From Novosphingobium sp. (GTDB taxonomy: Bacteria > Pseudomonadota > Alphaproteobacteria > Sphingomonadales > Sphingomonadaceae): 64,000 nt of DNA. Made by a program: the position numbers and the translations under genes. The stretch is taken from positions 3,209-67,208 of the forward strand of contig JBFWSE010000002.1 in assembly GCA_050248535.1 (NCBI GenBank), given 5' to 3'. The first letter of the stretch is position 1. The number at the start of each line of letters is the position of its first letter. This document shows, in pieces, positions 1 through 64,000 of this stretch. The notes under the pieces are model-generated. The model did no database searches, was not told the DNA's origin, and saw nothing but the letters and a program-made list of their open reading frames with translations.

Positions 1-1
1 C

Positions 2-1432
2 GCGAGCCTGTCGCAGCTGAACGCGGCCGCTAACGAGGCGCGCGCCTCGCGCATTGTCGCAGAGAGCCGTTGGCGTGCCTTTTCCAGCAGCGCTCCGCTG
101 GCCTCGCCCGAAGTACTGGCCAATCCAAGCATCCAGCAGCTCCTGACGCAACGGGGAGAATTGCGCACCAAACTCGAACAGGAACGGGCGCGCCATCTCG
201 ATGGACACCCCACGGTCATCCAGCTGAAGGCTCAGGCCGACGAGACCGACCGGCAGATCAGCGCGCTGATAGGGACCGTTCGCGCTTCGATTCGTTCACA
301 GTATCAGGCCGCGTTGGCCACGGAACGCGATCTGCAAGGCCAGGTCAACCGGCTCAAGAACGAATCGATGGCCGAGGGCGACCGTTCGGTTCAATACAAT
401 ATCCTGGCCCGCGAAGTCAGCACCAACCGCGAGCTCTATGAAGGCCTGCTGCAGCGCTACAAGGAACTCAACGCAGCAGCAGGGATCAGCGCGTCCAACG
501 TCGCGTTGATCGACAGCGCCACTCCGCCGGGCGGACCTTCCTCACCCAATCTGGCCGCCAACATCTTCATGGCGCTGGTCATTGGGGCGGCGGTGGCGGG
601 GCTGATCGTGCTGTTGCGCCTGCAATTCGACGATGCGGTCCGCATTCCGGAAGATGTGGAGCAGAAGCTTCGCGTGCCGCTGCTCGGAGTCATACCCTTG
701 GCCGAGCAGGAACTTGGCGAAGCACTGGCGGATCCGAAATCGCCGGTTTCCGAAGCCTACAATTCGCTTGGCGGTTCGCTGCTCTATTCGACCGCCGACG
801 GGCTGCCCAAGGTCATGCTGATCACATCCGCGCAATCGACCGAAGGCAAGTCTACCACCAGCTTTGCCATCGCCTCGAATTTCGCGCGCATTGCCAAACG
901 CGTGGTGCTTGTCGATGTCGACCTGAGACGGCCTTCGTTGCACAAGCGGCTTGGCCTGGCCAACGACGAAGGCATGACAAGCCTGCTGACTTCGCTCGAT
1001 CCGGTCGAATCCGCCATTTCAGCGACCGATCAGCCTGGCCTTTCCGTCATTACCTCGGGGCCGTTGCCGCCCAGCCCGACCGAGCTCATCGCTTCGGGCA
1101 GAATGCGGGCAGTGCTGGAGGAACTGGCGAGCAAATTCGATGTAGTCGTTGTCGATAGCCCGCCAGTCCTCGGACTCGCCGACGCTCCACTGATGGCGGC
1201 GCTCTCGGATGGCGTGGTCATTGTCATCGAAGCCGATCGCGGCAGGAGAGGCACTTTGAAAACCGCGCTTCGCCGCCTGCGGGCCATGCGCCCGGTGATC
1301 CTCGGCGCGGTCCTGACCAAGTTCGATTCGCGCAAGATGACCAACAGCTATTCGGATTACTACGGCTACGATTATTATCAGTATGAGTCCGACGGCAGCA
1401 AACCCCGGCGCGGCCCGCGGACTTCCCCCTGA
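2..1432 (+). CDS. wzc: Polysaccharide co-polymerase / tyrosine autokinase (Wzc/GumC family), 5'-truncated by window edge
   Basis: Frame open from nt 2; coiled-coil, TM helix (NIFMALVIGAAVAGLIVLL), Walker A ITSAQSTEGKST, Walker A' VLVDVDLRRP, Walker B VVVVDSPP, C-terminal Tyr cluster YSDYYGYDYYQY. Confidence 0.95.
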   Translation, partial: ASLSQLNAAANEARASRIVAESRWRAFSSSAPLASPEVLANPSIQQLLTQRGELRTKLEQERARHLDGHPTVIQLKAQADETDRQISALIGTVRASIRSQYQAALATERDLQGQVNRLKNESMAEGDRSVQYNILAREVSTNRELYEGLLQRYKELNAAAGISASNVALIDSATPPGGPSSPNLAANIFMALVIGAAVAGLIVLLRLQFDDAVRIPEDVEQKLRVPLLGVIPLAEQELGEALADPKSPVSEAYNSLGGSLLYSTADGLPKVMLITSAQSTEGKSTTSFAIASNFARIAKRVVLVDVDLRRPSLHKRLGLANDEGMTSLLTSLDPVESAISATDQPGLSVITSGPLPPSPTELIASGRMRAVLEELASKFDVVVVDSPPVLGLADAPLMAALSDGVVIVIEADRGRRGTLKTALRRLRAMRPVILGAVLTKFDSRKMTNSYSDYYGYDYYQYESDGSKPRRGPRTSP

Positions 1433-1440
1433 GTAAGGCA

Positions 1441-2622
1441 ATGCGCGCTCGCAACAGGTTACTGGCCTCACTGGGCGCGGTCTTCCTTTTCGCCATCGCC
1501 TCCATATCAAGCGGCCTCGACCGGGCCGGCGAATACCGGCCGGGCCTGGCCGAATGGGTGCCGGCACTTTTCCGCGTCGATTCGGCTCGCGTACTGGCGC
1601 GAAAGGCACTGGCTGAAAACCGCCCGGTTCTTGCCGCCGGAGAGGCCCGACTCAGTGTGGTCCGCGATCCCATCGATGCGCGATCGCTCGGTCTCTACGG
1701 TGCCGGCCTTCAGCTGTCGGGCAAGGAGGCGGGCGCACGCGCGGCCTTCGCGGTTTCGGGATCGCTGGGCTGGCGCGAACCTCTTACCCAACTCTACTGG
1801 ATGTCGGTTGCCTTCAATGAAGGGAATTTGCGCGTTGCCGCCCTGCGGCTGGACGCCATTCTCCGCCAGGCGCCGGCCTACCCCGGACGCGACCAATTGC
1901 TTGCCGGTTTCGAAGCCTATCCCGAGGGCCGTGCGCAGCTCGCCAAACGGCTGGTGGACAAGCCGGCCTGGCGCGACGTTTATTTCGGCGAGAGTTTCGC
2001 CATTTCACCAAGCGCGCGGATCCTGCGCGCCGATGTCGCCCGCCACCTTGCCGAGGATGAAGGGAGGCGCGACTGCCCGTTGATCGGTCCTCTGTTGTAC
2101 CAGCTTGCGGAGGCTGGCGAATACGCAACCGCGCATGGTGTCTGGCGCCAGCATTGCCGGCAGGCGGACGATGGCGAGTTCCTTGCCGATGGTGGCTTTT
2201 CCCGGGCCAATGCCGTGCAGCCCGCCTCGGCATTCGATTGGGCCTGGAGCGACGATGGCGCCCTGGGCATTTCCATCGCGGCGGTTGAGGGATTTGCCGG
2301 TATGGCGCTGACCGTCGAGAGCAATTCGCCGCGCGAAACCGGGTTCGCCACGCAAATGCTGGTGCTGCCGCCTGGCGCCTATGCCGCCACCTGGCGCGCG
2401 CGCGACAATGCAGGACAAGTTTCAGGCGATATCCGGTTGTCGCTGAGCTGCGACAAAAGCAGGCCTGAAGACCGGGTCTCGACCTTGCGCAATGCCCGGA
2501 CCGGCGAATGGGAAGCCCTGTTCACTGTGCCTGCGGGCTGCCCGGCGCAGTGGCTAAGCCTGCGCATCGCCCCCGGAATCCGGATTGTGACTGTCGATGA
2601 CGTGGGCGTTGTCCGGCGCTGA
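1441..2622 (+). CDS. Hypothetical exported/membrane-anchored protein of the EPS cluster (helical N-half, possibly beta-sandwich C-half)
   Basis: 393-aa ORF 8 nt after wzc; N-terminal hydrophobic stretch; typical codon usage; no catalytic motif recognised. Confidence 0.75.
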   Translation: MRARNRLLASLGAVFLFAIASISSGLDRAGEYRPGLAEWVPALFRVDSARVLARKALAENRPVLAAGEARLSVVRDPIDARSLGLYGAGLQLSGKEAGARAAFAVSGSLGWREPLTQLYWMSVAFNEGNLRVAALRLDAILRQAPAYPGRDQLLAGFEAYPEGRAQLAKRLVDKPAWRDVYFGESFAISPSARILRADVARHLAEDEGRRDCPLIGPLLYQLAEAGEYATAHGVWRQHCRQADDGEFLADGGFSRANAVQPASAFDWAWSDDGALGISIAAVEGFAGMALTVESNSPRETGFATQMLVLPPGAYAATWRARDNAGQVSGDIRLSLSCDKSRPEDRVSTLRNARTGEWEALFTVPAGCPAQWLSLRIAPGIRIVTVDDVGVVRR

Positions 2623-3186
2623 CGGCCAGGAACCGCCGCGCTGCCTGACCTTTGCCGCCGGATTGCCGCGATAGATTCCGCCGGGCTCGGTATCGGCAAA
2701 CAGCACGCCCCTTGCCGCCAGAACGGACCCGTCAGCCATGGCAACGCCGGGACCGACAAATGCCTCGGCCGCCACCCAGCAGTTCATGCCGATTGCTATG
2801 GGGCGGAGCACAAGCTGGAAATTGACGTCTGAGATATCGTGCGAGCTGGCGCACAGATGCGCGCGCTGCGAAACGACCGATCGCGGTCCGATGACGATCC
2901 GGCCCTGGTTGTAAAGTCTGGCGCCCGGGCCGATCAGGGCATGTTCGCCGATCTCCAGATTGCCGGGGTGCCAGATGCTGACGCTCGCATGCACGCGCGC
3001 GCCCGCACCGACACGCGCTCCGAATCTGCGCAGGACAAAACGCCGCCAGCCGTGCAAGGGTGGCGGCGTCCAGCGCGCAAGCAATAACCATCCGGCAATC
3101 CACATCACGCGGAACAGCCGGTTGCCCAGCGAAAAGCTGGGACCGCCTTCGAGCGGACGGGTCTGGCTGGCGTCGAGTACTTTCAT
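2554..3186 (-). CDS. wcaF: WcaF-like polysaccharide O-acetyltransferase (hexapeptide repeat)
   Basis: Start moved to ATG 3186 (MKVLDASQ, 4-nt overlap with upstream GT stop); WRRFVLRRFGARVG, VSQRAHLCASSHD, WVAAEAFVGPGV, YRGNPA. Confidence 0.88.
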   Translation of the reverse strand: MKVLDASQTRPLEGGPSFSLGNRLFRVMWIAGWLLLARWTPPPLHGWRRFVLRRFGARVGAGARVHASVSIWHPGNLEIGEHALIGPGARLYNQGRIVIGPRSVVSQRAHLCASSHDISDVNFQLVLRPIAIGMNCWVAAEAFVGPGVAMADGSVLAARGVLFADTEPGGIYRGNPAAKVRQRGGSWPSAPDNAHVIDSHNPDSGGDAQA

Positions 3187-4325
3187 CGTATCGGTCTGGC
3201 AGTCGAATCGTGGCTGATAACCTGCAAGTATGCCTGTTCCCATCGGCGGGCGATAACTTCCGTCGAAAACCTGTTCGCCGCAAGGCCGCGCGCGGCTTGC
3301 GACAGGGCGAGCCAGTCCTGCCCGGCAATTCGCAGCGCTTGTTCGAGCGCCTGCGCGATCGCCGGCGCATCGTAGCCGCATTCGATCGCTGCGCCTGCCG
3401 CAAAACCTTCCGGCAGATTGCATTGCCCGGTCATGATCGCCGGCGCGCCCGCCGCCCAGGCTTCGAGCATGGCCATCGGCAAGCCTTCGGAGAGCGAGGG
3501 TAGTATCACGAAGCGCGCGGCATCGAGCAGATCCTGTTTCGTCTCGCCATAGACCGGCCCGAGAAAGCGCACGGACGGTCCCGCCGCCTCGGCCTGCCGG
3601 CGCAGGGAACAGACATGTTCGTCCTCTCCCCATCCGGCAATCGCCAGCTCTGCACCTTCGGGAAGGCGCGCCTGCCGCCATGCGGCAATCAGCGCTTCGA
3701 GATTCTTCTTGGGATGGATGCGGCCCACGTAGGCAACCAGCGGGGGCGGCATGGCCTGGCGCGCAGGCCTGGGCTCAGGTCCGGCATTGGCGATGACCAG
3801 GCTGTTCCCACGCCCTGATTCGCGCTCGATATCCGCGGCCTCCTGCCGTGTCAGGGCATGAAACGTGGCGGCCGCCTGCCAGCTTGCCCGCTCGTAACCG
3901 GCGCGCGCGAGAGCCTTTTTCCATCGCCCGCGCGAGGTAATCCAGGGATCGAGCATGCCGTGCGGGGAAATGACGAGCGGCCTGCCCGTCTTTCGCGTCC
4001 AGAGCATGGCCGCGCGCGAGGGATACATCCAGATGCCGTGCAAGTGCAGGCAGTCCAGACCGGCCTCCAGCAGTGAGGCGAGCATGCCCGGGGCATAGCC
4101 GATCTGCCCCGGCCCCAGGCATGCGGAAAGAACCACCGGACTGGGCGCAAGGCGCTGCCTGTCTGCTTCGGCATGGTCATCGGCAATAGCGAAAACTGGC
4201 GCCTCACCACCAAGATCGCGGATGATCGCCGCCTGCGCGGCGACGGCTTCGAACACGCCGCCACCCAGCCGCGAAGCAGACGAGGTGAGCAAGCCGATGC
4301 GGCGCCCAGCCAGTGGCTGGCCCAT
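3183..4325 (-). CDS. Glycosyltransferase family 4
   Basis: GGGV N-terminal loop, ISPHGMLDPW, YVGRIHPKKN, ILPSLSEGLPMAMLEAW (EX7E). Confidence 0.93.
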   Translation of the reverse strand: MGQPLAGRRIGLLTSSASRLGGGVFEAVAAQAAIIRDLGGEAPVFAIADDHAEADRQRLAPSPVVLSACLGPGQIGYAPGMLASLLEAGLDCLHLHGIWMYPSRAAMLWTRKTGRPLVISPHGMLDPWITSRGRWKKALARAGYERASWQAAATFHALTRQEAADIERESGRGNSLVIANAGPEPRPARQAMPPPLVAYVGRIHPKKNLEALIAAWRQARLPEGAELAIAGWGEDEHVCSLRRQAEAAGPSVRFLGPVYGETKQDLLDAARFVILPSLSEGLPMAMLEAWAAGAPAIMTGQCNLPEGFAAGAAIECGYDAPAIAQALEQALRIAGQDWLALSQAARGLAANRFSTEVIARRWEQAYLQVISHDSTARPIR

Positions 4326-5773
4326 CAGCGGCGGCGCGGCCGCAAATGGGCCGGATGCCTGGGGCGCAGGTCTTTGACGTCATTGCCAGTAACGGCAGAC
4401 CCGTTCCCGGAGGCAGCGGCCCTTTGCTTGCGCCAATTCCGGTAGGCGGCAAAGCGCAGGGCCTGGGCCGTCGGAATTCCGGCCGCCCTCGAAAAGCCGT
4501 ACCAGACGGCTATGGGTGCAAAAAAGAAGATCCCCTGCCGGAAAATGGTCACCAGCGATCCATCCCGGTAGGCGACGATGAGAATGGGCAGGAATATCAT
4601 ATAGGCTGCGGTATGCAGTGTGTTTTGCGGGCCTTCGGCATATTTTCGATAGAGCCAGCCCAGCAGCCAGCCCCACAGGCCGCACCAGATGATTACACCC
4701 GGCCAGCCCCAAGCCACCCAGCCTTCGCCGGGCAAGCTTCGGGTAATGCCGAAAGGTCTGCCGTATTTCATGTAATCGATGGTCTTGATCGGCGGCCCGA
4801 TTGGCTTGTTCTTCCACAAGGCCCGCGGAATTGGCTCGGTAAATATCTGCAGGTTGTCGAGAAAATAGTCATAGGTGCCGCTGCGTTGCGGGACCACGTA
4901 AACCAGATACTCGAAGAACTCGAGATTGCCGAAATCCATGCCTTCGAGGAACTTCTCCTGCAGGCCTGGCCCTCGCACCACTTTTACGTCCGCGCCCAGC
5001 ACTTCGCGAACTCCCGCGCCCCGATCGGCGCCGATGACGGTAAATCCGGCCAGGGCCACCGCCACTGTCAAAGCCAGCCGGCCCGCCGGGATTCTTTGCC
5101 GTTTTTCGTAGAAATAGAGAAGGGCGGCCATGGCCAGCGCGGCGACAAACGGGCCGCGGCCGCCTGTCCCTGCCCGCAAGACGATAAATGCGGCCAGCGG
5201 GGCCAAAGCAAACAACCGGAAGCGATAGACCCAGGCGATCAGCGCCCCGATGGAAGCAAGCATGATTTGCGCCTCAAGCAAGTAGCCATTGCCCGAGGTG
5301 CTGATGAAAGTCCCTGTGGCGCGGTCGAGGGTCATGCCCATATAGGCCGAACCGTCATCGATGCCGCCCCAGAAATGCAGCATCGAATAACCACCGATCG
5401 GCAGACAGACGGCCAGCACTCTGGGGAAAATGCGTTGCAAGCGATCACGCTCTGCGATGGCGAAGCGGTCCTGTTTGAAACGCATGGGGACGTTGCCCGC
5501 GGCAAGGCTCGCGACGAAAAAAACCACGAAACCAAGATTTGCCGCCAGCAAGGCCGTCAGCTTGTCTTCCAGCGACGGCGTAAAGCTGAAATATCCGTAG
5601 ATGGCGCGGAATTCGGCATACCAGGCCCATACCGGACGCAACACGAACACAACGCCGTGGAAGGCCATGTAGATGGTGAGAGGGTGAAATATGCTGAATG
5701 CGGGGTGGCGGAAGAAATAGAATCCCGCCACCAGGAAAGTGGCTACCGAAAGTGTCAGTGCGGTTTCGTACAT
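4325..5773 (-). CDS. wzy: Wzy-type polysaccharide polymerase
   Basis: 482 aa, about 10-11 hydrophobic segments with a large loop (DFGNLEFF...FTEPIPRALWKNKP); inside GT operon; 1-nt overlap with downstream GT. Confidence 0.8.
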   Translation of the reverse strand: MYETALTLSVATFLVAGFYFFRHPAFSIFHPLTIYMAFHGVVFVLRPVWAWYAEFRAIYGYFSFTPSLEDKLTALLAANLGFVVFFVASLAAGNVPMRFKQDRFAIAERDRLQRIFPRVLAVCLPIGGYSMLHFWGGIDDGSAYMGMTLDRATGTFISTSGNGYLLEAQIMLASIGALIAWVYRFRLFALAPLAAFIVLRAGTGGRGPFVAALAMAALLYFYEKRQRIPAGRLALTVAVALAGFTVIGADRGAGVREVLGADVKVVRGPGLQEKFLEGMDFGNLEFFEYLVYVVPQRSGTYDYFLDNLQIFTEPIPRALWKNKPIGPPIKTIDYMKYGRPFGITRSLPGEGWVAWGWPGVIIWCGLWGWLLGWLYRKYAEGPQNTLHTAAYMIFLPILIVAYRDGSLVTIFRQGIFFFAPIAVWYGFSRAAGIPTAQALRFAAYRNWRKQRAAASGNGSAVTGNDVKDLRPRHPAHLRPRRR

Positions 5774-5879
5774 GCTGACTCCACATCGGGCTGCGGCGTG
5801 AATGCATCAGAACTCAGCACAATGGAAGCGTGGCGGCACAACTAGTTTGGTGGGAAATGTCCTTTTCCCATGTAGCCAT

Positions 5880-7028
5880 TCAGCCGTTTGAATGCGCTTG
5901 CAACAATTGCAACCGGTTCCTGGCGGCATCCTCCCAACGGAACTGCGTAGCGGTTTGCACTGCCCCGGCCGACAATGACTGCCGATAGTCCTCGTCGGTC
6001 GCCAATCGGCGAAGAGCGGCGACCAAGCCTTCCTGGTCATGCGGATCGACTATCAGACCGTTGACGTCTGTTGCGACCAGCCGCCCGGCGCCCATAGGGC
6101 CTGTCACGATCGGCAGTCCGCAACCCGCCGCTTCATAACATACCAGCGGCGCACCTTCCTCAAGTGTCGGAAAGAACAGACAGTCCGAATCTCTATAGTG
6201 CGTTGCAACATCGGCAGTGAAGGGCACATGACGAACCGTGTTATTGGCGGCATATTTCTGCATGATCGGCACCATTTCTTGCCGAATTCTGCCAACCATT
6301 CGCAACTCTCCCCGAATTCCGGCGCGTTCCCACGCTGCAAGTGCGAGATGAGCGCCCTTGCGCATCGAAATCTCTCCGACAAACAGCGCGACGAACTCGC
6401 CACGGTGCGACATGCCTTGTCGCGGTGAGAAACGGTCTGGATCCCAGCCGAAATGCGATTTTATCACCTTTTCGTCCGGCACGCCCCATTGGGCCAGTGA
6501 AGCATCAACCCCGGCGCTTGGCGAAACGATGTAATCGGCGAGGGCTAGCTCCTCGGATTCCGCCTCGCCCCACTCTCCGGTAATCTCATGAAGGCCGCTG
6601 GCACCAGTGCGATCGGCCTCGGCATCGAGGATGCGCATGGCCGTCCAGCAATGGGTATTGATCATTTCCCGCACGACTACGGCACCGGCCGACTTCAACT
6701 TGCGAGTGCTATCCGGACCAGCGCCTGGCCACGTCCAGACGATCGTGCCTGGCCCCAGTTTCCCGACACGATGCAGCAGCCTGGTTTCGATCCGGTCCTG
6801 GGCAAGCCGTTGAAACCGGCCGTTCCGGAAAGGCCGCGGCAGAATCATCGGAATACCGAGCACCGGGTTCAGCCCTTTGGGCAACGATGTCACAGCTGAG
6901 GGAGTGAATACGCTAACCGTGTTCCCGGCCTTTAGCATTTCCCATGCAATTGCTATAGGCGTATAGCTTGCGCCCACTCCGGTACAGACACAAGGAACAT
7001 AGGCAAGAATTGGCTGCGTACTGGTCAT
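5880..7028 (-). CDS. Glycosyltransferase family 4 (low GC)
   Basis: LFVGEISMRKG, FFPTLEEGAPLVCYEAAGCGLP (EX7E), VNGLIV. Confidence 0.9.
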   Translation of the reverse strand: MTSTQPILAYVPCVCTGVGASYTPIAIAWEMLKAGNTVSVFTPSAVTSLPKGLNPVLGIPMILPRPFRNGRFQRLAQDRIETRLLHRVGKLGPGTIVWTWPGAGPDSTRKLKSAGAVVVREMINTHCWTAMRILDAEADRTGASGLHEITGEWGEAESEELALADYIVSPSAGVDASLAQWGVPDEKVIKSHFGWDPDRFSPRQGMSHRGEFVALFVGEISMRKGAHLALAAWERAGIRGELRMVGRIRQEMVPIMQKYAANNTVRHVPFTADVATHYRDSDCLFFPTLEEGAPLVCYEAAGCGLPIVTGPMGAGRLVATDVNGLIVDPHDQEGLVAALRRLATDEDYRQSLSAGAVQTATQFRWEDAARNRLQLLQAHSNG

Positions 7029-7034
7029 TTATTC

Positions 7035-7895
7035 CTAAAACGCCTTTTGAATAACCGCGATTTTCACCTTGGGAAATATAAATCGGCTATCCACGTTGAA
7101 TATCTCCGAACGAACTCGTCTTATAATTCTTCCAACAATGTTTTTAATGGTTGGAGTTTCTGTGTCGATATAGGAAGCATAGTCGGGGACTATATTGTTG
7201 CGGGCGTTGTACAGCTGGCGATGACGAAAAAACCATTCTTCGTCGAACATGTGAAGCGACTTGATTGCGCGAGCCTGTTCGGCCCAATCGTGTTCCGGTA
7301 GCGATCCGGTCTCCGTAAATCGGCCTTTGCGCAGAAATCGGCTAAACAGAATATCCGTCCGCGGCACTCGCGGCAGGCTGAATTCATAAGTATCGGGCTG
7401 CCAGTGCATGTCCTCCACAATGTAGATTCCCCCCGGTTTCAGCAGGGGGAACAACTTGAGGAACGTCAGTTGCTGATGGAACGAAGCATGCGATCCATCA
7501 TCTAGAATGATGTCGAATTGCCGGTTCAGTGCCGCAACGCGATCGAGTTGCGCCGGGTCGCCGCAATCGGCCTGAACGAACTGGAACCATTCGCTGGTAA
7601 AAGCCGAGCAATCGGAGATGTCAACGCCAACGACGGATGCGTTCGGAAGGTACTCGCGCCACATTTTTATGGATGGCACATTGCCGATTTCCCGTTCCGC
7701 GGAGCCATCCGGCACCTCAGGTCCGCCAATGGCCAGCCCGATTTCGCAAATATCAGTGACACTGAGGCGCCGATGTGAAAAGAGAAGATCGTAAAGCAAG
7801 GTATAACCGTGCCCACCGTTATGCAGTGTGCCCTTGTCCGTTCCCGCCGCATTCGCAATTTCAGTCAAATCTTCCAAATTTACGCCTCTGATCAA
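7035..7895 (-). CDS. Class I SAM-dependent methyltransferase resembling sugar O-methyltransferases (low GC)
   Basis: AGTDKG...HGYTLLY, CEIGL, MWREYLPNASVVGVDI, DIILDDGSH, LKPGGIYIVED; this pattern resembles MycE/ElmMI/OleY-type enzymes. Confidence 0.75.
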   Translation of the reverse strand: MIRGVNLEDLTEIANAAGTDKGTLHNGGHGYTLLYDLLFSHRRLSVTDICEIGLAIGGPEVPDGSAEREIGNVPSIKMWREYLPNASVVGVDISDCSAFTSEWFQFVQADCGDPAQLDRVAALNRQFDIILDDGSHASFHQQLTFLKLFPLLKPGGIYIVEDMHWQPDTYEFSLPRVPRTDILFSRFLRKGRFTETGSLPEHDWAEQARAIKSLHMFDEEWFFRHRQLYNARNNIVPDYASYIDTETPTIKNIVGRIIRRVRSEIFNVDSRFIFPKVKIAVIQKAF

Positions 7896-7913
7896 TTTTA
7901 CGGGGCTTTGCGA

Positions 7914-8885
7914 TCAACACTTCGATACGATCGACCGGAAATAGTCGATCGTTTTCACAAGACCCAGATGCAATGGCACAGTCACGTCCCAGCCCAGTTG
8001 CGCCTTCGCCGTGGAAATGTCCGGCTGGCGCTGCCTGGGATCGTCAGGCGGCAGGGGCTGGAAGACAAGTTTCGACTGGCTGCCGGTCAATTCGATCACT
8101 TTCTGCGCCAGTTCGAGCATGGAAAACTCGCCCGGATTGCCCAGATTGACCGGACCCGTCACCTCTCTCGGCGTCGCCATCATCGCCATCATTCCCGCGA
8201 CAAGATCTTCGACATAGCAGAACGAGCGGGTCTGCGTGCCCTCACCATAGATCGTGATGTCCTCGCCGCGCAATGCCTGGACGATGAAGTTGGAGACCAC
8301 CCGGCCGTCGTTGGGATGCATGTGCGGGCCATAGGTGTTGAAGATGCGCACCACCTTGATCGCAAGGCCGTGCTGGCGGTGGTAATCGAAGAACAGCGTC
8401 TCGGCGCAGCGTTTGCCTTCGTCATAGCAGCTGCGCGGGCCGATCGGGTTCACATTGCCCCAGTATTCCTCAACCTGCGGGTGGATGTCCGGATCGCCAT
8501 AGACTTCGCTGGTCGATGCCTGGAGGATCGGAATGCGCAACCGCTTTGCCAGCCCCAGCATGTTGACCGCGCCCAATACGCTGGTCTTTACCGTCTGCAC
8601 CGGATCGAACTGGTAATGCACTGGCGAGGCCGGGCAGGCGAGATTGTAGATCTCGTCGACTTCGACATAGAGCGGAAAAGTCACATCGTGACGCATCAGT
8701 TCGAAATTGGGGTGAGCGAGCAAGGGCGCGATGTTGGCCCGGGTGCCCGTGAAGAAATTGTCGACGCACAACACATGGTGGCCCTGCTCGATCAGCCGGG
8801 CGCACAGGTGGGAGCCGATGAAGCCGGCCCCGCCAGTCACCAGCACGCGTTTCTGGATCGAATAGCGGGGGGAAGAGACTGTCAT
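7914..8885 (-). CDS. uxs: UDP-glucuronate decarboxylase (UDP-xylose synthase)
   Basis: Start moved to ATG 8885; [71 protein letters not shown]. Confidence 0.93.
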
Positions 8886-10087
8886 TGGTGTCCTTTCTCC
8901 GGCCCATCGCCCAGGGCCTCGATGAATTCGCGCATGCGCCCTTGCGCCGGTTCGGCATCCGGGTCCAGCAGCAATTCGACCGCATCCGCGAGTCTTTCGG
9001 TGTCGCCCATCCAGGCCCGGGCAAGCGATGCGCGGCCCATCGCCCGCCATTGCGCTTTATCCCCGGCCAGCGCCGCCATCGCCCGGGCAATGCCCTCGCT
9101 CGAGCCCCCTTCGACGATGTAACCGTTGACGCCCTCTCGCACCAGCGCATCGCCCGCACCTACAGCATCGGAAACAATGACTGGCAGGCCCAGGGCCAGC
9201 GCCTCGTTGACCACCAGGCCCCATTGCTCTGTCGTGCTTACCAGCACAAGCGCCAGTGCCCGCGAAAGCAGTCTGGATATGGCGCCAGCCGGCAGAAAGC
9301 CGGGGAATTCGACACTGGCCGACAGGCCAAGCGCATCGGCCTGCGCCCGCAGTTGGGGTTCCAGTTCGCCGGAACCGGCCAGCACCAGACGCCGGGCATC
9401 CGGGCCGGCCGCCCCCGCATAAGCGGCATAGCCTTCGAGCAGCCCGAAGAGATTCTTCTTTTCGACGAACCGGCCGACATAAACGAAAGGCCGCTGTGCG
9501 AAGTCCAGAGCATCGGGCGCCAACATGCCTTCTGCCTGCCGCCTTACGCGTTCGACACCGACACCGTCATAGCCAGGCAGGACCTTGCGGCGCCGGAAAC
9601 CCAGGAAGCGGAAATAGGCCATGTGCCGCTGCGCGCCGACAATCGCCGCGCTATAGGGCGTGAGCAACGCGGCCTTTAACCGCTCGAACACCGGCGAACG
9701 GGGGAAATCGTCGTATTTGGATTCGCTCATCACCACGACGCGCACACGGCAAAGCCAGAGCAGCCACGACAGCAGGATGATATCGCGCTCGTTGTAACCA
9801 ATGCCGACCAGAACCATGCGGCAATGGCGCAGCACGCGGAACTGGGCCACGAGACGCCGCCAGGCAGACACGGCCTCATAGGCCTGGCCGGGAAACAGAG
9901 TCAGCTTCGATGCGCCATTTACCTGCCCCGAAGGCTCCCAGGCATAGGTCTGCGAAGTGGAGCATACTTCCACGGCCAGCACGTCCGCCCTGTCCGCCAG
10001 CCGGCGCGCCACGGCTTCGCAGCGGTCGACATGATAGGCGGCGAACTGGGCGAATAACAGCGCTATTCGAGGCTTGCGATCGGACAC
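8882..10087 (-). CDS. Glycosyltransferase family 4
   Basis: Probable GTG start 10087 ([19 protein letters not shown]); [31 protein letters not shown]. Confidence 0.9.
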
Positions 10088-10179
10088 GCGGAACCCGTGA
10101 CGCGATCCCCTCGCGATTGCAACCGCCGCTTCCACGCCAAACGGCTTTGCTGTCAGGGGAAATGGTCTAAAGGCCTGCC

Positions 10180-11427
10180 ATGAATGTTGCGGTTTTCCAT
10201 CCCGGCACCCAGCATAGCTGGCAGACCGCATTGGCGTTGCAACAGCTGAACCGGCTTGCCTGGTACGCCACCTCTATCTTCTATCAGCCTGACCGCTTTC
10301 CCTACCGGCTCGAACGCATGTTGCCCGCCCCGCTGGCACGCCGGGCGAAGGCCGAATTCCGCCGGGTGAGCCATCCCGGTCTCGATCCTGCGCTGGTGCG
10401 CACGACGGGGCTGGCCGAATGGATCGAGCGCGCCGCCTCTCGCGCCGGCTGGCGCGAAGCGGCGCGACGGATCGACATGTGGGGCAACCGGCGCTTCGTC
10501 GACGGGATCGCGAAGGACATCCGGTCGCCCGAACCCTTCGCGCTGTGGGGTTATAACGGCAGTTCGGCGACCAGCTTCGCGCTCGCCAGGGAATATGGAC
10601 GCACCTGCATCCTCGACCGGACCAATGGCGATTTCCGTGTCTACAACGCCATGATGGCCGAAGTGGCGGACCGGTTCGGCGCCTGGTTCCTGCCAGTCGA
10701 GCGAGAAGTGCCGCAATCCACCGTCGCCGAAGACGACCGCGAATATGCCCTGGCCGACACGATTCTGGTCGGCAGTCCCTTCGCCGAACAGACTATCCGG
10801 CAGGCCGTGCCGGACCAGTCGATCCACGACAAGCTGCGCGTGCTCGAATATTGCTATGATGAAGCCCTGTTCGCGGCGGCGCCTCCGCCCAGGCCGGTGG
10901 ATCGCAAAGGCCCTGTCAAGTTCCTGTTCCTCGGCCTGGTCATCCCGCGCAAGGGCATCCACCACGTGCTGGAGGCCCTGGCCCGGATCCCGGCTTCGCA
11001 GGCGGAGCTGACCATCGTTGGCGAAATGCGTGTGCCGGCCGCGGCTTTCGCGCCTTTCGCTGGCCGGGTGAATTTCCGGCCCACGGTAGCGCGAGCCGAT
11101 GTGCCGGCGATCATGCGTGAGCACCACGTGCTGGTATTGCCGAGCTATTTCGAAGGGGCGAGGATCGTGCTTTACGAGGCGCTCGCATCGGGATGCGCAC
11201 TGATCCAGTCCGACCGCTGCACTCCGGCCGTCAGCGAAAAGACCGGCATCTTGCTGGATTGCCTCGATACCGATGCGGTCCACGCAGCCATGCTGGCGGC
11301 CATCGAAGACCGGGATCGGCTGGATTTCTGGCGCAGCAATGCGATGCGCGAAGCGGAAGCGTTCAACTTCGCGCATTATCGCGAGAAGATCGCCAGGCTG
11401 CTCGCCGATTTGGGCCTCGACGGTTGA
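10180..11427 (+). CDS. Glycosyltransferase family 4
   Basis: FLFLGLVIPRKGIH, VLPSYFEGARIVLYEALASGC (EX7E). Confidence 0.9.
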   Translation: MNVAVFHPGTQHSWQTALALQQLNRLAWYATSIFYQPDRFPYRLERMLPAPLARRAKAEFRRVSHPGLDPALVRTTGLAEWIERAASRAGWREAARRIDMWGNRRFVDGIAKDIRSPEPFALWGYNGSSATSFALAREYGRTCILDRTNGDFRVYNAMMAEVADRFGAWFLPVEREVPQSTVAEDDREYALADTILVGSPFAEQTIRQAVPDQSIHDKLRVLEYCYDEALFAAAPPPRPVDRKGPVKFLFLGLVIPRKGIHHVLEALARIPASQAELTIVGEMRVPAAAFAPFAGRVNFRPTVARADVPAIMREHHVLVLPSYFEGARIVLYEALASGCALIQSDRCTPAVSEKTGILLDCLDTDAVHAAMLAAIEDRDRLDFWRSNAMREAEAFNFAHYREKIARLLADLGLDG

Positions 11428-11537
11428 ACGCGCGTGCCGGCCTGCTTGCCGCATGCGGCGTGTTTGGCTAGCAGGGCCGCCGCCGTGACCGCTATTCCCG
11501 AACCTTGCCTGCCATCGCCTGCCCAAGACCCGGCGGC

Positions 11538-13352
11538 ATGACGCAAGGCGTTGCCGTATCCTGGCGAAAGCTCTACGCGATCATGCGCCCCTGCGGCCGT
11601 GGCAGGCTGGCGCTGGTCATGGCGCTGTTACTCGCGCAGGTGCTGTCGCAAACGCTTGCGGTGTTCTCGCTGCTGCCCTTCCTTTCTGCTGCCGCCGATG
11701 TCGCGGCGTTCCGGAATTCACGGGCCGGAAGTGTCTTTGTTGAGGCCATCGGCGGCGGAAGCGATCAGCGTCTGCTGATCTGGACCGGTTCGCTCTCGCT
11801 GGCCGTGCTGGTGGCGAGCAACGCAGTGGCGCTTGCGGCCGACTACGTCCGCAGCCGCTATGCCCAGCTTGTCGGCCACCGGTTGCGCATCAGGCTGCTC
11901 GGCGAACTGCTCGACAGACGGTATGAATATTTCCTTGGGATAAACAGCGCGGTGCTGCTCAAGAATCTTGTCGACGATGCGGCCATGGTCGGCGAGCAAC
12001 TGGTGCTGCCCGCACTCGACATTACGGCGCGCGGGCTGCTGGTGCTCATGCTGGCCGGAGCGGTTCTTTTGGTCGAACCCCTGGTGGCCGGCTTCGGCGC
12101 GGCGGCGATAGCGATCTACTATCTTCTGGTCATGTGGCCGATCCGGCGCCGGGCGCACCGGACATCGCAGCAAGTCCAGGATAACATCCGGTCGCTCTAT
12201 TACGAAGTGAACCAGACGCTCAACGCCGTGAAGCCGATACTTGCCGCGGGCCGCAGGGACTGGTTCGTCGCCCGGGCAGAACGCATATCGGCGCGGCATG
12301 CTGCCGTGACTCCTCGTATTCCGATGTACGCGATGATCCCGCGCAGCGGCCTGGAAATCATGGTATTCGGCGGCATCATTGCCTGGGTACTGGGTACGCT
12401 GATAGCTGGCGGCGACCTGGTGACAATGATGCCGCGAGTCGGGATGATCGCTGTTGTGGCCTACCGTGTCATGCCATCGATCCAGCTGATTTTCATGCAG
12501 CTGACTGCGATGACTTCCTCAAGCCGTGCCTTGCGGGAAATATCGGATTTGTCGCGCGATCAGCAATCGCTCTCGGCCCTGCCGGCCAGGCAGCCATTCG
12601 ACGACGACCGGCAAAGGCTGAGCTGGCAGCGGGAAATTCGTTTCGAAAATGTGGCCTTTGCCTATTCCGGGGCCAGGGTGCCGGCGCTTCGCGGCGTCTC
12701 TTTCGTCATTTCCAAGGGACAGCGGGTGGCATTTGTCGGCCCGACCGGCTCAGGCAAATCGACGCTCATCGACATTCTGCTCGGAATGCTGATTCCGACT
12801 TCAGGCCAAGTACTCATCGATGGCGAGCCGCTGACGCCCGAGCTGATTTTTGCATGGCGCCGGACAGTCGGTTATGTTCCGCAGGAATTGTTCCTGCTCG
12901 ACGGCTCGATTGCCGAGAACATCGCCTTCGGCGCCGGCTTCGACGAGATCGACCGCGAGCGCGTCATCGAAGTCGCCGAAACAGCGCAAGCGCGCAACTT
13001 TATCGAAAGCGGTCAGCCGCAGGGCTTCGAGACGATAGTCGGAGAACGCGGAGTCAGGCTCAGCGGCGGTCAGCGGCAGCGTCTGGCGCTTGCCCGGGCG
13101 CTATTCTGCAAACCCGATGTACTGATTCTCGACGAAGCCACTAGCGCACTCGACCCCGCCACGGAAAGCCGGGTGGTCGAGGCGATGAACCAGGCCAGCC
13201 AAAACCTCACTGTGGTTACTGTCACGCACCGGATCAACACGGTGAAAAACTACGACTGTATCCATTTCGTCGAGGGCGGGCGCATTGTCGCATCGGGCAC
13301 CTACGCCGAACTGGCCGCCGATCATGCCGGCTTTCGGGATCTGACACATTGA
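11538..13352 (+). CDS. ABC transporter, fused TMD+NBD (PglK/HetA-like glycan flippase)
   Basis: N-terminal TM domain; Walker A GPTGSGKST, Q-loop GYVPQE, signature LSGGQRQR, Walker B ILDEATSALD, H-loop VTHR; start probably ATG 11538. Confidence 0.92.
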   Translation: MTQGVAVSWRKLYAIMRPCGRGRLALVMALLLAQVLSQTLAVFSLLPFLSAAADVAAFRNSRAGSVFVEAIGGGSDQRLLIWTGSLSLAVLVASNAVALAADYVRSRYAQLVGHRLRIRLLGELLDRRYEYFLGINSAVLLKNLVDDAAMVGEQLVLPALDITARGLLVLMLAGAVLLVEPLVAGFGAAAIAIYYLLVMWPIRRRAHRTSQQVQDNIRSLYYEVNQTLNAVKPILAAGRRDWFVARAERISARHAAVTPRIPMYAMIPRSGLEIMVFGGIIAWVLGTLIAGGDLVTMMPRVGMIAVVAYRVMPSIQLIFMQLTAMTSSSRALREISDLSRDQQSLSALPARQPFDDDRQRLSWQREIRFENVAFAYSGARVPALRGVSFVISKGQRVAFVGPTGSGKSTLIDILLGMLIPTSGQVLIDGEPLTPELIFAWRRTVGYVPQELFLLDGSIAENIAFGAGFDEIDRERVIEVAETAQARNFIESGQPQGFETIVGERGVRLSGGQRQRLALARALFCKPDVLILDEATSALDPATESRVVEAMNQASQNLTVVTVTHRINTVKNYDCIHFVEGGRIVASGTYAELAADHAGFRDLTH

Positions 13353-14347
13353 GCGCCATGCGGATTTCCACAATCATTCCCGCTTACAACCGGGCCGACC
13401 TGATCGGCGAGACTCTGCGCACCGTGCTGTCGCAGAGCCTGCCGCCGCACGAAGTGATTGTGGTCGACGATGGCTCGAGCGATGGCACGCCCGACGCCGT
13501 CGCTGCTTTCGGCAAGGATGTGACGCTGATCCGCCAGGCGAATGCCGGGGCGGGTCCGGCCCGCAACGCGGGCTTTGCCCGATCGAGCGGCGATGTTATC
13601 CACTTCATGGACAGCGACGATCTGTGCTCGCTGAATTCCTACGAAGCGGCGATGCGGCGTTTCGAGGCCGGGGCGGATATGGTCTATGGGCCTTGGCTCA
13701 AGACCCGATTCAATGGCACGCGGCTCGATCCCGAGCCCTTCGTGCTGCAACAGGGGCCCATTGCCTCCACGCGGCCGAACGATGTGCTTGCCCTGATGGT
13801 CGATTGGGTGACGGTATTCCAGCCCTGCCTGTTTCGCCGGGAACTGATCGAACGGGCCGGACCATACCGGGCGGACCTCAAGCCCTCGGAGGATACCGAG
13901 CTACTCTATCGCATTATGGCCGCGGCGCGAGCGCCGGCGCACGTGGCAGAGGCATTGGTGCTCTACCGGGTGCATCCGGAAAACCAGGTTTCCGAACAAA
14001 ACCTGGGCCGCCGCCTCATCGACCGGGCCAATCTGTGGTCCGTGCTCGAACAGCATGCCAAGGCACGCGACGATCTCGATGCCACGTTCTGGCGCCGGTT
14101 CCGGCGCAGGAAATACGAAGTGGCGGTCGAAGTGAGGGAATACGATGCGGCCCGGGCGGAAGCGCTGGAAAGCGATGTCGGCGTGGCCGACCGCATGCTC
14201 CACCCCTTGCGCCAGTTCGCACGGCGTGTCCGGATGCGGCTGCAAGTCATGGCGACCGGCAATCCCTATCCCCGAACGCTGTCGGCTGCGCCGATCTCAC
14301 CCGGACAGCGCGAGCAAGTCCGCCTGCTCGGTTATGAGCTGCCCTAA
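13349..14347 (+). CDS. Glycosyltransferase family 2
   Basis: IIPAYNR, VIVVDDGSSD, NAGAGPARNAG, HFMDSDD; 4-nt overlap with ABC gene stop. Confidence 0.93.
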   Translation: MSAMRISTIIPAYNRADLIGETLRTVLSQSLPPHEVIVVDDGSSDGTPDAVAAFGKDVTLIRQANAGAGPARNAGFARSSGDVIHFMDSDDLCSLNSYEAAMRRFEAGADMVYGPWLKTRFNGTRLDPEPFVLQQGPIASTRPNDVLALMVDWVTVFQPCLFRRELIERAGPYRADLKPSEDTELLYRIMAAARAPAHVAEALVLYRVHPENQVSEQNLGRRLIDRANLWSVLEQHAKARDDLDATFWRRFRRRKYEVAVEVREYDAARAEALESDVGVADRMLHPLRQFARRVRMRLQVMATGNPYPRTLSAAPISPGQREQVRLLGYELP

Positions 14348-14925
14348 CCCAGCCAGGGCGAGAAATCGAGTTCGTAGGCCATATCGCGCGGCCGCTGGCC
14401 GACCACCCTGGCGGGATTGCCCGCGACGATGGCAAAAGGTTCGACGTCCCCGGTCACCACTGCGCCCGCCGCCACCACGGCGCCCTCGCCAATAGTCACG
14501 CCCGGCAGAATGGTGGCGCGATAGGCGATCCAGGCGCGGTCGCCGATGGTCACTTCGCCGCCGCGGTCGGCGAAGTCCGGCGAAGCCGGATCATGGCCGA
14601 GCGTCAAGATGCTGGCCTCGGGGCCGATCGACACATCGGCGCCTGTACGGATCGCAAACTTGCGGCCATCCAGCAGGCAGCCGAAATTGATCACATTGCG
14701 CGGCCCCAGAAACACTTTGCGCCCATTGAGAAAGCGGCAGCCGAGCTGCACTCCGGTTCCTCTGCCCAGCCCGCCAAGCCATAGGCGCAAGGCAAGGCGG
14801 CGCAGCTTGCGTGAAGGCAGCCGGCCGATCAGGTGGTTATAAAGATATGCGGCCAAGCTGCCGGCGAGGATTTTCAAAGTGCTGGAACTCCCTGGAATGC
14901 CGAAACACGCGCTTTTGGATAACAT
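14344..14925 (-). CDS. Acyltransferase, hexapeptide-repeat (maltose/galactoside O-acetyltransferase family)
   Basis: VTIGDRAWIAYRATILPGVTIGEGAVVAAGAVVTGDV...VAGNPA. Confidence 0.9.
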   Translation of the reverse strand: MLSKSACFGIPGSSSTLKILAGSLAAYLYNHLIGRLPSRKLRRLALRLWLGGLGRGTGVQLGCRFLNGRKVFLGPRNVINFGCLLDGRKFAIRTGADVSIGPEASILTLGHDPASPDFADRGGEVTIGDRAWIAYRATILPGVTIGEGAVVAAGAVVTGDVEPFAIVAGNPARVVGQRPRDMAYELDFSPWLG

Positions 14926-14943
14926 ATCCGCAAGACAGGCGGA

Positions 14944-16095
14944 TCAGGAAATGATGGCGATTAACCCATCGATATTCTTCGCCCACGAGGCATGCTCACG
15001 ATAGGCCTTGAACGCTTCGGAATGGCTTGCACCGCCCTTTCTCATCCGGGCGATCCCCGCAACGATGGCCGGGACGGAATCCGGCTCGATCCACTCGCCT
15101 ATCCCGAAGGCCTGCACTGCATCGCGCAAGGGCCCCGGCCCGCCAGAGGCCAGTACCGGCCGGTCCCAGTTTGCGGCAATCTGGAGAACCCCGCTCTGCG
15201 AAACGAATTGCCCCGAATAGGTCAGTGCAACGACGTCGGCGCTGGCGAACCAGGCGGAAACATCTTTGTCGGGAACATGGCCTTCCGCGAGACGGAACCG
15301 CGCGGCGACATCCAGTTCTTCGGCAAGCGCGGCGTAATGACTGCCTGGACGATCCTGACGCGACGATGGCGCACCGGCGACAACCAGAACCATTTCCGGA
15401 ACTTCTGCAAGAGCTCGCACCAGCAGGTCGAGGTTCTTGCGATCGGCAATATGCCCGAATGCAAGGACCAGCAATGCATCCGGGGCAATGGCCAGTCTCG
15501 CACGAAGATCGACGTTGCGCTCATGCCGGGCGTAGTCCGTGTACAGGCCATGCGGCACCACGCGCATGACCAGCCGTTCGGGAAGCCCGGCCTCCGCCGG
15601 CGGGCTTGCGTGGATCAGTCCGCCATGGAGCGGCGCGAGCGAGAGGCGCAGATTTAACCGATGCAGCCAACGGGGCCCCCGCCGGTGCTCACGCACCGGA
15701 TCGTGGAAATTGGCGAGATAGAGCACCCCGAAACGGGCGAGCAGCACATGCGGCCAGGCCCAGAACAGTGCATGATAGTCGCTGTTGGCCTCGAGCAGGA
15801 CAACCCGGGCGCGAGTTCTCAAGATGAAGATGGCCAGCTTGTAATAGTTGGCCACGGTGGCAAGCACACGCAGCGCGCGGGCGGCAGGACTGGTCCCCGC
15901 CACCGAAAGCAATGCCGGTTCGCGCCGGAATCCATCCCCTGGCCTGGCGGCGAATTGCGGTGTGCAGAGCACCGTGACGTTGCAGCCCCGGCGAGCCAGT
16001 TCCTGCGCCTGATAGCGGACATATTCGGCGATGCCGCCGATTGCCGCCGGTGCGAAAATCAGCACCGGAGGAAGCGGCGCCGCGCCCTCGCTCAC
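14944..16095 (-). CDS. Glycosyltransferase family 4-like
   Basis: Probable GTG start 16095 overlapping upstream TGA; GGIAEY, VVPHG, FGHIADRKN, SQSGVLQIA. Confidence 0.85.
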   Translation of the reverse strand: MSEGAAPLPPVLIFAPAAIGGIAEYVRYQAQELARRGCNVTVLCTPQFAARPGDGFRREPALLSVAGTSPAARALRVLATVANYYKLAIFILRTRARVVLLEANSDYHALFWAWPHVLLARFGVLYLANFHDPVREHRRGPRWLHRLNLRLSLAPLHGGLIHASPPAEAGLPERLVMRVVPHGLYTDYARHERNVDLRARLAIAPDALLVLAFGHIADRKNLDLLVRALAEVPEMVLVVAGAPSSRQDRPGSHYAALAEELDVAARFRLAEGHVPDKDVSAWFASADVVALTYSGQFVSQSGVLQIAANWDRPVLASGGPGPLRDAVQAFGIGEWIEPDSVPAIVAGIARMRKGGASHSEAFKAYREHASWAKNIDGLIAIIS

Positions 16096-17321
16096 AGTTC
16101 CCGGCCCCAGAGCTTGGCGAGAAAGGCCTCGGGCGAATTCGCCTGTTGCGCCGCCTTGCGCCGCTCGCGGGCGAGGGCGCGGAAGTGCGCGTAATTTTCC
16201 GCCATATCGCGCATGGCCTGGGCCAGCGCGGCTGCATCGCCATCGGCAATGGCGATTCCCGCGCCCGACATTTCCGCGAAATCGGAAGTCCAGGTATCCT
16301 GCGTATAGATCATCGCTATGCCCGCTGTCGCCGCCTCCACCGCCACGCCCGAAATCCGCGCGAAGTAGCTTTCGCGGCGATAGGGCAAAAGCATGCAATC
16401 GGTTTCGGCAACCGCCCGGTCATAGCCGGCGCTGTCGAGCTGCCCGGTCAGGAAAGTCACGCGAGGATCGGCCAGCAAGTGCGGATCGGGATGGTAGGTG
16501 CTGCCGTCGGCATTGAGGATCGGCTGGTTCCACTGCACCACGAATTGCACCGGACGGGCAGGCGGGCCGGCCAGCAACAGGCGGATCGCCTCCTGCAGCA
16601 AGTCGATGCCTTTCTCGAACCGCGCCGGACCCAGACAGGAAAAGACCAGTGGCGCATCCAACGGCTTGGCTTGGTCCTCCAGCGCCGGGAACGGCGCAAC
16701 GCGCGGGCTGGGGAAGACCTTGGGCGCGATCCCGCAGAGCAGTTCGTATTCGCGGGCGAGGCGCGCGCTGTCCGTGGCGAAAGCCGCACGCCCTTCCCGC
16801 AGCGCAACGGCAAACGAGCGCAGCGCCCATGCGAATACCATGGCCGAACGCTTGAAAACAGGCGTGCTGCTGCCCGGCGCATAGGCCCCGGCATTGTTGC
16901 GGAACAAGAGCACCATGCGGCCGATCCGGCGGCGCTGCCAGAACAGCAGCAGACGCCAGCCCCATATGTGATGGATCACCACGGTGGGCGCGAACAAGCA
17001 ATCGAAGGGGCCATGCTGGCGCACGAAACGGTTCATGGTGCGAAACACCAGCCAGTTGTGCCGGGCTATGCCAAGGTAGCGCCGCCAGGCTTGCGGGTGG
17101 GCATAGACGCCGTCCCAATTGGTGCGCGCGAACAGCGGGCGGGCGTCGATTTCGGCGGCGATCTCCGGATCGATGCGGCAATGCGCGCCCACCGTCACTT
17201 CCACGCCCTGCCCAGCGTTCAACTCGGCGACCGATTTCACATATTCGTACCAGTGACCGATCCGGTCCTTCAGGGCCTCCTCGACGACTAGGAGCCGCTT
17301 GCCTGCCAGCCGGTCAGCCAT
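16092..17321 (-). CDS. GT-B fold glycosyltransferase, atypical
   Basis: GHWYEY N-terminal loop, CLGPARFEKG, MLLPYRRESYFARISGVAVEAATAG; start probably 17321 (8-nt overlap with reductase). Confidence 0.75.
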   Translation of the reverse strand: MADRLAGKRLLVVEEALKDRIGHWYEYVKSVAELNAGQGVEVTVGAHCRIDPEIAAEIDARPLFARTNWDGVYAHPQAWRRYLGIARHNWLVFRTMNRFVRQHGPFDCLFAPTVVIHHIWGWRLLLFWQRRRIGRMVLLFRNNAGAYAPGSSTPVFKRSAMVFAWALRSFAVALREGRAAFATDSARLAREYELLCGIAPKVFPSPRVAPFPALEDQAKPLDAPLVFSCLGPARFEKGIDLLQEAIRLLLAGPPARPVQFVVQWNQPILNADGSTYHPDPHLLADPRVTFLTGQLDSAGYDRAVAETDCMLLPYRRESYFARISGVAVEAATAGIAMIYTQDTWTSDFAEMSGAGIAIADGDAAALAQAMRDMAENYAHFRALARERRKAAQQANSPEAFLAKLWGREL

Positions 17322-18249
17322 CGAGGCTGCGGGCATACCAGTCGACCGTGCGCGCCAGCCCCTGCTCGATCGACGTTTGTGCCGTCCAGCCCAGCACCTC
17401 GCGCACTTTCGTCACATCGAGACGTCGGGTCTTCACGCCTGTGAATTTGTTGGGATTATAGGCGATTTCGCCGTCAAAGCCGGCAGCCTGCTTGATCGTC
17501 CCGGCAATGCGGGCGATCGAATAGGCCTCGCCCGTGCCGAGGTTGAGCATATCGGCATCGGAATGGAGGGCCGCTTCGATGATCCCGTCGGCGGCGTCTT
17601 CGACGAAAAGGAATTCGCGCTCCTGCGTCCCGTCGCCCCAGACTTCGACACTCTCCGCATGGCCCCGCGCGCCGCGCACGAATTTGCCGATCAGCGCGCC
17701 GACTACGTGCGAATCCTCGGCAAAGCTGTCGCCCGGCCCATAGACCGTGGGCAGCACCACGCTGGTCGAGCGCAGGCCGCATTCCTGCCGGTAGGCCCTC
17801 TGGCCGATCAGCATGGCCTTCTTGGTCAGCGCATAGGCGAAGAGATAGTCCTCCGGCTCGCTGCCCCAGACATCGCTTTCGGGATGCGGACGATGCAGCG
17901 AGGGATAGATGCAATAGGACAGGATCGAAGTCAGCTTGGCTTCGGGGAAATAGCGTTTCCAGCCTTCGAGCAGGTTGACGTTGATCTTGAAATTGACGTT
18001 GAACTGGGTTGCCGGGTGGCGCACCGGCCAGTCGCCCGCCTTGTAGAGCGCCGCGAGGTGGATGATGTGGTCACACTGATAGGCCTGCCGCTGGGCCTCC
18101 ATCCAGGCGAAGAAGGCCGCCTCGTCGGCAATGTCGACCACCGATGTGCCAACCGGCACCAGATTGGCATCAGGAAACCGTGCTGCGAGGCGGCGCATCA
18201 GCGTCTTGCCGACAAAGCCGGTGGCGCCGGTGACGATGACGTTCTTCAT
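17314..18249 (-). CDS. GDP-L-fucose-synthase-like NAD(P)-dependent epimerase/reductase (second Fcl paralogue)
   Basis: Start moved to ATG 18249; VTGATGFVG, IIHLAA, LSYCIYP, YALTKK (YxxxK), VYGPGD, SHVVGALI, VWGDG...REFLFVEDAA. Confidence 0.88.
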   Translation of the reverse strand: MKNVIVTGATGFVGKTLMRRLAARFPDANLVPVGTSVVDIADEAAFFAWMEAQRQAYQCDHIIHLAALYKAGDWPVRHPATQFNVNFKINVNLLEGWKRYFPEAKLTSILSYCIYPSLHRPHPESDVWGSEPEDYLFAYALTKKAMLIGQRAYRQECGLRSTSVVLPTVYGPGDSFAEDSHVVGALIGKFVRGARGHAESVEVWGDGTQEREFLFVEDAADGIIEAALHSDADMLNLGTGEAYSIARIAGTIKQAAGFDGEIAYNPNKFTGVKTRRLDVTKVREVLGWTAQTSIEQGLARTVDWYARSLDG

Positions 18250-19496
18250 ACCCGCTCGAACGCCCCGCCCGGCCCGACAATTCGCACTTCGGGCACTGTG
18301 ACGATGAACCGCCCGCCTTGTTGCAAGTAGGCGTCGAACTTGCCGACCAGGAAGTCGATGAAGTTCCACGACAGCACGAGGTAATAGTCGGGCACTTCGG
18401 TCACGGTCTTCTCGTCGACCACCGGGATATGGGTTCCAGGCGTAACGCGGCCGAACTTGAACTCGTTGACCTCGGTGACTTTCTCGATCAGCTCGGGGCC
18501 TATCCTGGCATAGTTCAGCACCGTGCTGCCCTTGACCGGGGCGCCCAGGGCAAAGACGCGTTTGCCTTCGCCCCTGAGCCGTTCAAGCAGAGTTTTCACC
18601 GTCGCCATGTTGTGGGCAATGCGCCCGGCGAAGAGATCATAGGTCTCTCGCCGGTAAAGCCCGGCCGCATCTTCGGCGGCAATCGCCTCGGCCACGGCGG
18701 GTGTAGTCGGCAGAGGATTTTCCTCGCGGCAGACATAGAGAATGAACGAACCGCCGTGGATCGGTGAAAACTCGACATCCTGGATGCGCAACCCGTGCTC
18801 GGCGAACAGCCGGGTCAGCGGCCCGAGCGAATGGACGCAGCTATGCTCATGATAGAAGTGATCGAACTCGTTGAACTCGATCAGATCCTTGAGATTGACC
18901 CCCTGCACCACGAAGAATGAATTGGGGCCCATCACTTCGGTCAGCCCGCGCACGAAATCGTGCAGGTCGGGCACGTGATAGAACACGGCAGTGGCCGTGA
19001 TCACTTCCGGGCAGACGCCAAGCTGGCGCAAGCTCTTGCCCGTCTCGTGGTTCCAGAACTGCTGGAACACTGTCACGCCTTTGCCACGCGCCAGCCGCCC
19101 CGGCCGCTCCGACGGATCGACGCCCAGCACCCGCATGCCGTTGTCCGCGAAGGCCTGGAGCAGAGTGCCGTCGTTGCAGCCGACATCGATGACCAGATCG
19201 TTCGGTTTCAGCCCCAGCTTTTCGACCACATGTGGCGCCAGAGCCTGGAAATGGCGCACCACCGGCTCGCTGGTGCCGGTTACATAGGGATGGTCGCGGA
19301 AGAGCAGTTCCTGCGAGGGGAATTCGGCGATCTGCACTTCCCAACAATCCTCGCAGACCATCATGGCGAGCGGGAAAGTGACTTCGCCGGCCAGTTCGTC
19401 GGCATAGAGGAAGTGGTTGCCATTGGGCTGATCGCCGCAATCGATGAACTCATGCAACCGCACCCCGCCGCAAACCATGCAGTTTTGTCGTTTCAT
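18246..19496 (-). CDS. NDP-hexose C3-methyltransferase (zinc-binding N-domain + SAM domain + C-terminal domain)
   Basis: Start ATG 19496; CMVC...CEDC Zn ligands, VIDVGCNDG, FDHFYHEH, IHGGS, GAPVKGSTVLNY, PDYYLVLSWNF. Confidence 0.9.
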   Translation of the reverse strand: MKRQNCMVCGGVRLHEFIDCGDQPNGNHFLYADELAGEVTFPLAMMVCEDCWEVQIAEFPSQELLFRDHPYVTGTSEPVVRHFQALAPHVVEKLGLKPNDLVIDVGCNDGTLLQAFADNGMRVLGVDPSERPGRLARGKGVTVFQQFWNHETGKSLRQLGVCPEVITATAVFYHVPDLHDFVRGLTEVMGPNSFFVVQGVNLKDLIEFNEFDHFYHEHSCVHSLGPLTRLFAEHGLRIQDVEFSPIHGGSFILYVCREENPLPTTPAVAEAIAAEDAAGLYRRETYDLFAGRIAHNMATVKTLLERLRGEGKRVFALGAPVKGSTVLNYARIGPELIEKVTEVNEFKFGRVTPGTHIPVVDEKTVTEVPDYYLVLSWNFIDFLVGKFDAYLQQGGRFIVTVPEVRIVGPGGAFERV

Positions 19497-19575
19497 CGGC
19501 TGGCGGGACTTTCCTGGCTGAACAGACTGGCGCCGGGGCACCTAGCGGAAGCGCGGGGCAGGGGGCAAGCGGCGA

Positions 19576-20799
19576 TCATGCTGCGCTCGCGAGCGCGACG
19601 AGCCGCGCCTCGAAGCGGCGCAGGATGGCATCGCGCTGCCAGTGGCTGCGGGCCCGGGCGGCGGCGCCTGCGCCAAGACTTTCAGCCAGCGCCGGATCGT
19701 CGAGCAATCGCTCGATGGCCTTTGCGAATTTTACAGCATCGCCCGGCTCGGTGACGAGGCCGCAACCTTCCACTTCGGCGGCAAGCCCGGTGCCTTCCGA
19801 GGCCGTCGTCACGACCGGTCTGCCCGACAGCAGCATGTTGGTGAGCTTGGACGGCAGCACCAGATCGGCCGCGCCCGGAATCTGCGGCAGCAGATGGACC
19901 GAAGCCATGGCCAGCAGCCCGCCCATCCGTCCGGCCGGCTGCAAGCCATGCAACTGAACATTCGTCTGCCCGGCGCATTGCTCCTCCAGCCGCATCCGGC
20001 TGGGACCCTCGCCGCAAATGACAAAAACCAGATCCTCGCGAGCGGTGAGCAGCCGCGCGGTCTCGACCACCAGTTCGATACCCTGCTTGTTGGCGATATT
20101 GCCCGAATAGAGCGCGACATGGCGCGCGCCGATGTTCCATTCCTCGCGGTAACGCGCGGCCTCGGTCATATCGGGTTTGAACGAATCGTTTGCCCAGTTG
20201 CGAAGTTCGTAACTGCGCTCCGCGGCAATGCCCTTGGCCTGAAGCCGCGCCACCATCTGCGGGCTGATCGCCGATACGCAGCGCCCCAGCCCAAGCAGCC
20301 GCCGCTCCAGCCATTGCGCCAGCCGCGCGGTGAGGCCGGGCTTGAGCAACCCGGTGACGAAAGCGGCTTCCGCTTCGAAATCCTGCACGTGCACCCAGAG
20401 TTTCGCCCCGGCCAGTTTCGCCGCCAGCCAGGCCACGGGCACGCTCATGAGCGAAGGGGCCACCGTGAACACTGCGTCGGGCCGCTGCCGTCGCGCGGCG
20501 GCGCAGGCCGGGCCCAGCGCCGACAGCGAGAAGGAGAAAAGATGCGCCAGCCGCTTCAATCCACTTGGCTGCGACGGGATGTAGTGCCGGCAACGCCGCA
20601 CCCCGACGCCGTTTTCCACTCTGCGCGCGGACGGGCCGGAAACGCCATCGCGCCGCCGCCATTCGGGATAGTAGGGTTCACCCGCGACCACTTCGACGTT
20701 ATGGCCACAGCCTGCCAGCCATTCGCACAGTCCGGCCGTATACGGGCCGATGCCGACTTGCTCGGGCGCATAGTTGAGACCGACGACGAGCAGCTTCAC
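19576..20799 (-). CDS. wcaI: WcaI-family glycosyltransferase (GT4)
   Basis: GTG start 20799; GLNYAPEQVGIGPY, GEPYYPEW, VHVQDFE, LYSGNIANKQG, DLVLPSKL. Confidence 0.9.
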   Translation of the reverse strand: MKLLVVGLNYAPEQVGIGPYTAGLCEWLAGCGHNVEVVAGEPYYPEWRRRDGVSGPSARRVENGVGVRRCRHYIPSQPSGLKRLAHLFSFSLSALGPACAAARRQRPDAVFTVAPSLMSVPVAWLAAKLAGAKLWVHVQDFEAEAAFVTGLLKPGLTARLAQWLERRLLGLGRCVSAISPQMVARLQAKGIAAERSYELRNWANDSFKPDMTEAARYREEWNIGARHVALYSGNIANKQGIELVVETARLLTAREDLVFVICGEGPSRMRLEEQCAGQTNVQLHGLQPAGRMGGLLAMASVHLLPQIPGAADLVLPSKLTNMLLSGRPVVTTASEGTGLAAEVEGCGLVTEPGDAVKFAKAIERLLDDPALAESLGAGAAARARSHWQRDAILRRFEARLVALASAA

Positions 20800-20815
20800 G
20801 CCCCCAACACCCTGT

Positions 20816-21760
20816 TCATTCGCGCACTTCACCGGCGAGGAAGCGGCGATAGACATCGGCGATGCCATCTTCCAGCTTGATACGCGGGCGCCAGCCCATG
20901 GCCATGATCCGCCCGCTGTCCATCACCTTGCGCGGCGTGCCGTCGGGCCGGGAGCGATCGCATTCGATCCGCCCCGCGAACCCGACAATGCCCGCCACCA
21001 TTTCCGCCAGCGCGAGAATGGTCAGCTCGCGGCCCGAGCCGACGTTGATGTGGCTCTCCTCGCTGTAGTTCCGGAGCAGAAAGACGCAGGCCTCGGCCAG
21101 ATCGTCGACATGCAGCAATTCGCGCAAGGGCGCCCCCGTGCCCCAGATGGTCATAGCCTTTGCCCCGGCAAGCTTCGCCTCGTGCGCCTTGCGGATCAGC
21201 GCGGGCAGGACATGCGAGCTTTCGAGGTCGAAATTGTCGCCCGGGCCATAGAGATTGGTCGGCATGGCGCTGATGAAATCGCAGCCATACTGGCGGCGAT
21301 AGGCCTGGCACAGCTTGATCCCGGCGATCTTGGCAATGGCATACCACTGGTTGGTCGCTTCGAGCGGCCCGGTGAGCAGGGCCTCCTCGGTCATCGGCTG
21401 CACGGCATCGCGCGGGTAGATGCACGAAGAGCCAAGGAACAGTAGCTTCTCGACGCCGCAAGCCCGCGCCGCCTCGATCAGGTTGGCCTCGATCATCAGG
21501 TTATCGTAGATGAATTCGCCCGGCCGGCTGTCGTTGGCGCGAATGCCGCCGACCCGCGCGGCGGCGATCACGACACCTTGCGGGCGATTTTCCTCGATCC
21601 AGCCACGCACTGCCGCCTGTTCGCGCAAGTCGACGCCACGCGGTGCGGTCAGCACCTGGCAGTCTTCGCTGGCCAGCCGCCGCACCAGCGCCGAGCCGAC
21701 CATTCCCCGATGCCCCGCCACATAGATGCGCTTGCCGTGCAGCAGCCAGGGCGCGGCCAT
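20816..21760 (-). CDS. fcl: GDP-L-fucose synthase
   Basis: Start ATG 21760; VAGHRGMVGS, AARVGGI, LGSSCIYP, YAIAKIAG, MPTNLYGP, SHVLPAL. Confidence 0.95.
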   Translation of the reverse strand: MAAPWLLHGKRIYVAGHRGMVGSALVRRLASEDCQVLTAPRGVDLREQAAVRGWIEENRPQGVVIAAARVGGIRANDSRPGEFIYDNLMIEANLIEAARACGVEKLLFLGSSCIYPRDAVQPMTEEALLTGPLEATNQWYAIAKIAGIKLCQAYRRQYGCDFISAMPTNLYGPGDNFDLESSHVLPALIRKAHEAKLAGAKAMTIWGTGAPLRELLHVDDLAEACVFLLRNYSEESHINVGSGRELTILALAEMVAGIVGFAGRIECDRSRPDGTPRKVMDSGRIMAMGWRPRIKLEDGIADVYRRFLAGEVRE

Positions 21761-21762
21761 GG

Positions 21763-22827
21763 TCAGAACTGGCCGCCGACTGCGCCGCCGAGCAGCGCGG
21801 CCAGATCCGCCTCGACCATCTCGCGCGCCAGTTCGCGCGCGCTGGTTTCGTGCTTCCAGCCCAGCTGGCGGTGTGCCTTGCTCGCATCGCCGATCAGGAG
21901 ATCGACTTCGGCCGGGCGGAAATAGCGCGGGTCGATTTCGATCAGGCTCTTCCCGGTTTTCCGGCAAAGGCCCTGCTCGTCCGCCCCCTCGCCGCGCCAT
22001 TCGATCTCGATCCCGGCATCGGCAAAGGCCCACTCGGCAAACGTGCGCACCGATGTCGTCTCACCGGTCGCCAGCACATAGTCGTCCGGCTCGTCCTGTT
22101 GCAGCATCAGCCACATGCCGCGGACATATTCCCTGGCATGACCCCAGTCGCGCTTGGCATCGAGATTGCCGATGTAGAGCTTGTCCTGCCGCCCCTGCGC
22201 AATCGCGACGGCGGCACGGCTGATCTTGCGCGTGACGAAAGTTTCGCCCCGGATCGGGCTTTCGTGATTGAACAGGATGCCGTTCGAGGCATGCAGCCCA
22301 TAGGCCTCGCGGTAATTGACCGTGATCCAGTAGCCATAGAGCTTGGCGACGCCATAGGGCGAGCGCGGATAGAACGGCGTCTGCTCGTTCTGCGGCACCT
22401 GCTGGACCAGGCCATACATTTCCGAGGTCGAGGCCTGGTAGAAACGCGTCTTCTTCTCCAGCCCCAGAATGCGGATTGCTTCCAGCAGCCGCAGCGTGCC
22501 GAGGGCATCGGCATTGGCGGTATATTCGGGCGTCTCGAAACTCACCTGAACATGGCTTTGCGCCGCGAGATTGTAGATCTCGTCAGGCTGCACTTCCTGA
22601 ACCACGCGAATCAGGTTTGTGGCATCGGTAAGGTCGCCGAAATGCAGGCGGAAGCGCTGGTGTTCGACATGCGGGTCTTCGTAGATGTCCTCGATCCGCC
22701 CGGTGTTGAACGAGGATGAGCGCCGTTTGAGCCCATGGACTTCATAGCCCTGTTCCAGCAGCAGCCGCGCCAGATAGGCGCCGTCCTGCCCGGTAACCCC
22801 GGTGATAAGCGCAACCTTGCCCGCCAT
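21763..22827 (-). CDS. gmd: GDP-mannose 4,6-dehydratase
   Basis: [56 protein letters not shown]. Confidence 0.97.
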
Positions 22828-22851
22828 CGGCTGTCCCCCGGTCCCCGCTGC

Positions 22852-23418
22852 TCAATTGCGCGTGGGGACGGAGAACGAACCGGTGACCCGGCCGCCACTG
22901 CCGCCCGATGTGCCGCCCAATGCCGGCGAAGAACCGGCGCCGCGGCCATCGACGCTGGAAATGCCGCTGTTGAGATCGATCGTCAGCCGGCCGCCATTGA
23001 GCGTGTCGCCGCCACGTCGCAGCGCCACGCCGCCAGCCAGGACAATCACCCGCCGGTTGAAATCGTAGACCGCGACATCGCCGCGCGCGGTTTCGCCACC
23101 GCGCGTTACCAGCACGCCGCCGGTTGCATCCATCCGCTGGATCTTGAGCCCGCCATCGTCGGTATAGGCCACGGTGGTGCGCCCGGCGTGCAGGCGCAAG
23201 TCGCCCTGGCTGATATCGACATTGCCCGAAAGAACCACGCGCTTCTGCTTGTCCTGCAGTTCGATCCGGTCGGCGGCATAATTGACCGGCGCGCCGGTGT
23301 TGTGCGCGCCGATGCCCTGGGCCGTGGCGTGCTGCATGGCCACCAGCGCCGCGCCGCCCGCGAAGCCCGCGAAGCCCGCGCGCCAGATCAGCGACTTCAA
23401 AGTGCGTTTCGCCATCAT
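22852..23418 (-). CDS. lptA: LptA/OstA-family periplasmic beta-jellyroll protein
   Basis: Signal peptide; ADRIEL, VVLSGNVDISQG, ATGGVLV, AVYD, LAGGVAL, GGRVTGSF. Confidence 0.88.
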   Translation of the reverse strand: MMAKRTLKSLIWRAGFAGFAGGAALVAMQHATAQGIGAHNTGAPVNYAADRIELQDKQKRVVLSGNVDISQGDLRLHAGRTTVAYTDDGGLKIQRMDATGGVLVTRGGETARGDVAVYDFNRRVIVLAGGVALRRGGDTLNGGRLTIDLNSGISSVDGRGAGSSPALGGTSGGSGGRVTGSFSVPTRN

Positions 23419-24059
23419 GGGATCCTCAGCTTGCCTTGCGTCATCCGCAGCCTGGCGCGTCCGACCAGCGCCACCGTGCGTTCATCGAGATCGGCGACTA
23501 TCTCTTCGGCGGAAAAAGTGCCAGCCGGAACCGCGCCCTCGATGCCGCCCGTTCCCGTCACCCGCTGGTCCCGGAGATCGACAGTCACCCCCCGGGTGGT
23601 CAGGCGATAGCCATCGGCGGCGGAAAATTCCACCGGCCCATCGATTTTCACAGTCTGCAAGTCGAAATTGTAAAGCCCGCCCGGCGCGGACAGCAAGGCG
23701 GGACCATCGCTCATTTCAATTGCGGCGCTCAGGCTTTCCATGCGTACCACCGGATCGCTCGCCTGCGCCTGCACCGCCGAGGCGGCGCTGAGCGCGAAAG
23801 GCCGGCCGTGGTTGTCTTCACCGCGGTATTTGGCATCGGCGACGCTGATGCGATCCTCGGCAATGGCGACCTTGTTGCGATCCAGCAGGAAGCTGATTTC
23901 GCCGCGCGGCGAGAGCGGGGCGAGAATCATCACCGCCGCCAGCATGCCGATTCCCGCGGGCAGCAGTGTCGACAGCACGCGAACCATCCGGTCGTGCTTG
24001 CCGCCCGGCAGGGCAAGCGAGACGCGCTTGGAGCGGACGATGTCGGCGGCTTGAGTCAT
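23415..24059 (-). CDS. lptC: LptC-family protein
   Basis: Single N-terminal TM; YRGEDNHGRPFALSA; between rnd and lptA; 4-nt overlap with lptA start. Confidence 0.85.
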   Translation of the reverse strand: MTQAADIVRSKRVSLALPGGKHDRMVRVLSTLLPAGIGMLAAVMILAPLSPRGEISFLLDRNKVAIAEDRISVADAKYRGEDNHGRPFALSAASAVQAQASDPVVRMESLSAAIEMSDGPALLSAPGGLYNFDLQTVKIDGPVEFSAADGYRLTTRGVTVDLRDQRVTGTGGIEGAVPAGTFSAEEIVADLDERTVALVGRARLRMTQGKLRIP

Positions 24060-24080
24060 GTCGGGCAGGAGCTCTGGCGG

Positions 24081-24704
24081 CTATGCGGATTCGTGGCTGA
24101 ATATGTCGTGATCGGGCCAGCCGGCCAGATCGAGCCGCGCGCGCGCGGGCAGGAAATCGAAACAGGCCTGGGCAATCTCGCTTCGGTGTTCGCGTGCCAG
24201 CCGTTCGACCAGAATCGTGTGCATGGCGTGCAAGTGGCGCACGTCCGATGCGGCATATTCGAGCTGCGCCTCGCTCAGCTCCGCCCCGCCCCAGTCGCTC
24301 GATTGCTGTTGCTTCGACAGTTCCTTGCCCAGCAATTCGCGGACCAGGTCCTTGAGCCCGTGCCGGTCGGTATAGGTGCGCACCAGCTTGCTGGCGATCT
24401 TGGTGCAGAACACCGGCGCCGCCACGACACCCATGTAATGCTCGATCGCGGCCAGATCGAACCGCGCGAAATGATAGAGTTTGAGCCGCGCGGGATCGGC
24501 CAGCACTGCCTTCAGGTTGGGCGCAGCGAACGTGCTTCCGGGCGAAAACCGCACCAGGTGCTCGTCGCCCCCGCCATCGGAAATCTGCACCAGGCACAGC
24601 CTGTCGCGCGGGGTGATAAGCCCCATGGTCTCGGTATCGACCGCGACGGGGCCGGGAGCGAGCACGCCCTCGGGCAGATCTTCTTCGTGGAGGTGGACAG
24701 CCAT
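24081..24704 (-). CDS. rnd: Ribonuclease D (short 3'-5' exonuclease form)
   Basis: Start moved to ATG 24704; AVDTETMGL, RLCLVQI, HFARFD, FCTKIASKL, QQSSDWG, YAASDV (DEDDy). Confidence 0.93.
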   Translation of the reverse strand: MAVHLHEEDLPEGVLAPGPVAVDTETMGLITPRDRLCLVQISDGGGDEHLVRFSPGSTFAAPNLKAVLADPARLKLYHFARFDLAAIEHYMGVVAAPVFCTKIASKLVRTYTDRHGLKDLVRELLGKELSKQQQSSDWGGAELSEAQLEYAASDVRHLHAMHTILVERLAREHRSEIAQACFDFLPARARLDLAGWPDHDIFSHESA

Positions 24705-24749
24705 ATGGCCTGAGTGCTTAGAGACAAGCGCACCTTGAGGGAAGTCCCG

Positions 24750-25436
24750 TTGGCCAATTCCGATGCAGTTCCGGATTCGTGGCGCCCGGCGCTCGAGCCA
24801 ATGCTCGCCACGCCACAGGCGCGAAAGCTCGGCGGTTTCCTCAAGGCCGAGGAAGCGGCAGGCAAGCAGATCTATCCACCGCGCGGCTCGCGGCTTGCCG
24901 CGCTCGAACTGACGCCGCTCGACAAGGTGAAGGTCGTGATCCTGGGGCAGGACCCCTATCACGGCCCCGGCCAGGCGCATGGCTTGTGCTTCTCGGTGCC
25001 CGAAGGCGAGAAAGTGCCGCCTTCGCTGATCAATATCTACAAGGAACTGGAAAGCGACCTTGGCCTGCCGCGGCCCGCGCACGGCAATCTGTCGAACTGG
25101 GCGCGGCAGGGCGTTCTGCTGCTCAACAATTCGCTGACCGTGGAACAAGGCCGGGCCGGTTCGCATGCGGGGCTGGGCTGGGAAGCAATCACCGATGCCG
25201 CCGTGGCGGCGGTAGCGGCAAAGGAAGAGCCCTGCGTATTTCTGCTATGGGGCAGCCATGCAAAGAACAAGGCCTTGCGCGTGCCCGGGCTGAACGGCGG
25301 CAGGCACCTGGTGCTCACTGCCCCGCACCCCAGCCCGTTGTCTGCGCATTCCGGGTTTCTCGGCTGCCGCCATTTCAGCCAGGCCAATGCGTTTCTGGAG
25401 ACCAATGGCCGGGGCATGGTGGACTGGCGGGTCTAG
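24750..25436 (+). CDS. ung: Uracil-DNA glycosylase family 1
   Basis: Probable TTG start 24750; [42 protein letters not shown]. Confidence 0.96.
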
Positions 25437-25954
25437 AACGGAATATCGTCGTCGAGATCGTCCGCCAGTCCGCGCGAGGAACCGCCACCAGAGCCACTAC
25501 CCCAGTCATTGCCGCCGCCGCTTCCGCTGCTACCGCCCGACGAGCGCTGGCCGCCTCCCCAGTCATTGCCGCCGCCCGAACGCTGGCCACCGCCGCCTCC
25601 GGGCGCGCCATCGAGCATGGTCAGCACTGCCCCGGGGCCTTGCAGCACGACTTCGGTGGAATACCGGTCATTGCCGCTCTGATCCTGCCATTTGCGCGTG
25701 CGCAGCTGGCCTTCGACGTAAACCTTGCTGCCCTTGCGCAAGTATCGTTCGGCGACCCCGGCGAGGCCTTCGGAGAAAATGGCGACGGAGTGCCATTCGG
25801 TGCGTTCCTGCTTTTCGCCGGTATTGCGATCTTTCCAGCTTTCGGACGTGGCGATCCTGATGTTGCAGACCTTGCCGCCATTCTGGAAGGTGCGCGTTTC
25901 GGGATCCGCGCCCAGATTGCCGATCAGGATGACCTTGTTGACGCTGCCTGCCAT
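25433..25954 (-). CDS. ssb: Single-stranded DNA-binding protein
   Basis: [25 protein letters not shown], Gly-rich linker, acidic tail DDDIPF. Confidence 0.98.
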
Positions 25955-26047
25955 GGAATCGATTCTCGCCTTGTTATCGGCAAGGGCCTAATCGTTCGGA
26001 GGCGCAAGGGCCAGTGGAATGGTGACGGTTTTCCCCGTTCGGGGGGA

Positions 26048-26227
26048 TGGATTCACGCAAAGGCGCAAAGGCGCGAAGGCGCGAAGGCGCGAAGGCGCGA
26101 AGGTGTCGGGATTGCGGCGAAGCCGCTTGGACAACTCGCACTCCGCCCAAATCGCTACGGCCGGACAGATCCAAGGCCTTCGGCCAAGCGAAGCCCTTTC
26201 GTGCCTTTGCGCCTTTGCGCGAATCCA
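26048..26227. repeat. REP/MITE-like palindromic element with internal 8-nt tandem repeat
   Basis: Left arm TGGATTCACGCAAAGGCGCAAAGGCGCGAAGG is an imperfect reverse complement of right arm CCTTTCGTGCCTTTGCGCCTTTGCGCGAATCCA; AAGGCGC(G/A) x5 at 26060-26099. Confidence 0.75.
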
Positions 26228-26228
26228 A

Positions 26229-28073
26229 TCAGCCCAGCCCCAGCCACACTGCCGTCCAATAGGTGACTCCCGCCGCGATGTAGGCCAACGCAAACAGATA
26301 GCCGAGCATGAACACCGGCCATTTCCACCCATTCGTTTCACGCCGGGCAACCGCGATGGTCGAAAGGCACTGCGGCGCGAAGACGAACCAGGCGAGGAAG
26401 GCGAGCGCAGTCGGCAATGACCAGTGCGCCTTGAGCTGGGCGCCAAGGGCGCGGGCAGTAACGGCCTGATCGGGCGAATCAACGGCATAGGTGGTGGCCA
26501 GCGAAGAGACCGCCACTTCGCGCGCCGCCATGGCCGGGATCAGCGCCAGGGCAATGTCGCGGTTGAAGCCGATCGGTTCGACCACCACCGCCAGACCATT
26601 GGCCAGCTTGCCGGCGACCGAGGCATCGACCTGGCTTTCGCCCGGCGCGGCGCGCGGAAAATTGAGCAGCAGCCACAATACCACCGTCACCATGAAAATG
26701 ATCGTGCCGGCGCGCCGAAGGAAAATCCAGGCGCGCTGGAACAGGCCGAGCGCAAGGTCGCCAAGACGGGGAAGCTGATACTTGGGCAATTCCATGATGA
26801 AGCCCGAAGCCGCGCCCTGAGTGACCGAGCGGCGCAGCACCAGGGCAACCGCCATGGCGCCCAGAATGCCTGCGACGTAGAGCGCGAACAGCACCAGCCC
26901 CTGGAGGCCCACTCCCGCCGCGACCGTGCGGTTGGGAATGAAGGCGGCGATAATCACCGCATAGACCGGCAACCGTGCCGAGCAGGTCATCAAGGGCGCG
27001 ATCAGGATAGTGGTCAGCCGGTCCTTGGCATCAGCAATGCCGCGCGTCGCCATGATGCCCGGCACGGCGCAGGCGAAGCTGGAAAGCAGCGGAATGAAGC
27101 TGCGGCCCGACAGGCCGACACGCGCCATCATCCGGTCCATCAGGAAAGCCGCGCGCGCCATGTAGCCCGTGGACTCAAGGGCGAGGATGAAGAAGAACAG
27201 GATGACGATCTGCGGCAGGAACACCACGACCGAGCCGACGCCCGCCAGAATCCCGTCAGTCACCAGATCGCGCAGCAGGCCCGGCGTCATGAGGCGGCGC
27301 ACGTTCTCGCCCAGCCAGCCTACCGCGCCGTCAAGCGCATCGGCAAAGGGCGCTGCGCCGGCAAATACGGCCTGGAACACGACAAACAACAGCGCGAAGA
27401 GAATCAGCGGCCCCAACCAGGGATGCAGGAACAGCCGGTCGAGCCGCGAATGCAGCCGGTGCTCGCGAGTCTCGGCAAGTATCGCGCCGCGGGCAATGGC
27501 CTGGGCCGTAAGGCGGCGTTCGGCGTCGAGCACATGCGGATGGCGCGGTTCGGCCGCGCGCTCCTCGGCTGCGGCAATCGCCTGTGTCAGCACTTCGAGC
27601 CCGCGCCGGCGCACGGCGACAGTCGGCACCACCGGCACACCCAGTTCGCTCGCCAGCGCCGCCGGATCGATGGTGAGACCATCGCGCTCGGCCAGGTCCA
27701 GCATGTTGAGCGCGACGACTGTCGGCTTGCCCAGTTCGATCACTTCGAGGGCGAAAACCAGATGCTGTTCGAGATTGGAGGCATCGAGCACCACCACCAG
27801 TACATCCGGCGCCGCTTCGCCCGGCAGTTCGCCGAGAATGACCTTGCGCGTCACTTCCTCGTCGGGGCTGGTCGCGGCAAGACCGTAGCTGCCGGGCAAG
27901 TCGGTAAGTTCGACCGGTTCGCCCGAGGGCAGCACGAGCCGCCCCGCCTTGCGCTCGACTGTCACCCCCGGATAGTTGGCGATCTTTTGCCTTGCGCCGG
28001 TCAGCGCGTTGAACAGCGCGCTCTTTCCCGCATTGGGATTGCCGACCAGCGCGGCGGTGCGCCTCCGGGTCAT
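26229..28073 (-). CDS. feoB: Ferrous iron transporter B
   Basis: Start ATG 28073; GNPNAGKS, NYPGVTVE, DLPGSY, NMLD, gate domain SFACAVPG, CSARLP. Confidence 0.96.
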   Translation of the reverse strand: MTRRRTAALVGNPNAGKSALFNALTGARQKIANYPGVTVERKAGRLVLPSGEPVELTDLPGSYGLAATSPDEEVTRKVILGELPGEAAPDVLVVVLDASNLEQHLVFALEVIELGKPTVVALNMLDLAERDGLTIDPAALASELGVPVVPTVAVRRRGLEVLTQAIAAAEERAAEPRHPHVLDAERRLTAQAIARGAILAETREHRLHSRLDRLFLHPWLGPLILFALLFVVFQAVFAGAAPFADALDGAVGWLGENVRRLMTPGLLRDLVTDGILAGVGSVVVFLPQIVILFFFILALESTGYMARAAFLMDRMMARVGLSGRSFIPLLSSFACAVPGIMATRGIADAKDRLTTILIAPLMTCSARLPVYAVIIAAFIPNRTVAAGVGLQGLVLFALYVAGILGAMAVALVLRRSVTQGAASGFIMELPKYQLPRLGDLALGLFQRAWIFLRRAGTIIFMVTVVLWLLLNFPRAAPGESQVDASVAGKLANGLAVVVEPIGFNRDIALALIPAMAAREVAVSSLATTYAVDSPDQAVTARALGAQLKAHWSLPTALAFLAWFVFAPQCLSTIAVARRETNGWKWPVFMLGYLFALAYIAAGVTYWTAVWLGLG

Positions 28074-28083
28074 GCGCGCCGGC

Positions 28084-28323
28084 TCAGATCTGCTCGACCT
28101 GCATCGCGCTGGCATGGGCGCGGCGCAAGGCAACGGTCATGCGGCCGATAGTGACAGCCAGCGGATCGCGCCCGCCGAACACGCCGCGGTGGGCGACGGC
28201 CACTTCGGCGCCCTCATCGATCCCCAGTGCACGCAGCCGTTGCCCCTCCTCACCGGCAAGGCGCGGCCAATCGACCGCGACGATGCGGGCATGCTGGCCG
28301 ATCGGGAGTCTATCGAGCGTCAT
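28084..28323 (-). CDS. feoA: Ferrous iron transport protein A
   Basis: 79 aa; RLRALGIDEG, DPLAV, VALRR; directly upstream of feoB. Confidence 0.93.
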   Translation of the reverse strand: MTLDRLPIGQHARIVAVDWPRLAGEEGQRLRALGIDEGAEVAVAHRGVFGGRDPLAVTIGRMTVALRRAHASAMQVEQI

Positions 28324-28354
28324 GGGACCGAGCCGCTGCCATATGGACAGCGTA

Positions 28355-28373
28355 ATTGCAACTCATTCGCAAT
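28355..28373. promoter_or_regulatory. Putative Fur-type iron box upstream of feoAB
   Basis: 19-bp ATTGCAACTCATTCGCAAT with inverted ends ATTGC/GCAAT, 31 nt upstream of feoA start; AT-rich in GC-rich context. Confidence 0.7.
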
Positions 28374-28397
28374 AAATTGACCGAAGTCAAAGCCGGG

Positions 28398-29066
28398 TCA
28401 GGAAGCCGGGTAGCGCAACCGCCCGAGAAAGCGCGCCATGCTGAAGCGTTCATCGGCGGGCCGCAAAACCCGCGTCTTGGCTTTTTCGAAACGCATCACA
28501 CCTTCAAGGCGGCGGTCGAGGAAGGCGAGAGTTTCGGCCTTGCCCTCGCTCACGTCCCCGGCGAATACGGCCAGTGTCGAGGCATAGACTGCGGCCAGAA
28601 TTGTCCGTTTGGTATAGTGATTGAAATCGGTCGCCTTGTCTCCGGCCAGCCGCCACATGGCATCGGCGCTGTGCCAGCCCATTCGCAACGAGCGTGCTGC
28701 GTTTTGCGGCAGGGTCATGATCGAAAGCGCGCGGCGCAGGGCTTCCTCATGTCCCGAAATGGCTTCCAGCCGAAAACGCACCAGGGTCCGAATACGCTCG
28801 CGCACCGGCAGCTTGGACAGCGATTCGATCGAATGGGCCTGCGCCATGGCGAGGTCCACGGTTTCGATCCATGCAGCGATGGCGTCCATTGCGCCATGGG
28901 GAAATGCCAGCGCCGCGACATGCGGATCTACCCCTTCGGCCCGCGCCGCACTCTCAATTCCCGCAGCGCCCCAGCCATCGAAGGCGGCAGTATCGGCGAC
29001 GACCGGCGCCAGCGCCAGGCGCAATTCGTCGAGCGTAAGATCGGCCTGGCCACCCATCCCGGTCAA
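28398..29066 (-). CDS. COQ9-family protein
   Basis: AFDGWG, LAFPHGA, RERIRTLV, ADAMWRLAGDKATDFNHYTKRTIL, FLDRRLEGVMRFEKAK. Confidence 0.9.
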   Translation of the reverse strand: MTGMGGQADLTLDELRLALAPVVADTAAFDGWGAAGIESAARAEGVDPHVAALAFPHGAMDAIAAWIETVDLAMAQAHSIESLSKLPVRERIRTLVRFRLEAISGHEEALRRALSIMTLPQNAARSLRMGWHSADAMWRLAGDKATDFNHYTKRTILAAVYASTLAVFAGDVSEGKAETLAFLDRRLEGVMRFEKAKTRVLRPADERFSMARFLGRLRYPAS

Positions 29067-29680
29067 AGCGTCGGGCCGTAGGACCGGCGAGTGCCAGTCT
29101 GCTCGCCTTTGGGCTTGGCATTCGATTCGATTTCGGCGACCAGCGACGAGCTACGGCCGCCGAGCATGGCATAGTCGCGTGCGGAACGGCCGGAATTATC
29201 CGCCCGGTCAGGATCGGCGCCGGCCTTCAGGAGCAGCCGCATGATGGCGATGTCGCGCCGATGTACTGCGGTAATCAGCGGGGTTTCGCCCTGAGAGCCA
29301 GGCTCGTCAACCTTGGCGTGGCCTTTGAGCAGCGCTTCGACGCCTTCGGCAAATCCCAGGCTTACAGCGATTTGCATCGGAGTCGCGCCCTGTTCGTTTC
29401 GCATATCGACATTGGCGCCCTTGCCGATCAGGAAATTCATCCAGGTAAGGTCGCGGCGCTGGGTGACGATGTGCAACGCCGTGTCCCCGCTGGAGACATC
29501 GCGGGCATTGACGATAGTTGTGCCCGGCTCGTTTAGCAGGTCTGTGACCTCTTGCCCTTCCTTCTTTCGCACCGCTTCAAGGAATTTGTAGCCCTTGGAA
29601 AACTGCGCGGTTGCGGGAGCCGGGAGCATCATGGCGCCCGCCAGGGCGGCCGAAAGTATGCCGGCGATGGCCCGTGGCAT
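29063..29680 (-). CDS. Exported ankyrin-repeat protein
   Basis: Signal peptide (PAPATA); repeats GDTALHIV, GATPMQIAV, GETPLITAV, GRSARDYA; start about 29680-29686. Confidence 0.88.
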   Translation of the reverse strand: MPRAIAGILSAALAGAMMLPAPATAQFSKGYKFLEAVRKKEGQEVTDLLNEPGTTIVNARDVSSGDTALHIVTQRRDLTWMNFLIGKGANVDMRNEQGATPMQIAVSLGFAEGVEALLKGHAKVDEPGSQGETPLITAVHRRDIAIMRLLLKAGADPDRADNSGRSARDYAMLGGRSSSLVAEIESNAKPKGEQTGTRRSYGPTL

Positions 29681-29755
29681 TGTCACTCTGCATATCTCCT
29701 GTCTTGCCCGGCGGCATCTGCCCCGCCCCACTTGCACCGAGGTGTTTAGCAGAGC

Positions 29756-30352
29756 ATGAACCGGTCCGCCATGTCCAGACTGAAGACCTTGTTCGCCGCC
29801 GGCCTGCTGACGCTCGCACTATCCGCCTGCGGACCCAGCGAGGAACCGCCGCTGGCCCGTGCCCGAATCGGCGGCGAGTTCGATCTGGTCAACAAGGACG
29901 GGCGCTATATGCATTGGCGCAATTTCGACGGCAGGTACCGGATCGTCTATTTCGGCTATACCTTCTGCCCCGATGTCTGCCCGACCGATGTAGGAAACCT
30001 GATGCGCGGGTACGGCCTTTTCGCGAAAGACCATCCGCGACTAGCGGACCAGGTGCAGCCGATCTTCATTTCGGTCGATCCGGAACGCGATACCCCCGCG
30101 CGCGTCGGCGAATTCGCCGCCGCTTTTTCGCCCCGCCTGATCGGCCTTACCGGCAGCGAGCGCGAAGTCGCCCAGGCCGCCCGGGCCTTTGCCGTCTATT
30201 ACGCCAAGGGCGAGATGACGCCGGGCGGCTACCTCGTGAACCACACCCGCATCGCCTATCTGATGGACCGCGATGGCAAGCCGCTGGCGACTTTGCCTTC
30301 AGACCTGGGGGCCGAGGCCGTGGCGGCAGAGCTTGAGAAATGGGTGCACTAG
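29756..30352 (+). CDS. SCO1/SenC-family copper chaperone (probable lipoprotein)
   Basis: LSAC lipobox; [11 protein letters not shown] (CxxxC), [13 protein letters not shown]. Confidence 0.95.
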
Positions 30353-30816
30353 CCAGCCCCGGCCACAGCGATGGCGAGCCGTTCTGGCTGCGCCCGCTCG
30401 AAGAGCTGAGCCGCACCGAATGGGAAGCGCTGTGCGACGGCTGCGGCCAGTGCTGCCTGCACAAGGTGGAAGACGAGGACACCGGCGATATCTATTTCAC
30501 CGATGTCGCCTGCCGCCTGCTCGACATCGGAAAGGCGCAATGCCGCGACTATCGCAACCGCAAGGCGCTGGTGCCCGATTGCCTGCGGCTGACGCCACGC
30601 CTTGCCGCCGAAGTGACCTGGCTGCCCGAGACTTGCGCCTATCGCCTGAGGGCCAATGGCGAGGCCTTGCCCGACTGGCACTATCTGATCAGCGGGGATC
30701 GCGAAGCCGTGCATCGCGCGGGCATTTCGGTGGCCGGAAAAGTCATCTCCGAGGACGAGGCAGGGCCGATCGAGGAGCGGATCGTCTGGCCCGATAATGG
30801 CCCCTTTTCACGATGA
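30340..30816 (+). CDS. YcgN/UPF0260 cysteine-cluster protein
   Basis: [43 protein letters not shown]. Confidence 0.93.
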
Positions 30817-31541
30817 TCGACTGGCTGCGCCGCAATCCAAGGATTCCGCCCATGATTGAAGTGGCGGGGCAGAGGTTGCCCCTTGCCATTCGCCGGCTGG
30901 GCCATGCCAAGCGCCTTACCCTGCGGCTGGCTCCCGATGGCAGCGAAGTGCGTGTCTCCATGCCGCGCTGGGGCCGGCTGGAAGAGGCGCTGGCTTTCGC
31001 CCGGTCGCGCAGCGACTGGCTGGAGCGGCAGCTTGCGGCCGTGCCGGTGCGGACGGAGCCGCTGCGCCATGGCTCCATGCTGCCCTATCGCGGCGACATT
31101 GTGCGCATCGAGCACAATGAGGCCGCCCCTCGCCGCCCGTGTCTGACCCAAGGCGTCATCGCGCTCGGCGGCCCCGCCGAATCCGTCTCCTCGCGCCTGC
31201 GCCGCTGGCTGGAAACCGAAGCGCGGCGCCTGCTGGCCGAGGATCTGGCCCACTATTGCGCGACGGCCGGGCGCGACGTGCCAAAGCTGGCGCTGTCCGG
31301 CGCGCAACGGCGCTGGGGCAGCTGTTCAAGCAAGGGCATGGTCAGGATCAACTGGCGGCTGGTCATGGCGCCCGATTACGTCAGGCGCTCGGTGGTGGCG
31401 CACGAAGTCGCGCACATGGTCCATTTCGATCACAGTCCGCGCTTCCACGCCCTGCTGGGCGAAATATTCGAAGGCGACATTGCCGCGGCCAATCGCTGGC
31501 TCAAACACGAAGGGCGGGGGCTCTACCTGCCGTTCGGCTAG
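30813..31541 (+). CDS. YgjP/SprT-like zinc metallopeptidase-domain protein
   Basis: [34 protein letters not shown] (HExxH). Confidence 0.9.
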
Positions 31542-31583
31542 AATTACTGGCGCTGGCGGCCGGAAAGGCCTATTTGGCAATCC

Positions 31584-32063
31584 ATGTTCTTGTCCAGACG
31601 CACCGGAATGTGGGCCGACGTCGATGTCGGCGGGGCTTTCGGCGACTTGCTTGGCGTGTTCCGCGAAGCCGGCCCCAACCGCTGGCGGATCGCCGCGCTC
31701 GCCGCCATTCCGCCGCTCGCCATGTTCTGGGCCTTTGCCCAGGATGAAGTGCGCGGCCAGCCGCGACGCCCGGAAATCACCTATATCACCAGCTGGCGCG
31801 CCGACCGCAGCCTGGCCGAGATCGAGCGCAGCAATCTGGCGAACCAGCGCATCAAGGACATGATCGCCGCCCGCGAGGCCAGGCTGCGCGCCGAGCAGCA
31901 GCAGGCCTATATGGCGATCGGACGGGCGACCGGGCTCGATGTCGATGAAATGAAGCGCCAGGCCGATGCGGAGCGCGCCCAGCGGCTGGCCCAGCAACGC
32001 GCGGCCTTTGCCGAACTGCGCAAGCGCCAGGAAGACTATTACTCGAATCGTGACAAGCGCTGA
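31584..32063 (+). CDS. Hypothetical membrane-anchored protein
   Basis: One hydrophobic segment, then ITSWRADRS and charged coiled-coil; 3' end overlaps ribD start. Confidence 0.75.
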   Translation: MFLSRRTGMWADVDVGGAFGDLLGVFREAGPNRWRIAALAAIPPLAMFWAFAQDEVRGQPRRPEITYITSWRADRSLAEIERSNLANQRIKDMIAAREARLRAEQQQAYMAIGRATGLDVDEMKRQADAERAQRLAQQRAAFAELRKRQEDYYSNRDKR

Positions 32064-33039
32064 GGACGACGACGCGCGCTGGCTGGCGGCGGCGGCTAGC
32101 CTTGCCGAACGCGCAAGGCCGCTGAGCCGGCCAAATCCGGCGGTGGGCGCGATGATCGTGCGCGAGGGCTGCGTTGTGGGACGCGGCTGGACCGGCGCGG
32201 GCGGCAGACCCCATGCCGAGGCCGTCGCGCTGGCGCAGGCGGGCGAGAACGCGACAGGCGGCACTCTCTATGTCACGCTCGAACCCTGCGCGCACGAAAG
32301 CCCGCGCGGCCCGGCCTGCGCCGATCTGGTCGCGGCATCGGGGCTTTCGCGAGTCGTCATCGGCTGCGAGGATCCCGACACGCGCACCGTCGGTAAGGGC
32401 ATGGCCCGAATCCGCGCGGCGGGCATCGCTGCCGACTTGCTGCCGTCGTCCCGTGCATTAGCCAGCCTTGCCGGCTATCTCTCGCTGCGCGGCAAGGGGC
32501 GGCCCCACGTCACCCTCAAGCTCGCCTTGTCTCAGGACGGCTGCCTTGCCCGCCCGCCGGGCGAGGATCGCTGGCTGACCGGCGAGGCGGCGCGGGCGCA
32601 TTGCCATGCGCTGCGGGCGAAAAGCGACGCCATCCTGGTGGGCGGCGGCACGCTGCGCGCCGATTCGCCCCGGCTCGACGTGCGCCTGCCCGGGCTTGAG
32701 GCGCGCAGCCCCGAGCGCTGGGTGCTGACGCGAGGGGCAGCGCCCGACGGCTGGCGCAAGCTGGCCTCGCCGCAAGCAGTCAAGGATATGGGCGATGTGC
32801 AGTATCTCTTCGTCGAAGGCGGGGCCGAAGTGGCGCGGGCCTTTGCCGGGACGGGGCTGGTGGACCGCCTGGTCATCTATCGCGCGCCCTTCGATATCGG
32901 CCCGGGTGTTCCCGCCTTGCCTGAGTTCGCTCTCGGCGCGCTGACGAGTGGGAAGGCGCCATGGCGAATGGTCGACAGCCAGACGCTTGGCAGCGACACA
33001 TTGGAAGTCTACGAACCTGTTCCATGTTCACCGGAATAG
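32050..33039 (+). CDS. ribD: Riboflavin biosynthesis deaminase/reductase
   Basis: Probable GTG start 32050; PNPAVG, PHAE, YVTLEPC...PAC, VTLKLALSQDG, DAILVGGGT, VEGG. Confidence 0.95.
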   Translation: MTSAEDDDARWLAAAASLAERARPLSRPNPAVGAMIVREGCVVGRGWTGAGGRPHAEAVALAQAGENATGGTLYVTLEPCAHESPRGPACADLVAASGLSRVVIGCEDPDTRTVGKGMARIRAAGIAADLLPSSRALASLAGYLSLRGKGRPHVTLKLALSQDGCLARPPGEDRWLTGEAARAHCHALRAKSDAILVGGGTLRADSPRLDVRLPGLEARSPERWVLTRGAAPDGWRKLASPQAVKDMGDVQYLFVEGGAEVARAFAGTGLVDRLVIYRAPFDIGPGVPALPEFALGALTSGKAPWRMVDSQTLGSDTLEVYEPVPCSPE

Positions 33040-33641
33040 TCACAGCCATCGGCGAAATCCGCGAAGCGAAACAGGCCGGCGACCTGCACGCGGTTATATC
33101 CTGCCCGTGGGACCCGGCGCAGATCGCCGTGGGCGCCTCGATCGCCTGTTCGGGCACATGCCTCACCGTCACCGGCAAGGGCGGCGCGGCTGGCGACGCC
33201 TGGTTCTCGGTCGACATTTCCGGCGAAAGCGTCGCGCGCACCGCGCCGGGGCGCTGGACCGAGGGGACGCGGCTCAATCTCGAACCGGCGCTCAAGCTGG
33301 GCGACGAGCTGGGCGGGCATATCGTCACCGGCCATGTCGATGGCGTGGGCAAGGTCGTGGGCGTCTGCCCCGAAGGCGAATCACGCCGCATCGGCATCGA
33401 GACCCCCCGCGACCTCGCGCCCTATCTGGCGCCCAAGGGATCGATCACCATGGACGGGGTTTCGCTGACGGTAAACGACGTCGCCGACCAGCCGGATGGC
33501 ACCTGCCACTTCTCGGTGAACATCATTCCGCACACCGCCGAAGTGACCACGTTGGGCACGCTTGCGGAAGGGGATGCGGTGAATCTGGAGATCGACGTGC
33601 TGGCTAGGTATTTGCAGCGGATGCAAAGCCTTAGGGGTTAG
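33024..33641 (+). CDS. ribE: Riboflavin synthase alpha chain
   Basis: MFTGIV start at 33024; GASIACSGTCLTV, LGGHIVTGHVDG, KGSITMDGVSLTVN, VNLEID. Confidence 0.96.
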   Translation: MFTGIVTAIGEIREAKQAGDLHAVISCPWDPAQIAVGASIACSGTCLTVTGKGGAAGDAWFSVDISGESVARTAPGRWTEGTRLNLEPALKLGDELGGHIVTGHVDGVGKVVGVCPEGESRRIGIETPRDLAPYLAPKGSITMDGVSLTVNDVADQPDGTCHFSVNIIPHTAEVTTLGTLAEGDAVNLEIDVLARYLQRMQSLRG

Positions 33642-34180
33642 GCTAAGAGCGGTCCGGACCCAAAGTCGCTGCGGCCAATCTCATATTGTACATGCAGCAC
33701 TGTGCCGCTGGCCGTCTCTTCCAGCGTGGTTTCCTCGCACAGCCGCCCGCCGATCTTCTCCATCGCCCGCCGAGAACGCAGGTTGCCCTCGCCCACCCGG
33801 AACCTTACGCGTTCGACGTAGCGGAAGGCGTGGGCCAGCATCAACCGCTTGAGCTCGCGATTGAACGCGCCGCCCCAGTGGCTGCGGGCGAGGAAAGTCC
33901 AGCCGATCTCGACTACGCCGCCATTGGCCGGATCGTATTCTTGCCAGCGCGAAGAACCGACGATTTCGCCGCCCTGCCGGTCAATCACGGCCATGGCCCC
34001 GCCCTTGGCCAGGGCATCCTCGGAATAGGTGCGGAACACAGGCTCCTGCCAGCGGTTGTGCTGCGGATGCAATTCCCAGATCAGCGGATCGCCGGCGACG
34101 GCGAACAGCGCCTGCCAGTCGCTTTCGCGCAGGGGCCTGAGCAGCAGCTGGTCGCCTTCAAGGCTGGGCTGCCGGTCCAT
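33638..34180 (-). CDS. GNAT acetyltransferase (RimJ/RimL-like)
   Basis: LLLRPL, IVGSSR, EIGWTFLARSHWGG, NLRSRRAMEKIG. Confidence 0.88.
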   Translation of the reverse strand: MDRQPSLEGDQLLLRPLRESDWQALFAVAGDPLIWELHPQHNRWQEPVFRTYSEDALAKGGAMAVIDRQGGEIVGSSRWQEYDPANGGVVEIGWTFLARSHWGGAFNRELKRLMLAHAFRYVERVRFRVGEGNLRSRRAMEKIGGRLCEETTLEETASGTVLHVQYEIGRSDFGSGPLLA

Positions 34181-34181
34181 A

Positions 34182-35360
34182 TCAGTTTGAAACGTCGTTT
34201 AACGCCTCGATGAACTTGCCAATGTTGGCCGTCGTCAGCCCGGCAATGTTGATCCGGCCCGAGCCTGCAAAATAGATGCCATGCCGTTCGCGCATCGCCT
34301 GGATCTGGTCCTGGGTGAAGGGCAGAACCGAGAACAGCCCATTCTGCTTGCCGACCGGCGCCAGATCGAACTGGCCCACCTTGCCCGCCAAGGCCAATTG
34401 CTCGCGCACCTGGCGCATGCGGGCGCGCATGGTGTCGAGTTCGTCGAGCCAGAGGCTTGTAAGCTGTGCATCTTCCAGCACGATCCGCACCGCCGCGCCG
34501 CCGTGATCGGGCGGCTGCGACCAGTTGGCGCGGGCGAGCGCGTAGAGGTTGGAAATTGGCAAGGGCAGCTGGCCCGGCTCGGCCATCATCGCATAGAGCG
34601 CGCCGACCCGGTCGCGGTACTGGCCGAAGTTCTTGTCGCAGCTTTGCGCGACCAATGCTTCGGGCACCTGGCTGAGCACCCTGCGCACACCATAGGCGTC
34701 TTCTTCCATGCCGTGACCCAGACCCTGGTAGGCCAGATCGAGAATCGGCAGCACCTCGCGTTCCGCCAGCAGCGCGGCGATCTCGTCCCATTCGGCATTG
34801 CTGTAATCGATGCCGCTGGGGTTGTGGCAGCAGCCATGCAGCAGGATCGCGTCCTCTGGCCCGGCACCGGCCAGCGCCGCTCGCAGGGCCTCCATGTCTG
34901 CCGCGCCATCGGCGGTCGCATGGTTGAAGCCCTGGGTAGCCAGGCCGACGTCGGCGACGATCTGCGCATGATTGGGCCAGCTGGGCGTGCCCATCAGGAT
35001 GCGCTTTGCCCCGGCGCGCGCGGCGACTGCCACGGCGAGCCGCACGCCGCCGGTGCCGCCGGGCACTTGCATGCCCTCGATCCGCCCGCCCATGTCGGGG
35101 TCCGCAGCGCCGAAAACGTAGGGCATCAAGGCCTTGACGAAGCCCATGTCGCCTTCGGGGCCGAGATAGGCCTTGGTATCCTGCGTCTCCAGCAGGCGGC
35201 GCTCGGCCTGCTTGATCGCGGCGAAGACGGGGGTGTCGCCCTGCCCGGTCTTGTAGACGCCAACGCCAAGATCGATCTTGTCCGCGCGCGGATCGGAATT
35301 GTGGAGCTTGATCAGCGCGAGCAGCGCGTCTCCGGGTTGCTGGGTGAGCTTGGTCAACAT
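34182..35360 (-). CDS. Aromatic amino acid/aspartate aminotransferase (class I)
   Basis: KIDLGVGVYK, VPGGTGG, PSWPNH, HGCCHNPSG, DLAYQG, SCDKNFGQYRDRVG (PLP Lys), GRINIAG. Confidence 0.95.
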   Translation of the reverse strand: MLTKLTQQPGDALLALIKLHNSDPRADKIDLGVGVYKTGQGDTPVFAAIKQAERRLLETQDTKAYLGPEGDMGFVKALMPYVFGAADPDMGGRIEGMQVPGGTGGVRLAVAVAARAGAKRILMGTPSWPNHAQIVADVGLATQGFNHATADGAADMEALRAALAGAGPEDAILLHGCCHNPSGIDYSNAEWDEIAALLAEREVLPILDLAYQGLGHGMEEDAYGVRRVLSQVPEALVAQSCDKNFGQYRDRVGALYAMMAEPGQLPLPISNLYALARANWSQPPDHGGAAVRIVLEDAQLTSLWLDELDTMRARMRQVREQLALAGKVGQFDLAPVGKQNGLFSVLPFTQDQIQAMRERHGIYFAGSGRINIAGLTTANIGKFIEALNDVSN

Positions 35361-35435
35361 GGGGCGCGCCCTTAGCCCCCCGCGATGCCCCCGGCAAGCG
35401 CATGCTGCGGTGCCCGTTGCGCAAATCCCGGCGAC

Positions 35436-35451
35436 TTAACGGTTAATTTAC
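35436..35451. promoter_or_regulatory. Candidate CtrA-like site
   Basis: TTAA-cggttaa-TTTAC, one mismatch to TTAA-N7-TTAAC, 45 nt upstream of ATG 35497. Confidence 0.4.
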
Positions 35452-35496
35452 CACGATGCGCCAATACGGACGGGACTGATCGAGTGGGGAAACCAC

Positions 35497-36909
35497 ATGG
35501 ATACTTTGCGGGGCTCCTTTCCGGACGATTCGACCGGGGCCGAAGACCGGGATTTCGGCTGGGCCGAGGACGAACCCGTGCGCGAACTGCCGCCCGAGGC
35601 CATTGGCCAGGACGAGCGGCGCATGCAGGTTCGCGCCTACAATCTATGGGCGAGCCTTCTCGAAGATCGCAATTTCCCCTCCATCGACGATCTCGAACCT
35701 GGCAGCCTTCCCGGCATCAGCGCGAACAGCGTCTTTCTCGATTTCACGGCCGGCATCGAAAATCCCAAGGTCCGCTACATCGGCGAGGCGCTGGCGGCAG
35801 AATGCGGCGATAACCCCGCGGAGATACAGTATCTTTCCGACGTGCCCAGCCGCTCCTTGCTGTCACGCATTACCGACCATTACATGCAGATCATCGCCAA
35901 TCAGGCGCCAATCGGATTCGAAGCGGAATTCGTCAACAACAGCGGCAAACTGATTCTCTATCGCGGCATTCTCCTTCCGTTCTCAAACGACGGCGAAACG
36001 ATCGACTACATCTGCGGCGTGATCAACTGGAAGGAACTGGCCGACCAGCAGACCACGGATGAATTGCTGCTCGAAATCGGACAGGCGCTCGATGCTATGC
36101 CCGATACGCCTCGTTCGCGCGAGCCGATGAGCGAATGGGCAGACGGGCCCAGCGAGAACGGCGGAATTCTCGATCTCACCGGGCCAATGGAAGAGCCGGA
36201 GGTTGGATCCGGCTGGCCAAGCCCGGAATTCGCCCAGACCGGCGAACTCGATCTGTCCGCTTTCCCTTCGGCAGACTTGCCGCTCGACAACGCGGCGAGT
36301 GCCGAGATGGGCCTGGCCGACTGGCTCGCCTCGGCCCGCGAACTGGCGCTTGCGGCCAAGGGCAGCGAGGATCGTTCGCGCAGCGCCCTCTATGCCGCGA
36401 TCTCGCGCGCCCATGATTTTGCCCTCGCCGCCGAAACGGAGCCGGAAGCGTTCGCGGAAATCGCCGCCGATGCCGGACTGACCGTTCAGGACCGCGCGCC
36501 GCTGACTCCGGTGGTCAAACTGGTCTTCGGGGCGGACTACGACAAGACGCGCCTCGCCGAATATGCCGCGGCGCTCGGCCACGCCCGCCGGCGCCAGGTG
36601 CCCCGGGGCCAGTTGGCCGGCTATCTTGCCGACGCAGCCGGCGGCCTGAAAGGTATTGTCACCGAGGAGCGCAGGTTGCGCCGCGAAGAAAGCGGCAAGC
36701 CCGCCGTGGTCCGCGATGCGCCGCGAAAGACCCTGATGCGCAAATTGCGCAAGCTGGAACATTGCCCGATCGCCGAGACGCCGGCGGAAGGTGACGAATT
36801 CGCCCTGCTGGTGGCCCGGCGGCTGCCCAATGGCGAAGTGGTCCTGCTGGGCGAAGTCAGCGGCGACGTGCCGCTGTTCGAGAAAGCTGCACGCAAGCTG
36901 CTGGCCTGA
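35497..36909 (+). CDS. Hypothetical cytoplasmic protein: PAS-like N-domain, acidic linker, helical C-domain
   Basis: RAYNLW...RYIGEAL...LLPFS resembles PAS_5-type domains; strong GC3 bias supports coding. Confidence 0.75.
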   Translation: MDTLRGSFPDDSTGAEDRDFGWAEDEPVRELPPEAIGQDERRMQVRAYNLWASLLEDRNFPSIDDLEPGSLPGISANSVFLDFTAGIENPKVRYIGEALAAECGDNPAEIQYLSDVPSRSLLSRITDHYMQIIANQAPIGFEAEFVNNSGKLILYRGILLPFSNDGETIDYICGVINWKELADQQTTDELLLEIGQALDAMPDTPRSREPMSEWADGPSENGGILDLTGPMEEPEVGSGWPSPEFAQTGELDLSAFPSADLPLDNAASAEMGLADWLASARELALAAKGSEDRSRSALYAAISRAHDFALAAETEPEAFAEIAADAGLTVQDRAPLTPVVKLVFGADYDKTRLAEYAAALGHARRRQVPRGQLAGYLADAAGGLKGIVTEERRLRREESGKPAVVRDAPRKTLMRKLRKLEHCPIAETPAEGDEFALLVARRLPNGEVVLLGEVSGDVPLFEKAARKLLA

Positions 36910-36997
36910 TCGCGGCCCGCGCGCTATCTGGCGCGCAATGGCCCAGAATTCGCCTTGCTTCAGCACCGGTTCAGCCGGGCTTGTGCTTGCCGGTTCG

Positions 36998-38353
36998 ATG
37001 TTTCGCCTGATCGCGCGCGCCGCCGCGCTCATCGCCATTGCCCTGTTAGCGAGCCAGCCGGCCGTAGCGCAATCGATCCTGCGCGATGCGGAAACCGAGG
37101 CCTTTCTGCACGACATGGCGACTCCGCTGATCGCAGCTTCGGGCCTCGATCCGCGCAATGTCGACATCGTGCTGGTGGGCGATCCCAATATCAATGCCTT
37201 CGTCGCCGGTGGCCAGGCGGTCTATGTGCATTCGGGGCTGATCAACGCGGCAAGTTCGGCCGGCGAAGTACAGGGCGTTATCGCCCACGAACTGGGCCAT
37301 ATCACCGGTGGCCACGTCATAAATGGCGGCGGCGGGAAAGCGGCGACCGGGATCAGCATCCTGTCCCTGCTGCTTGGCGCCGCGGCGGCGGCGGCAGGCG
37401 GCGGCGAAGCGGCCATGGCTGTGATCATGGCAGGGCAGCAGGCCGCCATGGGCAAGTACCTTGCTTTCAGCAGGGCGCAGGAATCGACGGCCGACGCGGC
37501 CGGGGCGCAATTTCTTTCAAAGGCGGGGATCTCGGGGCGCGGGTCGGTCGATTTCTTCAAGAAGCTGGAAAACCTCGAATACCGTCACGGCTATCAGCGT
37601 AACGACGACAGCGAATTCTACAGCACCCACCCGATCACCGCCGACCGCATCGCCACTTTGACCGATACCTATTCGAAGGATCCGGCATGGGACAAGCCGG
37701 GCGATCCGGCGCTCCAGGAGCGTTTCCTTCGCATTCGCGCCAAGCTTTACGGCTACCTCGCAGAGCCCAAGGACACGCTCGTCGCCTACCCGCTGTCCGA
37801 TACGTCGGTTCCCGCCCGCTATGCCCGCGCCTATTCCTGGCACAAGGATGCGCAGCTTGGAAAGGCCATGGACGAGACCGATGCCTTGCTGGCCGGTGCG
37901 CCCAGCGATCCCTATTTCCTCGAACTGAAGGGCCAGATTCTGCTGGAATCCGGCAAGCCCGCCGATGCGCTTCCGTTCCTGCGGCGTGCGACCGAAATTA
38001 CCCGCAATCAGCCACTGATCGCCACGACTTTCGGCCATGCGCTGATCGCCACCGAAGATCCCGCCAATTTCGCCGAAGCCGAAAAAGTGCTCAAGGCTGC
38101 CGTTGCCCGCGACCGCGAAAACCCCTTTGCCTGGTACCAGCTGGGCGTGGTCTATGCCGCCAACGGCGACCTGCCGCGCGCGCGGCTCGCCAGCGCCGAA
38201 CAGCAAGTCATGCAGCTGCAAATGCCACAGGCGCTTACCAGTGCCGAAGCCGCCGAAGCTGGCCTGCCCAAGGGCTCGCCCGATTGGTTGCGTGCCCAGG
38301 ATATCGCCATGCAAGCACGCGCGGCGATTGAACGGCAGCGCAAACGCAGATAG
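36998..38353 (+). CDS. M48 metalloprotease with TPR C-terminus (BepA/YfgC-like)
   Basis: Start about 36998; signal peptide, INAFVAGG, VIAHELGH, FSRAQESTAD, YSTHP, TPR-like tail. Confidence 0.92.
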   Translation: MFRLIARAAALIAIALLASQPAVAQSILRDAETEAFLHDMATPLIAASGLDPRNVDIVLVGDPNINAFVAGGQAVYVHSGLINAASSAGEVQGVIAHELGHITGGHVINGGGGKAATGISILSLLLGAAAAAAGGGEAAMAVIMAGQQAAMGKYLAFSRAQESTADAAGAQFLSKAGISGRGSVDFFKKLENLEYRHGYQRNDDSEFYSTHPITADRIATLTDTYSKDPAWDKPGDPALQERFLRIRAKLYGYLAEPKDTLVAYPLSDTSVPARYARAYSWHKDAQLGKAMDETDALLAGAPSDPYFLELKGQILLESGKPADALPFLRRATEITRNQPLIATTFGHALIATEDPANFAEAEKVLKAAVARDRENPFAWYQLGVVYAANGDLPRARLASAEQQVMQLQMPQALTSAEAAEAGLPKGSPDWLRAQDIAMQARAAIERQRKRR

Positions 38354-38363
38354 GCCAACCCGC

Positions 38364-39092
38364 ATGAACGACAGCACTTCCCCCTCGCGCCGCTGGCTGA
38401 TGCCCGCCGCCTGCTTCATCGCCGCTTTCGCGGGCTTTTTTGCTGCCCTGGGCATTCAATCGTGGCGCGGGCTTGGCGGCGGGGAAATGGTGGTGCGCAA
38501 TTACCTGCTTGAGCACCCCGAAATCCTGCCCGAAGCCATGGAACGCCTGCGCCAGCGCGAGATGGCCAAGCAACTGGTCGGCGTGCAGGACGATATCGAA
38601 AAGCCATTCCCGGGCGCCGTGATGGGTAACCCGGATGGCAAGGTCACCCTGGTCGAATTCATGGATTTCGCCTGTGGCTTCTGCCGCCAGAGCGAGGCTG
38701 AAGTCAGCGCTCTGATTGCCGCCAATCCCGATCTCAAGGTGGTCGTGCGCCAATTGCCGATCCTGTCGCCAGCCAGCGAAGATGCGGCGAAAATGGCGCT
38801 GGCGGCGGCCGAGCAGGGCAAATATACCGCGTTCCACCACGCAATGTATGCGGCCGGCAAGCCCGATGCTCAAACCATCGAAGCCGCGGCCCGCGTTGCG
38901 GGCGTGGATCTCGAAAGAGCGCGACAGGCCATTGCCGATCCGCGCCTCAACGAGGAACTGGCGCGCAACGCAGGCTATGCCCGCCAGCTTGGGTTCGAGG
39001 GCACGCCGAGCTGGGTCATCGGCGATGAAGTGCATAGCGGCGCGGTCGGCCAGAAGAAGTTGGCCGAATCCATTGCCAAGGCGCGCGGCTGA
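38364..39092 (+). CDS. DsbA-family thioredoxin-fold protein
   Basis: Start 38364; YLLEHPEIL, VEFMDFACGFC (CxxC), LPIL, GTPSWVIG (cis-Pro). Confidence 0.93.
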   Translation: MNDSTSPSRRWLMPAACFIAAFAGFFAALGIQSWRGLGGGEMVVRNYLLEHPEILPEAMERLRQREMAKQLVGVQDDIEKPFPGAVMGNPDGKVTLVEFMDFACGFCRQSEAEVSALIAANPDLKVVVRQLPILSPASEDAAKMALAAAEQGKYTAFHHAMYAAGKPDAQTIEAAARVAGVDLERARQAIADPRLNEELARNAGYARQLGFEGTPSWVIGDEVHSGAVGQKKLAESIAKARG

Positions 39093-39100
39093 TTTCGCCC

Positions 39101-40030
39101 GTGCGTCGCTGGCTGGCTGTCGCATTGCTGCTTGGTGCTACCAGCGCCGGAGCGGCGCGAGTCGATTATGCGACAATGATACCCACGCTCAAGGCGCACG
39201 ACGCGAGGCTCTTGTCGATCGGATGGAGGCTCGCCCGCGCCAATGCCGGCTTTTGCCGCAACAGCGCGCCCGCGGCAGGGCTGATGCTGGTAGATCTGGG
39301 TGATTTCGGCCGTCCTGCGGAAGCACGGGCCGCCATGGGCATTGAGGGCAATATCGCCGTGATCGCCGTCGCCCCGGGCGGGCCGGCCCAGCGCGCGGGT
39401 GTCGGCGCGGGCGAACACTTCCAGGCGATCGACGGAACGCCGGTTGCCGATCTGAAGGGCGCCTATGCACGGCTCGATACGGCAATGGCCAGCCGGGGCA
39501 GCGCCACGCTGACCGTCGCGGCGGCGCGAACCGCGGCGCGCACTGTCGTCGTTATGGGCGAAAATGCGTGCCGCGGACATTTCGAACTGCTGGTCGGCCG
39601 CAAGATCGCCCAGACCGACGGCTTGCGTATCGAAGTCAGCGTCGATCTGCTCGCCGAACGCGCCCAGGATGACGAAGCGGCCTTCATGGCGGCGCACGAA
39701 CTGGCCCATGTCGCATTGGCCCATCGTGCCCGGCTCGATGCGGGCTCGCGCAACTACATCACTGTGCGGCGGACCGAGCGCGAGGCCGATCGGCTCGCCC
39801 CCTGGTTGATGGCCAATGCGGGGTACGATCCGGCAGGCGCATCGCGCTACATGGCATTCTGGGGGCCGCGCCACAGCGGCGGCATCACCCGTCTGCCGAC
39901 TCACGATTCCTGGCGAGACCGGCTGGCGCTGATCGATGAGGAAGTGGCCAGAGTGAAAGCGGCGCGCGCCGCGCAGCCTGTTGGCCCGCTCGATTGGCGC
40001 GGTCACTTTCCGTTCGGCGAAAAGCCTTGA
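39101..40030 (+). CDS. Exported PDZ-domain + M48-type peptidase
   Basis: Signal peptide; PDZ-like PGGPAQRAGV...IDG; AHELAH, EREAD, AGYDP, THDS. Confidence 0.8.
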   Translation: MRRWLAVALLLGATSAGAARVDYATMIPTLKAHDARLLSIGWRLARANAGFCRNSAPAAGLMLVDLGDFGRPAEARAAMGIEGNIAVIAVAPGGPAQRAGVGAGEHFQAIDGTPVADLKGAYARLDTAMASRGSATLTVAAARTAARTVVVMGENACRGHFELLVGRKIAQTDGLRIEVSVDLLAERAQDDEAAFMAAHELAHVALAHRARLDAGSRNYITVRRTEREADRLAPWLMANAGYDPAGASRYMAFWGPRHSGGITRLPTHDSWRDRLALIDEEVARVKAARAAQPVGPLDWRGHFPFGEKP

Positions 40031-40077
40031 GCAGACAGGGATTTCGCACTCGCCGCATTTTCGGCTAGACTATCGCA

Positions 40078-41241
40078 ATGGCCGTACTGCCGTTTCGCCC
40101 TACTCCGTTTTTCGCCAACAAGAACCAGGCGTTCTGGCGGCTGCAGGCCGTCGGCTGGGGCGGCGCCATGATGATGCGTGCGATGTCGGCGCTGGCCAAT
40201 GCTCAGCCGCTTTCCTTCCTGGTGCTGGTGCTGATCTCGACGCTTACCGGTTTTTCGATTTCGCTGATCCTGGCCGTTATCTACCGCAGCCTGATCGCCA
40301 AACGGCCGCTGGTCACCTGGGGGCTGACGATCGGGTTGGTGCTGCCTGTGGCCGTCGGCCTCAATGCCTTTATCGATGCCTGGGTCATCAGCCTCTACCG
40401 CCCGGACACCGAATCGAGCTTCGCCCAGTTGTTTATCGGCGTGTTCTATCTGGACGCCACGCTGCTGGTCTCCTGGTCGGCGCTCTATTACGCGATCAAT
40501 TTCTTTATCCAGGTCGAAGAGCAGAACGACCAGCTGATGCGGCTGGAAAACCAGGCGACCAGCGCCCAGCTGGCCATGCTGCGCTATCAGCTCAATCCGC
40601 ATTTCCTGTTCAACACGCTGAACTCGATTTCGACCCTGGTGCTGCTGAAACAGACCGAGCCGGCCAATGCCATGTTGAGCCGCCTGTCCTCGTTCCTGCG
40701 CTATACGCTGATCAACGAACCCACCGGGCTGGTCACGGTTGCCCAGGAAATCGAGACGCTCAAACTCTATCTCGATATCGAGCGCATGCGCTTCGAGGAC
40801 CGGTTGCGCACGCATTTCAACGTCGAGCCGGCGACCGAGACCGCACTGATGCCTTCGCTGCTGCTGCAACCGCTGGTCGAGAATGCGATCAAATATGCGG
40901 TGTCGGCGCAGGAAACCGGTGCGGAAATCGACATCGCTACGCAACTCGTCGGGTCCAGGCTTCGTATCACCGTTTCGGATACCGGTCCGGGATTGCAAAG
41001 CAAGGCGCGCGGCAACAGGCTGTCGGGCGTGACATACGATGGCGGCGAACAGGTATCGACGGGCGTCGGCCTCGCGAACACGCGCGACCGGTTGATCCAG
41101 GCCTATGGCGACGAGCACCGGTTCGAAATCCTCGACCCGCCCGAAGGAGGATTTTCGGTCATGATCGAGATGCCCGTCGAACGCGCCGAAGCGGTACCTG
41201 CCGAACCCGAAGCGCCCCGGCTCGTCGCCGCCGCAAATTGA
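40078..41241 (+). CDS. LytS/YehU-type sensor histidine kinase
   Basis: 4-5 N-terminal TM; LRYQLNPHFLFNTLNSI, LQPLVENAIKY, DTGPG, GVGLAN. Confidence 0.95.
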   Translation: MAVLPFRPTPFFANKNQAFWRLQAVGWGGAMMMRAMSALANAQPLSFLVLVLISTLTGFSISLILAVIYRSLIAKRPLVTWGLTIGLVLPVAVGLNAFIDAWVISLYRPDTESSFAQLFIGVFYLDATLLVSWSALYYAINFFIQVEEQNDQLMRLENQATSAQLAMLRYQLNPHFLFNTLNSISTLVLLKQTEPANAMLSRLSSFLRYTLINEPTGLVTVAQEIETLKLYLDIERMRFEDRLRTHFNVEPATETALMPSLLLQPLVENAIKYAVSAQETGAEIDIATQLVGSRLRITVSDTGPGLQSKARGNRLSGVTYDGGEQVSTGVGLANTRDRLIQAYGDEHRFEILDPPEGGFSVMIEMPVERAEAVPAEPEAPRLVAAAN

Positions 41242-41297
41242 ATTTCCGTCATGCAGTCCCACATGACGCCACCACTGAACAACATTGAGACAGTCGC

Positions 41298-42095
41298 ATG
41301 AGCATACGCACTATCCTCGTCGATGACGAAAAACTGGCTATTCAGGGCCTCCAGTTGCGGCTGGAGAAATTCCCCGAAGTCGAAGTGATCGACACCTGTT
41401 CGAACGGGCGCGAAGCGATCCGCAAGATCAAGACGGAAAAGCCCGACCTGGTCTTTCTCGACATCCAGATGCCAGGCTTCGATGGCTTTTCGGTGGTCAA
41501 GGGAGTCATGGAAATCGAGCCGCCGCTGATCGTCTTCGTGACGGCCTATGAAGAGCACGCGGTGCGCGCATTCGAGGCGAATGCCGTCAATTACCTGATG
41601 AAGCCGGTGGACGAAGACAAGCTGGCCGACACGCTGGACCGGGTGAAGACACGCATTGCCGAAAAACGCTCTGCAGAAGAAGCCGAAAAACTCAAGAACG
41701 TTCTCGCGGAAGTCGCGCCCGATGCCATGGAGGCGATGCCCGAGGAAGAGGACATGGCCGCCAGCCGGTTTGAAAAGCTCATCAATATCAAGGACCGCGG
41801 CCAAATCTTCCGCATCGATGTCGACAGCATCGAACACATCGAAGCGGCGGGCGACTATATGTGCATCCGCACGGCCGACAATTCGCTGATCCTGCGCGAA
41901 ACCATGAAGGACCTCGAACGCCGGCTCGATCCGCGGGTGTTCCAGCGGGTCCACCGCTCGACCATCGTCAATCTCAATCAGGTGCGCCAGGTCAAGCCGC
42001 ACACCAATGGCGAATGCTTCCTGGTGCTTGAATCGGGCGCACAAGTGAAGGTAAGCCGCTCATACCGCGATGTGGTTGCGCGCTTCGTGCACTGA
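41298..42095 (+). CDS. LytTR-family response regulator
   Basis: LVDDE, FLDIQMP, FVTAY, YLMKP receiver; EAAGDY, FQRVHRSTIVNL, VSRSY LytTR domain. Confidence 0.96.
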   Translation: MSIRTILVDDEKLAIQGLQLRLEKFPEVEVIDTCSNGREAIRKIKTEKPDLVFLDIQMPGFDGFSVVKGVMEIEPPLIVFVTAYEEHAVRAFEANAVNYLMKPVDEDKLADTLDRVKTRIAEKRSAEEAEKLKNVLAEVAPDAMEAMPEEEDMAASRFEKLINIKDRGQIFRIDVDSIEHIEAAGDYMCIRTADNSLILRETMKDLERRLDPRVFQRVHRSTIVNLNQVRQVKPHTNGECFLVLESGAQVKVSRSYRDVVARFVH

Positions 42096-42462
42096 TTTCC
42101 CTGTCCGCAGCATCGGCGCGAAAAGTACAGACGTTCGCGCCCAGGCGCAATCACTGCAAATCGGGAAGTTTGGCGGGCCCCACAGGAGGGGGCGCGGGAA
42201 CCCGCCGTGGCGCTTTGCGCTCTTGTGATTTGGCCAGTTCGCTGACCGGATGCAGCCGCGTTACCGCGACCGACAGGCTTCCTCTCCCCTCCAGACCGAT
42301 GGAGCCGAGATGGCTCCCTGAAGCCGGGCTAGGCCGCATCGCATGAAGTCACAACTGCGAGAACTGTGCCGAAAAGCTGAACTGCATTGCCGATCCGCCA
42401 GCGAATCGGGTGCCAGCCGCCGGATTTTGCCTTGGCGACCAAGCAGTGGTAGTCGCCATTCC

Positions 42463-43062
42463 ATGGAAATGGGGATTCAACAGCGGCAAGGACTTGTCCC
42501 GACTGACGCCCGGCAATTGCGCTCGCGCGGGGCACTCAAGGGCGCCTTGCTTGACCTGCTCGACGAGCGGCCGTTCGACAGCCTGTCGATCAGGGAAATT
42601 TCGGCGCGGGCAGGCACCGGCTATGCCACCTTTTTCCGTAACTACCCCGACAAGGAAGCGCTGCTTGCCGATGTCGCTTCGGAAGAAATCGCCAACCTGC
42701 TGGCCATGACCCAGCCGATCTTCGACGCCGAAAGCAGCGCCGAGACGACGCGTGCGCTGTGCCAATATATCGATGGGCATCGCAAATTGTGGGCGGCGCT
42801 GCTGACCGGAGGGGCAGCCGGCATTCTGCGCGCCGAGTTCATCCGCCAGGCGCGGGAACTCGCTGCTTCCATGCCTGGACCCGAAAGCTGGCTTCCTGCC
42901 GATCTTGCCGTGGTTTACGGTACTGGCGCGACAATAGATTTGCTGGCCTGGTGGCTGGCGCAGGACGAAGACTATACGCCGGGCCGGATCGCCGAAATCC
43001 TCGATCGCTTGATTATTGCTCCCTTGGTGGGCGATATGCCGCGAGCGAGTAAAACCTGCTGA
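42463..43062 (+). CDS. TetR/AcrR-family regulator
   Basis: HTH LSIREISARAGTGYATFFRNYPDKEAL; start probably 42463 or 42469. Confidence 0.9.
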   Translation: MEMGIQQRQGLVPTDARQLRSRGALKGALLDLLDERPFDSLSIREISARAGTGYATFFRNYPDKEALLADVASEEIANLLAMTQPIFDAESSAETTRALCQYIDGHRKLWAALLTGGAAGILRAEFIRQARELAASMPGPESWLPADLAVVYGTGATIDLLAWWLAQDEDYTPGRIAEILDRLIIAPLVGDMPRASKTC

Positions 43063-43214
43063 GGCGCCGGGACCGCGCGCCTGCGTTCAGTTTCGCGCAA
43101 TCCCGTTCAGCTTAGAAACCGTTCTCACCGAACACGATCGCCTATGGAATTTTGTGAATTCGAGTATATGAGCCCTCGCTCAAGATGCAGCCAGCATCGC
43201 AGGAAAGGTTCGAG

Positions 43215-43526
43215 ATGAAATACTTGGTACTGGCCACTGTCATTTCTGCAATTTCCGCCGCCCCCGCACTTGCCGATGACGCTGCGGCATCCGCGCCGGC
43301 CGCGCCCGCCTATTCGACTTCGGACAGCACCATCGGCACGCTGCTGGACAATCCAGCGACAAAGGCGGTGCTGGAAAAGCACGTGGCTGCCATGGTCGGC
43401 AATCCGCAGATCGAAATGGCCCGCGGCATGACACTCAAGCAGATACAAGGCTTTGCCGGCGATGCGTTGAGCGATGAAGTTCTCGCCCAGATTGACGCCG
43501 ATCTCGCCACGATCCCGACAAAATAG
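43215..43526 (+). CDS. Small exported hypothetical protein
   Basis: RBS AGGAAAGG, signal peptide with ALA site; helical domain TIGTLLDNPATKAVLEKH...IDADLA. Confidence 0.8.
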   Translation: MKYLVLATVISAISAAPALADDAAASAPAAPAYSTSDSTIGTLLDNPATKAVLEKHVAAMVGNPQIEMARGMTLKQIQGFAGDALSDEVLAQIDADLATIPTK

Positions 43527-43542
43527 GATTGAGGATCAAACA

Positions 43543-43926
43543 TTGAATACCGCTTTCAAGTTCATTCTTCCGATCACCGCCGCAGGCGCCGCGCTGATTG
43601 CCAGCGCGGCGCCTGCGGCTGGCCCTGGTCCCGATGGCGCAACCTTGTTTCGCCAGCGTTGCGCGAGTTGCCACAACATGTCGCCGGGCGCCCGCGCCGT
43701 GCTTGCGCCCAGCCTGATCGGTGTTGTCGGCCGCAAGGCGGGTTCGACCCAGTTCAACTATTCCCCCGCGCTCAAGGCTTCGAACCTGACCTGGACTAGG
43801 GCCAACCTTGACCAATTCCTCGCAGCGCCTGGGCGCAAGGTGCCTGGCACGCGCATGGTGATTTCCCTGACCGACGCGCAACAGCGGGCAGCCGTTCTCA
43901 ACTACCTCGCGCGCCCGAATCCCTGA
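43543..43926 (+). CDS. Class I cytochrome c (c2-like)
   Basis: TTG start after GAGGA; signal peptide; CASCH heme motif, VVGRKAG, YSPALK, PGTRM (axial Met). Confidence 0.93.
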   Translation: MNTAFKFILPITAAGAALIASAAPAAGPGPDGATLFRQRCASCHNMSPGARAVLAPSLIGVVGRKAGSTQFNYSPALKASNLTWTRANLDQFLAAPGRKVPGTRMVISLTDAQQRAAVLNYLARPNP

Positions 43927-43929
43927 ATC

Positions 43930-44907
43930 ATGAGCGAAGCTCTGCTCGAAGATGCGGACTGGCCGCTCTTCGGCTGGGCCGACGATATTCGCCCGGCCTT
44001 GCGCCGGGCGTTGGAAGCCGGCCGGCCGGTCGCGCTGGCGACCCTGTTCAAGGTCGAAGGCAGCGCGCCGCGTGGCGCCGGGGCGCAGATGCTGTTCGAC
44101 GGGGCGAAGGCCAGCGGCTATTTCTCGGGCGACTGCATCGAAGGCGATGTCGCCCGCCATGCCGCAGAAGTGCTGGCCGATGGGGTGCCGCGTCATCTGC
44201 ACTACGGCATGGGCAGCCCGTGGATCGACATCCGCCTGCGCTGCGGCGGGGCGCTGCATATCCTGGTGGAGCGTATCGATACGGCCGGAGCAGCGGCGCG
44301 GGACTTACTCGGCCATGCCGGTGCGCGCCGCCAATGCATCTGGTCGAGCGATGGCAAGGACCAGAAGATCATCCCCGGTGACGGTCCGCTGCTGGCCCGC
44401 GAAGACAGTCCCTTGCGCATAGCTCGCCGTTACGATCCACCACGCAGGCTGATCGTATCGGGCGGCGATCCCGGGGCTCTTGCCCTGGCCAGGCTCAGCA
44501 TGGAAGCGCAGCTCGAAACCGTTCTGATCAGGCCCGACGGTCCCGAAGGACCGCCGCCGTTCCCGGTTTCGCGCTATCTGCGCGAAGAACCGGCAGAAGC
44601 GCTTGCCGCGATCGGGCTCGACAGCTGGACCGCCTATGTCGGCGCAACTCACGAAGACCACCACGACTTAGCCGCCTGCCTCTATGCCCTGCGCCACGGC
44701 GCGGCCTATGTCGCGATGATCGGCGCGAAAGTGCGCGCCGAGGGGCGGCTTGAGGCTCTGGCCGCGGCGGGCGCGAGCCAGGAGGAACTCGCCCGGCTGC
44801 ACCTCTCGCCCGGCATTCCGGGATTGGGCAAGGCGCCCTGGGAAGTCGCCATCGGGATTTTCGCCCAGCTGCTGCAGGCGATGAACCCGGCGCGCGAGCG
44901 GGCGTGA
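43930..44907 (+). CDS. xdhC: XdhC/CoxI-family molybdoenzyme maturation factor
   Basis: VEGSAPRGAGAQM, SGDCIEGD, LRCGG, YVAMIGAKVR, EVAIGIFAQL. Confidence 0.9.
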   Translation: MSEALLEDADWPLFGWADDIRPALRRALEAGRPVALATLFKVEGSAPRGAGAQMLFDGAKASGYFSGDCIEGDVARHAAEVLADGVPRHLHYGMGSPWIDIRLRCGGALHILVERIDTAGAAARDLLGHAGARRQCIWSSDGKDQKIIPGDGPLLAREDSPLRIARRYDPPRRLIVSGGDPGALALARLSMEAQLETVLIRPDGPEGPPPFPVSRYLREEPAEALAAIGLDSWTAYVGATHEDHHDLAACLYALRHGAAYVAMIGAKVRAEGRLEALAAAGASQEELARLHLSPGIPGLGKAPWEVAIGIFAQLLQAMNPARERA

Positions 44908-45476
44908 GCCTTGCCGCCATCGTCCTGGCCGCGGGCGCGGGCAGGCGCTTTGGCGGCGGCAAGCTGGCCGCGCTGTTCCGGGGAGAGCCGCTGGTTTGCC
45001 ATGCCATCCGCGCGGCGCGGGCCGCGCCCGTCGACCGGGTGATCGTGGTCTGTTCGCCCGAACTTGAAATCGGCGACTGGCGGGGCGAGCCCCGGATCGA
45101 GATCGTGCGTCTCGTCAGCCCGGAACTGTCGGCCTCGCTGAAGGCAGGGATTGCTGCGGCGGCGGATACGCAAGGCGCATTTATCTTCCTTGGCGATATG
45201 CCACTGGTGCCGCATGACCTGGCCGGCCGCCTTGCCGCTGTGCTCGGCACGAATTTCGCCGCCGTGCCCCGCCATGCCGGTCGCAATGGCCATCCCGTGT
45301 TGCTCTCCGCCCGGGCCTTCGCGCCGATTGCCGGTCTTCAGGGCGATGAAGGCGCAGGGCGGCTGATCAATGCGCGCGAAGATATTGCATTCCTGGACAG
45401 CGCGGACGAAGGTGTGCTCCTCGATATCGACCGGGCCGAGGACATGGCCCGGCTGGAAAAACGCGGAGAGGCCTGA
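44904..45476 (+). CDS. MocA-like nucleotidyltransferase (molybdenum cofactor cytidylyltransferase family)
   Basis: IVLAAGAGRRFGGGK, FLGDMP, GHPVL, GDEGAG, LDID; 4-nt overlap with xdhC. Confidence 0.88.
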   Translation: MSLAAIVLAAGAGRRFGGGKLAALFRGEPLVCHAIRAARAAPVDRVIVVCSPELEIGDWRGEPRIEIVRLVSPELSASLKAGIAAAADTQGAFIFLGDMPLVPHDLAGRLAAVLGTNFAAVPRHAGRNGHPVLLSARAFAPIAGLQGDEGAGRLINAREDIAFLDSADEGVLLDIDRAEDMARLEKRGEA

Positions 45477-45478
45477 AT

Positions 45479-47617
45479 ATGATACCTCACGGCGCAAGAC
45501 TGCTGCTGAGCGCGGCATTGCTGGCGGGCGCCTCGCCGCTCTGGGCCGAAACGCCATCGGTCGCGCTTGGCGCAGATGCCGATTCGGCCAATCCCGGCGC
45601 CGACGCCCAGTTCAAGGAACCTTTCATCGATGTCGATGAATGGCGCGATGCGCCCGTGCGCCACCGCTATGTCCATGGCGGTTTCAAGGGCACGGACATG
45701 CGATTTTCATTCTACCTGCCGCCCAAGGAACAATTCCAGGGCCGCTTCTTCCAGTATGTGACTCCGGTTCCGGACAGCGAAAACCTGTCGCAGACGGTTC
45801 TCGTCAGCGACAACAATATCGGCTTTGCCGCCGATTCCGGCGCCTATTTCATCGAGACCAATGGCGGCGGGACCAGCGCCACCGCCGGTCCCGGCTTCCG
45901 CGCCGATCCCTCCATCGGCGGCTACCGGGCCAATGCCGCCGCCGCGCGATATTCACGCGTCGTGGCAGCCGAAATGTATGGGCCCCGGCGTATTTACGGC
46001 TACATCTATGGCGGCAGCGGCGGCGGCTATCGCACGATGGGCAGCATGGAGCACACCAGCGGCGTTTGGGATGGCGCCGTGCCTTTCGTGCTCGGCACGC
46101 CGACCGCCTCACCCAACAATTTCTCGATCCGCATGCATGCCATGCGGATCCTGTGGGACAAGTTCCCGCAGATTGTCGATGCAATGGATGCGGGCGGCAG
46201 TGGCGATCCCTATGCAGGCCTGAACGAAGAGGAGGCAGGAGCGCTGCGCGAGGCGACGCGGCTGGGCTTCCCGCCGGCAAGCTGGTTCGGCTACAAGACC
46301 ATGGGCGTCCATGCCTTTACGGCGATCTACCAGGGCATGGTCATGGCCGATCCGGCCTACTTCGAGGATTTCTGGACCAAGCCCGGCTACCTCGGCTTCG
46401 ATCCGCCTGAATCGCTCAGGAAAGCCCGCCTGCAATTCGTTACCAAGATAGCAGCGCCGCTTTCGACCGCAGACCTCGAGGCACGCGGGCTTGCACCCGC
46501 CCGGCTTCCAGGTCAGCCGCGCGATGCGGGACGCGGCACGGCGGACCTGGCGTGGCAGGCGCTGGCAGGGCAAGGCAGTTCGCGGCCGATGGCTTTCGAA
46601 CTGGCCGATACGCCGCCCGACGTCGGTTTCATCGGCGGCGACCTGTACGTGCTTTCGGGCGAGGCCAAAGGCAAACGCATCGCGCTGCGTGCGCTTCAGG
46701 GCAATGTCATCAGCCTGGGCGTGGTCGCCGATCTCGCGGCCCTGGCCAAGCTCAAGCCGGGCGACGAAGTGTGCGTCGACAATTCGAATTTCCTCGCCGC
46801 ACAGACCTATCACCGCCACCAGGTCCCTGACGCCAGCTACACCAATTACGACCAGTTCCGCGGACCCGATGGCAAGCCGCTCTACCCGCAGCGCCAGATG
46901 CTGCTCGGCCCGATGTTCGCTACAGGCGCGGCGGGATCTGCGCTCAGCGGCAGGTTCAATGGCCGGATCATCCTGGTCCAGTCGGGACTCGATCGCGAAG
47001 CTGTCCCCAATCAGGCGGACTGGTACCGGCGCAAATGGGATTCGCTCTACGGCAAGGATGCGGCGAACAAATATCGCCAATGGTTCACCGAAAATGCCCT
47101 TCACGGCTACAATGAGGACCGTGATGCCAGTACGCGCGTGGTCAGCTATCTGCCCATGCTGCAACAGGCGCTGCGCGACGTTTCGGCCTGGGTGGAAAAA
47201 GGCACACCGCCGCCCGCGAACAGTTCGTATCGCATGGCCGATGGCCAGGTAATCCTTGCCCCCACGGCCACCGCGCGCAAGGGCATTCAGCCACTGGTCT
47301 CGGTACTGGCCAATGGCGGCGCGCGAGCAGAAGTCGCGGCTGGTCAGCCGGTCCGCTTCACCGGCACCATCGAAGTTCCGCCCGGCACCGGCTATGTCGT
47401 CGGCGCCGAATGGGATTTCGAAGGCAAGGGCGATTATCCCGTCACCACCCGCGTCCCCGACCGGCGGACCAAGGCGACCGTATCGACAACTTACACGTTC
47501 ACCAGGCCCGGAACCTATTTTGCCGTGCTGCGCGGCTATTCGCAGCGCAGCGGCAACAAGACGACGCCTTTCGCCCGAATCAAGAATCTGGCACGAGCAC
47601 GAGTGGTCGTGAAATGA
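45479..47617 (+). CDS. Large exported protein, probable alpha/beta-hydrolase with C-terminal PKD/Ig-like domain
   Basis: Signal peptide; nucleophile-elbow-like YIYGGSGGGY; GLDREA and ENALHG as possible triad Asp/His; tail WDFEGKG...YTFTRPGTYFAVLR. Confidence 0.7.
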   Translation: MIPHGARLLLSAALLAGASPLWAETPSVALGADADSANPGADAQFKEPFIDVDEWRDAPVRHRYVHGGFKGTDMRFSFYLPPKEQFQGRFFQYVTPVPDSENLSQTVLVSDNNIGFAADSGAYFIETNGGGTSATAGPGFRADPSIGGYRANAAAARYSRVVAAEMYGPRRIYGYIYGGSGGGYRTMGSMEHTSGVWDGAVPFVLGTPTASPNNFSIRMHAMRILWDKFPQIVDAMDAGGSGDPYAGLNEEEAGALREATRLGFPPASWFGYKTMGVHAFTAIYQGMVMADPAYFEDFWTKPGYLGFDPPESLRKARLQFVTKIAAPLSTADLEARGLAPARLPGQPRDAGRGTADLAWQALAGQGSSRPMAFELADTPPDVGFIGGDLYVLSGEAKGKRIALRALQGNVISLGVVADLAALAKLKPGDEVCVDNSNFLAAQTYHRHQVPDASYTNYDQFRGPDGKPLYPQRQMLLGPMFATGAAGSALSGRFNGRIILVQSGLDREAVPNQADWYRRKWDSLYGKDAANKYRQWFTENALHGYNEDRDASTRVVSYLPMLQQALRDVSAWVEKGTPPPANSSYRMADGQVILAPTATARKGIQPLVSVLANGGARAEVAAGQPVRFTGTIEVPPGTGYVVGAEWDFEGKGDYPVTTRVPDRRTKATVSTTYTFTRPGTYFAVLRGYSQRSGNKTTPFARIKNLARARVVVK

Positions 47618-48765
47618 CTGACTTTTCCGGACTTTTCACGCCATTCCAGCTCGGCAAGTTCACTCTGCCCAACCGTTTCGTCTTCCCGCCGATGGGTCTC
47701 GAAGTCTGCGAAAACGGCATTCCAGGCGACGACGCCGCCGAATACTACGCCCGCCGCGCCCAGGGCGGGGCCAGCCTGGTGATCACCGAAGGCGCCTATA
47801 TCGACCACCCTTCGTCGGGCGACAATCCGCTGCTCGGGCGGATCAAGGGCGAGGATTCGTGGGAGGCCTGGCGCAACGTCGCCACCAAAGTCCACCGCGA
47901 GGGCGGCATCTGCTTTCCGGAGCTGTGGCACGTCGGCCTGATCCCCAGCGGCCCTGACCTGCTGGCCGGCAAGGGGATCGTCTATCGCCCCGAACTCGGC
48001 CAGGTCAGCCCTTCGGGATACATCGCACCGGGGATGAAGGTCTGCGATGGCATGACCCAGGCCCAGATCGACGAAGTGATCCGCGCCTATGCCATCAGCA
48101 CGGCCAAATCGGTCGAGCTGGGCTTCGACGGGATCGAGCTGCACGGCGCGCATGGCTATGTCATCGATCAGTTCCTGTGGAAGGAGCTGAACCACCGCAC
48201 TGACAAGTATGGCGGCAGCCCCCGCGCGCGCGGCCAGTTCGCCGCCGAGGTTGTGCGCGCCTGCCGCGAACAGCTCGAGCCGGGCATGCCGCTGATCCTG
48301 CGCACCTCGTTCTGGAAGATGGCCGACTTCGACGCCCGCCTGGCCGACACGCCGCAGGAGCTGGAAGAGCTGTTCGCCCCGATGGTCGAGGCAGGCGTCG
48401 ACCTGTTCGACTGCTCGCAGCGCCGTTTCTGGGAACCCACATTCGACGACGGCAGCGATCTCAACCTGGCCGGCTGGATCAAGAAAGTTACTGGCGTTCC
48501 CACCTGCACGATCGGCTCGATCGGGCTGGAGCTCGATTTCCTCGCCAGCCTCAGCTCGGCCGAAGCCGTGGCCGAGCTCGATATCGGCCGGCTCGACGAC
48601 CTGATGCGCCGGTTCGATCGCGGCGACTTCGATCTGGTCGCGGTTGGCAGGGCGATGATTGCCGAACCGGACTGGCCAAAGCTGGTGCAGGCGGGCCGGT
48701 TCGGCGAACTCAAACCCTTCTCGGCAACGCTGATGGCCGATCCGCTCATGGCGCATGCGAAGTAG
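47614..48765 (+). CDS. NADH:flavin oxidoreductase (old yellow enzyme family)
   Basis: Start 47614 overlapping upstream stop; NRFVFPPM, YYARRA, GIELHGAHGYVIDQF, NHRTDKYGG, VAVGRAMIAEPDW. Confidence 0.94.
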   Translation: MTDFSGLFTPFQLGKFTLPNRFVFPPMGLEVCENGIPGDDAAEYYARRAQGGASLVITEGAYIDHPSSGDNPLLGRIKGEDSWEAWRNVATKVHREGGICFPELWHVGLIPSGPDLLAGKGIVYRPELGQVSPSGYIAPGMKVCDGMTQAQIDEVIRAYAISTAKSVELGFDGIELHGAHGYVIDQFLWKELNHRTDKYGGSPRARGQFAAEVVRACREQLEPGMPLILRTSFWKMADFDARLADTPQELEELFAPMVEAGVDLFDCSQRRFWEPTFDDGSDLNLAGWIKKVTGVPTCTIGSIGLELDFLASLSSAEAVAELDIGRLDDLMRRFDRGDFDLVAVGRAMIAEPDWPKLVQAGRFGELKPFSATLMADPLMAHAK

Positions 48766-48777
48766 GCGCGCCTCAGA

Positions 48778-48819
48778 GTCTGATTCGAAATTCGCGATAG
48801 GGCGAATTTCGGATCAGAC
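48778..48819. terminator. 18-bp stem hairpin between convergent genes (bidirectional terminator or REP-like)
   Basis: GTCTGATTCGAAATTCGC-gatagg-GCGAATTTCGGATCAGAC, one G-T wobble; no U-tract. Confidence 0.65.
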
Positions 48820-48821
48820 AC

Positions 48822-49676
48822 TCAGGCGTTATAGATCAGCTTCATCCCCGGCTCGCTCCAGCGCGTTTTCACCAGTGCGCCGCGGTCCGAAAAAGTGATC
48901 CAGGCGTCCATCATATCCGCGCCGCCAAAGGCGATGTTGGTCACCAGCCGGTCATCCAGCGGCTCGGTGCTGACGTCGCCCGTGGGCGTCACCGTGGTAA
49001 TCGCCCCGGGCATCAGCGTGGCCACGCACACATTGCCCGAGGCCGCCATGGCGAGGCTGTCAAGCATGACCGGCCCCGGCGCGGTCGCCAGCCAGCGCGG
49101 TTGCTGCTCCTCGATCCGCCGGTCGAACGCATAGACCCGCGCCGAGAAGGTGTCGGCGGTATAGACCGTCGTCATGTCGGGCGAAATGCCGACGCCGTTA
49201 TAGCTGGTCGCCTTGCCGAAGATCCGGGTGATCGAGGAGCCGTCCGGCCGGGCGCAATAGAGCCCGCCGAAATATTTGGCCTCGGCGTCGTGGTTGCCCA
49301 GATCGGTGAACCACATGTTGCCGTCGCAATCGAACATCAGATCGTTGGGCGCGCCCAGTTCCTTGCCCTGGCAACTGTCATAGAGCCGCTCGACCTTGCC
49401 GGTGCCCAGATCGATCCGCTCGATCCGCCCCACTTCGACCGGCGAACCATCGTGCCCCATGCCGCCGCTGTTGCACACGTAAAGCGCCCCGTCCGGCCCG
49501 ATCGCCGCCCCGTTCGGCCCGCCTCCGGGCTCGGCGACCACTTCCTTGCGGCCGTGCCCCCAGCAGCGCGTAACCCGCTTGCCCATGATCTCGACCAGGA
49601 TCACCGAGCCGTCGGCCATGACGACAGGGCCTTCGGGGAAGGCGAGGTGTTCGGCGATGACTTCGATCTTGCGCAT
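48822..49676 (-). CDS. SMP-30/gluconolactonase family protein
   Basis: FPEGPV, GPNGAAIGPDG, PNDL, WFTD, YNGVGISPD, DSLAM, TNIAFGG. Confidence 0.93.
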   Translation of the reverse strand: MRKIEVIAEHLAFPEGPVVMADGSVILVEIMGKRVTRCWGHGRKEVVAEPGGGPNGAAIGPDGALYVCNSGGMGHDGSPVEVGRIERIDLGTGKVERLYDSCQGKELGAPNDLMFDCDGNMWFTDLGNHDAEAKYFGGLYCARPDGSSITRIFGKATSYNGVGISPDMTTVYTADTFSARVYAFDRRIEEQQPRWLATAPGPVMLDSLAMAASGNVCVATLMPGAITTVTPTGDVSTEPLDDRLVTNIAFGGADMMDAWITFSDRGALVKTRWSEPGMKLIYNA

Positions 49677-49825
49677 TTGTCCTCTCCGGTTCCGGGCGGG
49701 GGGTTAGTTGATGAAATACATGCACGGGAACGCATAACCGCACGGGATGCGCCAGTGAGCTGCAACGGGCGCGAGCGGCAGTATGACGCGGGCTTGCGAT
49801 GTAGGAAAGCCGAAAGCGTCCGGGG

Positions 49826-50119
49826 TCAGAGCAAGGACCCTTGCTGGCCGGTATCTTCCCGCCTGGCGCTTTTCAGCACCGAGGCATCCACCCAAGGAAT
49901 GTCAGGCCGCTTGTTCTGGAACAGCTCGGCCAGCGTCAGGATCTGCAGGCGCGGGTGCTTGCGGCCGGTATATTCGTTTTCCCACACGCCGACTGCGGCG
50001 GCTTCCTGTTCCATCGGGCGCGAGGGGGCGGCGGCGCAGATGAACACGCCGAACACCGCCTTTTCGCGCTCCATCGCCGAATGCAGGTCGCGGATCATGG
50101 TGACCGAGACATTTCGGCC
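49826..50119 (-). pseudogene. 3' remnant of an Mrr-like restriction endonuclease domain (as in DNA-methyltransferase fusions)
   Basis: GRNVSVTMIRDLHSAMEREKAVFGVFI...PMEQEAA...PRLQILTLAELF...RPDIP; no start or 5' part. Confidence 0.7.
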
Positions 50120-50366
50120 TGTTTGGAACCGGGCAATCGATGGCTTTGGCAACAAGGATCCAGGGAGGCGGCGAGCTACGCAATACGAGTCGCCTTGGGA
50201 TGTCTTGCATCCGGGGCGAAAGTTCGCCGAGAAACTGGCATCAAGCGGATTGGGCGCCGAGTTCTTCATTCAACGTATCGATGACTATTTCGCTGGTCGA
50301 CCATTAGCGAAGCTGCCCAAAGTGATCGCGGAACAAATTGAGGAGGAGCACGAAACCGGCGATTGA
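50112..50366 (+). pseudogene. 3' remnant of an Eco29kI-family (GIY-YIG) restriction endonuclease
   Basis: FRPVWNRAIDGFGNKDPG...SPWDVLHPGRKFAEKL...RIDDYF resembles the recalled Eco29kI C-terminus (KPLWN..DGFGNH.PG...WDVIHPGR); N-terminal part absent. Confidence 0.8.
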
Positions 50367-50416
50367 GGACTTCTCCACTATGCGCCGCGTTGAATGCCTG
50401 CATTGCCGCGAATTGG

Positions 50417-51133
50417 CTAGACCGCCAACCGTCCCCGCACCCCATCCAGCGCAGCCGCCGTCTCCGCCAGCAAGGCTTTCAGCCGCCGGTTTTCCGCTTC
50501 CAGCACCTGATCCCCGCGCCCGCCCAGCAAGCCGTGCAGGAACAGGCGCACGCTGGCTTCGATATGCCGCGCGAGCGCCGCCTCGTCGCGGGTGACGCCC
50601 CAGGCCGCATCGATGGCGGGACCGGTGACGAGATGCAGGAAGCCCTCCGCCGCCTCGCGCGCTTCGATCTGGCCCAGCCCGGCGCCCAGCCGCCGCTGGA
50701 ACAGACCGGCAAGGAACAGGATGGTCGGTTCGGTGCCCTGCTGGACATTGGTGGCGCCGACATCGGGCGAGCGGCCGCTTTCGGCATTGGTCAGCCGCAG
50801 CAGGCGCAGGCCCGCCGGGCTCATGATATTGGCCAGCAGGATTTCGCCGATGGCCAGCAGGCTCGATTCCAGATCGCCGGTTTCGGCTGCCTGCAGGCGC
50901 TCGACCGGAACGATCCATTCCTCGATCGCGCGCGTCAGGGCGGCCCTGAACAGCGCCTGCTTGTCACCATAGCGGGCATAGACCGTGCGCTTGGCCATGC
51001 CGGCCTGGGCGCAGATCGCATCGATGCTGGTACGCTCAAAACCCAGTTCGAGGAACAGGTCGAGCGCCACATCCAGCAGCTCTTCGTTCGACAGGCTTGG
51101 ACGGCCTGGCCGCCGGCGGGTCTGGACGTTCAT
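50417..51133 (-). CDS. TetR/AcrR-family regulator
   Basis: GRPS, LFLELGFERTSIDAICAQAGMAKRTVYARYGDKQALF. Confidence 0.94.
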   Translation of the reverse strand: MNVQTRRRPGRPSLSNEELLDVALDLFLELGFERTSIDAICAQAGMAKRTVYARYGDKQALFRAALTRAIEEWIVPVERLQAAETGDLESSLLAIGEILLANIMSPAGLRLLRLTNAESGRSPDVGATNVQQGTEPTILFLAGLFQRRLGAGLGQIEAREAAEGFLHLVTGPAIDAAWGVTRDEAALARHIEASVRLFLHGLLGGRGDQVLEAENRRLKALLAETAAALDGVRGRLAV

Positions 51134-51151
51134 GAGGCCACTCTGCCTTAA

Positions 51152-51245
51152 TGAAACGCCTTAGGCAACAAATTATCCGTGGGAATCGATATTTCAGCAC
51201 CATAGTCCCCCATTGCGCGCAGGATTGAAACGAGTAAGGTAACAA
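51152..51245. promoter_or_regulatory. Two 20-bp direct repeats, candidate TetR operators
   Basis: TGAAACGCCTTAGGCAACAA (51152-51171) and TGAAACGAGTAAGGTAACAA (51226-51245), 16/20 identical, in tetR/tauD divergent spacer. Confidence 0.55.
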
Positions 51246-51275
51246 TCAACGCGAGTCGCGAGAGTGGGGAGCGCC

Positions 51276-52145
51276 ATGGTCATGGCACTGGAAGTCGTCG
51301 ATCTGACGCCGGCCATCGGGTCGGAGCTGAAAGTCGCGAAGGCGCAACTGCTTTCGGGCGAATTGCGCGAAGATATCCGGGCGCTGCTGGTCAAACGCGG
51401 CGCGGTGGTGATCCGCGATGTCCATCCTGGCGACGAGGAACTGCGCCAGATCGCGCGCACCCTGGGCGATCTGCGCACCGGCGCGGTCAAGCGCGGGGCG
51501 GACGGCAAGGTGCTGAGCGAAGGCGACGAGGGGGTGATGAAAATCAGCCTTGATGCCGACATCAACCCCGATTACGCCCGCTTCCTGCCCGGCAATCACC
51601 TGTGGCACATGGACGGCACTTACGAGGAAGTGCCGCCATTCGCGACGCTGTTCACCCCCTATCGTCTGTCGAAAGAGGGCGGCGACACCATGTTCGCCAA
51701 TTGCTATGCCGCCTATGAAGACCTGCCGGCGGACGAACAGGCGCAGCTCGACGGGCTGGTCGCGGTCCATACCATGCCTTCCGCCCTGTTTCCGGCGATG
51801 CGCGACGTCACGGTCGAGGAATTCGCGCTGTGGCGCAGTTACCCCGAGCGGCGGCATCCGCTGGTCTGGCGGCACAAGTCGGGCCGCAAGTCGCTGGTGC
51901 TCAGCACTTCGGCCGCCTGGATCGAGGGCATGCATCCGGCCGAAAGCCACAACCTGCTGGCCCGCCTGATGGCCCATGCGACGCAGGACAAGTACACCTA
52001 CCGCCACAAGTGGCGGATGGGCGACCTGGCGATCTGGGACAATACCGGGACCATGCACCGGGTCATGGCCTACGACGCCGAAAGCCGCCGCGAATTTCAT
52101 CGTTGCACACTGAATGGAGAGGAGCCGATCCGGGCGGCGGCATAA
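51276..52145 (+). CDS. TauD/TfdA-family Fe(II)/2-oxoglutarate dioxygenase
   Basis: LTPAIG, WHMDG (HxD), GGDTMF, HPLVWRH, GDLAIWDNTGTMHR. Confidence 0.93.
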   Translation: MVMALEVVDLTPAIGSELKVAKAQLLSGELREDIRALLVKRGAVVIRDVHPGDEELRQIARTLGDLRTGAVKRGADGKVLSEGDEGVMKISLDADINPDYARFLPGNHLWHMDGTYEEVPPFATLFTPYRLSKEGGDTMFANCYAAYEDLPADEQAQLDGLVAVHTMPSALFPAMRDVTVEEFALWRSYPERRHPLVWRHKSGRKSLVLSTSAAWIEGMHPAESHNLLARLMAHATQDKYTYRHKWRMGDLAIWDNTGTMHRVMAYDAESRREFHRCTLNGEEPIRAAA

Positions 52146-52187
52146 GATCGCCGCCCGGAAGGTTTTCGTATTTTGGAGAATAATTCA

Positions 52188-53246
52188 ATGCAAATCGGCC
52201 TGCACCTGTCGTTCCAGAACCTTCACGGAATGCCGGACTTCGAATACCACCGCAAGGAAACCCAGATCGGCATCGAGGCCGAGGCGATGGGCTTCGACTG
52301 GGTGGGTTCGGTGGAACACCATTTCACCGACTATGCCGCCTGCCCCGATCCGATGCAGGCGCTGACCTGGATCGCCGCCAAGACCAGCAAGATCAAGCTG
52401 ATGACGGCTGCCGTCATCCTGCCGTGGAACGATCCGCTGCGGGTGGTCGAAAAGGCCGCGATGCTCGATTCGGTCAGCGAAGGCCGGCTGATTCTGGGCA
52501 TGGGCCGAGGTGCGGCGCGGCGCGAGTTCAACGCCTTCCGCCAGGACCTGGCCGACAGCCGCGAGATGTTCGACGAGGCGGCGCTGATCATCATGGAGGG
52601 CATGGAGACCGGCTTTGTCGAGGCGGACACCAAGCATTTCAAGCAGCCGCGCATCGAAGTGCGCCCCCGCCCGCACAACTGGACCCGCGATCGCATGGTG
52701 ATGGTCTCGATGTCGCCCTCATCGGCCGAAGTGGCGGCGGACTATGGCCTCAAGGCGCTGCGCTTCAGCCAGGGCGAATGGGAACGCTCGATGCCCGAAA
52801 TCATCACTTACCGCGACACATTCGAGGCCAAGCACGGCAAGAAGGCCCCGCCCTTCATCATCAGCGATTTCGTCGTCTGCCACGAGGATCCGGCCAAGGT
52901 CGCCGAACATACCGACAAGTATTTCGCCGACCAGTTCCTCCAGGTGGTCAACCACTACGAATGGGGCAGCGACCACTTCAAGGAACTGCCCAGCTATTCG
53001 ACCTATGTCGCACTGGGCGAAATGACCGAAGCGGCCGGCGGCCCGACCAAGGCCTATAAGGGGTTCATCGACGGCAACCTGATCGGCACCCCCGAAGTCA
53101 TGCTGGAAAAGCACGCCATGCGCACCAGTATGGTCGGCGAATACGACATGCTGGCCAATTTCAGCTTCGGCGGCATGCCCTTCGAGGAAGTCTACAAGCA
53201 GATGAAACTGTTTGCTGACAAGGTGATGCCACACCTCAAGGGCTGA
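52188..53246 (+). CDS. Luciferase-like monooxygenase (LLM)
   Basis: Start 52188; GFDWVGSVEHHF, AVILPWNDPLRVVEKAAMLD, GRLILGMGRG, LIGTPE. Confidence 0.93.
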   Translation: MQIGLHLSFQNLHGMPDFEYHRKETQIGIEAEAMGFDWVGSVEHHFTDYAACPDPMQALTWIAAKTSKIKLMTAAVILPWNDPLRVVEKAAMLDSVSEGRLILGMGRGAARREFNAFRQDLADSREMFDEAALIIMEGMETGFVEADTKHFKQPRIEVRPRPHNWTRDRMVMVSMSPSSAEVAADYGLKALRFSQGEWERSMPEIITYRDTFEAKHGKKAPPFIISDFVVCHEDPAKVAEHTDKYFADQFLQVVNHYEWGSDHFKELPSYSTYVALGEMTEAAGGPTKAYKGFIDGNLIGTPEVMLEKHAMRTSMVGEYDMLANFSFGGMPFEEVYKQMKLFADKVMPHLKG

Positions 53247-53319
53247 GGCGGAGCAATCGCCGACTGATGCAAAAAAGTGACAGGCCGGGCGCCTTGTGCG
53301 TAGCCCGGCGCTGTTCCCG

Positions 53320-53348
53320 TTGACGATTGATTCACACGGGATGCATAT
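53320..53348 (+). promoter_or_regulatory. Candidate sigma70 promoter for the TonB receptor
   Basis: TTGACG-N17-GCATAT, about 80 nt upstream of ATG 53430. Confidence 0.4.
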
Positions 53349-53429
53349 TTGCGCCGCGTTTCGATGTGGCCACGCGGGTGGCCGCGGCGATCAGGGCTGC
53401 CCCCATCGCCGGAACCAGGGAGGAATACC

Positions 53430-55823
53430 ATGAACACTTTCCGCAAGCGCGCGCTTGGCGCCGCCGTTTCGATTGCCGCACTGGCCATGGCGACGCCTGC
53501 GCTGGCGCAGGGCCCGGCATCAGACGGCAATGACTCAGGCGACATCGTCGTCACCGCGCAGCGCAAGGAACAGAAGCTCAACGATGTGCCACTGTCCATC
53601 ACCGCACAGTCGGGCGATCAGCTGGCCAATGCCGGCATCCGCCAGATGAGCGATCTGCAGCTGACCACGCCGGGCTTCACCCCGTCGAATTCTTCTGGCT
53701 ACAACCAGATGTTCATTCGCGGCATTGGCAATGCGATCTTCGTCGGCGCCGACCCTTCGGTCGCGACTTTTATCGACGACGTGCCGCGCGTGTTCGGCAC
53801 GCTGGTCAACAATTTCGTCGATGTCGAGCGCGTCGAAGTGATCAAGGGCGCGCCGGGCGCGCTCTATGGCCGCAACGCCACCGGCGGCGCGGTCAACATC
53901 ATCACCCGCCAGCCTTCGACCGATGGTGTGTCGGCACGCGGCCGGCTTTCCTATGGCGAGAAGAACACTTTCCAGGCCTCGGCCTTCTTCAATGTGCCGT
54001 TGGGCGACAAGGCGGCCTGGACCATTTCCGCCGAGCGGCGCACCCATGATGGCTATATCAGGAACATCACACCGGACGGTTCGCCTTTCACCGCCGCCAT
54101 GTTCCCGGTGAACAATGTCGCGGGGCCGGGAACCGCATCGTTCGTCGGGACCCCGGCGCAAACGGCAGCCTTCTTCAACTCCGGGCTTGCCCCCAGAAAG
54201 GCCTATAACGACGAGAATTTCTGGGCCGTCAGCAGCAAGCTGCTGATCAAACCCAGCGACAATTTCAAGATCACCATTGCTGGAGATTACAGCAAAAAGG
54301 ATGATGACAACGGCAACGGCGCCTACAACACCATTCCTGCCTACCCGGTCGAAGTTTTGTCGGGATTCTTCAATCTATTCGCTGGCGCCAGCACGGTAGG
54401 CCCATTCTCCGGAGGCACTGCGCTTAACAGCCTGATCGTGCCCGTCACCGAGAAATTTACCACCGCTCAGCGCGGCACCGGCTACGCCCGTCTCAAGGAC
54501 TGGGGTCTGTCGGCAACAGCGGTCCTCAGCCTCGAGGGTGTCGATATCACTTCGATCACCTCCTACCGCAAGAACGAAAGCCAGTTCCTGACCGAACTCG
54601 GGTTCACGCCTTTCGCGCTGGTTCAGGCGCGTGTTCCACTCGAGAAGAAGACGTTCTATCAAGAGCTTCGCGCGGTCTCGACCGGCGATGGTCCGCTGCA
54701 GTGGATTGCCGGCGCTTCCTATCTTCGCGCCCAGTTCGATGGCGGCCTGTTCAGCAACCTGATTCCCCCGCTGATCGTGGATGCGCCAGCAGGGTCGGGC
54801 GGATATGTCGCGCACAACTGGTCGGCCTTCGGTGAGTTGACCTACGACCTGTCCGACCGGGTCAGCCTGACCGTGGGCGGCCGCTACGTTCACGAAAAGA
54901 ACAATGCCCGCTCGTTCAATCCGCTGATCAACCAGACTGACACCTTCCCGCTCAGCGAAGGCAAGTTCCTGCCTTCGGCGACGCTCAAGTATTCGCTGCC
55001 GGGTGGCGGTAACGTCTATGCCCGCTATGCGCGCGGCTTCAAGTCGGGCGGCATCGTGCCGGTCACGCCGGTGACGATCTTCCCCGATCCGTTCACCCAG
55101 GGCGGCATCTTCAAGGGCGAGGTAGTCGATACCTATGAAATCGGCCTGCGCGCGCCGCTGGCGAACAACCGCGTCAACGTGACCGCGGCGCTGTTCTACA
55201 ACGACTATCGCAATGTCCAGGTGGCGGCGCATGCCAAGGCAACCGTCATTCCTGGCAGCAACCCGCCCACGACCTATCAGGCGCTTGCCTCGATCTCGGT
55301 GGTCAATGCAGGCAGCGCGCGGACCTATGGCGCGGAAGCCAGCATCACGTTCAAGGCAACCGATGCCCTGACGCTTGGCGCTTCGGCGGGCTACCTCAAC
55401 GCCAAGTACAAGAGCTTCCTGGTTCCGCCATCAAACCCGGTGCTGGAAGCCTTCGACCTTTCGAACACGCGGATGATCAATGCGCCCGAATGGCAGGTTT
55501 CGCTGAATGCCGATCTCGACCAGCCGATCAACGACAGGCTCAATCTGGTCGGCAACGTGGTCGCAGGCTACACCAGTGAGGTGCTCTGGCAGCAGTCGGG
55601 ACTGTCGGGCTTCCTGCCGGATGCCGTCGGCCCAAGCTACTGGCTGGTCAATGCGCGGCTCGGGGTAAAATCGTCCGACAACAAGTGGGAATTCGCGGTC
55701 TACGCGAAGAACCTGTTCAACCAGAACTACACCACTTTCGGCGGCTCAACTGCGACCTATGGCAATATCCTGATCTATGGCGATCCGCGCATCATCGGCG
55801 GCGAGGCCATCTTCAAGTTCTGA
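53430..55823 (+). CDS. TonB-dependent receptor
   Basis: Start 53430 after GGAGG; signal peptide, TonB-box region DIVVTAQRKEQ, plug IRGIG...VERVEVIKG..GALYGRNATGGAVNII, C-terminal F. Confidence 0.97.
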   Translation: MNTFRKRALGAAVSIAALAMATPALAQGPASDGNDSGDIVVTAQRKEQKLNDVPLSITAQSGDQLANAGIRQMSDLQLTTPGFTPSNSSGYNQMFIRGIGNAIFVGADPSVATFIDDVPRVFGTLVNNFVDVERVEVIKGAPGALYGRNATGGAVNIITRQPSTDGVSARGRLSYGEKNTFQASAFFNVPLGDKAAWTISAERRTHDGYIRNITPDGSPFTAAMFPVNNVAGPGTASFVGTPAQTAAFFNSGLAPRKAYNDENFWAVSSKLLIKPSDNFKITIAGDYSKKDDDNGNGAYNTIPAYPVEVLSGFFNLFAGASTVGPFSGGTALNSLIVPVTEKFTTAQRGTGYARLKDWGLSATAVLSLEGVDITSITSYRKNESQFLTELGFTPFALVQARVPLEKKTFYQELRAVSTGDGPLQWIAGASYLRAQFDGGLFSNLIPPLIVDAPAGSGGYVAHNWSAFGELTYDLSDRVSLTVGGRYVHEKNNARSFNPLINQTDTFPLSEGKFLPSATLKYSLPGGGNVYARYARGFKSGGIVPVTPVTIFPDPFTQGGIFKGEVVDTYEIGLRAPLANNRVNVTAALFYNDYRNVQVAAHAKATVIPGSNPPTTYQALASISVVNAGSARTYGAEASITFKATDALTLGASAGYLNAKYKSFLVPPSNPVLEAFDLSNTRMINAPEWQVSLNADLDQPINDRLNLVGNVVAGYTSEVLWQQSGLSGFLPDAVGPSYWLVNARLGVKSSDNKWEFAVYAKNLFNQNYTTFGGSTATYGNILIYGDPRIIGGEAIFKF

Positions 55824-55838
55824 GCGGCTTTCCGCCTC

Positions 55839-56402
55839 TCACGTATACTGCCTGAGCTCGCTCAGGCGCTCATCGGCATCGGGGTCCTGTTCGACCTCGA
55901 TGCCGAAGCTTTTCGTCAGCATGGCCATGGTGTTGTAGCAGCCGACGAGGAACACGGCTTCCATCAGCTGCTCCTCGCTATAGCGCGCCGCCAGGCCTTC
56001 CCAGGTGGCGTCGCCAACGCGCTGCTCGCGCACCAGCTCTTCCGCCGCGCGGACCAGCAACCCGTCCCAATCCGGCAGAGAGGCATCGCCGCGCGCCAAG
56101 GCGGCGATCTCGTCTTCGCTCATCCCGGTCTTGCGCGCGATCTGCACATGGTGGTGCGCCTCATAGGCCTCCCCGGCCATGCCCAGCGTGCGAATCACCA
56201 GCACTTCGCGGTCGCGCGCAGGTAGGGTGGCGCGAGCGATCAGCTGTTCGATGAAGGGCACGAATGTGCGGTACATGCCGGGATGGCGGACAATCACTTT
56301 CGAGAAATTGAGGTGCGTCCAGGCGCCCACCAGCTCCGCCTGCTCTGGCGAGAACTGTTCCGGCGCCAGGGGCGCGATCCGCACGTCTTCGCCAGCCATC
56401 AT
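55839..56402 (-). CDS. Carboxymuconolactone decarboxylase (AhpD-like) family protein
   Basis: Start 56402; LPARDREVLVIRT, YEAHHH, LVRAAEEL, LMEAVFLVGCY; no CxxC. Confidence 0.85.
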   Translation of the reverse strand: MMAGEDVRIAPLAPEQFSPEQAELVGAWTHLNFSKVIVRHPGMYRTFVPFIEQLIARATLPARDREVLVIRTLGMAGEAYEAHHHVQIARKTGMSEDEIAALARGDASLPDWDGLLVRAAEELVREQRVGDATWEGLAARYSEEQLMEAVFLVGCYNTMAMLTKSFGIEVEQDPDADERLSELRQYT

Positions 56403-56959
56403 GCCCTCCCGGTCTCGCTCGCCAGCAGCGCCGGATCGATCCCCTCCGCCCGCCAGGTTGCCGCCCATCTGCCTTCGGCGGGCGTGCCGAAGACCACCTC
56501 CGTGCGCCCTTCCGCCGCATACCAGCCGTGCCGCTGCATCTCGCCATCGAGCTGGCCTGGCCCCCAGCCGGCATAGCCCAGCGCGATCAGCCAGTGCGCC
56601 GGCCCCTTGCCCTCGGCGATATCGCGCAGCACCTCGAGCGAGGCCGACAGCGCGCCGAGCCCGGGCACTTCGAGCGTATCCTCGCTCGTCCAGTCCGCCG
56701 AATGGAGCACGAAACCCCGTCCCGGCTCCACCGGCCCGCCGTGATGCACGGGGCAATCGGGCGAGATGCCCGGATCGATCTCCAGCTCGCGCAACAATTC
56801 GTGAAAGGTCACGCCGCTGCGGATATGGCCCACGCCGATGCCAAATGCGCCGTTCTCGTCGTGCACGCACATGGCGATCACCGCACGGTCGAAGCGCGGA
56901 TCGCCCATGCCGGGCATGGCCAGCAGCATCCTTCCGCCAAGGTAATTCGCATCGGTCAT
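56399..56959 (-). CDS. yqgE: YqgE/AlgH (UPF0301) family protein
   Basis: LLAMPGMGDPRFDRAVI, GGPVEPGRGFVLHS, LGYAGWGPGQLDGE. Confidence 0.95.
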   Translation of the reverse strand: MTDANYLGGRMLLAMPGMGDPRFDRAVIAMCVHDENGAFGIGVGHIRSGVTFHELLRELEIDPGISPDCPVHHGGPVEPGRGFVLHSADWTSEDTLEVPGLGALSASLEVLRDIAEGKGPAHWLIALGYAGWGPGQLDGEMQRHGWYAAEGRTEVVFGTPAEGRWAATWRAEGIDPALLASETGRA

Positions 56960-57090
56960 GGCGCCTCATCTAACACGGCTGGACAGCATGCACAGCCACG
57001 AGTGTAAATGGCCATTGATCGCAGCATGGCAAAAAAGGTAAGCAGGCTTAGTGAAGCGGCGCGGCCCAAGCCCGCCACAGGAGATTTGGT

Positions 57091-58086
57091 ATGGCTGGAA
57101 TTACCGTGCGCGATCTGCGCGACGACTTGTCTTTCGGCGCAATCGTCGAAGGCCTCGACTGGAGCAACATTGAGGACGAGAGCGTGCGGCAGCAAGTGCG
57201 CGACACGTTTCAGAAGCGCGGCATGATCGTGTTTCCCGACATGGAACCCAGCGCCAGGATGCAGGTCGCAGTCTCGAAGATCTTCGGTCCGCTCAAGGAC
57301 CATCCGACTAAGAGCACGCCGCGCGACGACGAAACCGGCGACGAGGCGCAAGGCGTGATCGACATGTTCCATGCCGGAACCACTGACCCCAACGACGTCG
57401 CCGGCCTGGTCGAGCGCAACGGCCAACGCCTCGCCCGCTTCGCGCCGTGGCATTTCGATCATTGCTACAACGATGAGCTGAACTATGCGGGCGTGCTGCG
57501 CTCGCCGGTCAATTCGCCCGAAGGCGAAGGCGGGCGCACCGGGTTCATGGACGGGATCGAAGTCTACCGCCAGTTGCGGCCGGACTTGCGCGAGAAAATG
57601 GAAGGGGTGAACGTGATCTACACGCTCGACACCCGGCTTTCGAAATCGAAGTACGCCGTCGATTACACCGCGCTGGGCGAGGTTCCCACCACCAAGGACC
57701 TGCTGAAGGAAGTGGCGATCTTCCCGCGGGCGATGCACCCGGCGGTGTGGACGCGCGAGACCGGCGAAAAGGTGTTCCACGCAGCGCCCTGGATGGCGGT
57801 CGGGCTCGAGCACAACGAAACGCCCGAAGGCGACGCGCTGTTCGACGAAGTATGCCGCGAGCTGACTCGACTGGGACAGGGCGACTGCGCCTATTGGCAC
57901 CAGTGGCGCCCGACCGATCTGGTCATCTGGGACAACACCCGCATGCTCCACGCGGTCGAAGGCTGCCCGCCGCAATACGACCGCCGCACGATCCGCTCGA
58001 CGATCAAGGGCGATTATGGCCTGGGCTATTTCGAGGACGGCAAGAAGATTGGCGAAGTCTATCGCGAGGTAGAGCCGATCGAATGA
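57091..58086 (+). CDS. TauD/TfdA-family dioxygenase (second copy)
   Basis: WHFD (HxD), GGRTGF, MHPAV, WRPTDLVIWDNTRMLH. Confidence 0.9.
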   Translation: MAGITVRDLRDDLSFGAIVEGLDWSNIEDESVRQQVRDTFQKRGMIVFPDMEPSARMQVAVSKIFGPLKDHPTKSTPRDDETGDEAQGVIDMFHAGTTDPNDVAGLVERNGQRLARFAPWHFDHCYNDELNYAGVLRSPVNSPEGEGGRTGFMDGIEVYRQLRPDLREKMEGVNVIYTLDTRLSKSKYAVDYTALGEVPTTKDLLKEVAIFPRAMHPAVWTRETGEKVFHAAPWMAVGLEHNETPEGDALFDEVCRELTRLGQGDCAYWHQWRPTDLVIWDNTRMLHAVEGCPPQYDRRTIRSTIKGDYGLGYFEDGKKIGEVYREVEPIE

Positions 58087-58439
58087 TCTGGCAGCAGCTG
58101 GCGATCAAGGCGCTGGTCTCCGGCGCGGTGATCGCCCTTGCCTCTGAAGTCGCGCGCCGCAGCCCGGGCTGGGGCGGGCTGATCGTGTCCTTGCCACTCG
58201 TCACGCTGCTCTCGCTCGCCTGGCTGTGGCGCGATGGCCATGACGCGGCGCGCACCGCCGATTTTCTGGCGAGTTCAGCGCTTTACACCATTTCCGCGTT
58301 GCCAGCCTTTTTTCTCATGGTGCTGCTGATGCGGCGGCAGGCGGGGCTGCCGGCGACACTGCTGGCCGGCGCGCTGGCGGCCATGGCGGGCTATGGCCTG
58401 CTGATGTGGGCCGGGCGGCGCTGGGGGCTACCGGTTTAG
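58083..58439 (+). CDS. Small 4-TM membrane protein (DUF3147-like)
   Basis: IKALVSGAVIALASEVARRSPGWGGLIVSLPLVTLLSLAWL; 4-nt overlap with tauD stop. Confidence 0.8.
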   Translation: MIWQQLAIKALVSGAVIALASEVARRSPGWGGLIVSLPLVTLLSLAWLWRDGHDAARTADFLASSALYTISALPAFFLMVLLMRRQAGLPATLLAGALAAMAGYGLLMWAGRRWGLPV

Positions 58440-59449
58440 GCAAACGCCGGAATGACCTCTCTCGCGAAAAGTTCGGCATAGGGACGGAATTTCACGCTGG
58501 GCAGGCCCGGCGGAATGCCCAGCATGATGTGATCGACCGGCGCGCGTTCGGTCATAGAGCGGAACAGTTCGATCGCCTCGCCCGGCGTCAGCACCCGCAT
58601 GATGCCGGAGGCCTTGAAGTCGGCCAGGCTCATGGTCTCGAGCGACCGGTTGTCGCTGACGCCCAGCGCCTGGTCTTCGGCGGCCATTTCGCCATAGGTA
58701 TTGTTGACGTGGTGGAAATGGGGGGCAAGCTCTTCCCAGGCGCGATCCTTGTCGTCGGTTACCACGGTGAACAGTTCGGGCAGGCGCATGTTGGCCGTGG
58801 ACACATCCTTGCCCGCCGCCTTGAGCTTGTCGAGATAGAGCGGCGCGGCCTCGATATTGCCGAAATAGCCGTCCGCCCATTTCGCCACTCGCTCCATCGC
58901 CTTGGGCACGAAGCCGCCGACATAGAGCGGAATTCGCCCGCGCGGACACGGGGGCGAGAGGAAGGCGTCCTTTATCTGGTAGAACTTTCCTTCGAAGGTG
59001 ACGGTCTCGCCCGCCCATAGCCGGGTGACGATCTCGAGGAATTCGTCGAACATCGCCCCGCGTTTGCCGAAATCGACGCCGAAGGCCTGGGTCTCGCGGC
59101 GGCGGTATCCGATGGCGAGCGTCATTTCGAGCCGGCCCCCGGCTATGCAATCGAGCACCGCGCAATCGCTGGCGAAGCGCATCGGATTGTAGAGTGGGGC
59201 GAGTGCGACCGCCGAGCCTAGCCGGATCGTCTTTGTGCGCGCGGCTACGGCGGCGCAGGCAACCAGAGGCGAGGGGATGTAGCCATCGCTCGCCAGGCTG
59301 TGCTCGGGAAACCAGGCGGCGTGGAAGCCCATGGCCTCGGTCGAAACGGCGAAATCGATCAGGTCGGCGTAATGTTCGATCCAGTCGCGATGATACTGCG
59401 GCGGATTGCGGAAATCATAGAGGTAACCGAAAGTCAGCTTGCCCGGCAT
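58436..59449 (-). CDS. Luciferase-like monooxygenase (second copy)
   Basis: Start 59449; GFHAAWFPEH, YIPSPL, RLGSAVALAPLYNP, GGRLEMTLAIGYR. Confidence 0.92.
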   Translation of the reverse strand: MPGKLTFGYLYDFRNPPQYHRDWIEHYADLIDFAVSTEAMGFHAAWFPEHSLASDGYIPSPLVACAAVAARTKTIRLGSAVALAPLYNPMRFASDCAVLDCIAGGRLEMTLAIGYRRRETQAFGVDFGKRGAMFDEFLEIVTRLWAGETVTFEGKFYQIKDAFLSPPCPRGRIPLYVGGFVPKAMERVAKWADGYFGNIEAAPLYLDKLKAAGKDVSTANMRLPELFTVVTDDKDRAWEELAPHFHHVNNTYGEMAAEDQALGVSDNRSLETMSLADFKASGIMRVLTPGEAIELFRSMTERAPVDHIMLGIPPGLPSVKFRPYAELFAREVIPAFA

Positions 59450-59528
59450 CTTGCTCTCCCGTGTTTGCCTTTTCTTTCGCACAGTGTAGGCGGTCTGCAA
59501 CCGGATTCGACATTTTGGAGAGAGATTT

Positions 59529-60404
59529 ATGGCGCCGCTGGCAGGCAAGGTTGCGGTTGTTACCGGCGCGAGCCGGGGGATCGGCAAGGGCATTGCGCTG
59601 GTGCTGGCCGAGCAGGGCGCAACGGTTTATGTCACCGGGCGCACGGTCAATCCGGGTGACTATTATCTGCCCGGCACGGTCGGCGAAACGGCGGCGCAAT
59701 GCAGCGAACGGGGCGAGCAAGCAGGCAGCGGCGGCAAGGGCATTGCGGTGGCCTGCGATCACGCCGACGACGCTGCCGTTGCCGCGCTGTTCGATCAGGT
59801 GCGCCGCGAGCAGGGCAGGCTCGATATCCTCGTCAACAATGCCTTCCAGCTCAGCGACGACCTGATCGACCCCAAGAAATTCTGGGAAAAGCCGCTGTCG
59901 AACCTGGAGATGTTCCAGGTCGGCCCGCGCAGCCATTTCGTCGCGGCCTGGCATGCGGCGCAGCTGATGGTGCCGAACAAGAACGGACTGATTGTCGCGA
60001 TCAACGGCTTTGCGGGGGGCGTCTATACTTTCGGCGTGGTCTTCGGCACCGCCAAGACTGCGGTCGATCGCATGGCGCACGACATGGCGATCGAACTGAA
60101 GGAACACAACATTGCCTCGATATCGCTGTGGCAGGGACTGACCTTGACCGAAAAGGCGCAGTACAATCTTGCCAACGACAAGGAGAACATGACCACATCG
60201 ATCACCAGCATGACTGGCAGCACGGTCGAACATCCCGGGCGCGTGATCGCGGCGCTGGCAACAGATCCCGAGATCATGAAGCGATCGGGCGGCACTTTCA
60301 TCACCACCGAAGTGGCGCAGGAATACGGCATCACCGATGTGGATGGCCGGGTGATCCCCTCGGCGCGCGGCACACGCGGCGGGCCGATCTGGCAACCGGT
60401 GTAA
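59529..60404 (+). CDS. Short-chain dehydrogenase/reductase (DHRS1-like)
   Basis: TGASRGIGKG, LVNNA, FGTAK (Tyr of YxxxK appears as Phe), SLWQG. Confidence 0.9.
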   Translation: MAPLAGKVAVVTGASRGIGKGIALVLAEQGATVYVTGRTVNPGDYYLPGTVGETAAQCSERGEQAGSGGKGIAVACDHADDAAVAALFDQVRREQGRLDILVNNAFQLSDDLIDPKKFWEKPLSNLEMFQVGPRSHFVAAWHAAQLMVPNKNGLIVAINGFAGGVYTFGVVFGTAKTAVDRMAHDMAIELKEHNIASISLWQGLTLTEKAQYNLANDKENMTTSITSMTGSTVEHPGRVIAALATDPEIMKRSGGTFITTEVAQEYGITDVDGRVIPSARGTRGGPIWQPV

Positions 60405-60510
60405 CTCCTCCTCCCCTTCAGGGGAGGAGGTCGGGAGGTGGGGGTTGTCGGGTGAGCGCGGCTGTTGCCGGACAAACCCCACCCCAACCCCTCCCCTGAA
60501 GGGGAGGGGC
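60405..60510. repeat. Palindromic intergenic repeat (REP/RPE-like)
   Basis: About 40-nt imperfect inverted arms CTCCCCTTCAGGGGAGG...GGGGTTGTC / GACAAACCCC...CCTCCCCTGAAGGGGAG; each arm is itself a hairpin. Confidence 0.8.
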
Positions 60511-60525
60511 TACAGGAGCGAAGAC

Positions 60526-61449
60526 TTGGCAGACGACCTGAGATTCGACGGCCGCGTTGCGGTCATCACCGGCGGCGCGCGTGGATTGGGGCGCGCCCAT
60601 GCGCTGCTGCTCGGCCGGCAGGGCTGCAAGGTCGTGGTCAACGATGTGGGCGCGGCGATCAAGGGCGATGGGCTCGATGCCGGCCCGGCGCAGCAGGTGG
60701 TCGACGAGATCAGGGCCATGGGCGGCGAAGCCGTGGCCAATACCGACAGCGTCGCCACGCTCGAGGGCGGGCAGGCGATCATTCAGGCCGCGCTCGACAC
60801 GTTCGGGCGCATCGATGTGCTGATCCATAACGCCGGCAACGTGCGCTACGGTTCGCTCTCCGAGATCAGCTACGAGGACTTCAAGTCGGTAGTCGACGTC
60901 CACCTGATGGGCGCCTTCCATGTGGTGCGCACCGCCTTTCCGCTGATGATGGCGCAAAACTATGGCCGCATCGTCCTGACCAGTTCGATCGGCGGCATCT
61001 ATGGCAACAACAATTGCGTGAACTATGGCGTGTCCAAGTCGGGCATGATCGGGCTCAACAACATTGCCGCGCTCGAGGGCGAGAACAACAACGTCAAATC
61101 GAACCTGCTGGTCCCCAGCGCCGTCACCCGCATGGCCGAAGGGCTCGACATCTCGCAGTATCCGGCGATGGACCCCGAACTGGTCTCGCCGCTGGTCGGC
61201 TGGCTGTGCCACGAGCAATGCGATGTGACCGGCGAAATGTTCGGCGCCATCGCCGGGCGCATCGCGCGCTGCTACATCGCCGAGACCGTCGGCGTCTACC
61301 GCCCTGAATGGACCATGCGCGAAGTCGGCGACCTGATGGGGCCGATCCACGACAAGGCGGACGCGCTCGATTTCGGGCTGCATGGGCATCTGGGCCACAT
61401 CGGCTATTCGTTCCAGATGGCGCGCGGCGAAGTGAAGGGAAAGGCGTGA
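60526..61449 (+). CDS. Short-chain dehydrogenase/reductase (HSD17B4/MFE-2 N-domain-like)
   Basis: TTG start 60526 after AGGAG; TGGARGLG, VVVNDVG, HNAG, TSSIGG, NYGVSK (YxxxK). Confidence 0.92.
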   Translation: MADDLRFDGRVAVITGGARGLGRAHALLLGRQGCKVVVNDVGAAIKGDGLDAGPAQQVVDEIRAMGGEAVANTDSVATLEGGQAIIQAALDTFGRIDVLIHNAGNVRYGSLSEISYEDFKSVVDVHLMGAFHVVRTAFPLMMAQNYGRIVLTSSIGGIYGNNNCVNYGVSKSGMIGLNNIAALEGENNNVKSNLLVPSAVTRMAEGLDISQYPAMDPELVSPLVGWLCHEQCDVTGEMFGAIAGRIARCYIAETVGVYRPEWTMREVGDLMGPIHDKADALDFGLHGHLGHIGYSFQMARGEVKGKA

Positions 61450-61451
61450 AC

Positions 61452-62006
61452 ATGGCGAGGATTTTGGACAGGGAAGCGAAACTCGATGCACTGCTCGACA
61501 AGCAGGACATCTGGGAATGCCTGGTGCGGATGAGCCGGGGAACCGACCGCGCCGACAAGGAACTGTTCGTCAGCGGCTTCCATGCCGATTCGGTGGTCAC
61601 GGCCGGGCCCTTCGTCGGCAAGCCGGCCGATCTCTATGACTGGGCGGCGAAATTCCAGGCGGAAATGTATACCGCCACGTTCCACAAGCTGCACCAGATG
61701 ACTTGCGATCTCGACGGCGACGATGCCCATGCCGAGACCTATTATTTCTTCGTCGGCTGCCTGCCGGACGGCAACAACGTGCTGGCGGGCGGGCGTTATG
61801 TCGATCGCTTCGCGCGGCGCGACGGCGTCTGGGGCATGACGATGCGCAACAATTACGTCGAATGGACCAGCGTGGTGCCGGCGGCGGCCAGCCCGCTGGG
61901 CGAAATCCCCGGCATCGAGCTCAACGGCATGCCCGCGCGCGACAAAAGCGATGCCTCCTATATCCGCCCGCTGGTCAACAAGCGGGCGCTGTGCAATCCG
62001 GGCTGA
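61452..62006 (+). CDS. SnoaL/NTF2-like family protein
   Basis: Start 61452; RGTDRAD, TFHKL, AHAETY, GGRYVDRFARRDGVW. Confidence 0.88.
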   Translation: MARILDREAKLDALLDKQDIWECLVRMSRGTDRADKELFVSGFHADSVVTAGPFVGKPADLYDWAAKFQAEMYTATFHKLHQMTCDLDGDDAHAETYYFFVGCLPDGNNVLAGGRYVDRFARRDGVWGMTMRNNYVEWTSVVPAAASPLGEIPGIELNGMPARDKSDASYIRPLVNKRALCNPG

Positions 62007-62032
62007 GCACAGCCTCTCGGGAGAGCCATGCC

Positions 62033-62377
62033 ATGAGCAGGAAGTACAAGTTCATCGTCTTCTCCAAGCCCGTCGAAGGCCGCGAGGAAGAATACAACGA
62101 CTGGTACCAGAACCAGCACTTGCGCGAAGTCTGCGAGACGCCCGGCTTCGTCGCGGCGCAGCGCTACAAACTGTCGCACGACCTGGCCGGCGACGGCAGC
62201 GCCCATCCCTATTGCGCGCTCTACGACATCGAGGCGGACCACTGGTCAGAGCCGTTCCAGGCGCTGACCGGCAGCGCGGGCGGCGGCAACATGTTCCTGT
62301 CGGAATCGCTCGATCTCAGCACGATCCAGGCGAACATCTACGAAGTGTTCGGTGACGAGGTGCGGCAGATCAAGTGA
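62033..62377 (+). CDS. EthD-like dimeric alpha-beta barrel protein
   Basis: Start 62033; PVEGREEEYNDWYQNQHLREV...PGFVAAQRY, YCALYDIE. Confidence 0.8.
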   Translation: MSRKYKFIVFSKPVEGREEEYNDWYQNQHLREVCETPGFVAAQRYKLSHDLAGDGSAHPYCALYDIEADHWSEPFQALTGSAGGGNMFLSESLDLSTIQANIYEVFGDEVRQIK

Positions 62378-62562
62378 GCGGTTTTGCGGGGTGACTTTGG
62401 CCTGTTCGTCAAGGGACCGGGGGGTCGTCGACGTCCGTTTCCAGATATTTTTCAAGGCCGCCAATTGACGCATTCGGGGTGGTTTTCAGACTGGCTGCTG
62501 TCTGGATTTCTGGTCCCGGAGATTGATGGTGCAATATCCGTCGTGGAATGCGAGGATGTCCT

Positions 62563-63786
62563 ATGGGCCAGGCGACAACGATACCGGGCACGGCGCTGCT
62601 CCATGACCAGGTTCTGGTCGACCCGTCGGCTTTCTATGACCGGCTCATCGCCGAGGCTCCGGTCTGGCAGGTTGGCGATAGCGATGTGTTCACGGCCAAT
62701 TCCTATGCCGCCGTCACCGAGGCATGCCGGAGGACCGAGGACTTCTCGTCCAACCTGCGCTACTTTCTCTACCGCGACGAGCGTGGCCTGCCAGGGCGCT
62801 TGCTGCACCGCATGGCCGGTGTCGAGGGGTCAAATGTGCTCGCGACCGCCGACCCGCCGCAACATGCGGCACATAAGAAAATCATCAGCCCCGAGTTCAG
62901 CCCGCACCGTATAGCCGCACTGGAAGAGCGGCTGCGGACGATGACGCAGACGCGGCTTGCCGATGGCCGCAAGGACGACCGCATCGAGTTCATGTCGGCA
63001 GTGGGCAACATGATCCCGATCGAGGTTATCATCGACATGATCGCCTTTAGCGAACGCAATACCGAAGCCCTGTTCCAGACTGCCATCGTCCAGACGGACA
63101 TGCTGGCCAGCGCAATTTCGCGCGAGGAGCTGGAACGGCGGGTGTCGTTCACCGACAACACCTATCTCTGGGTCTTCGAACAACTACAGGCAGCCATGGC
63201 CGCGCCGGGAGAAGGTATTCTAGGCTTGCTCGCTGCGGCGATGAACGCCGGCGAGGTAGATGTTCCATTTGCCATGGCGGTGTTGCTGACGCTCTTCGCC
63301 GCTGGCGGGGAGTCCACATCCAGCCTGATCGGAAACTCAGTCCTGCTGCTCGCAGAGGACCCGGCCCTGCAGGCCCGGTTGCGGGCGCAGCCCAACCTGA
63401 TCCCCAGGTTCATCGAGGAATCGCTTCGCTTGCAGTCGCCATTTCGTCACCACATGCGACTGGTCGCCCGCGATACCGAATTGTGCGGCATGCACATCCC
63501 CGAGGGGGCAACCCTGCTGATGATGTGGGGTTCCGCAAACCGGGACCCCGCGGCGTTCGAACACCCCAACCAGATCGATCTCGACCGGCCGCGAAAGCAC
63601 GTAGGTTTCGGCAGCGGCATTCATGTTTGCCTTGGCAACACACTCGCGCGGTTGGAAGCCCGGGTCGTCCTTGAAACGCTGCTGGCTGGCACCCGCGAGT
63701 TCACGCTGGATGCAGCAAGCCGCCCGCAATGGGTTCCCAGTCTCGCCGTGCGACGGCTAGATCGATTGCCCCTGATTCTGAGCTGA
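62563..63786 (+). CDS. Cytochrome P450
   Basis: DPPQH, I-helix AAGGESTS, EESLR (ExxR), HPNQIDLDR, heme motif FGSGIHVCLG; start probably ATG 62563. Confidence 0.95.
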   Translation: MGQATTIPGTALLHDQVLVDPSAFYDRLIAEAPVWQVGDSDVFTANSYAAVTEACRRTEDFSSNLRYFLYRDERGLPGRLLHRMAGVEGSNVLATADPPQHAAHKKIISPEFSPHRIAALEERLRTMTQTRLADGRKDDRIEFMSAVGNMIPIEVIIDMIAFSERNTEALFQTAIVQTDMLASAISREELERRVSFTDNTYLWVFEQLQAAMAAPGEGILGLLAAAMNAGEVDVPFAMAVLLTLFAAGGESTSSLIGNSVLLLAEDPALQARLRAQPNLIPRFIEESLRLQSPFRHHMRLVARDTELCGMHIPEGATLLMMWGSANRDPAAFEHPNQIDLDRPRKHVGFGSGIHVCLGNTLARLEARVVLETLLAGTREFTLDAASRPQWVPSLAVRRLDRLPLILS

Positions 63787-63814
63787 GACGATCGCATTCG
63801 AAACGGCAGTCTTT

Positions 63815-64000
63815 TTATCGGATCCCGACAGTCCGGTATGACACGTTCTGGGGCTCAAAGCGGGCCGCATCCAGCTTGGCAAATGGCATCCTCCAGCCCC
63901 ACCATCGACTGGCAGGCTTCGCCATGGCTGCCTCTCGCACCTCTGTAGCCGCCCCAATTCCATTCGCCGCAGCCTCCTCTCGCAACACCCCCACAAGCCG
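63815..64000 (-). CDS. Possible C-terminus of a gene extending beyond the window
   Basis: 62 open codons from the edge (RLVGVLREEAAANG...SRWWGWRMPFAKLD...GIR*); family not recognised. Confidence 0.35.
   Translation of the reverse strand, partial: RLVGVLREEAAANGIGAATEVREAAMAKPASRWWGWRMPFAKLDAARFEPQNVSYRTVGIR

Follow-up and report, generated by a model that had tools for sequence, protein, structure and literature searches.

The closest described scheme is that for virenose (6-deoxy-3-C-methyl-gulose), a sugar of Coxiella burnetii LPS, for which a GDP route was proposed in silico in 2012 with Gmd (CBU_0689), a TylCIII-like methyltransferase (CBU_0691) and an Fcl-like protein (CBU_0688) (PMC3539893). 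The combination of a Gmd, a C-methyltransferase and an Fcl-like enzyme is therefore not new, and the virenose pathway was still called uncharacterised in 2026 (bioRxiv 10.64898/2026.05.14.724635). [quoted passage not shown] These C-3-methyl sugars are manno-configured, and therefore probably GDP-derived. Biosynthetic genes for the three were not found in the published literature searched.

In the route to dTDP-L-mycarose, a C3-methyltransferase (TylC3/EryBIII) is followed by a 5-epimerase (TylK) and then by a 4-ketoreductase (TylC2), and the same three-step logic operates on a CDP-sugar in the case of CDP-vinelose (6-deoxy-3-C-methyl-2-O-methyl-L-talose). We know of no GDP-sugar C-methyltransferase for which biochemical data exist.

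Organization of the locus

The window, i.e. the whole stretch of 64,000 nucleotides of Novosphingobium sp. DNA that was analysed, contains a 22-kb polysaccharide cluster in which eight minus-strand genes form one operon, in the order gmd, fcl, a WcaI-family glycosyltransferase gene, cmt, fcl2, gtA, gtB and an acetyltransferase gene. The GDP-mannose 4,6-dehydratase gene gmd (21763..22827; TIGR01472 equivalog, 607.8 bits with a cut-off of 415; PF16363, 525 bits) was present as a single copy in a search of the genome. The product of fcl (20816..21760) is a canonical GDP-L-fucose synthase (3,5-epimerase/4-reductase; NF047922, 499.4 bits with a cut-off of 500) carrying the SSC, YAIAK and SHV motifs. 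The WcaI-family GT4 protein of 430 aa (19576..20868; NF007640 subfamily model, 450.8 bits with a cut-off of 276) is matched by its profile from residue 25 onwards, and its real start probably lies near 20799. It is a probable fucosyltransferase, and its orthologues (57-80%) adjoin the cassette in eight related loci (L001-L008).

The next two genes are the pair on which this study centres: cmt (18246..19541), encoding an NDP-4-keto-sugar C-methyltransferase of the TcaB9/MtmC family (Pfam Methyltransf_13, the Zn ribbon, Methyltransf_23 and Methyltransf_14), and fcl2 (17314..18249), encoding a divergent Fcl-like SDR (NF047922, 159 bits; E. coli GFS 1bsv, E 8e-31). They are followed by gtA (16092..17336), a GT-B glycosyltransferase gene with weak PF13692/PF00534 matches, by gtB (14944..~16000), a GT4 gene (PF00534 and PF13439) whose open frame extends to 16398 and whose start is uncertain, and by the gene of a hexapeptide-repeat O-acetyltransferase of the WcaF/maltose-acetyltransferase type (14344..14925; PF00132, with NF007797/NF007499 hits). 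A GT2 glycosyltransferase gene on the plus strand (13349..14347; PF00535, 109 bits) is loosely tied to this module.

The gmd, fcl, methyltransferase and Fcl-like SDR genes named in an earlier note on this DNA are all real, with strong family matches on the minus strand. That note had placed the methyltransferase gene directly after fcl, a position actually occupied by the WcaI-family gene, and had delimited the unit as 17314-22827. The genes in this interval stand, but its left edge does not, because the co-conserved gtA, gtB and acetyltransferase genes continue to 14344.

The methyltransferase and its Fcl-like partner

Judged from its sequence, Cmt is a full-length, bona fide TcaB9/MtmC-family enzyme. 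All the motifs expected from the earlier note were found (CMVC, residues 21-24; CEDC, 63-66; YHEH, 230-233; GAPVKG, 333-338; WNF, 392-394), and the protein matches MtmC (4rv9, E 2e-87, 36% identity) and TcaB9 (3ndi, E 8e-69, 34%) end to end, with KijD1 also among the PDB hits. Its fold and domain order are those of these three solved C-3 methyltransferases, with which it also has in common a Zn Cys4 site and the catalytic Y-x-E-H motif; it aligns both with Y-x-E-H of TcaB9 and with the His of the TcaB9 'CHIP' motif. However, the substrates of the TcaB9- and mycarose-type enzymes are dTDP-2,6-dideoxy or 3-amino sugars, and their genes belong to antibiotic clusters of actinomycetes, whereas the genes studied here lie in polysaccharide loci of Gram-negative bacteria and cyanobacteria.

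The enzyme is predicted to methylate C-3 of GDP-4-keto-6-deoxymannose. The earlier note had classed it as a C3 enzyme of the TcaB9/NovU/EryBIII type; the family was correctly recognized, but NovU is a C5-methyltransferase. Since the TcaB9-type family includes both C-3 and C-5 enzymes, membership alone does not settle the site, and homology is unable to tell C-3 from C-5 methylation. It is thus conceivable, although unlikely, that a GDP-linked substrate is methylated at another carbon or in another order: either a NovU-like methylation at C-5 would be followed by C-3 epimerization and C-4 reduction by Fcl2, with a 5-C-methyl (gem-dimethyl) sugar as the result, or 3,5-epimerization by Fcl2 would come first and the methyltransferase would then act on the L-configured 4-keto intermediate. 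In the phylogenetic tree, the Fcl2-partnered methyltransferases form one clade that includes Cmt (support 100/100) and lies apart from the dTDP enzymes MtmC, TcaB9 and TylC3 on a long branch, so that regiochemistry is not transferable from MtmC or TcaB9; moreover, Fcl2 retains the full two-residue epimerase machinery. On the other hand, the nearest solved relatives of Cmt are all C-3 enzymes, the known C-methyl 6-deoxyhexoses of bacterial glycans (virenose, 3-C-methyl-rhamnose and 3-C-methyl-mannose) are all 3-C-methyl sugars, and both Cys and His are needed even for a single C-5 epimerization, so that their retention is no argument for epimerization at C-3. Methylation at C-3 before the action of Fcl2 is accordingly the reading we prefer.

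As the earlier note had read them, the motifs of Fcl2 are all in place: SYC (111-113), YALTK (139-143) and SHV (180-182). Residues Ser111, Cys113, Tyr139, Lys143 and His181 are each at least 98% conserved among 118 clade members (all with at least 64% identity), and the clade is large, tightly conserved and distinct from true GDP-fucose synthase. The Ser/Tyr/Lys triad is intact in Fcl2, as are Cys and His, the two residues of the epimerase reaction. In comparison with GDP-L-fucose synthase (Fcl/GMER/WcaG; E. coli 1bsv, human FX), it shares the SDR fold, the triad (there Ser107/Tyr136/Lys140), the epimerase pair (Cys109/His179) and the WG-G...REF motif. It differs in reaching only 159 bits with NF047922, whose cut-off is 500, in a clade-specific segment, HLAALYKAGDWPVxHPATQF, that replaces AAARVGG of Fcl, and in having a C-methyltransferase partner beside it in all loci examined. 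Its identity to the Fcl of the same window is 30%. Even so, GDP-fucose synthase is its only strong family affinity (at most 73 bits for other nucleotide-sugar models), and to our knowledge every characterized relative of the clade uses GDP-sugars. For Fcl2 we predict epimerization at C-5 and reduction at C-4 of the methylated GDP-4-keto sugar.

The two genes are translationally coupled, as had been claimed, the reductase ATG (18249-18247) overlapping the cmt TGA (18248-18246) in ...cgg gtATGAag..., and such a start-stop overlap is frequent among related loci. In the survey of co-occurrence that the earlier note had suggested, cmt lies directly upstream of fcl2 in 15 of 15 related loci, namely nine (L001-L008 and L011) and those of six distant Fcl2 homologues chosen for their long contigs (6/6). 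The 15 loci belong to Novosphingobium, Erythrobacteraceae, cyanobacteria and Chloroflexi, with five metagenome contigs without taxon, and come from three or more phyla (Pseudomonadota, Cyanobacteriota, Chloroflexota); the arrangement is therefore far beyond chance. Isolates that bear the cassette include Novosphingobium flavum NBRC 111647 and N. bradum KCTC 42984.

This pairing bears on the idea that Fcl2 is a redundant or alternative synthase of GDP-fucose (or of a GDP-6-deoxy-hexose), while the methyltransferase acts on an unrelated target, such as the finished glycan or a non-sugar, and no branched nucleotide sugar is made. Many Fcl2 homologues are indeed automatically annotated as GDP-L-fucose synthase, and the catalytic residues are those of Fcl. 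Nevertheless, we regard this as very improbable, considering that the adjacency is invariant and often coupled over about 36-44% sequence divergence, that Fcl2 falls far under the Fcl equivalog cut-off and has a signature of its own, that the operon already has a canonical fcl, and that both the architecture and the catalytic motif of an NDP-4-keto-sugar C-methyltransferase are complete in Cmt.

The resemblance to the Coxiella scheme extends to the three enzyme types, the proposed logic and the surface-glycan destination. However, Cmt is only 28% identical to CBU_0691 and Fcl2 27% to CBU_0688, which is nearer to the ordinary Fcl of the window (43%); in the tree, CBU_0691 groups outside the Cmt clade, with TylC3 and with sphingomonad paralogues encoded beside a Gmd-like protein; and a dedicated divergent Fcl-like clade exists here alongside canonical Fcl. 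At such identities the Cmt-Fcl2 pair and the Coxiella candidates are not orthologues, so that the pair is a second lineage built on the same logic.

Nucleotide and proposed pathway

A Gmd gene was found in all 12 genomes carrying the cmt clade, versus 89 of 201 (44%) in the family baseline. The pair shares its operon with gmd and fcl here and in two related loci (L001 and L002), and in two others (L004 and L007) fcl immediately precedes cmt; in the loci outside the sphingomonads no gmd was found up to 10 kb from the pair, and in two genomes (G203 and G205) gmd is on another contig. RmlB is present in nine of the 12 cassette genomes and was not found in the source genome, G207 and G208. Neither RmlA nor a PglF-type dehydratase was found in the source genome. 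This genome has a CDP-glucose 4,6-dehydratase and RfbF, whereas no CDP-glucose 4,6-dehydratase scored above cut-off in the other 11. Among the genomes in which a dehydratase is missing, three are incomplete assemblies. With RmlB and the CDP-glucose dehydratase so patchy, Gmd is the sole source of a 4-keto-6-deoxy sugar common to all 12, and we infer that the nucleotide is GDP.

The same chemistry on a dTDP- or CDP-linked substrate, with gmd and fcl nearby through incidental clustering of polysaccharide genes, appears improbable, although several observations speak for it. The characterized members of the methyltransferase family (the PDB hits MtmC, TcaB9 and KijD1) all use dTDP-sugars, RmlB occurs in most cassette genomes, the source genome has the CDP-glucose enzymes, and CDP-vinelose offers a precedent, alongside the FkbM methyltransferase found in many cassettes. 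In addition, two cyanobacterial methyltransferases (L009 and L010) nested within the Cmt clade have an RmlD-like reductase next to them instead of Fcl2; the lineage thus has more than one kind of partner and may also accept another nucleotide. Against this, the lack of RmlA and RmlB here and of a CDP-glucose dehydratase in the other 11 genomes means that neither source is common to all carriers, the CDP locus of the source genome forms a unit by itself, as it includes an RfbH, an SDR, a methyltransferase and a glycosyltransferase, and the lineage from which Fcl2 arose is that of GDP-fucose synthase.

In the GDP pathway that we propose, with a probability of roughly 0.6, the operon would make two activated 6-deoxy sugars from one intermediate. 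[quoted passage not shown] The remainder would go to Cmt, which would remove the C-3 proton beside the 4-keto group and add the methyl of SAM at C-3. Because C-3 would then be left without a proton, Fcl2 could epimerize C-5 only, through its conserved Cys/His pair, before reducing C-4 with NADPH and the Ser/Tyr/Lys triad. The product would be GDP-6-deoxy-3-C-methyl-L-hexose, of L-galacto or L-gulo configuration depending on whether methylation inverts C-3; it may be installed by the co-conserved gtA and gtB products, and the acetyltransferase probably O-acetylates the resulting glycan. The order of steps is that of the dTDP-L-mycarose pathway, with the difference that epimerase and reductase are combined in one Fcl-like SDR and that the nucleotide would be GDP.

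The proposal of the earlier note, that fucose and a C-methyl-branched 6-deoxyhexose of a surface polymer are both made from the Gmd product, is supported by a bona fide methyltransferase, an Fcl-derived partner, the presence of Gmd in every cassette genome and the polysaccharide cluster around them, and all the computed evidence fits it. Its remark that nothing of the kind has been described in sphingomonads agrees with our searches, in which no report of a C-methyl sugar from a sphingomonad or cyanobacterial glycan was found. If correct, the pathway would be a route to a GDP-activated methyl-branched 6-deoxy sugar, and the gene pair behind it is found in the same arrangement in cyanobacteria and further phyla. 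It should be noted that the known glycan sugars differ in being manno/rhamno-configured, with D assigned only in Azorhizobium and H. pylori, and would better fit a reductase-only partner, such as the Gmd-like partner of loci L027-L029, than an epimerizing Fcl2.

The conserved module around the pair

The module cmt-fcl2-(FkbM)-gtA-gtB-acetyltransferase is kept from sphingomonads to cyanobacteria, the last three genes usually coming after fcl2. Orthologues of gtA (42-80%) lie downstream of fcl2 in 14 loci, directly adjoining it in the Novosphingobium and Erythrobacteraceae loci and in L034, and elsewhere after the FkbM methyltransferase gene or other inserted genes; gtA is a candidate for the transferase of the branched sugar. 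Orthologues of gtB (31-72% identity) were found in nine loci and of the acetyltransferase, the final gene of the conserved module, in eight (64-87%).

The GT2 gene at 13349..14347 has a homologue directly upstream of cmt in three loci (L005, L024 and L035; tblastn identities of 36-64%). A GT2 gene recognized by Pfam occupies the same place in L011, L022 and L034, unmatched to it by tblastn, and in one Chloroflexi protein Fcl2 is itself fused to a GT2 domain.

The operon and its methyltransferase–reductase pair

Between 14.3 and 22.8 kb of the window, all the real genes are on the minus strand and show a high third-position GC (the G+C content of the window is 63-66%). The operon begins with gmd (22827-21763), which scores 607.8 bits on TIGR01472, above the equivalog cut-off of 415, followed by the canonical GDP-L-fucose synthase gene fcl (21760-20816), a WcaI-family GT4 glycosyltransferase gene (20868-19576; NF007640, 451 bits), the C-methyltransferase gene cmt (19541-18246; Pfam Methyltransf_13, _23 and _14) and Fcl2 (18249-17314), coding for a divergent Fcl-like SDR. 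Further downstream are two GT-B glycosyltransferase genes, gtA (17336-16092; weak PF13692/PF00534 matches) and gtB (about 16000-14944; PF00534 and PF13439), and a hexapeptide O-acetyltransferase gene (14925-14344; PF00132). The earlier note had described the genes accurately, except that it omitted the WcaI-type transferase between fcl and cmt and set the end of the unit at Fcl2. The translational coupling it had reported was confirmed, with the stop codon of cmt and the start codon of Fcl2 overlapping as ATGA, and every motif it had cited for the two proteins was found at the expected place.

The cmt product has the three-domain architecture of the TcaB9/TylC3/MtmC type, i.e. a zinc ribbon (Methyltransf_13, PF08421, 56.8 bits, residues 21-81), a class I SAM domain (PF13489, 65.9 bits, residues 99-254) and Methyltransf_14 (PF08484, 154.2 bits, residues 260-417), with all three scores exceeding the gathering scores. 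The four-cysteine zinc site (CMVC 21-24 and CEDC 63-66) aligns with the CxxC pairs of MtmC and TcaB9, the active-site Tyr-x-Glu-His is present (FDHFYHEHS, aligned with FDQIYDEHF of TcaB9 and FDTIYHEHL of MtmC), and the upstream His is kept (FYHVPD, aligned with LCHIPY of TcaB9); we take the TcaB9 residues to be Tyr222, Glu224, His225 and His181. Over its full length the protein can be aligned with MtmC (E 2e-87, 36% identity) and TcaB9 (E 8e-69, 34%), two C-3 methyltransferases of solved structure. On the basis of sequence, which separates neither C-3 enzymes from C-5 enzymes (such as NovU, CloU and CouU) nor one nucleotide from another, it is predicted to methylate C-3 of an NDP-4-keto-6-deoxyhexose.

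The closest relatives of Fcl2 are GDP-fucose synthases (E. coli 1bsv, E 8e-31), yet it shares just 30% identity with the canonical Fcl encoded upstream in the same operon. On NF047922 it reaches 159 bits against an equivalog cut-off of 500, compared with 499.4 for the neighbouring fcl; it therefore belongs to a related clade and is not a GDP-fucose synthase equivalog. Its residues S111, C113, Y139, K143 and H181 align with Ser107, Cys109, Tyr136, Lys140 and His179 of the E. coli enzyme, and an alignment of 118 Fcl2-clade proteins showed this SDR Ser/Tyr/Lys set and epimerase Cys/His pair to be at least 98% conserved. In the same alignment, the clade signature HLAaLYKAGdWPVxHPaTQF replaces AAARVGG of Fcl. 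Because the catalytic residues are conserved and the clade has a signature of its own, Fcl2 is predicted to be a conserved, specialised epimerase/reductase rather than a decaying paralogue.

More than 120 clusters with at least 64% identity to Fcl2 were present in a large protein collection; their sources are sphingomonads, cyanobacteria, Chloroflexi and numerous metagenomes, and every one bears a generic or automatic name. Proteins of the Fcl2 clade are now labelled "GDP-L-fucose synthase" or generic epimerase, a widespread annotation that the cassette would help to correct. One homologue from a Chloroflexi MAG (L033:1755-3338; 65% identical, 527 aa) is fused to a C-terminal GT2 domain, and a methyltransferase gene overlaps the start of the fusion.

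Distribution of the cassette

The earlier note had proposed a survey of the co-occurrence of the gene pair, and the pairing was borne out from both sides. A scan of one genome per species with cmt returned 11 loci, eight from Novosphingobium/Erythrobacteraceae (L001-L008, 74-93% identity) and three from cyanobacteria (L009-L011, 56-61%). The methyltransferase gene is directly followed by Fcl2, and then by gtA, in L001-L008 and in L011 (the cyanobacterium Sphaerospermopsis), with gtB and the acetyltransferase gene usually close by. In the reverse test, starting from Fcl2, six distant homologues were picked solely for their long contigs, and a Methyltransf_13/14 gene was immediately upstream of Fcl2 in all six. 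The conserved module delineated by tblastn comprises cmt, Fcl2, sometimes an FkbM methyltransferase gene, gtA, gtB and the acetyltransferase gene. Together with the cmt–Fcl2 pairing, this establishes the unit as a conserved glycan cassette common to at least three phyla.

The Novosphingobium cassette sits between the GDP-fucose genes and transferases. Its cultured carriers are Novosphingobium flavum and N. bradum, and the homologue clusters number more than 100. Within the Sphingomonadaceae the cassette is sporadic; no close orthologues of cmt were found in 201 genomes of the family, only paralogues with 30-36% identity.

The FkbM-type gene is absent from the window module and present in most non-sphingomonad copies. 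It encodes a protein of about 375 aa (PF05050) and follows Fcl2, directly or one gene on, in L011 and in the distant loci L022, L024, L025 and L035; this suggests that in these organisms the branched sugar is also O-methylated.

Nucleotide specificity and relation to the Coxiella virenose genes

The nucleotide, the least secure element of the model, was approached by a census of 4,6-dehydratases in the cassette genomes; the genome from which the window derives is 92% complete, and several of the others are incomplete MAGs. The window genome contains a single gmd, inside the operon. A dTDP route was rejected for this genome, where RmlA was not found and RmlB not above the cut-off (best RmlB score 150 bits against 365), and where the remaining SDRs, judged by inspection of their sequence motifs only, read as UDP-glucuronate 4-epimerase-type, GalE-like and other epimerases, not as dehydratases. 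A PglF/CapD-type (UDP-GlcNAc) dehydratase was likewise ruled out as the source, none being found in the genome. The "uxs-like" SDR of the cluster (7914-9050), considered as a hidden 4,6-dehydratase, proved to be a UDP-glucuronate decarboxylase (human UXS1, E 8e-125; solved structures), and the polymer therefore probably also contains xylose.

CDP-glucose 4,6-dehydratase and RfbF do exist in this genome, in a separate, self-contained locus. However, a vinelose-like CDP pathway was rejected as a general explanation, because this locus supplies downstream enzymes of its own and the dehydratase was found above the cut-off in none of the 11 other genomes with the cmt clade. The CDP locus lies outside the window, split over two contig ends (C70:17113-18517 and C4:56000-63107; L020 and L021), and encodes RfbF, the dehydratase in two halves, an RfbH 3-dehydrase, an SDR, an FkbM methyltransferase, a split transketolase-like TPP enzyme (N and C parts) and a PgfS/ArnC-like GT2; its gene content suggests the synthesis of a 3,6-dideoxy sugar, which may be C-branched.

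In the same 11 genomes, gmd is always present (nine above the cut-off, two at about 350 bits; the family baseline is 89 of 201 genomes) and RmlB occurs in nine, so that Gmd is the only source of a 4-keto-6-deoxy sugar common to all carriers. In addition, cmt–Fcl2 shares its locus with gmd and fcl here and in L001 and L002, and in L004 and L007 the gene immediately before cmt is fcl. GDP appears to be the best-supported nucleotide, considering the shared Gmd, the Fcl lineage of Fcl2 and this linkage, even if the assignment is weakened by the incompleteness of several MAGs and by two cyanobacterial MAGs (L009:8001-10140 and L010:1475-3626). In these, the gene after a methyltransferase 56-58% identical to cmt encodes an RmlD-like reductase (162 bits on TIGR01214, below cut-off) and not Fcl2. 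Both methyltransferases nest inside the Fcl2-partnered clade; the RmlD-like partner is apparently a secondary swap, and the partner of a clade methyltransferase is thus exchangeable.

A route to virenose from Gmd (CBU_0689), the TylCIII-like methyltransferase CBU_0691 and the Fcl-like CBU_0688 of Coxiella was proposed in silico in 2012 (PMC3539893), and was still called uncharacterised in a 2026 preprint (bioRxiv 10.64898/2026.05.14.724635). The same trio of Gmd, TylCIII-like C-methyltransferase and Fcl-like enzyme co-occurs in one operon in the window. When compared with the Coxiella sequences, taken from the supplementary alignment of PMC3539893, cmt is 28% identical to CBU_0691 and Fcl2 27% identical to CBU_0688, whereas the window fcl is 43% identical to the latter. 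Orthology of cmt and Fcl2 to the Coxiella proteins was rejected in view of these values and of a maximum-likelihood tree that included the dTDP enzymes MtmC, TcaB9 and TylC3, in which the Fcl2-partnered methyltransferases form one clade (support 100/100), apart from MtmC and TcaB9, while CBU_0691 is in a different, well-supported clade with TylC3 and another set of sphingomonad methyltransferases.

Members of this second set, 30-31% identical to cmt, were located in three Sphingomonadaceae genomes (L027, G099:C6; L028, G120:C1; L029, G173:C25). In L028 and L029 the methyltransferase gene adjoins that of a short Gmd-like protein, with the true gmd a few kb off; in L027 it is adjacent to the true gmd, with the Gmd-like protein about 1.7 kb away on the other side. 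The Gmd-like proteins score 283-289 bits on TIGR01472, below cut-off, and these loci may encode a route of the GDP-3-C-methyl-D-rhamnose type in which the reductase derives from Gmd. Recruitment of C-methyltransferases to GDP-sugar contexts thus seems to have happened on at least two occasions; the window lineage is the one without discussion in the literature searched.

Proposed product and surrounding polysaccharide cluster

The comparative genomic data support the interpretation of the earlier note, which had the Gmd product shared between fucose and a C-methyl-branched sugar. Beside the observed gene identities, residues, pairing and distribution, we infer the following scheme of nucleotide, methylated carbon, step order, stereochemistry and acceptor. 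Gmd would make GDP-4-keto-6-deoxy-D-mannose, part of which would be converted into GDP-L-fucose by Fcl. From the remainder, cmt would remove the proton at C-3 and then add a methyl group from SAM; Fcl2, facing a quaternary C-3 that is not epimerisable, would invert C-5 through its Cys/His pair and reduce C-4. Methylation by TylC3 and TcaB9 proceeds with inversion at C-3, and hydride delivery by Fcl gives the galacto configuration; the product would thus be GDP-6-deoxy-3-C-methyl-L-galactose, or, with retention at C-3, the L-gulo isomer ("L-virenose"). As the most tightly co-conserved transferase, gtA is the strongest candidate for the transfer of the branched sugar, and the acetyltransferase (64-87% identical across related loci) probably modifies the product.

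C-methyl-branched sugars are seldom contained in polysaccharides, and to the best of our knowledge their biosynthesis is proven only for the dTDP-sugars of actinomycete antibiotics. A characterised GDP-sugar C-methyltransferase was not found in the literature searched, nor was a C-methyl sugar in Novosphingobium or cyanobacteria; only the Coxiella model and cited O-antigen structures came to light. Given the published in-silico precedent, the concept is not new in kind; the novelty lies in the dedicated Fcl-derived clade, the separate methyltransferase lineage and the conserved multi-gene cassette across environmental bacteria. Tentatively, with a probability of roughly 0.4, cmt and Fcl2 would be an unrecognised GDP-specific C-methyltransferase lineage and a dedicated Fcl-derived 5-epimerase/4-reductase, independent of those of Coxiella, making the undescribed GDP-6-deoxy-3-C-methyl-L-galactose or -L-gulose; together with the conserved transferases and acetyltransferase, this would make the sugar a widespread surface-glycan building block in cyanobacteria, sphingomonads and Chloroflexi. 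If this is true, sugars of the virenose type, at present described as exclusive to Coxiella, would be common among bacteria of the environment. The cassette points to an unrecognised sugar in the surface glycans of cyanobacteria and sphingomonads. The Coxiella virenose pathway is medically relevant and still hypothetical, and the cassette offers a harmless, genetically simple system that could reveal if C-methylation of the Gmd product is possible and what an Fcl-type enzyme does with a C-3 that is quaternary.

The remainder of the large polysaccharide cluster occupies 0.1-14 kb and encodes a Wzc-type kinase, a Wzy-like polymerase, several GT4 transferases and one GT2, a fused ABC exporter and the UDP-glucuronate decarboxylase. 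G+C drops to its lowest value in the window at 6-8 kb (0.549, compared with about 0.64 in the rest); the genes there (5880-7895) are a GT4 gene and a methyltransferase-like ORF with a weak match to PF13847 (22.7 bits, below cut-off). A gap of 24 nt separates gmd from lptA (PF03968) and an LptC-like gene (22852-24059), which lie directly upstream of it on this strand, and the same lptC–lptA–glycan operon junction was also found in L001, L002 and L008. Sphingomonads are generally considered to be without LPS, and the linkage of Lpt genes to a glycan locus may therefore merit attention.

Follow-up and report, generated by a model that had tools for sequence, protein, structure and literature searches.

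Two headless gene ends joined back to back in a sphingomonad tetR-lactonase spacer, probably by a short-homology deletion

Introduction

How does a bacterial chromosome come to hold the ends of two unrelated genes, joined back to back, with the beginning of neither, and does such a structure point to a hidden defence system? Decay by short-homology deletion is a common fate of restriction-modification systems. The window, i.e. the whole 64,000-nt stretch of DNA that was analysed, belongs to a member of the Sphingomonadaceae and carries such a structure in the 740-bp gap between a TetR-family regulator gene and an SGL-family lactonase gene, both encoded on the minus strand. Here, we ask from which genes the two ends came, how they were joined, and what was lost with them.

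Results

The plus-strand tail

Two gene ends meet in the tetR-lactonase gap, one on each strand (Table 1). An initial annotation had described them as two uninterrupted, headless 3' tails joined back to back, and their sequence, frames and stops confirm this description.

Table 1. Features of the tetR-lactonase region (positions are those of the window)
Feature	Position	Strand	Description	Basis
SGL-family lactonase gene	48822..49676	-	284 aa; native flank	ORF; PF08450 on identical Logan contig
Lactonase upstream region	49677..49812		native, including conserved promoter-like stretch at ~49768-49810	similarity to relatives
3' remnant of beta-class N6/N4 DNA methyltransferase gene with C-terminal Mrr_cat-like domain (assigned)	49826..50119	-	97 codons + stop	relatives
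Deletion joint (proposed)	50106..50119		14 nt, GAGACATTTCGGCC	E-T-F-R-P on + (nuclease), G-R-N-V-S on - (methyltransferase)
3' remnant of Eco29kI-family GIY-YIG restriction endonuclease gene	50106..50366	+	86 codons + stop	Pfam, relatives
Spacer, nuclease stop to tetR stop	50367..50416		50 nt	similarity search
TetR-family regulator gene	50417..51133	-	238 aa; native flank	ORF; TetR_N + TetR_C_7 on identical Logan contigs

The plus-strand tail reads from ETFRPVWNRAIDGFGNKDPGRRR to EEEHETGD and its stop, free of internal stops and frameshifts. We found that it matches the Pfam family PF09517 (RE_Eco29kI) at 69.5 bits (cut-off 30.8; E 4e-19), with the match limited to profile positions 101-162 of 164, the C-terminal third of the model. 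Among the type II nuclease models of PADLOC, REase_II matches it at 1.4e-16, and NCBIfam assigns no family to this tail or to the one on the minus strand. Hence, the earlier call of an Eco29kI-like nuclease stands, with ~86 aa in place of the 84 aa claimed.

Close relatives of this tail are alphaproteobacterial, i.e. Xanthobacter flavus (82% identity), Terrihabitans (78%), Jiella (77%), the genome G425 (71%), and Sphingomonas, Sphingopyxis and Allosphingosinicella (70-73%), all much nearer than the Eco29kI-family genes of small Escherichia coli and Salmonella plasmids (43%, tblastn). Intact relatives are 230-238 aa long, and the tail ends at their natural stop. Unlike members of the R.Eco29kI/Cfr42I family (type IIP GIY-YIG enzymes that recognise CCGCGG), the window copy consists of only 86 of ~230 residues. 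In R.Eco29kI, mutagenesis placed Y49, Y76, R104, H108, E142 and N154 in the active site (PMC1952068). The tail starts seven residues ahead of the asparagine equivalent to N154, which lies in a P-x-W-N motif, and keeps this residue only; the equivalents of Y49, Y76, R104, H108 and E142 (the last being the E of G-E-N in relatives), together with everything upstream, are deleted. Judged by these residues, the plus-strand tail is a fragment without the GIY-YIG active site and not an enzyme.

The nuclease tail has a GC content of 54.7% and a GC3 of 0.58, against a GC3 of 0.83-0.87 in the flanking genes, and this low GC3 marks its foreign origin. As a possible trace of long residence, avoidance of CCGCGG was not distinctive, with an observed/expected ratio of 0.61 (rank 9 of 64 palindromes).

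The minus-strand tail

The minus-strand tail reads from GRNVSVTMIRDLHSAMEREK to QQGSLL and its stop, again free of internal stops and frameshifts. It had been taken for the Mrr-like end of a restriction gene. Its Pfam matches are weak and below cut-off (Mrr_cat, E 0.014; NA-iREase1, E 0.004), and the Mrr_cat match covers the second half of the catalytic-domain model. With this tail as query, phmmer returned 1214 hits among 1.84 billion representative proteins (best E 1.6e-42), and in plasmids tblastn matched the 3' ends of annotated DNA methyltransferase genes. In whole-genome searches, the full-length relatives were open frames of 540-616 aa, to which the tail is 76-81% identical within the family and 75-87% within the genus (81% to G201, E 8e-50; 80% to G231 and G619; 80-87% to G645). 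By Pfam, a full-length relative consists of N6_N4_Mtase at residues 23-355 followed by Mrr_cat at residues 390-478, the latter above its cut-off at 35.1 bits, and the plasmid homologues share this architecture.

Relative to these proteins, the window retains residues ~450-546 of ~546, with the stop codon where intact relatives have theirs. The tail begins just after an (E/S)-V-K-G-G motif: relatives read ...GADGGIDG...IVSVKGG followed directly by KNVSV..., and the window starts at G-R-N-V-S-V, past the D...(E/S)-x-K core. In relatives, residues 1-360 hold the methyltransferase motifs IV (DPPF) and I (FxGxG) and the target-recognition region. The window has none of them, its minus frame upstream of 50119 being the antisense of the nuclease tail. 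By homology, then, the minus-strand gene is a methyltransferase with a nuclease-like C-terminal domain and not a restriction gene. The earlier domain call was right; the gene to which it was attached is an N6/N4 methyltransferase of ~540 aa.

A stand-alone Mrr (~300 aa, N-terminal DNA-binding domain plus Mrr_cat) was considered as the source and rejected. The likeness to Mrr, a type IV, methylation-dependent enzyme, is a weak one to its catalytic-domain model (PF04471, Mrr_cat); every full-length relative examined carries an N-terminal N6_N4_Mtase domain, and none has the Mrr architecture. The acidic residue of (D/E)xK is a serine (VSVK) in most family members, and with this replacement the Mrr_cat-like domain may be inactive. 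Compared with beta-class methyltransferases (PF01555; solved relatives CcrM, 6pbd; M.MboIIA, 1g60; M.RsrI, 1eg2), the window lacks the methyltransferase domain. No PDB sequence matched the 97-aa tail, and our literature search returned no paper on the fused architecture of N6/N4 methyltransferase and C-terminal Mrr_cat.

The methyltransferase tail has a GC3 of 0.81. Full-length genes of this fused type are solitary, with no partner nuclease, and stand in housekeeping neighbourhoods (e.g. dcp, rpsL, mutL, uvrA, argG) that differ from genome to genome. The genome of the window has an intact 540-aa paralogue, 35% identical and with an Mrr_cat-like domain (C31:31085-32653), and an ordinary CcrM gene beside folP (contig C72).

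Among the best 150 cluster representatives of the 1214 phmmer matches, about nine tenths are short (63-260 aa), and many begin at the methionine of MIRDL, a striking surplus of C-terminal pieces over full-length proteins. These short database proteins are probably contig-end fragments and remnants.

The joint

Protein homology to the nuclease family starts at E-T-F-R-P (50106), where relatives read IETF(K/R)P and several exactly ETFRPVWNRAID. Protein homology to the methyltransferase family reaches G-R-N-V-S (50119), where relatives read GG(K/R/Q)NV(S/G/D)V. At the DNA level (blastn), methyltransferase similarity covers 49826-50113 and nuclease similarity 50093/50117-50239, with starts at 50093-50118 across relatives. 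Both homologies meet at one place, as first described; the stretch they share is 14 nt (50106-50119) and not the 8 nt (50112-50119) originally given.

We found natural sequences of each parental family within 1-3 nt of the 14-mer. At the position of the joint, the nuclease gene of Altererythrobacter sp. KTW20L (G309), from the same family as the organism of the window, reads GAGACTTTTCGGCC, and methyltransferase relatives read, in antisense, GAGACATTCTTGCC (locus L034) and GCCGACATTTTGGCC (locus L053). Over the wider 23 nt from 50097, 14 of 23 positions agree between a nuclease relative and the methyltransferase side of the window (our own count), and the core common to both parents would be GAGACATT. 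Relatives of both parents thus have a near-match to the joint sequence, and the microhomology would be anywhere from ~2 to 14 nt long. Since a blunt joint needs two to four motif residues to arise by chance on the antisense of the other gene, a crossover inside the short shared stretch would be much likelier.

The joint is reproduced at 100% identity in assemblies of two separate runs. From SRR27751816, a 10.4-kb contig that includes both native flanks was identical over the 8001 bp compared; from SRR27751815, a 1.35-kb contig (1354 bp, window 50022-51375) was identical across the joint. A search of the scar for flanking direct repeats, promoters and terminators gave nothing beyond chance.

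A deletion hotspot at the G-G-(K/R)-N-V codons was considered and rejected, the junctions of 59 remnants being spread over residues 271-506 without a peak. Two other sequences, L034 and P0014, break where the methyltransferase tail of the window breaks. P0014, a protein of the representative library, opens with ~45 N-terminal residues of ribosomal protein L27 and switches to the methyltransferase tail at AGRNVG. These codons coincide with those of the window breakpoint, and HAGxNVG of L27 resembles GGRNVG of the methyltransferase there. The P0014 joint may reflect a genuine deletion or chimerism of the contig.

The tetR-lactonase site in relatives

The flanks of the scar are native. The lactonase has orthologues of 67-91% identity in same-genus genomes, a tetR orthologue adjoins the lactonase gene in at least 10 of them, and the order tauD, tetR, lactonase is conserved in at least 10. 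Upstream of the lactonase gene, window positions 49768-49809 are 78% identical to the spacer of G533, and the motif GCTTTCCTAC is common to the window and metagenome locus L110. Since native upstream sequence is recognisable to ~49812, the foreign DNA begins between 49813 and 49825, i.e. no more than ~15 nt from the methyltransferase stop, and its other end lies 50 nt or less past the nuclease stop. The 50 nt from there to the tetR stop resemble neither the spacers in relatives nor the 3' flanks of the nuclease cassette described below. The scar probably leaves expression of the lactonase gene unchanged, because the conserved upstream region of this gene is kept.

We searched the site in 61 relatives, then in 251 same-genus genomes by their flanks, and in metagenome contigs by the lactonase protein. 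The spacer is empty in six same-genus species, at 37 bp in G023, about 126 bp in G533 (the closest relative, with a lactonase 91% identical in amino acids) and about 30-150 bp in G669, G516, G515 and G561. Four loci hold unrelated genes: G542, G630 and metagenome locus L135 have spacers of 1.8-3.7 kb with TrhO-like rhodanese, GST-like and kinase-like genes, and G614 has a spacer of about 5 kb that includes a P-type ATPase. Hence, the tetR-lactonase spacer is a variable spot in the genus. Genes for a methyltransferase or a nuclease occur in none of these spacers. None of the other species searched has the scar, and the undeleted arrangement was found in no genome or metagenome contig searched. 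The idea that relatives retain an intact, possibly undescribed multi-system island at this site finds no support in these six empty and four differently filled spacers.

The cassette in relatives and the missing halves

Like Eco29kI, the intact relatives of the window nuclease are paired with a C5-cytosine methyltransferase. In 27 of the 32 loci with a nuclease relative, vsr (TIGR00632), the C5-cytosine (m5C) methyltransferase gene (PF00145) and the nuclease gene follow one another in the same direction, the nuclease last, and the last two genes abut or overlap. The hosts of this cassette are Alphaproteobacteria, Acidobacteriota and Verrucomicrobiota, and its GC content is 55-62% in every host examined. 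The order is opposite to that of the prototype plasmid pECO29, in which the nuclease gene precedes the methyltransferase gene (PMC3039593). A nuclease in last place fits the window, where the nuclease tail lies at the outer edge of the block. The lost system would thus be a type II cassette of a familiar kind (vsr, m5C methyltransferase, nuclease) and not an undescribed one.

The partner methyltransferase of the Eco29kI-type gene is gone, as had been proposed: the C5-cytosine methyltransferase gene stands directly upstream of the nuclease gene in those 27 of 32 relatives, and none lies beside the nuclease tail. We searched the genome of the window for a second PF09517 piece, vsr, a related m5C methyltransferase and a head that matches the methyltransferase tail, and found none of these, an absence that is not absolute in a 225-contig draft (92% complete, 3% contamination). 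An inversion, in which the missing halves should still be present, was considered and rejected; the hit on C72 is the ordinary CcrM, and the protein on C31 is the 35% paralogue and not the head. Within the limits of a 92% complete draft, the absence of the missing halves therefore argues for deletion rather than inversion.

The two parental genes were adjacent in none of ~650 genomes (401 of the family, searched with each tail, and 251 of the genus, searched with both), nor in the 32 cassette loci with 10-kb flanks or four loci with 8-kb flanks. Likewise, none of the cassette loci examined has a fused methyltransferase gene within 8-10 kb.

Other decayed copies of both families were seen. In a metagenome-assembled genome (Proteobacteria bacterium OH_PBB_172; L092, 1-450), an in-frame fusion links the opening 18 codons of the m5C methyltransferase gene (MRAVELFAGAGGLGLGIS) to a nuclease tail that starts at NRAIDGFGNKDPG, just four codons downstream of the window breakpoint. 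Altererythrobacter sp. KTW20L (L101/L032) has an Eco29kI-type gene with a truncation at about residue 83, a frameshift close to its end, and neither vsr nor methyltransferase alongside, a third independent remnant. On the methyltransferase side, the closest database relative of the tail (P0003, 80%; L034, 438-1270) is itself wrecked, with 123 N-terminal aa, a gap, and a C-terminal part that has lost a further internal segment between two GG(K) motifs. In G239 (L048, 1295-1764), an out-of-frame joint connects the N-terminal 78 aa of the methyltransferase with its final ~85 aa. An intact cassette was seen in G425, where it adjoins genes for a 534-aa GHKL-ATPase-like protein and a 268-aa protein with an HNH motif (L030, 5371-8343); these two look like a further defence pair of the same island.

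Discussion

The scar was probably made from two foreign units by one microhomology-guided deletion of at least about 3.5 kb, and the ~600 bp from the tetR stop to the lactonase promoter region are likely a non-functional, horizontally acquired remnant. Before the deletion, two independent mobile units would have stood in the tetR-lactonase spacer, in divergent orientation. The minus strand would have carried a solitary beta-class N6/N4 methyltransferase gene of ~1.6 kb with its C-terminal Mrr_cat-like domain, and the plus strand the cassette of vsr, C5-cytosine methyltransferase and Eco29kI-type nuclease, the nuclease last. A single illegitimate recombination would then have used a stretch shared by chance between the methyltransferase in antisense and the nuclease in sense, with the core GAGACATT, up to the 14 nt of GAGACATTTCGGCC, and 14 of 23 nt more widely. 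It would have removed the first ~450 methyltransferase codons, both promoters, vsr, the m5C methyltransferase gene and the first ~137 nuclease codons, at least 1.35 + 0.41 + 1.18 + 0.44 kb plus intergenic DNA. From the scar alone, we infer that both units once stood together at this site; the single event behind the joint, and the set of genes lost, would follow from the same reconstruction.

The deletion looks recent on the scale of species divergence. Of the positions with at least 90% conservation among relatives, one of the 40 in the methyltransferase tail and none of the 24 in the nuclease tail differ in the window, no more than in intact relatives, and there are no stops or frameshifts across the 183 codons of both tails. 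With at most one change at the ~144 non-synonymous sites of these positions, neutral divergence since inactivation would be below roughly 3% (our own estimate). Pristine tails and a shared joint thus support the recent microhomology-mediated deletion first proposed, with the single event as the inferred part of that claim.

It is rather unlikely that the scar arose in several steps, in which the cassette landed in or beside a resident or truncated methyltransferase gene and at least two deletions followed, the joint being the last. Both families have often decayed independently (L092, L101/G309, L034, L048), and the two units are not habitual neighbours, as such a history would have it. However, the scar has one joint only and both tails are otherwise pristine; the dual homology at the joint is what a single crossover would leave, and more events are less parsimonious.

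We give little credence to import of the ~600-bp block as a ready-made, dead unit, e.g. by transformation or a gene transfer agent and illegitimate insertion. Such an import would explain why the foreign DNA ends ~15 nt from one stop codon and 50 nt from the other, why a larger island left no trace, and why the GC3 values of the tails are so far apart (0.81 vs 0.58). Yet the block was found in none of the 251 genus genomes, 401 family genomes and 32 cassette loci, and a short non-homologous insertion needs two illegitimate joints, as against one for a deletion in situ.

It is very doubtful that the methyltransferase-Mrr_cat gene is a self-mobile single-gene element that enters intergenic sites in sphingomonads and is repeatedly purged, with remnants that are perhaps functional. 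Persisting C-terminal remnants might serve, for example, as a small DNA-binding or regulatory protein expressed off an upstream host gene; the evidence on this idea points to plain decay.

For the window itself, retention of the minus-strand remnant as a small working protein, read through from tetR, is highly improbable. The remnant shares its strand with tetR and the lactonase gene and has an intact frame (90 aa from the methionine of MIRDL, or 147 aa at 49826-50269), a gene caller called the 90-aa product, and databases abound in short C-terminal fragments of this family. Against this, the product would lack the D...(E/S)xK core of the domain, we found no Shine-Dalgarno-like sequence before either ATG and no promoter-like site, and the junctions of the 59 other remnants are scattered as in random decay or contig-end fragments. 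In general, the products of the scar are not expected to have a function, because the nuclease piece is without its active site and the methyltransferase piece is without both the methyltransferase domain and the nuclease-like core.

It is scarcely credible that a chimeric joint was created in assembling this genome from a metagenome: the draft is fragmented into 225 contigs with 3% contamination, but the assemblies of two runs agree fully over the joint, one of them over 8 kb with both native flanks, those flanks are collinear with relatives on either side, and a shared stretch of at most 14 exact nt would be too short to mislead a k-mer assembler.

A single short-homology deletion thus remains the preferred reading, and the result resembles other decay of restriction-modification systems, in that headless remnants are joined at a few shared bases in a conserved chromosomal site, as at the comparable loci L092, L101, L034 and L048. 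It differs in that the scar links two unrelated genes on opposite strands, both with their 3' ends pointing outwards.

The locus is an ordinary remnant of known gene families, of small consequence, and gives no sign of a hidden or new defence system. For annotation, it corrects a trap, in that the 'Mrr-like' tail comes from a methyltransferase gene. For the bacterium, it is a clean and precisely mapped case of restriction-modification gene loss, in which one short-homology deletion would have taken the catalytic part of a nuclease together with its protecting methyltransferase and left two outward-pointing gene ends.
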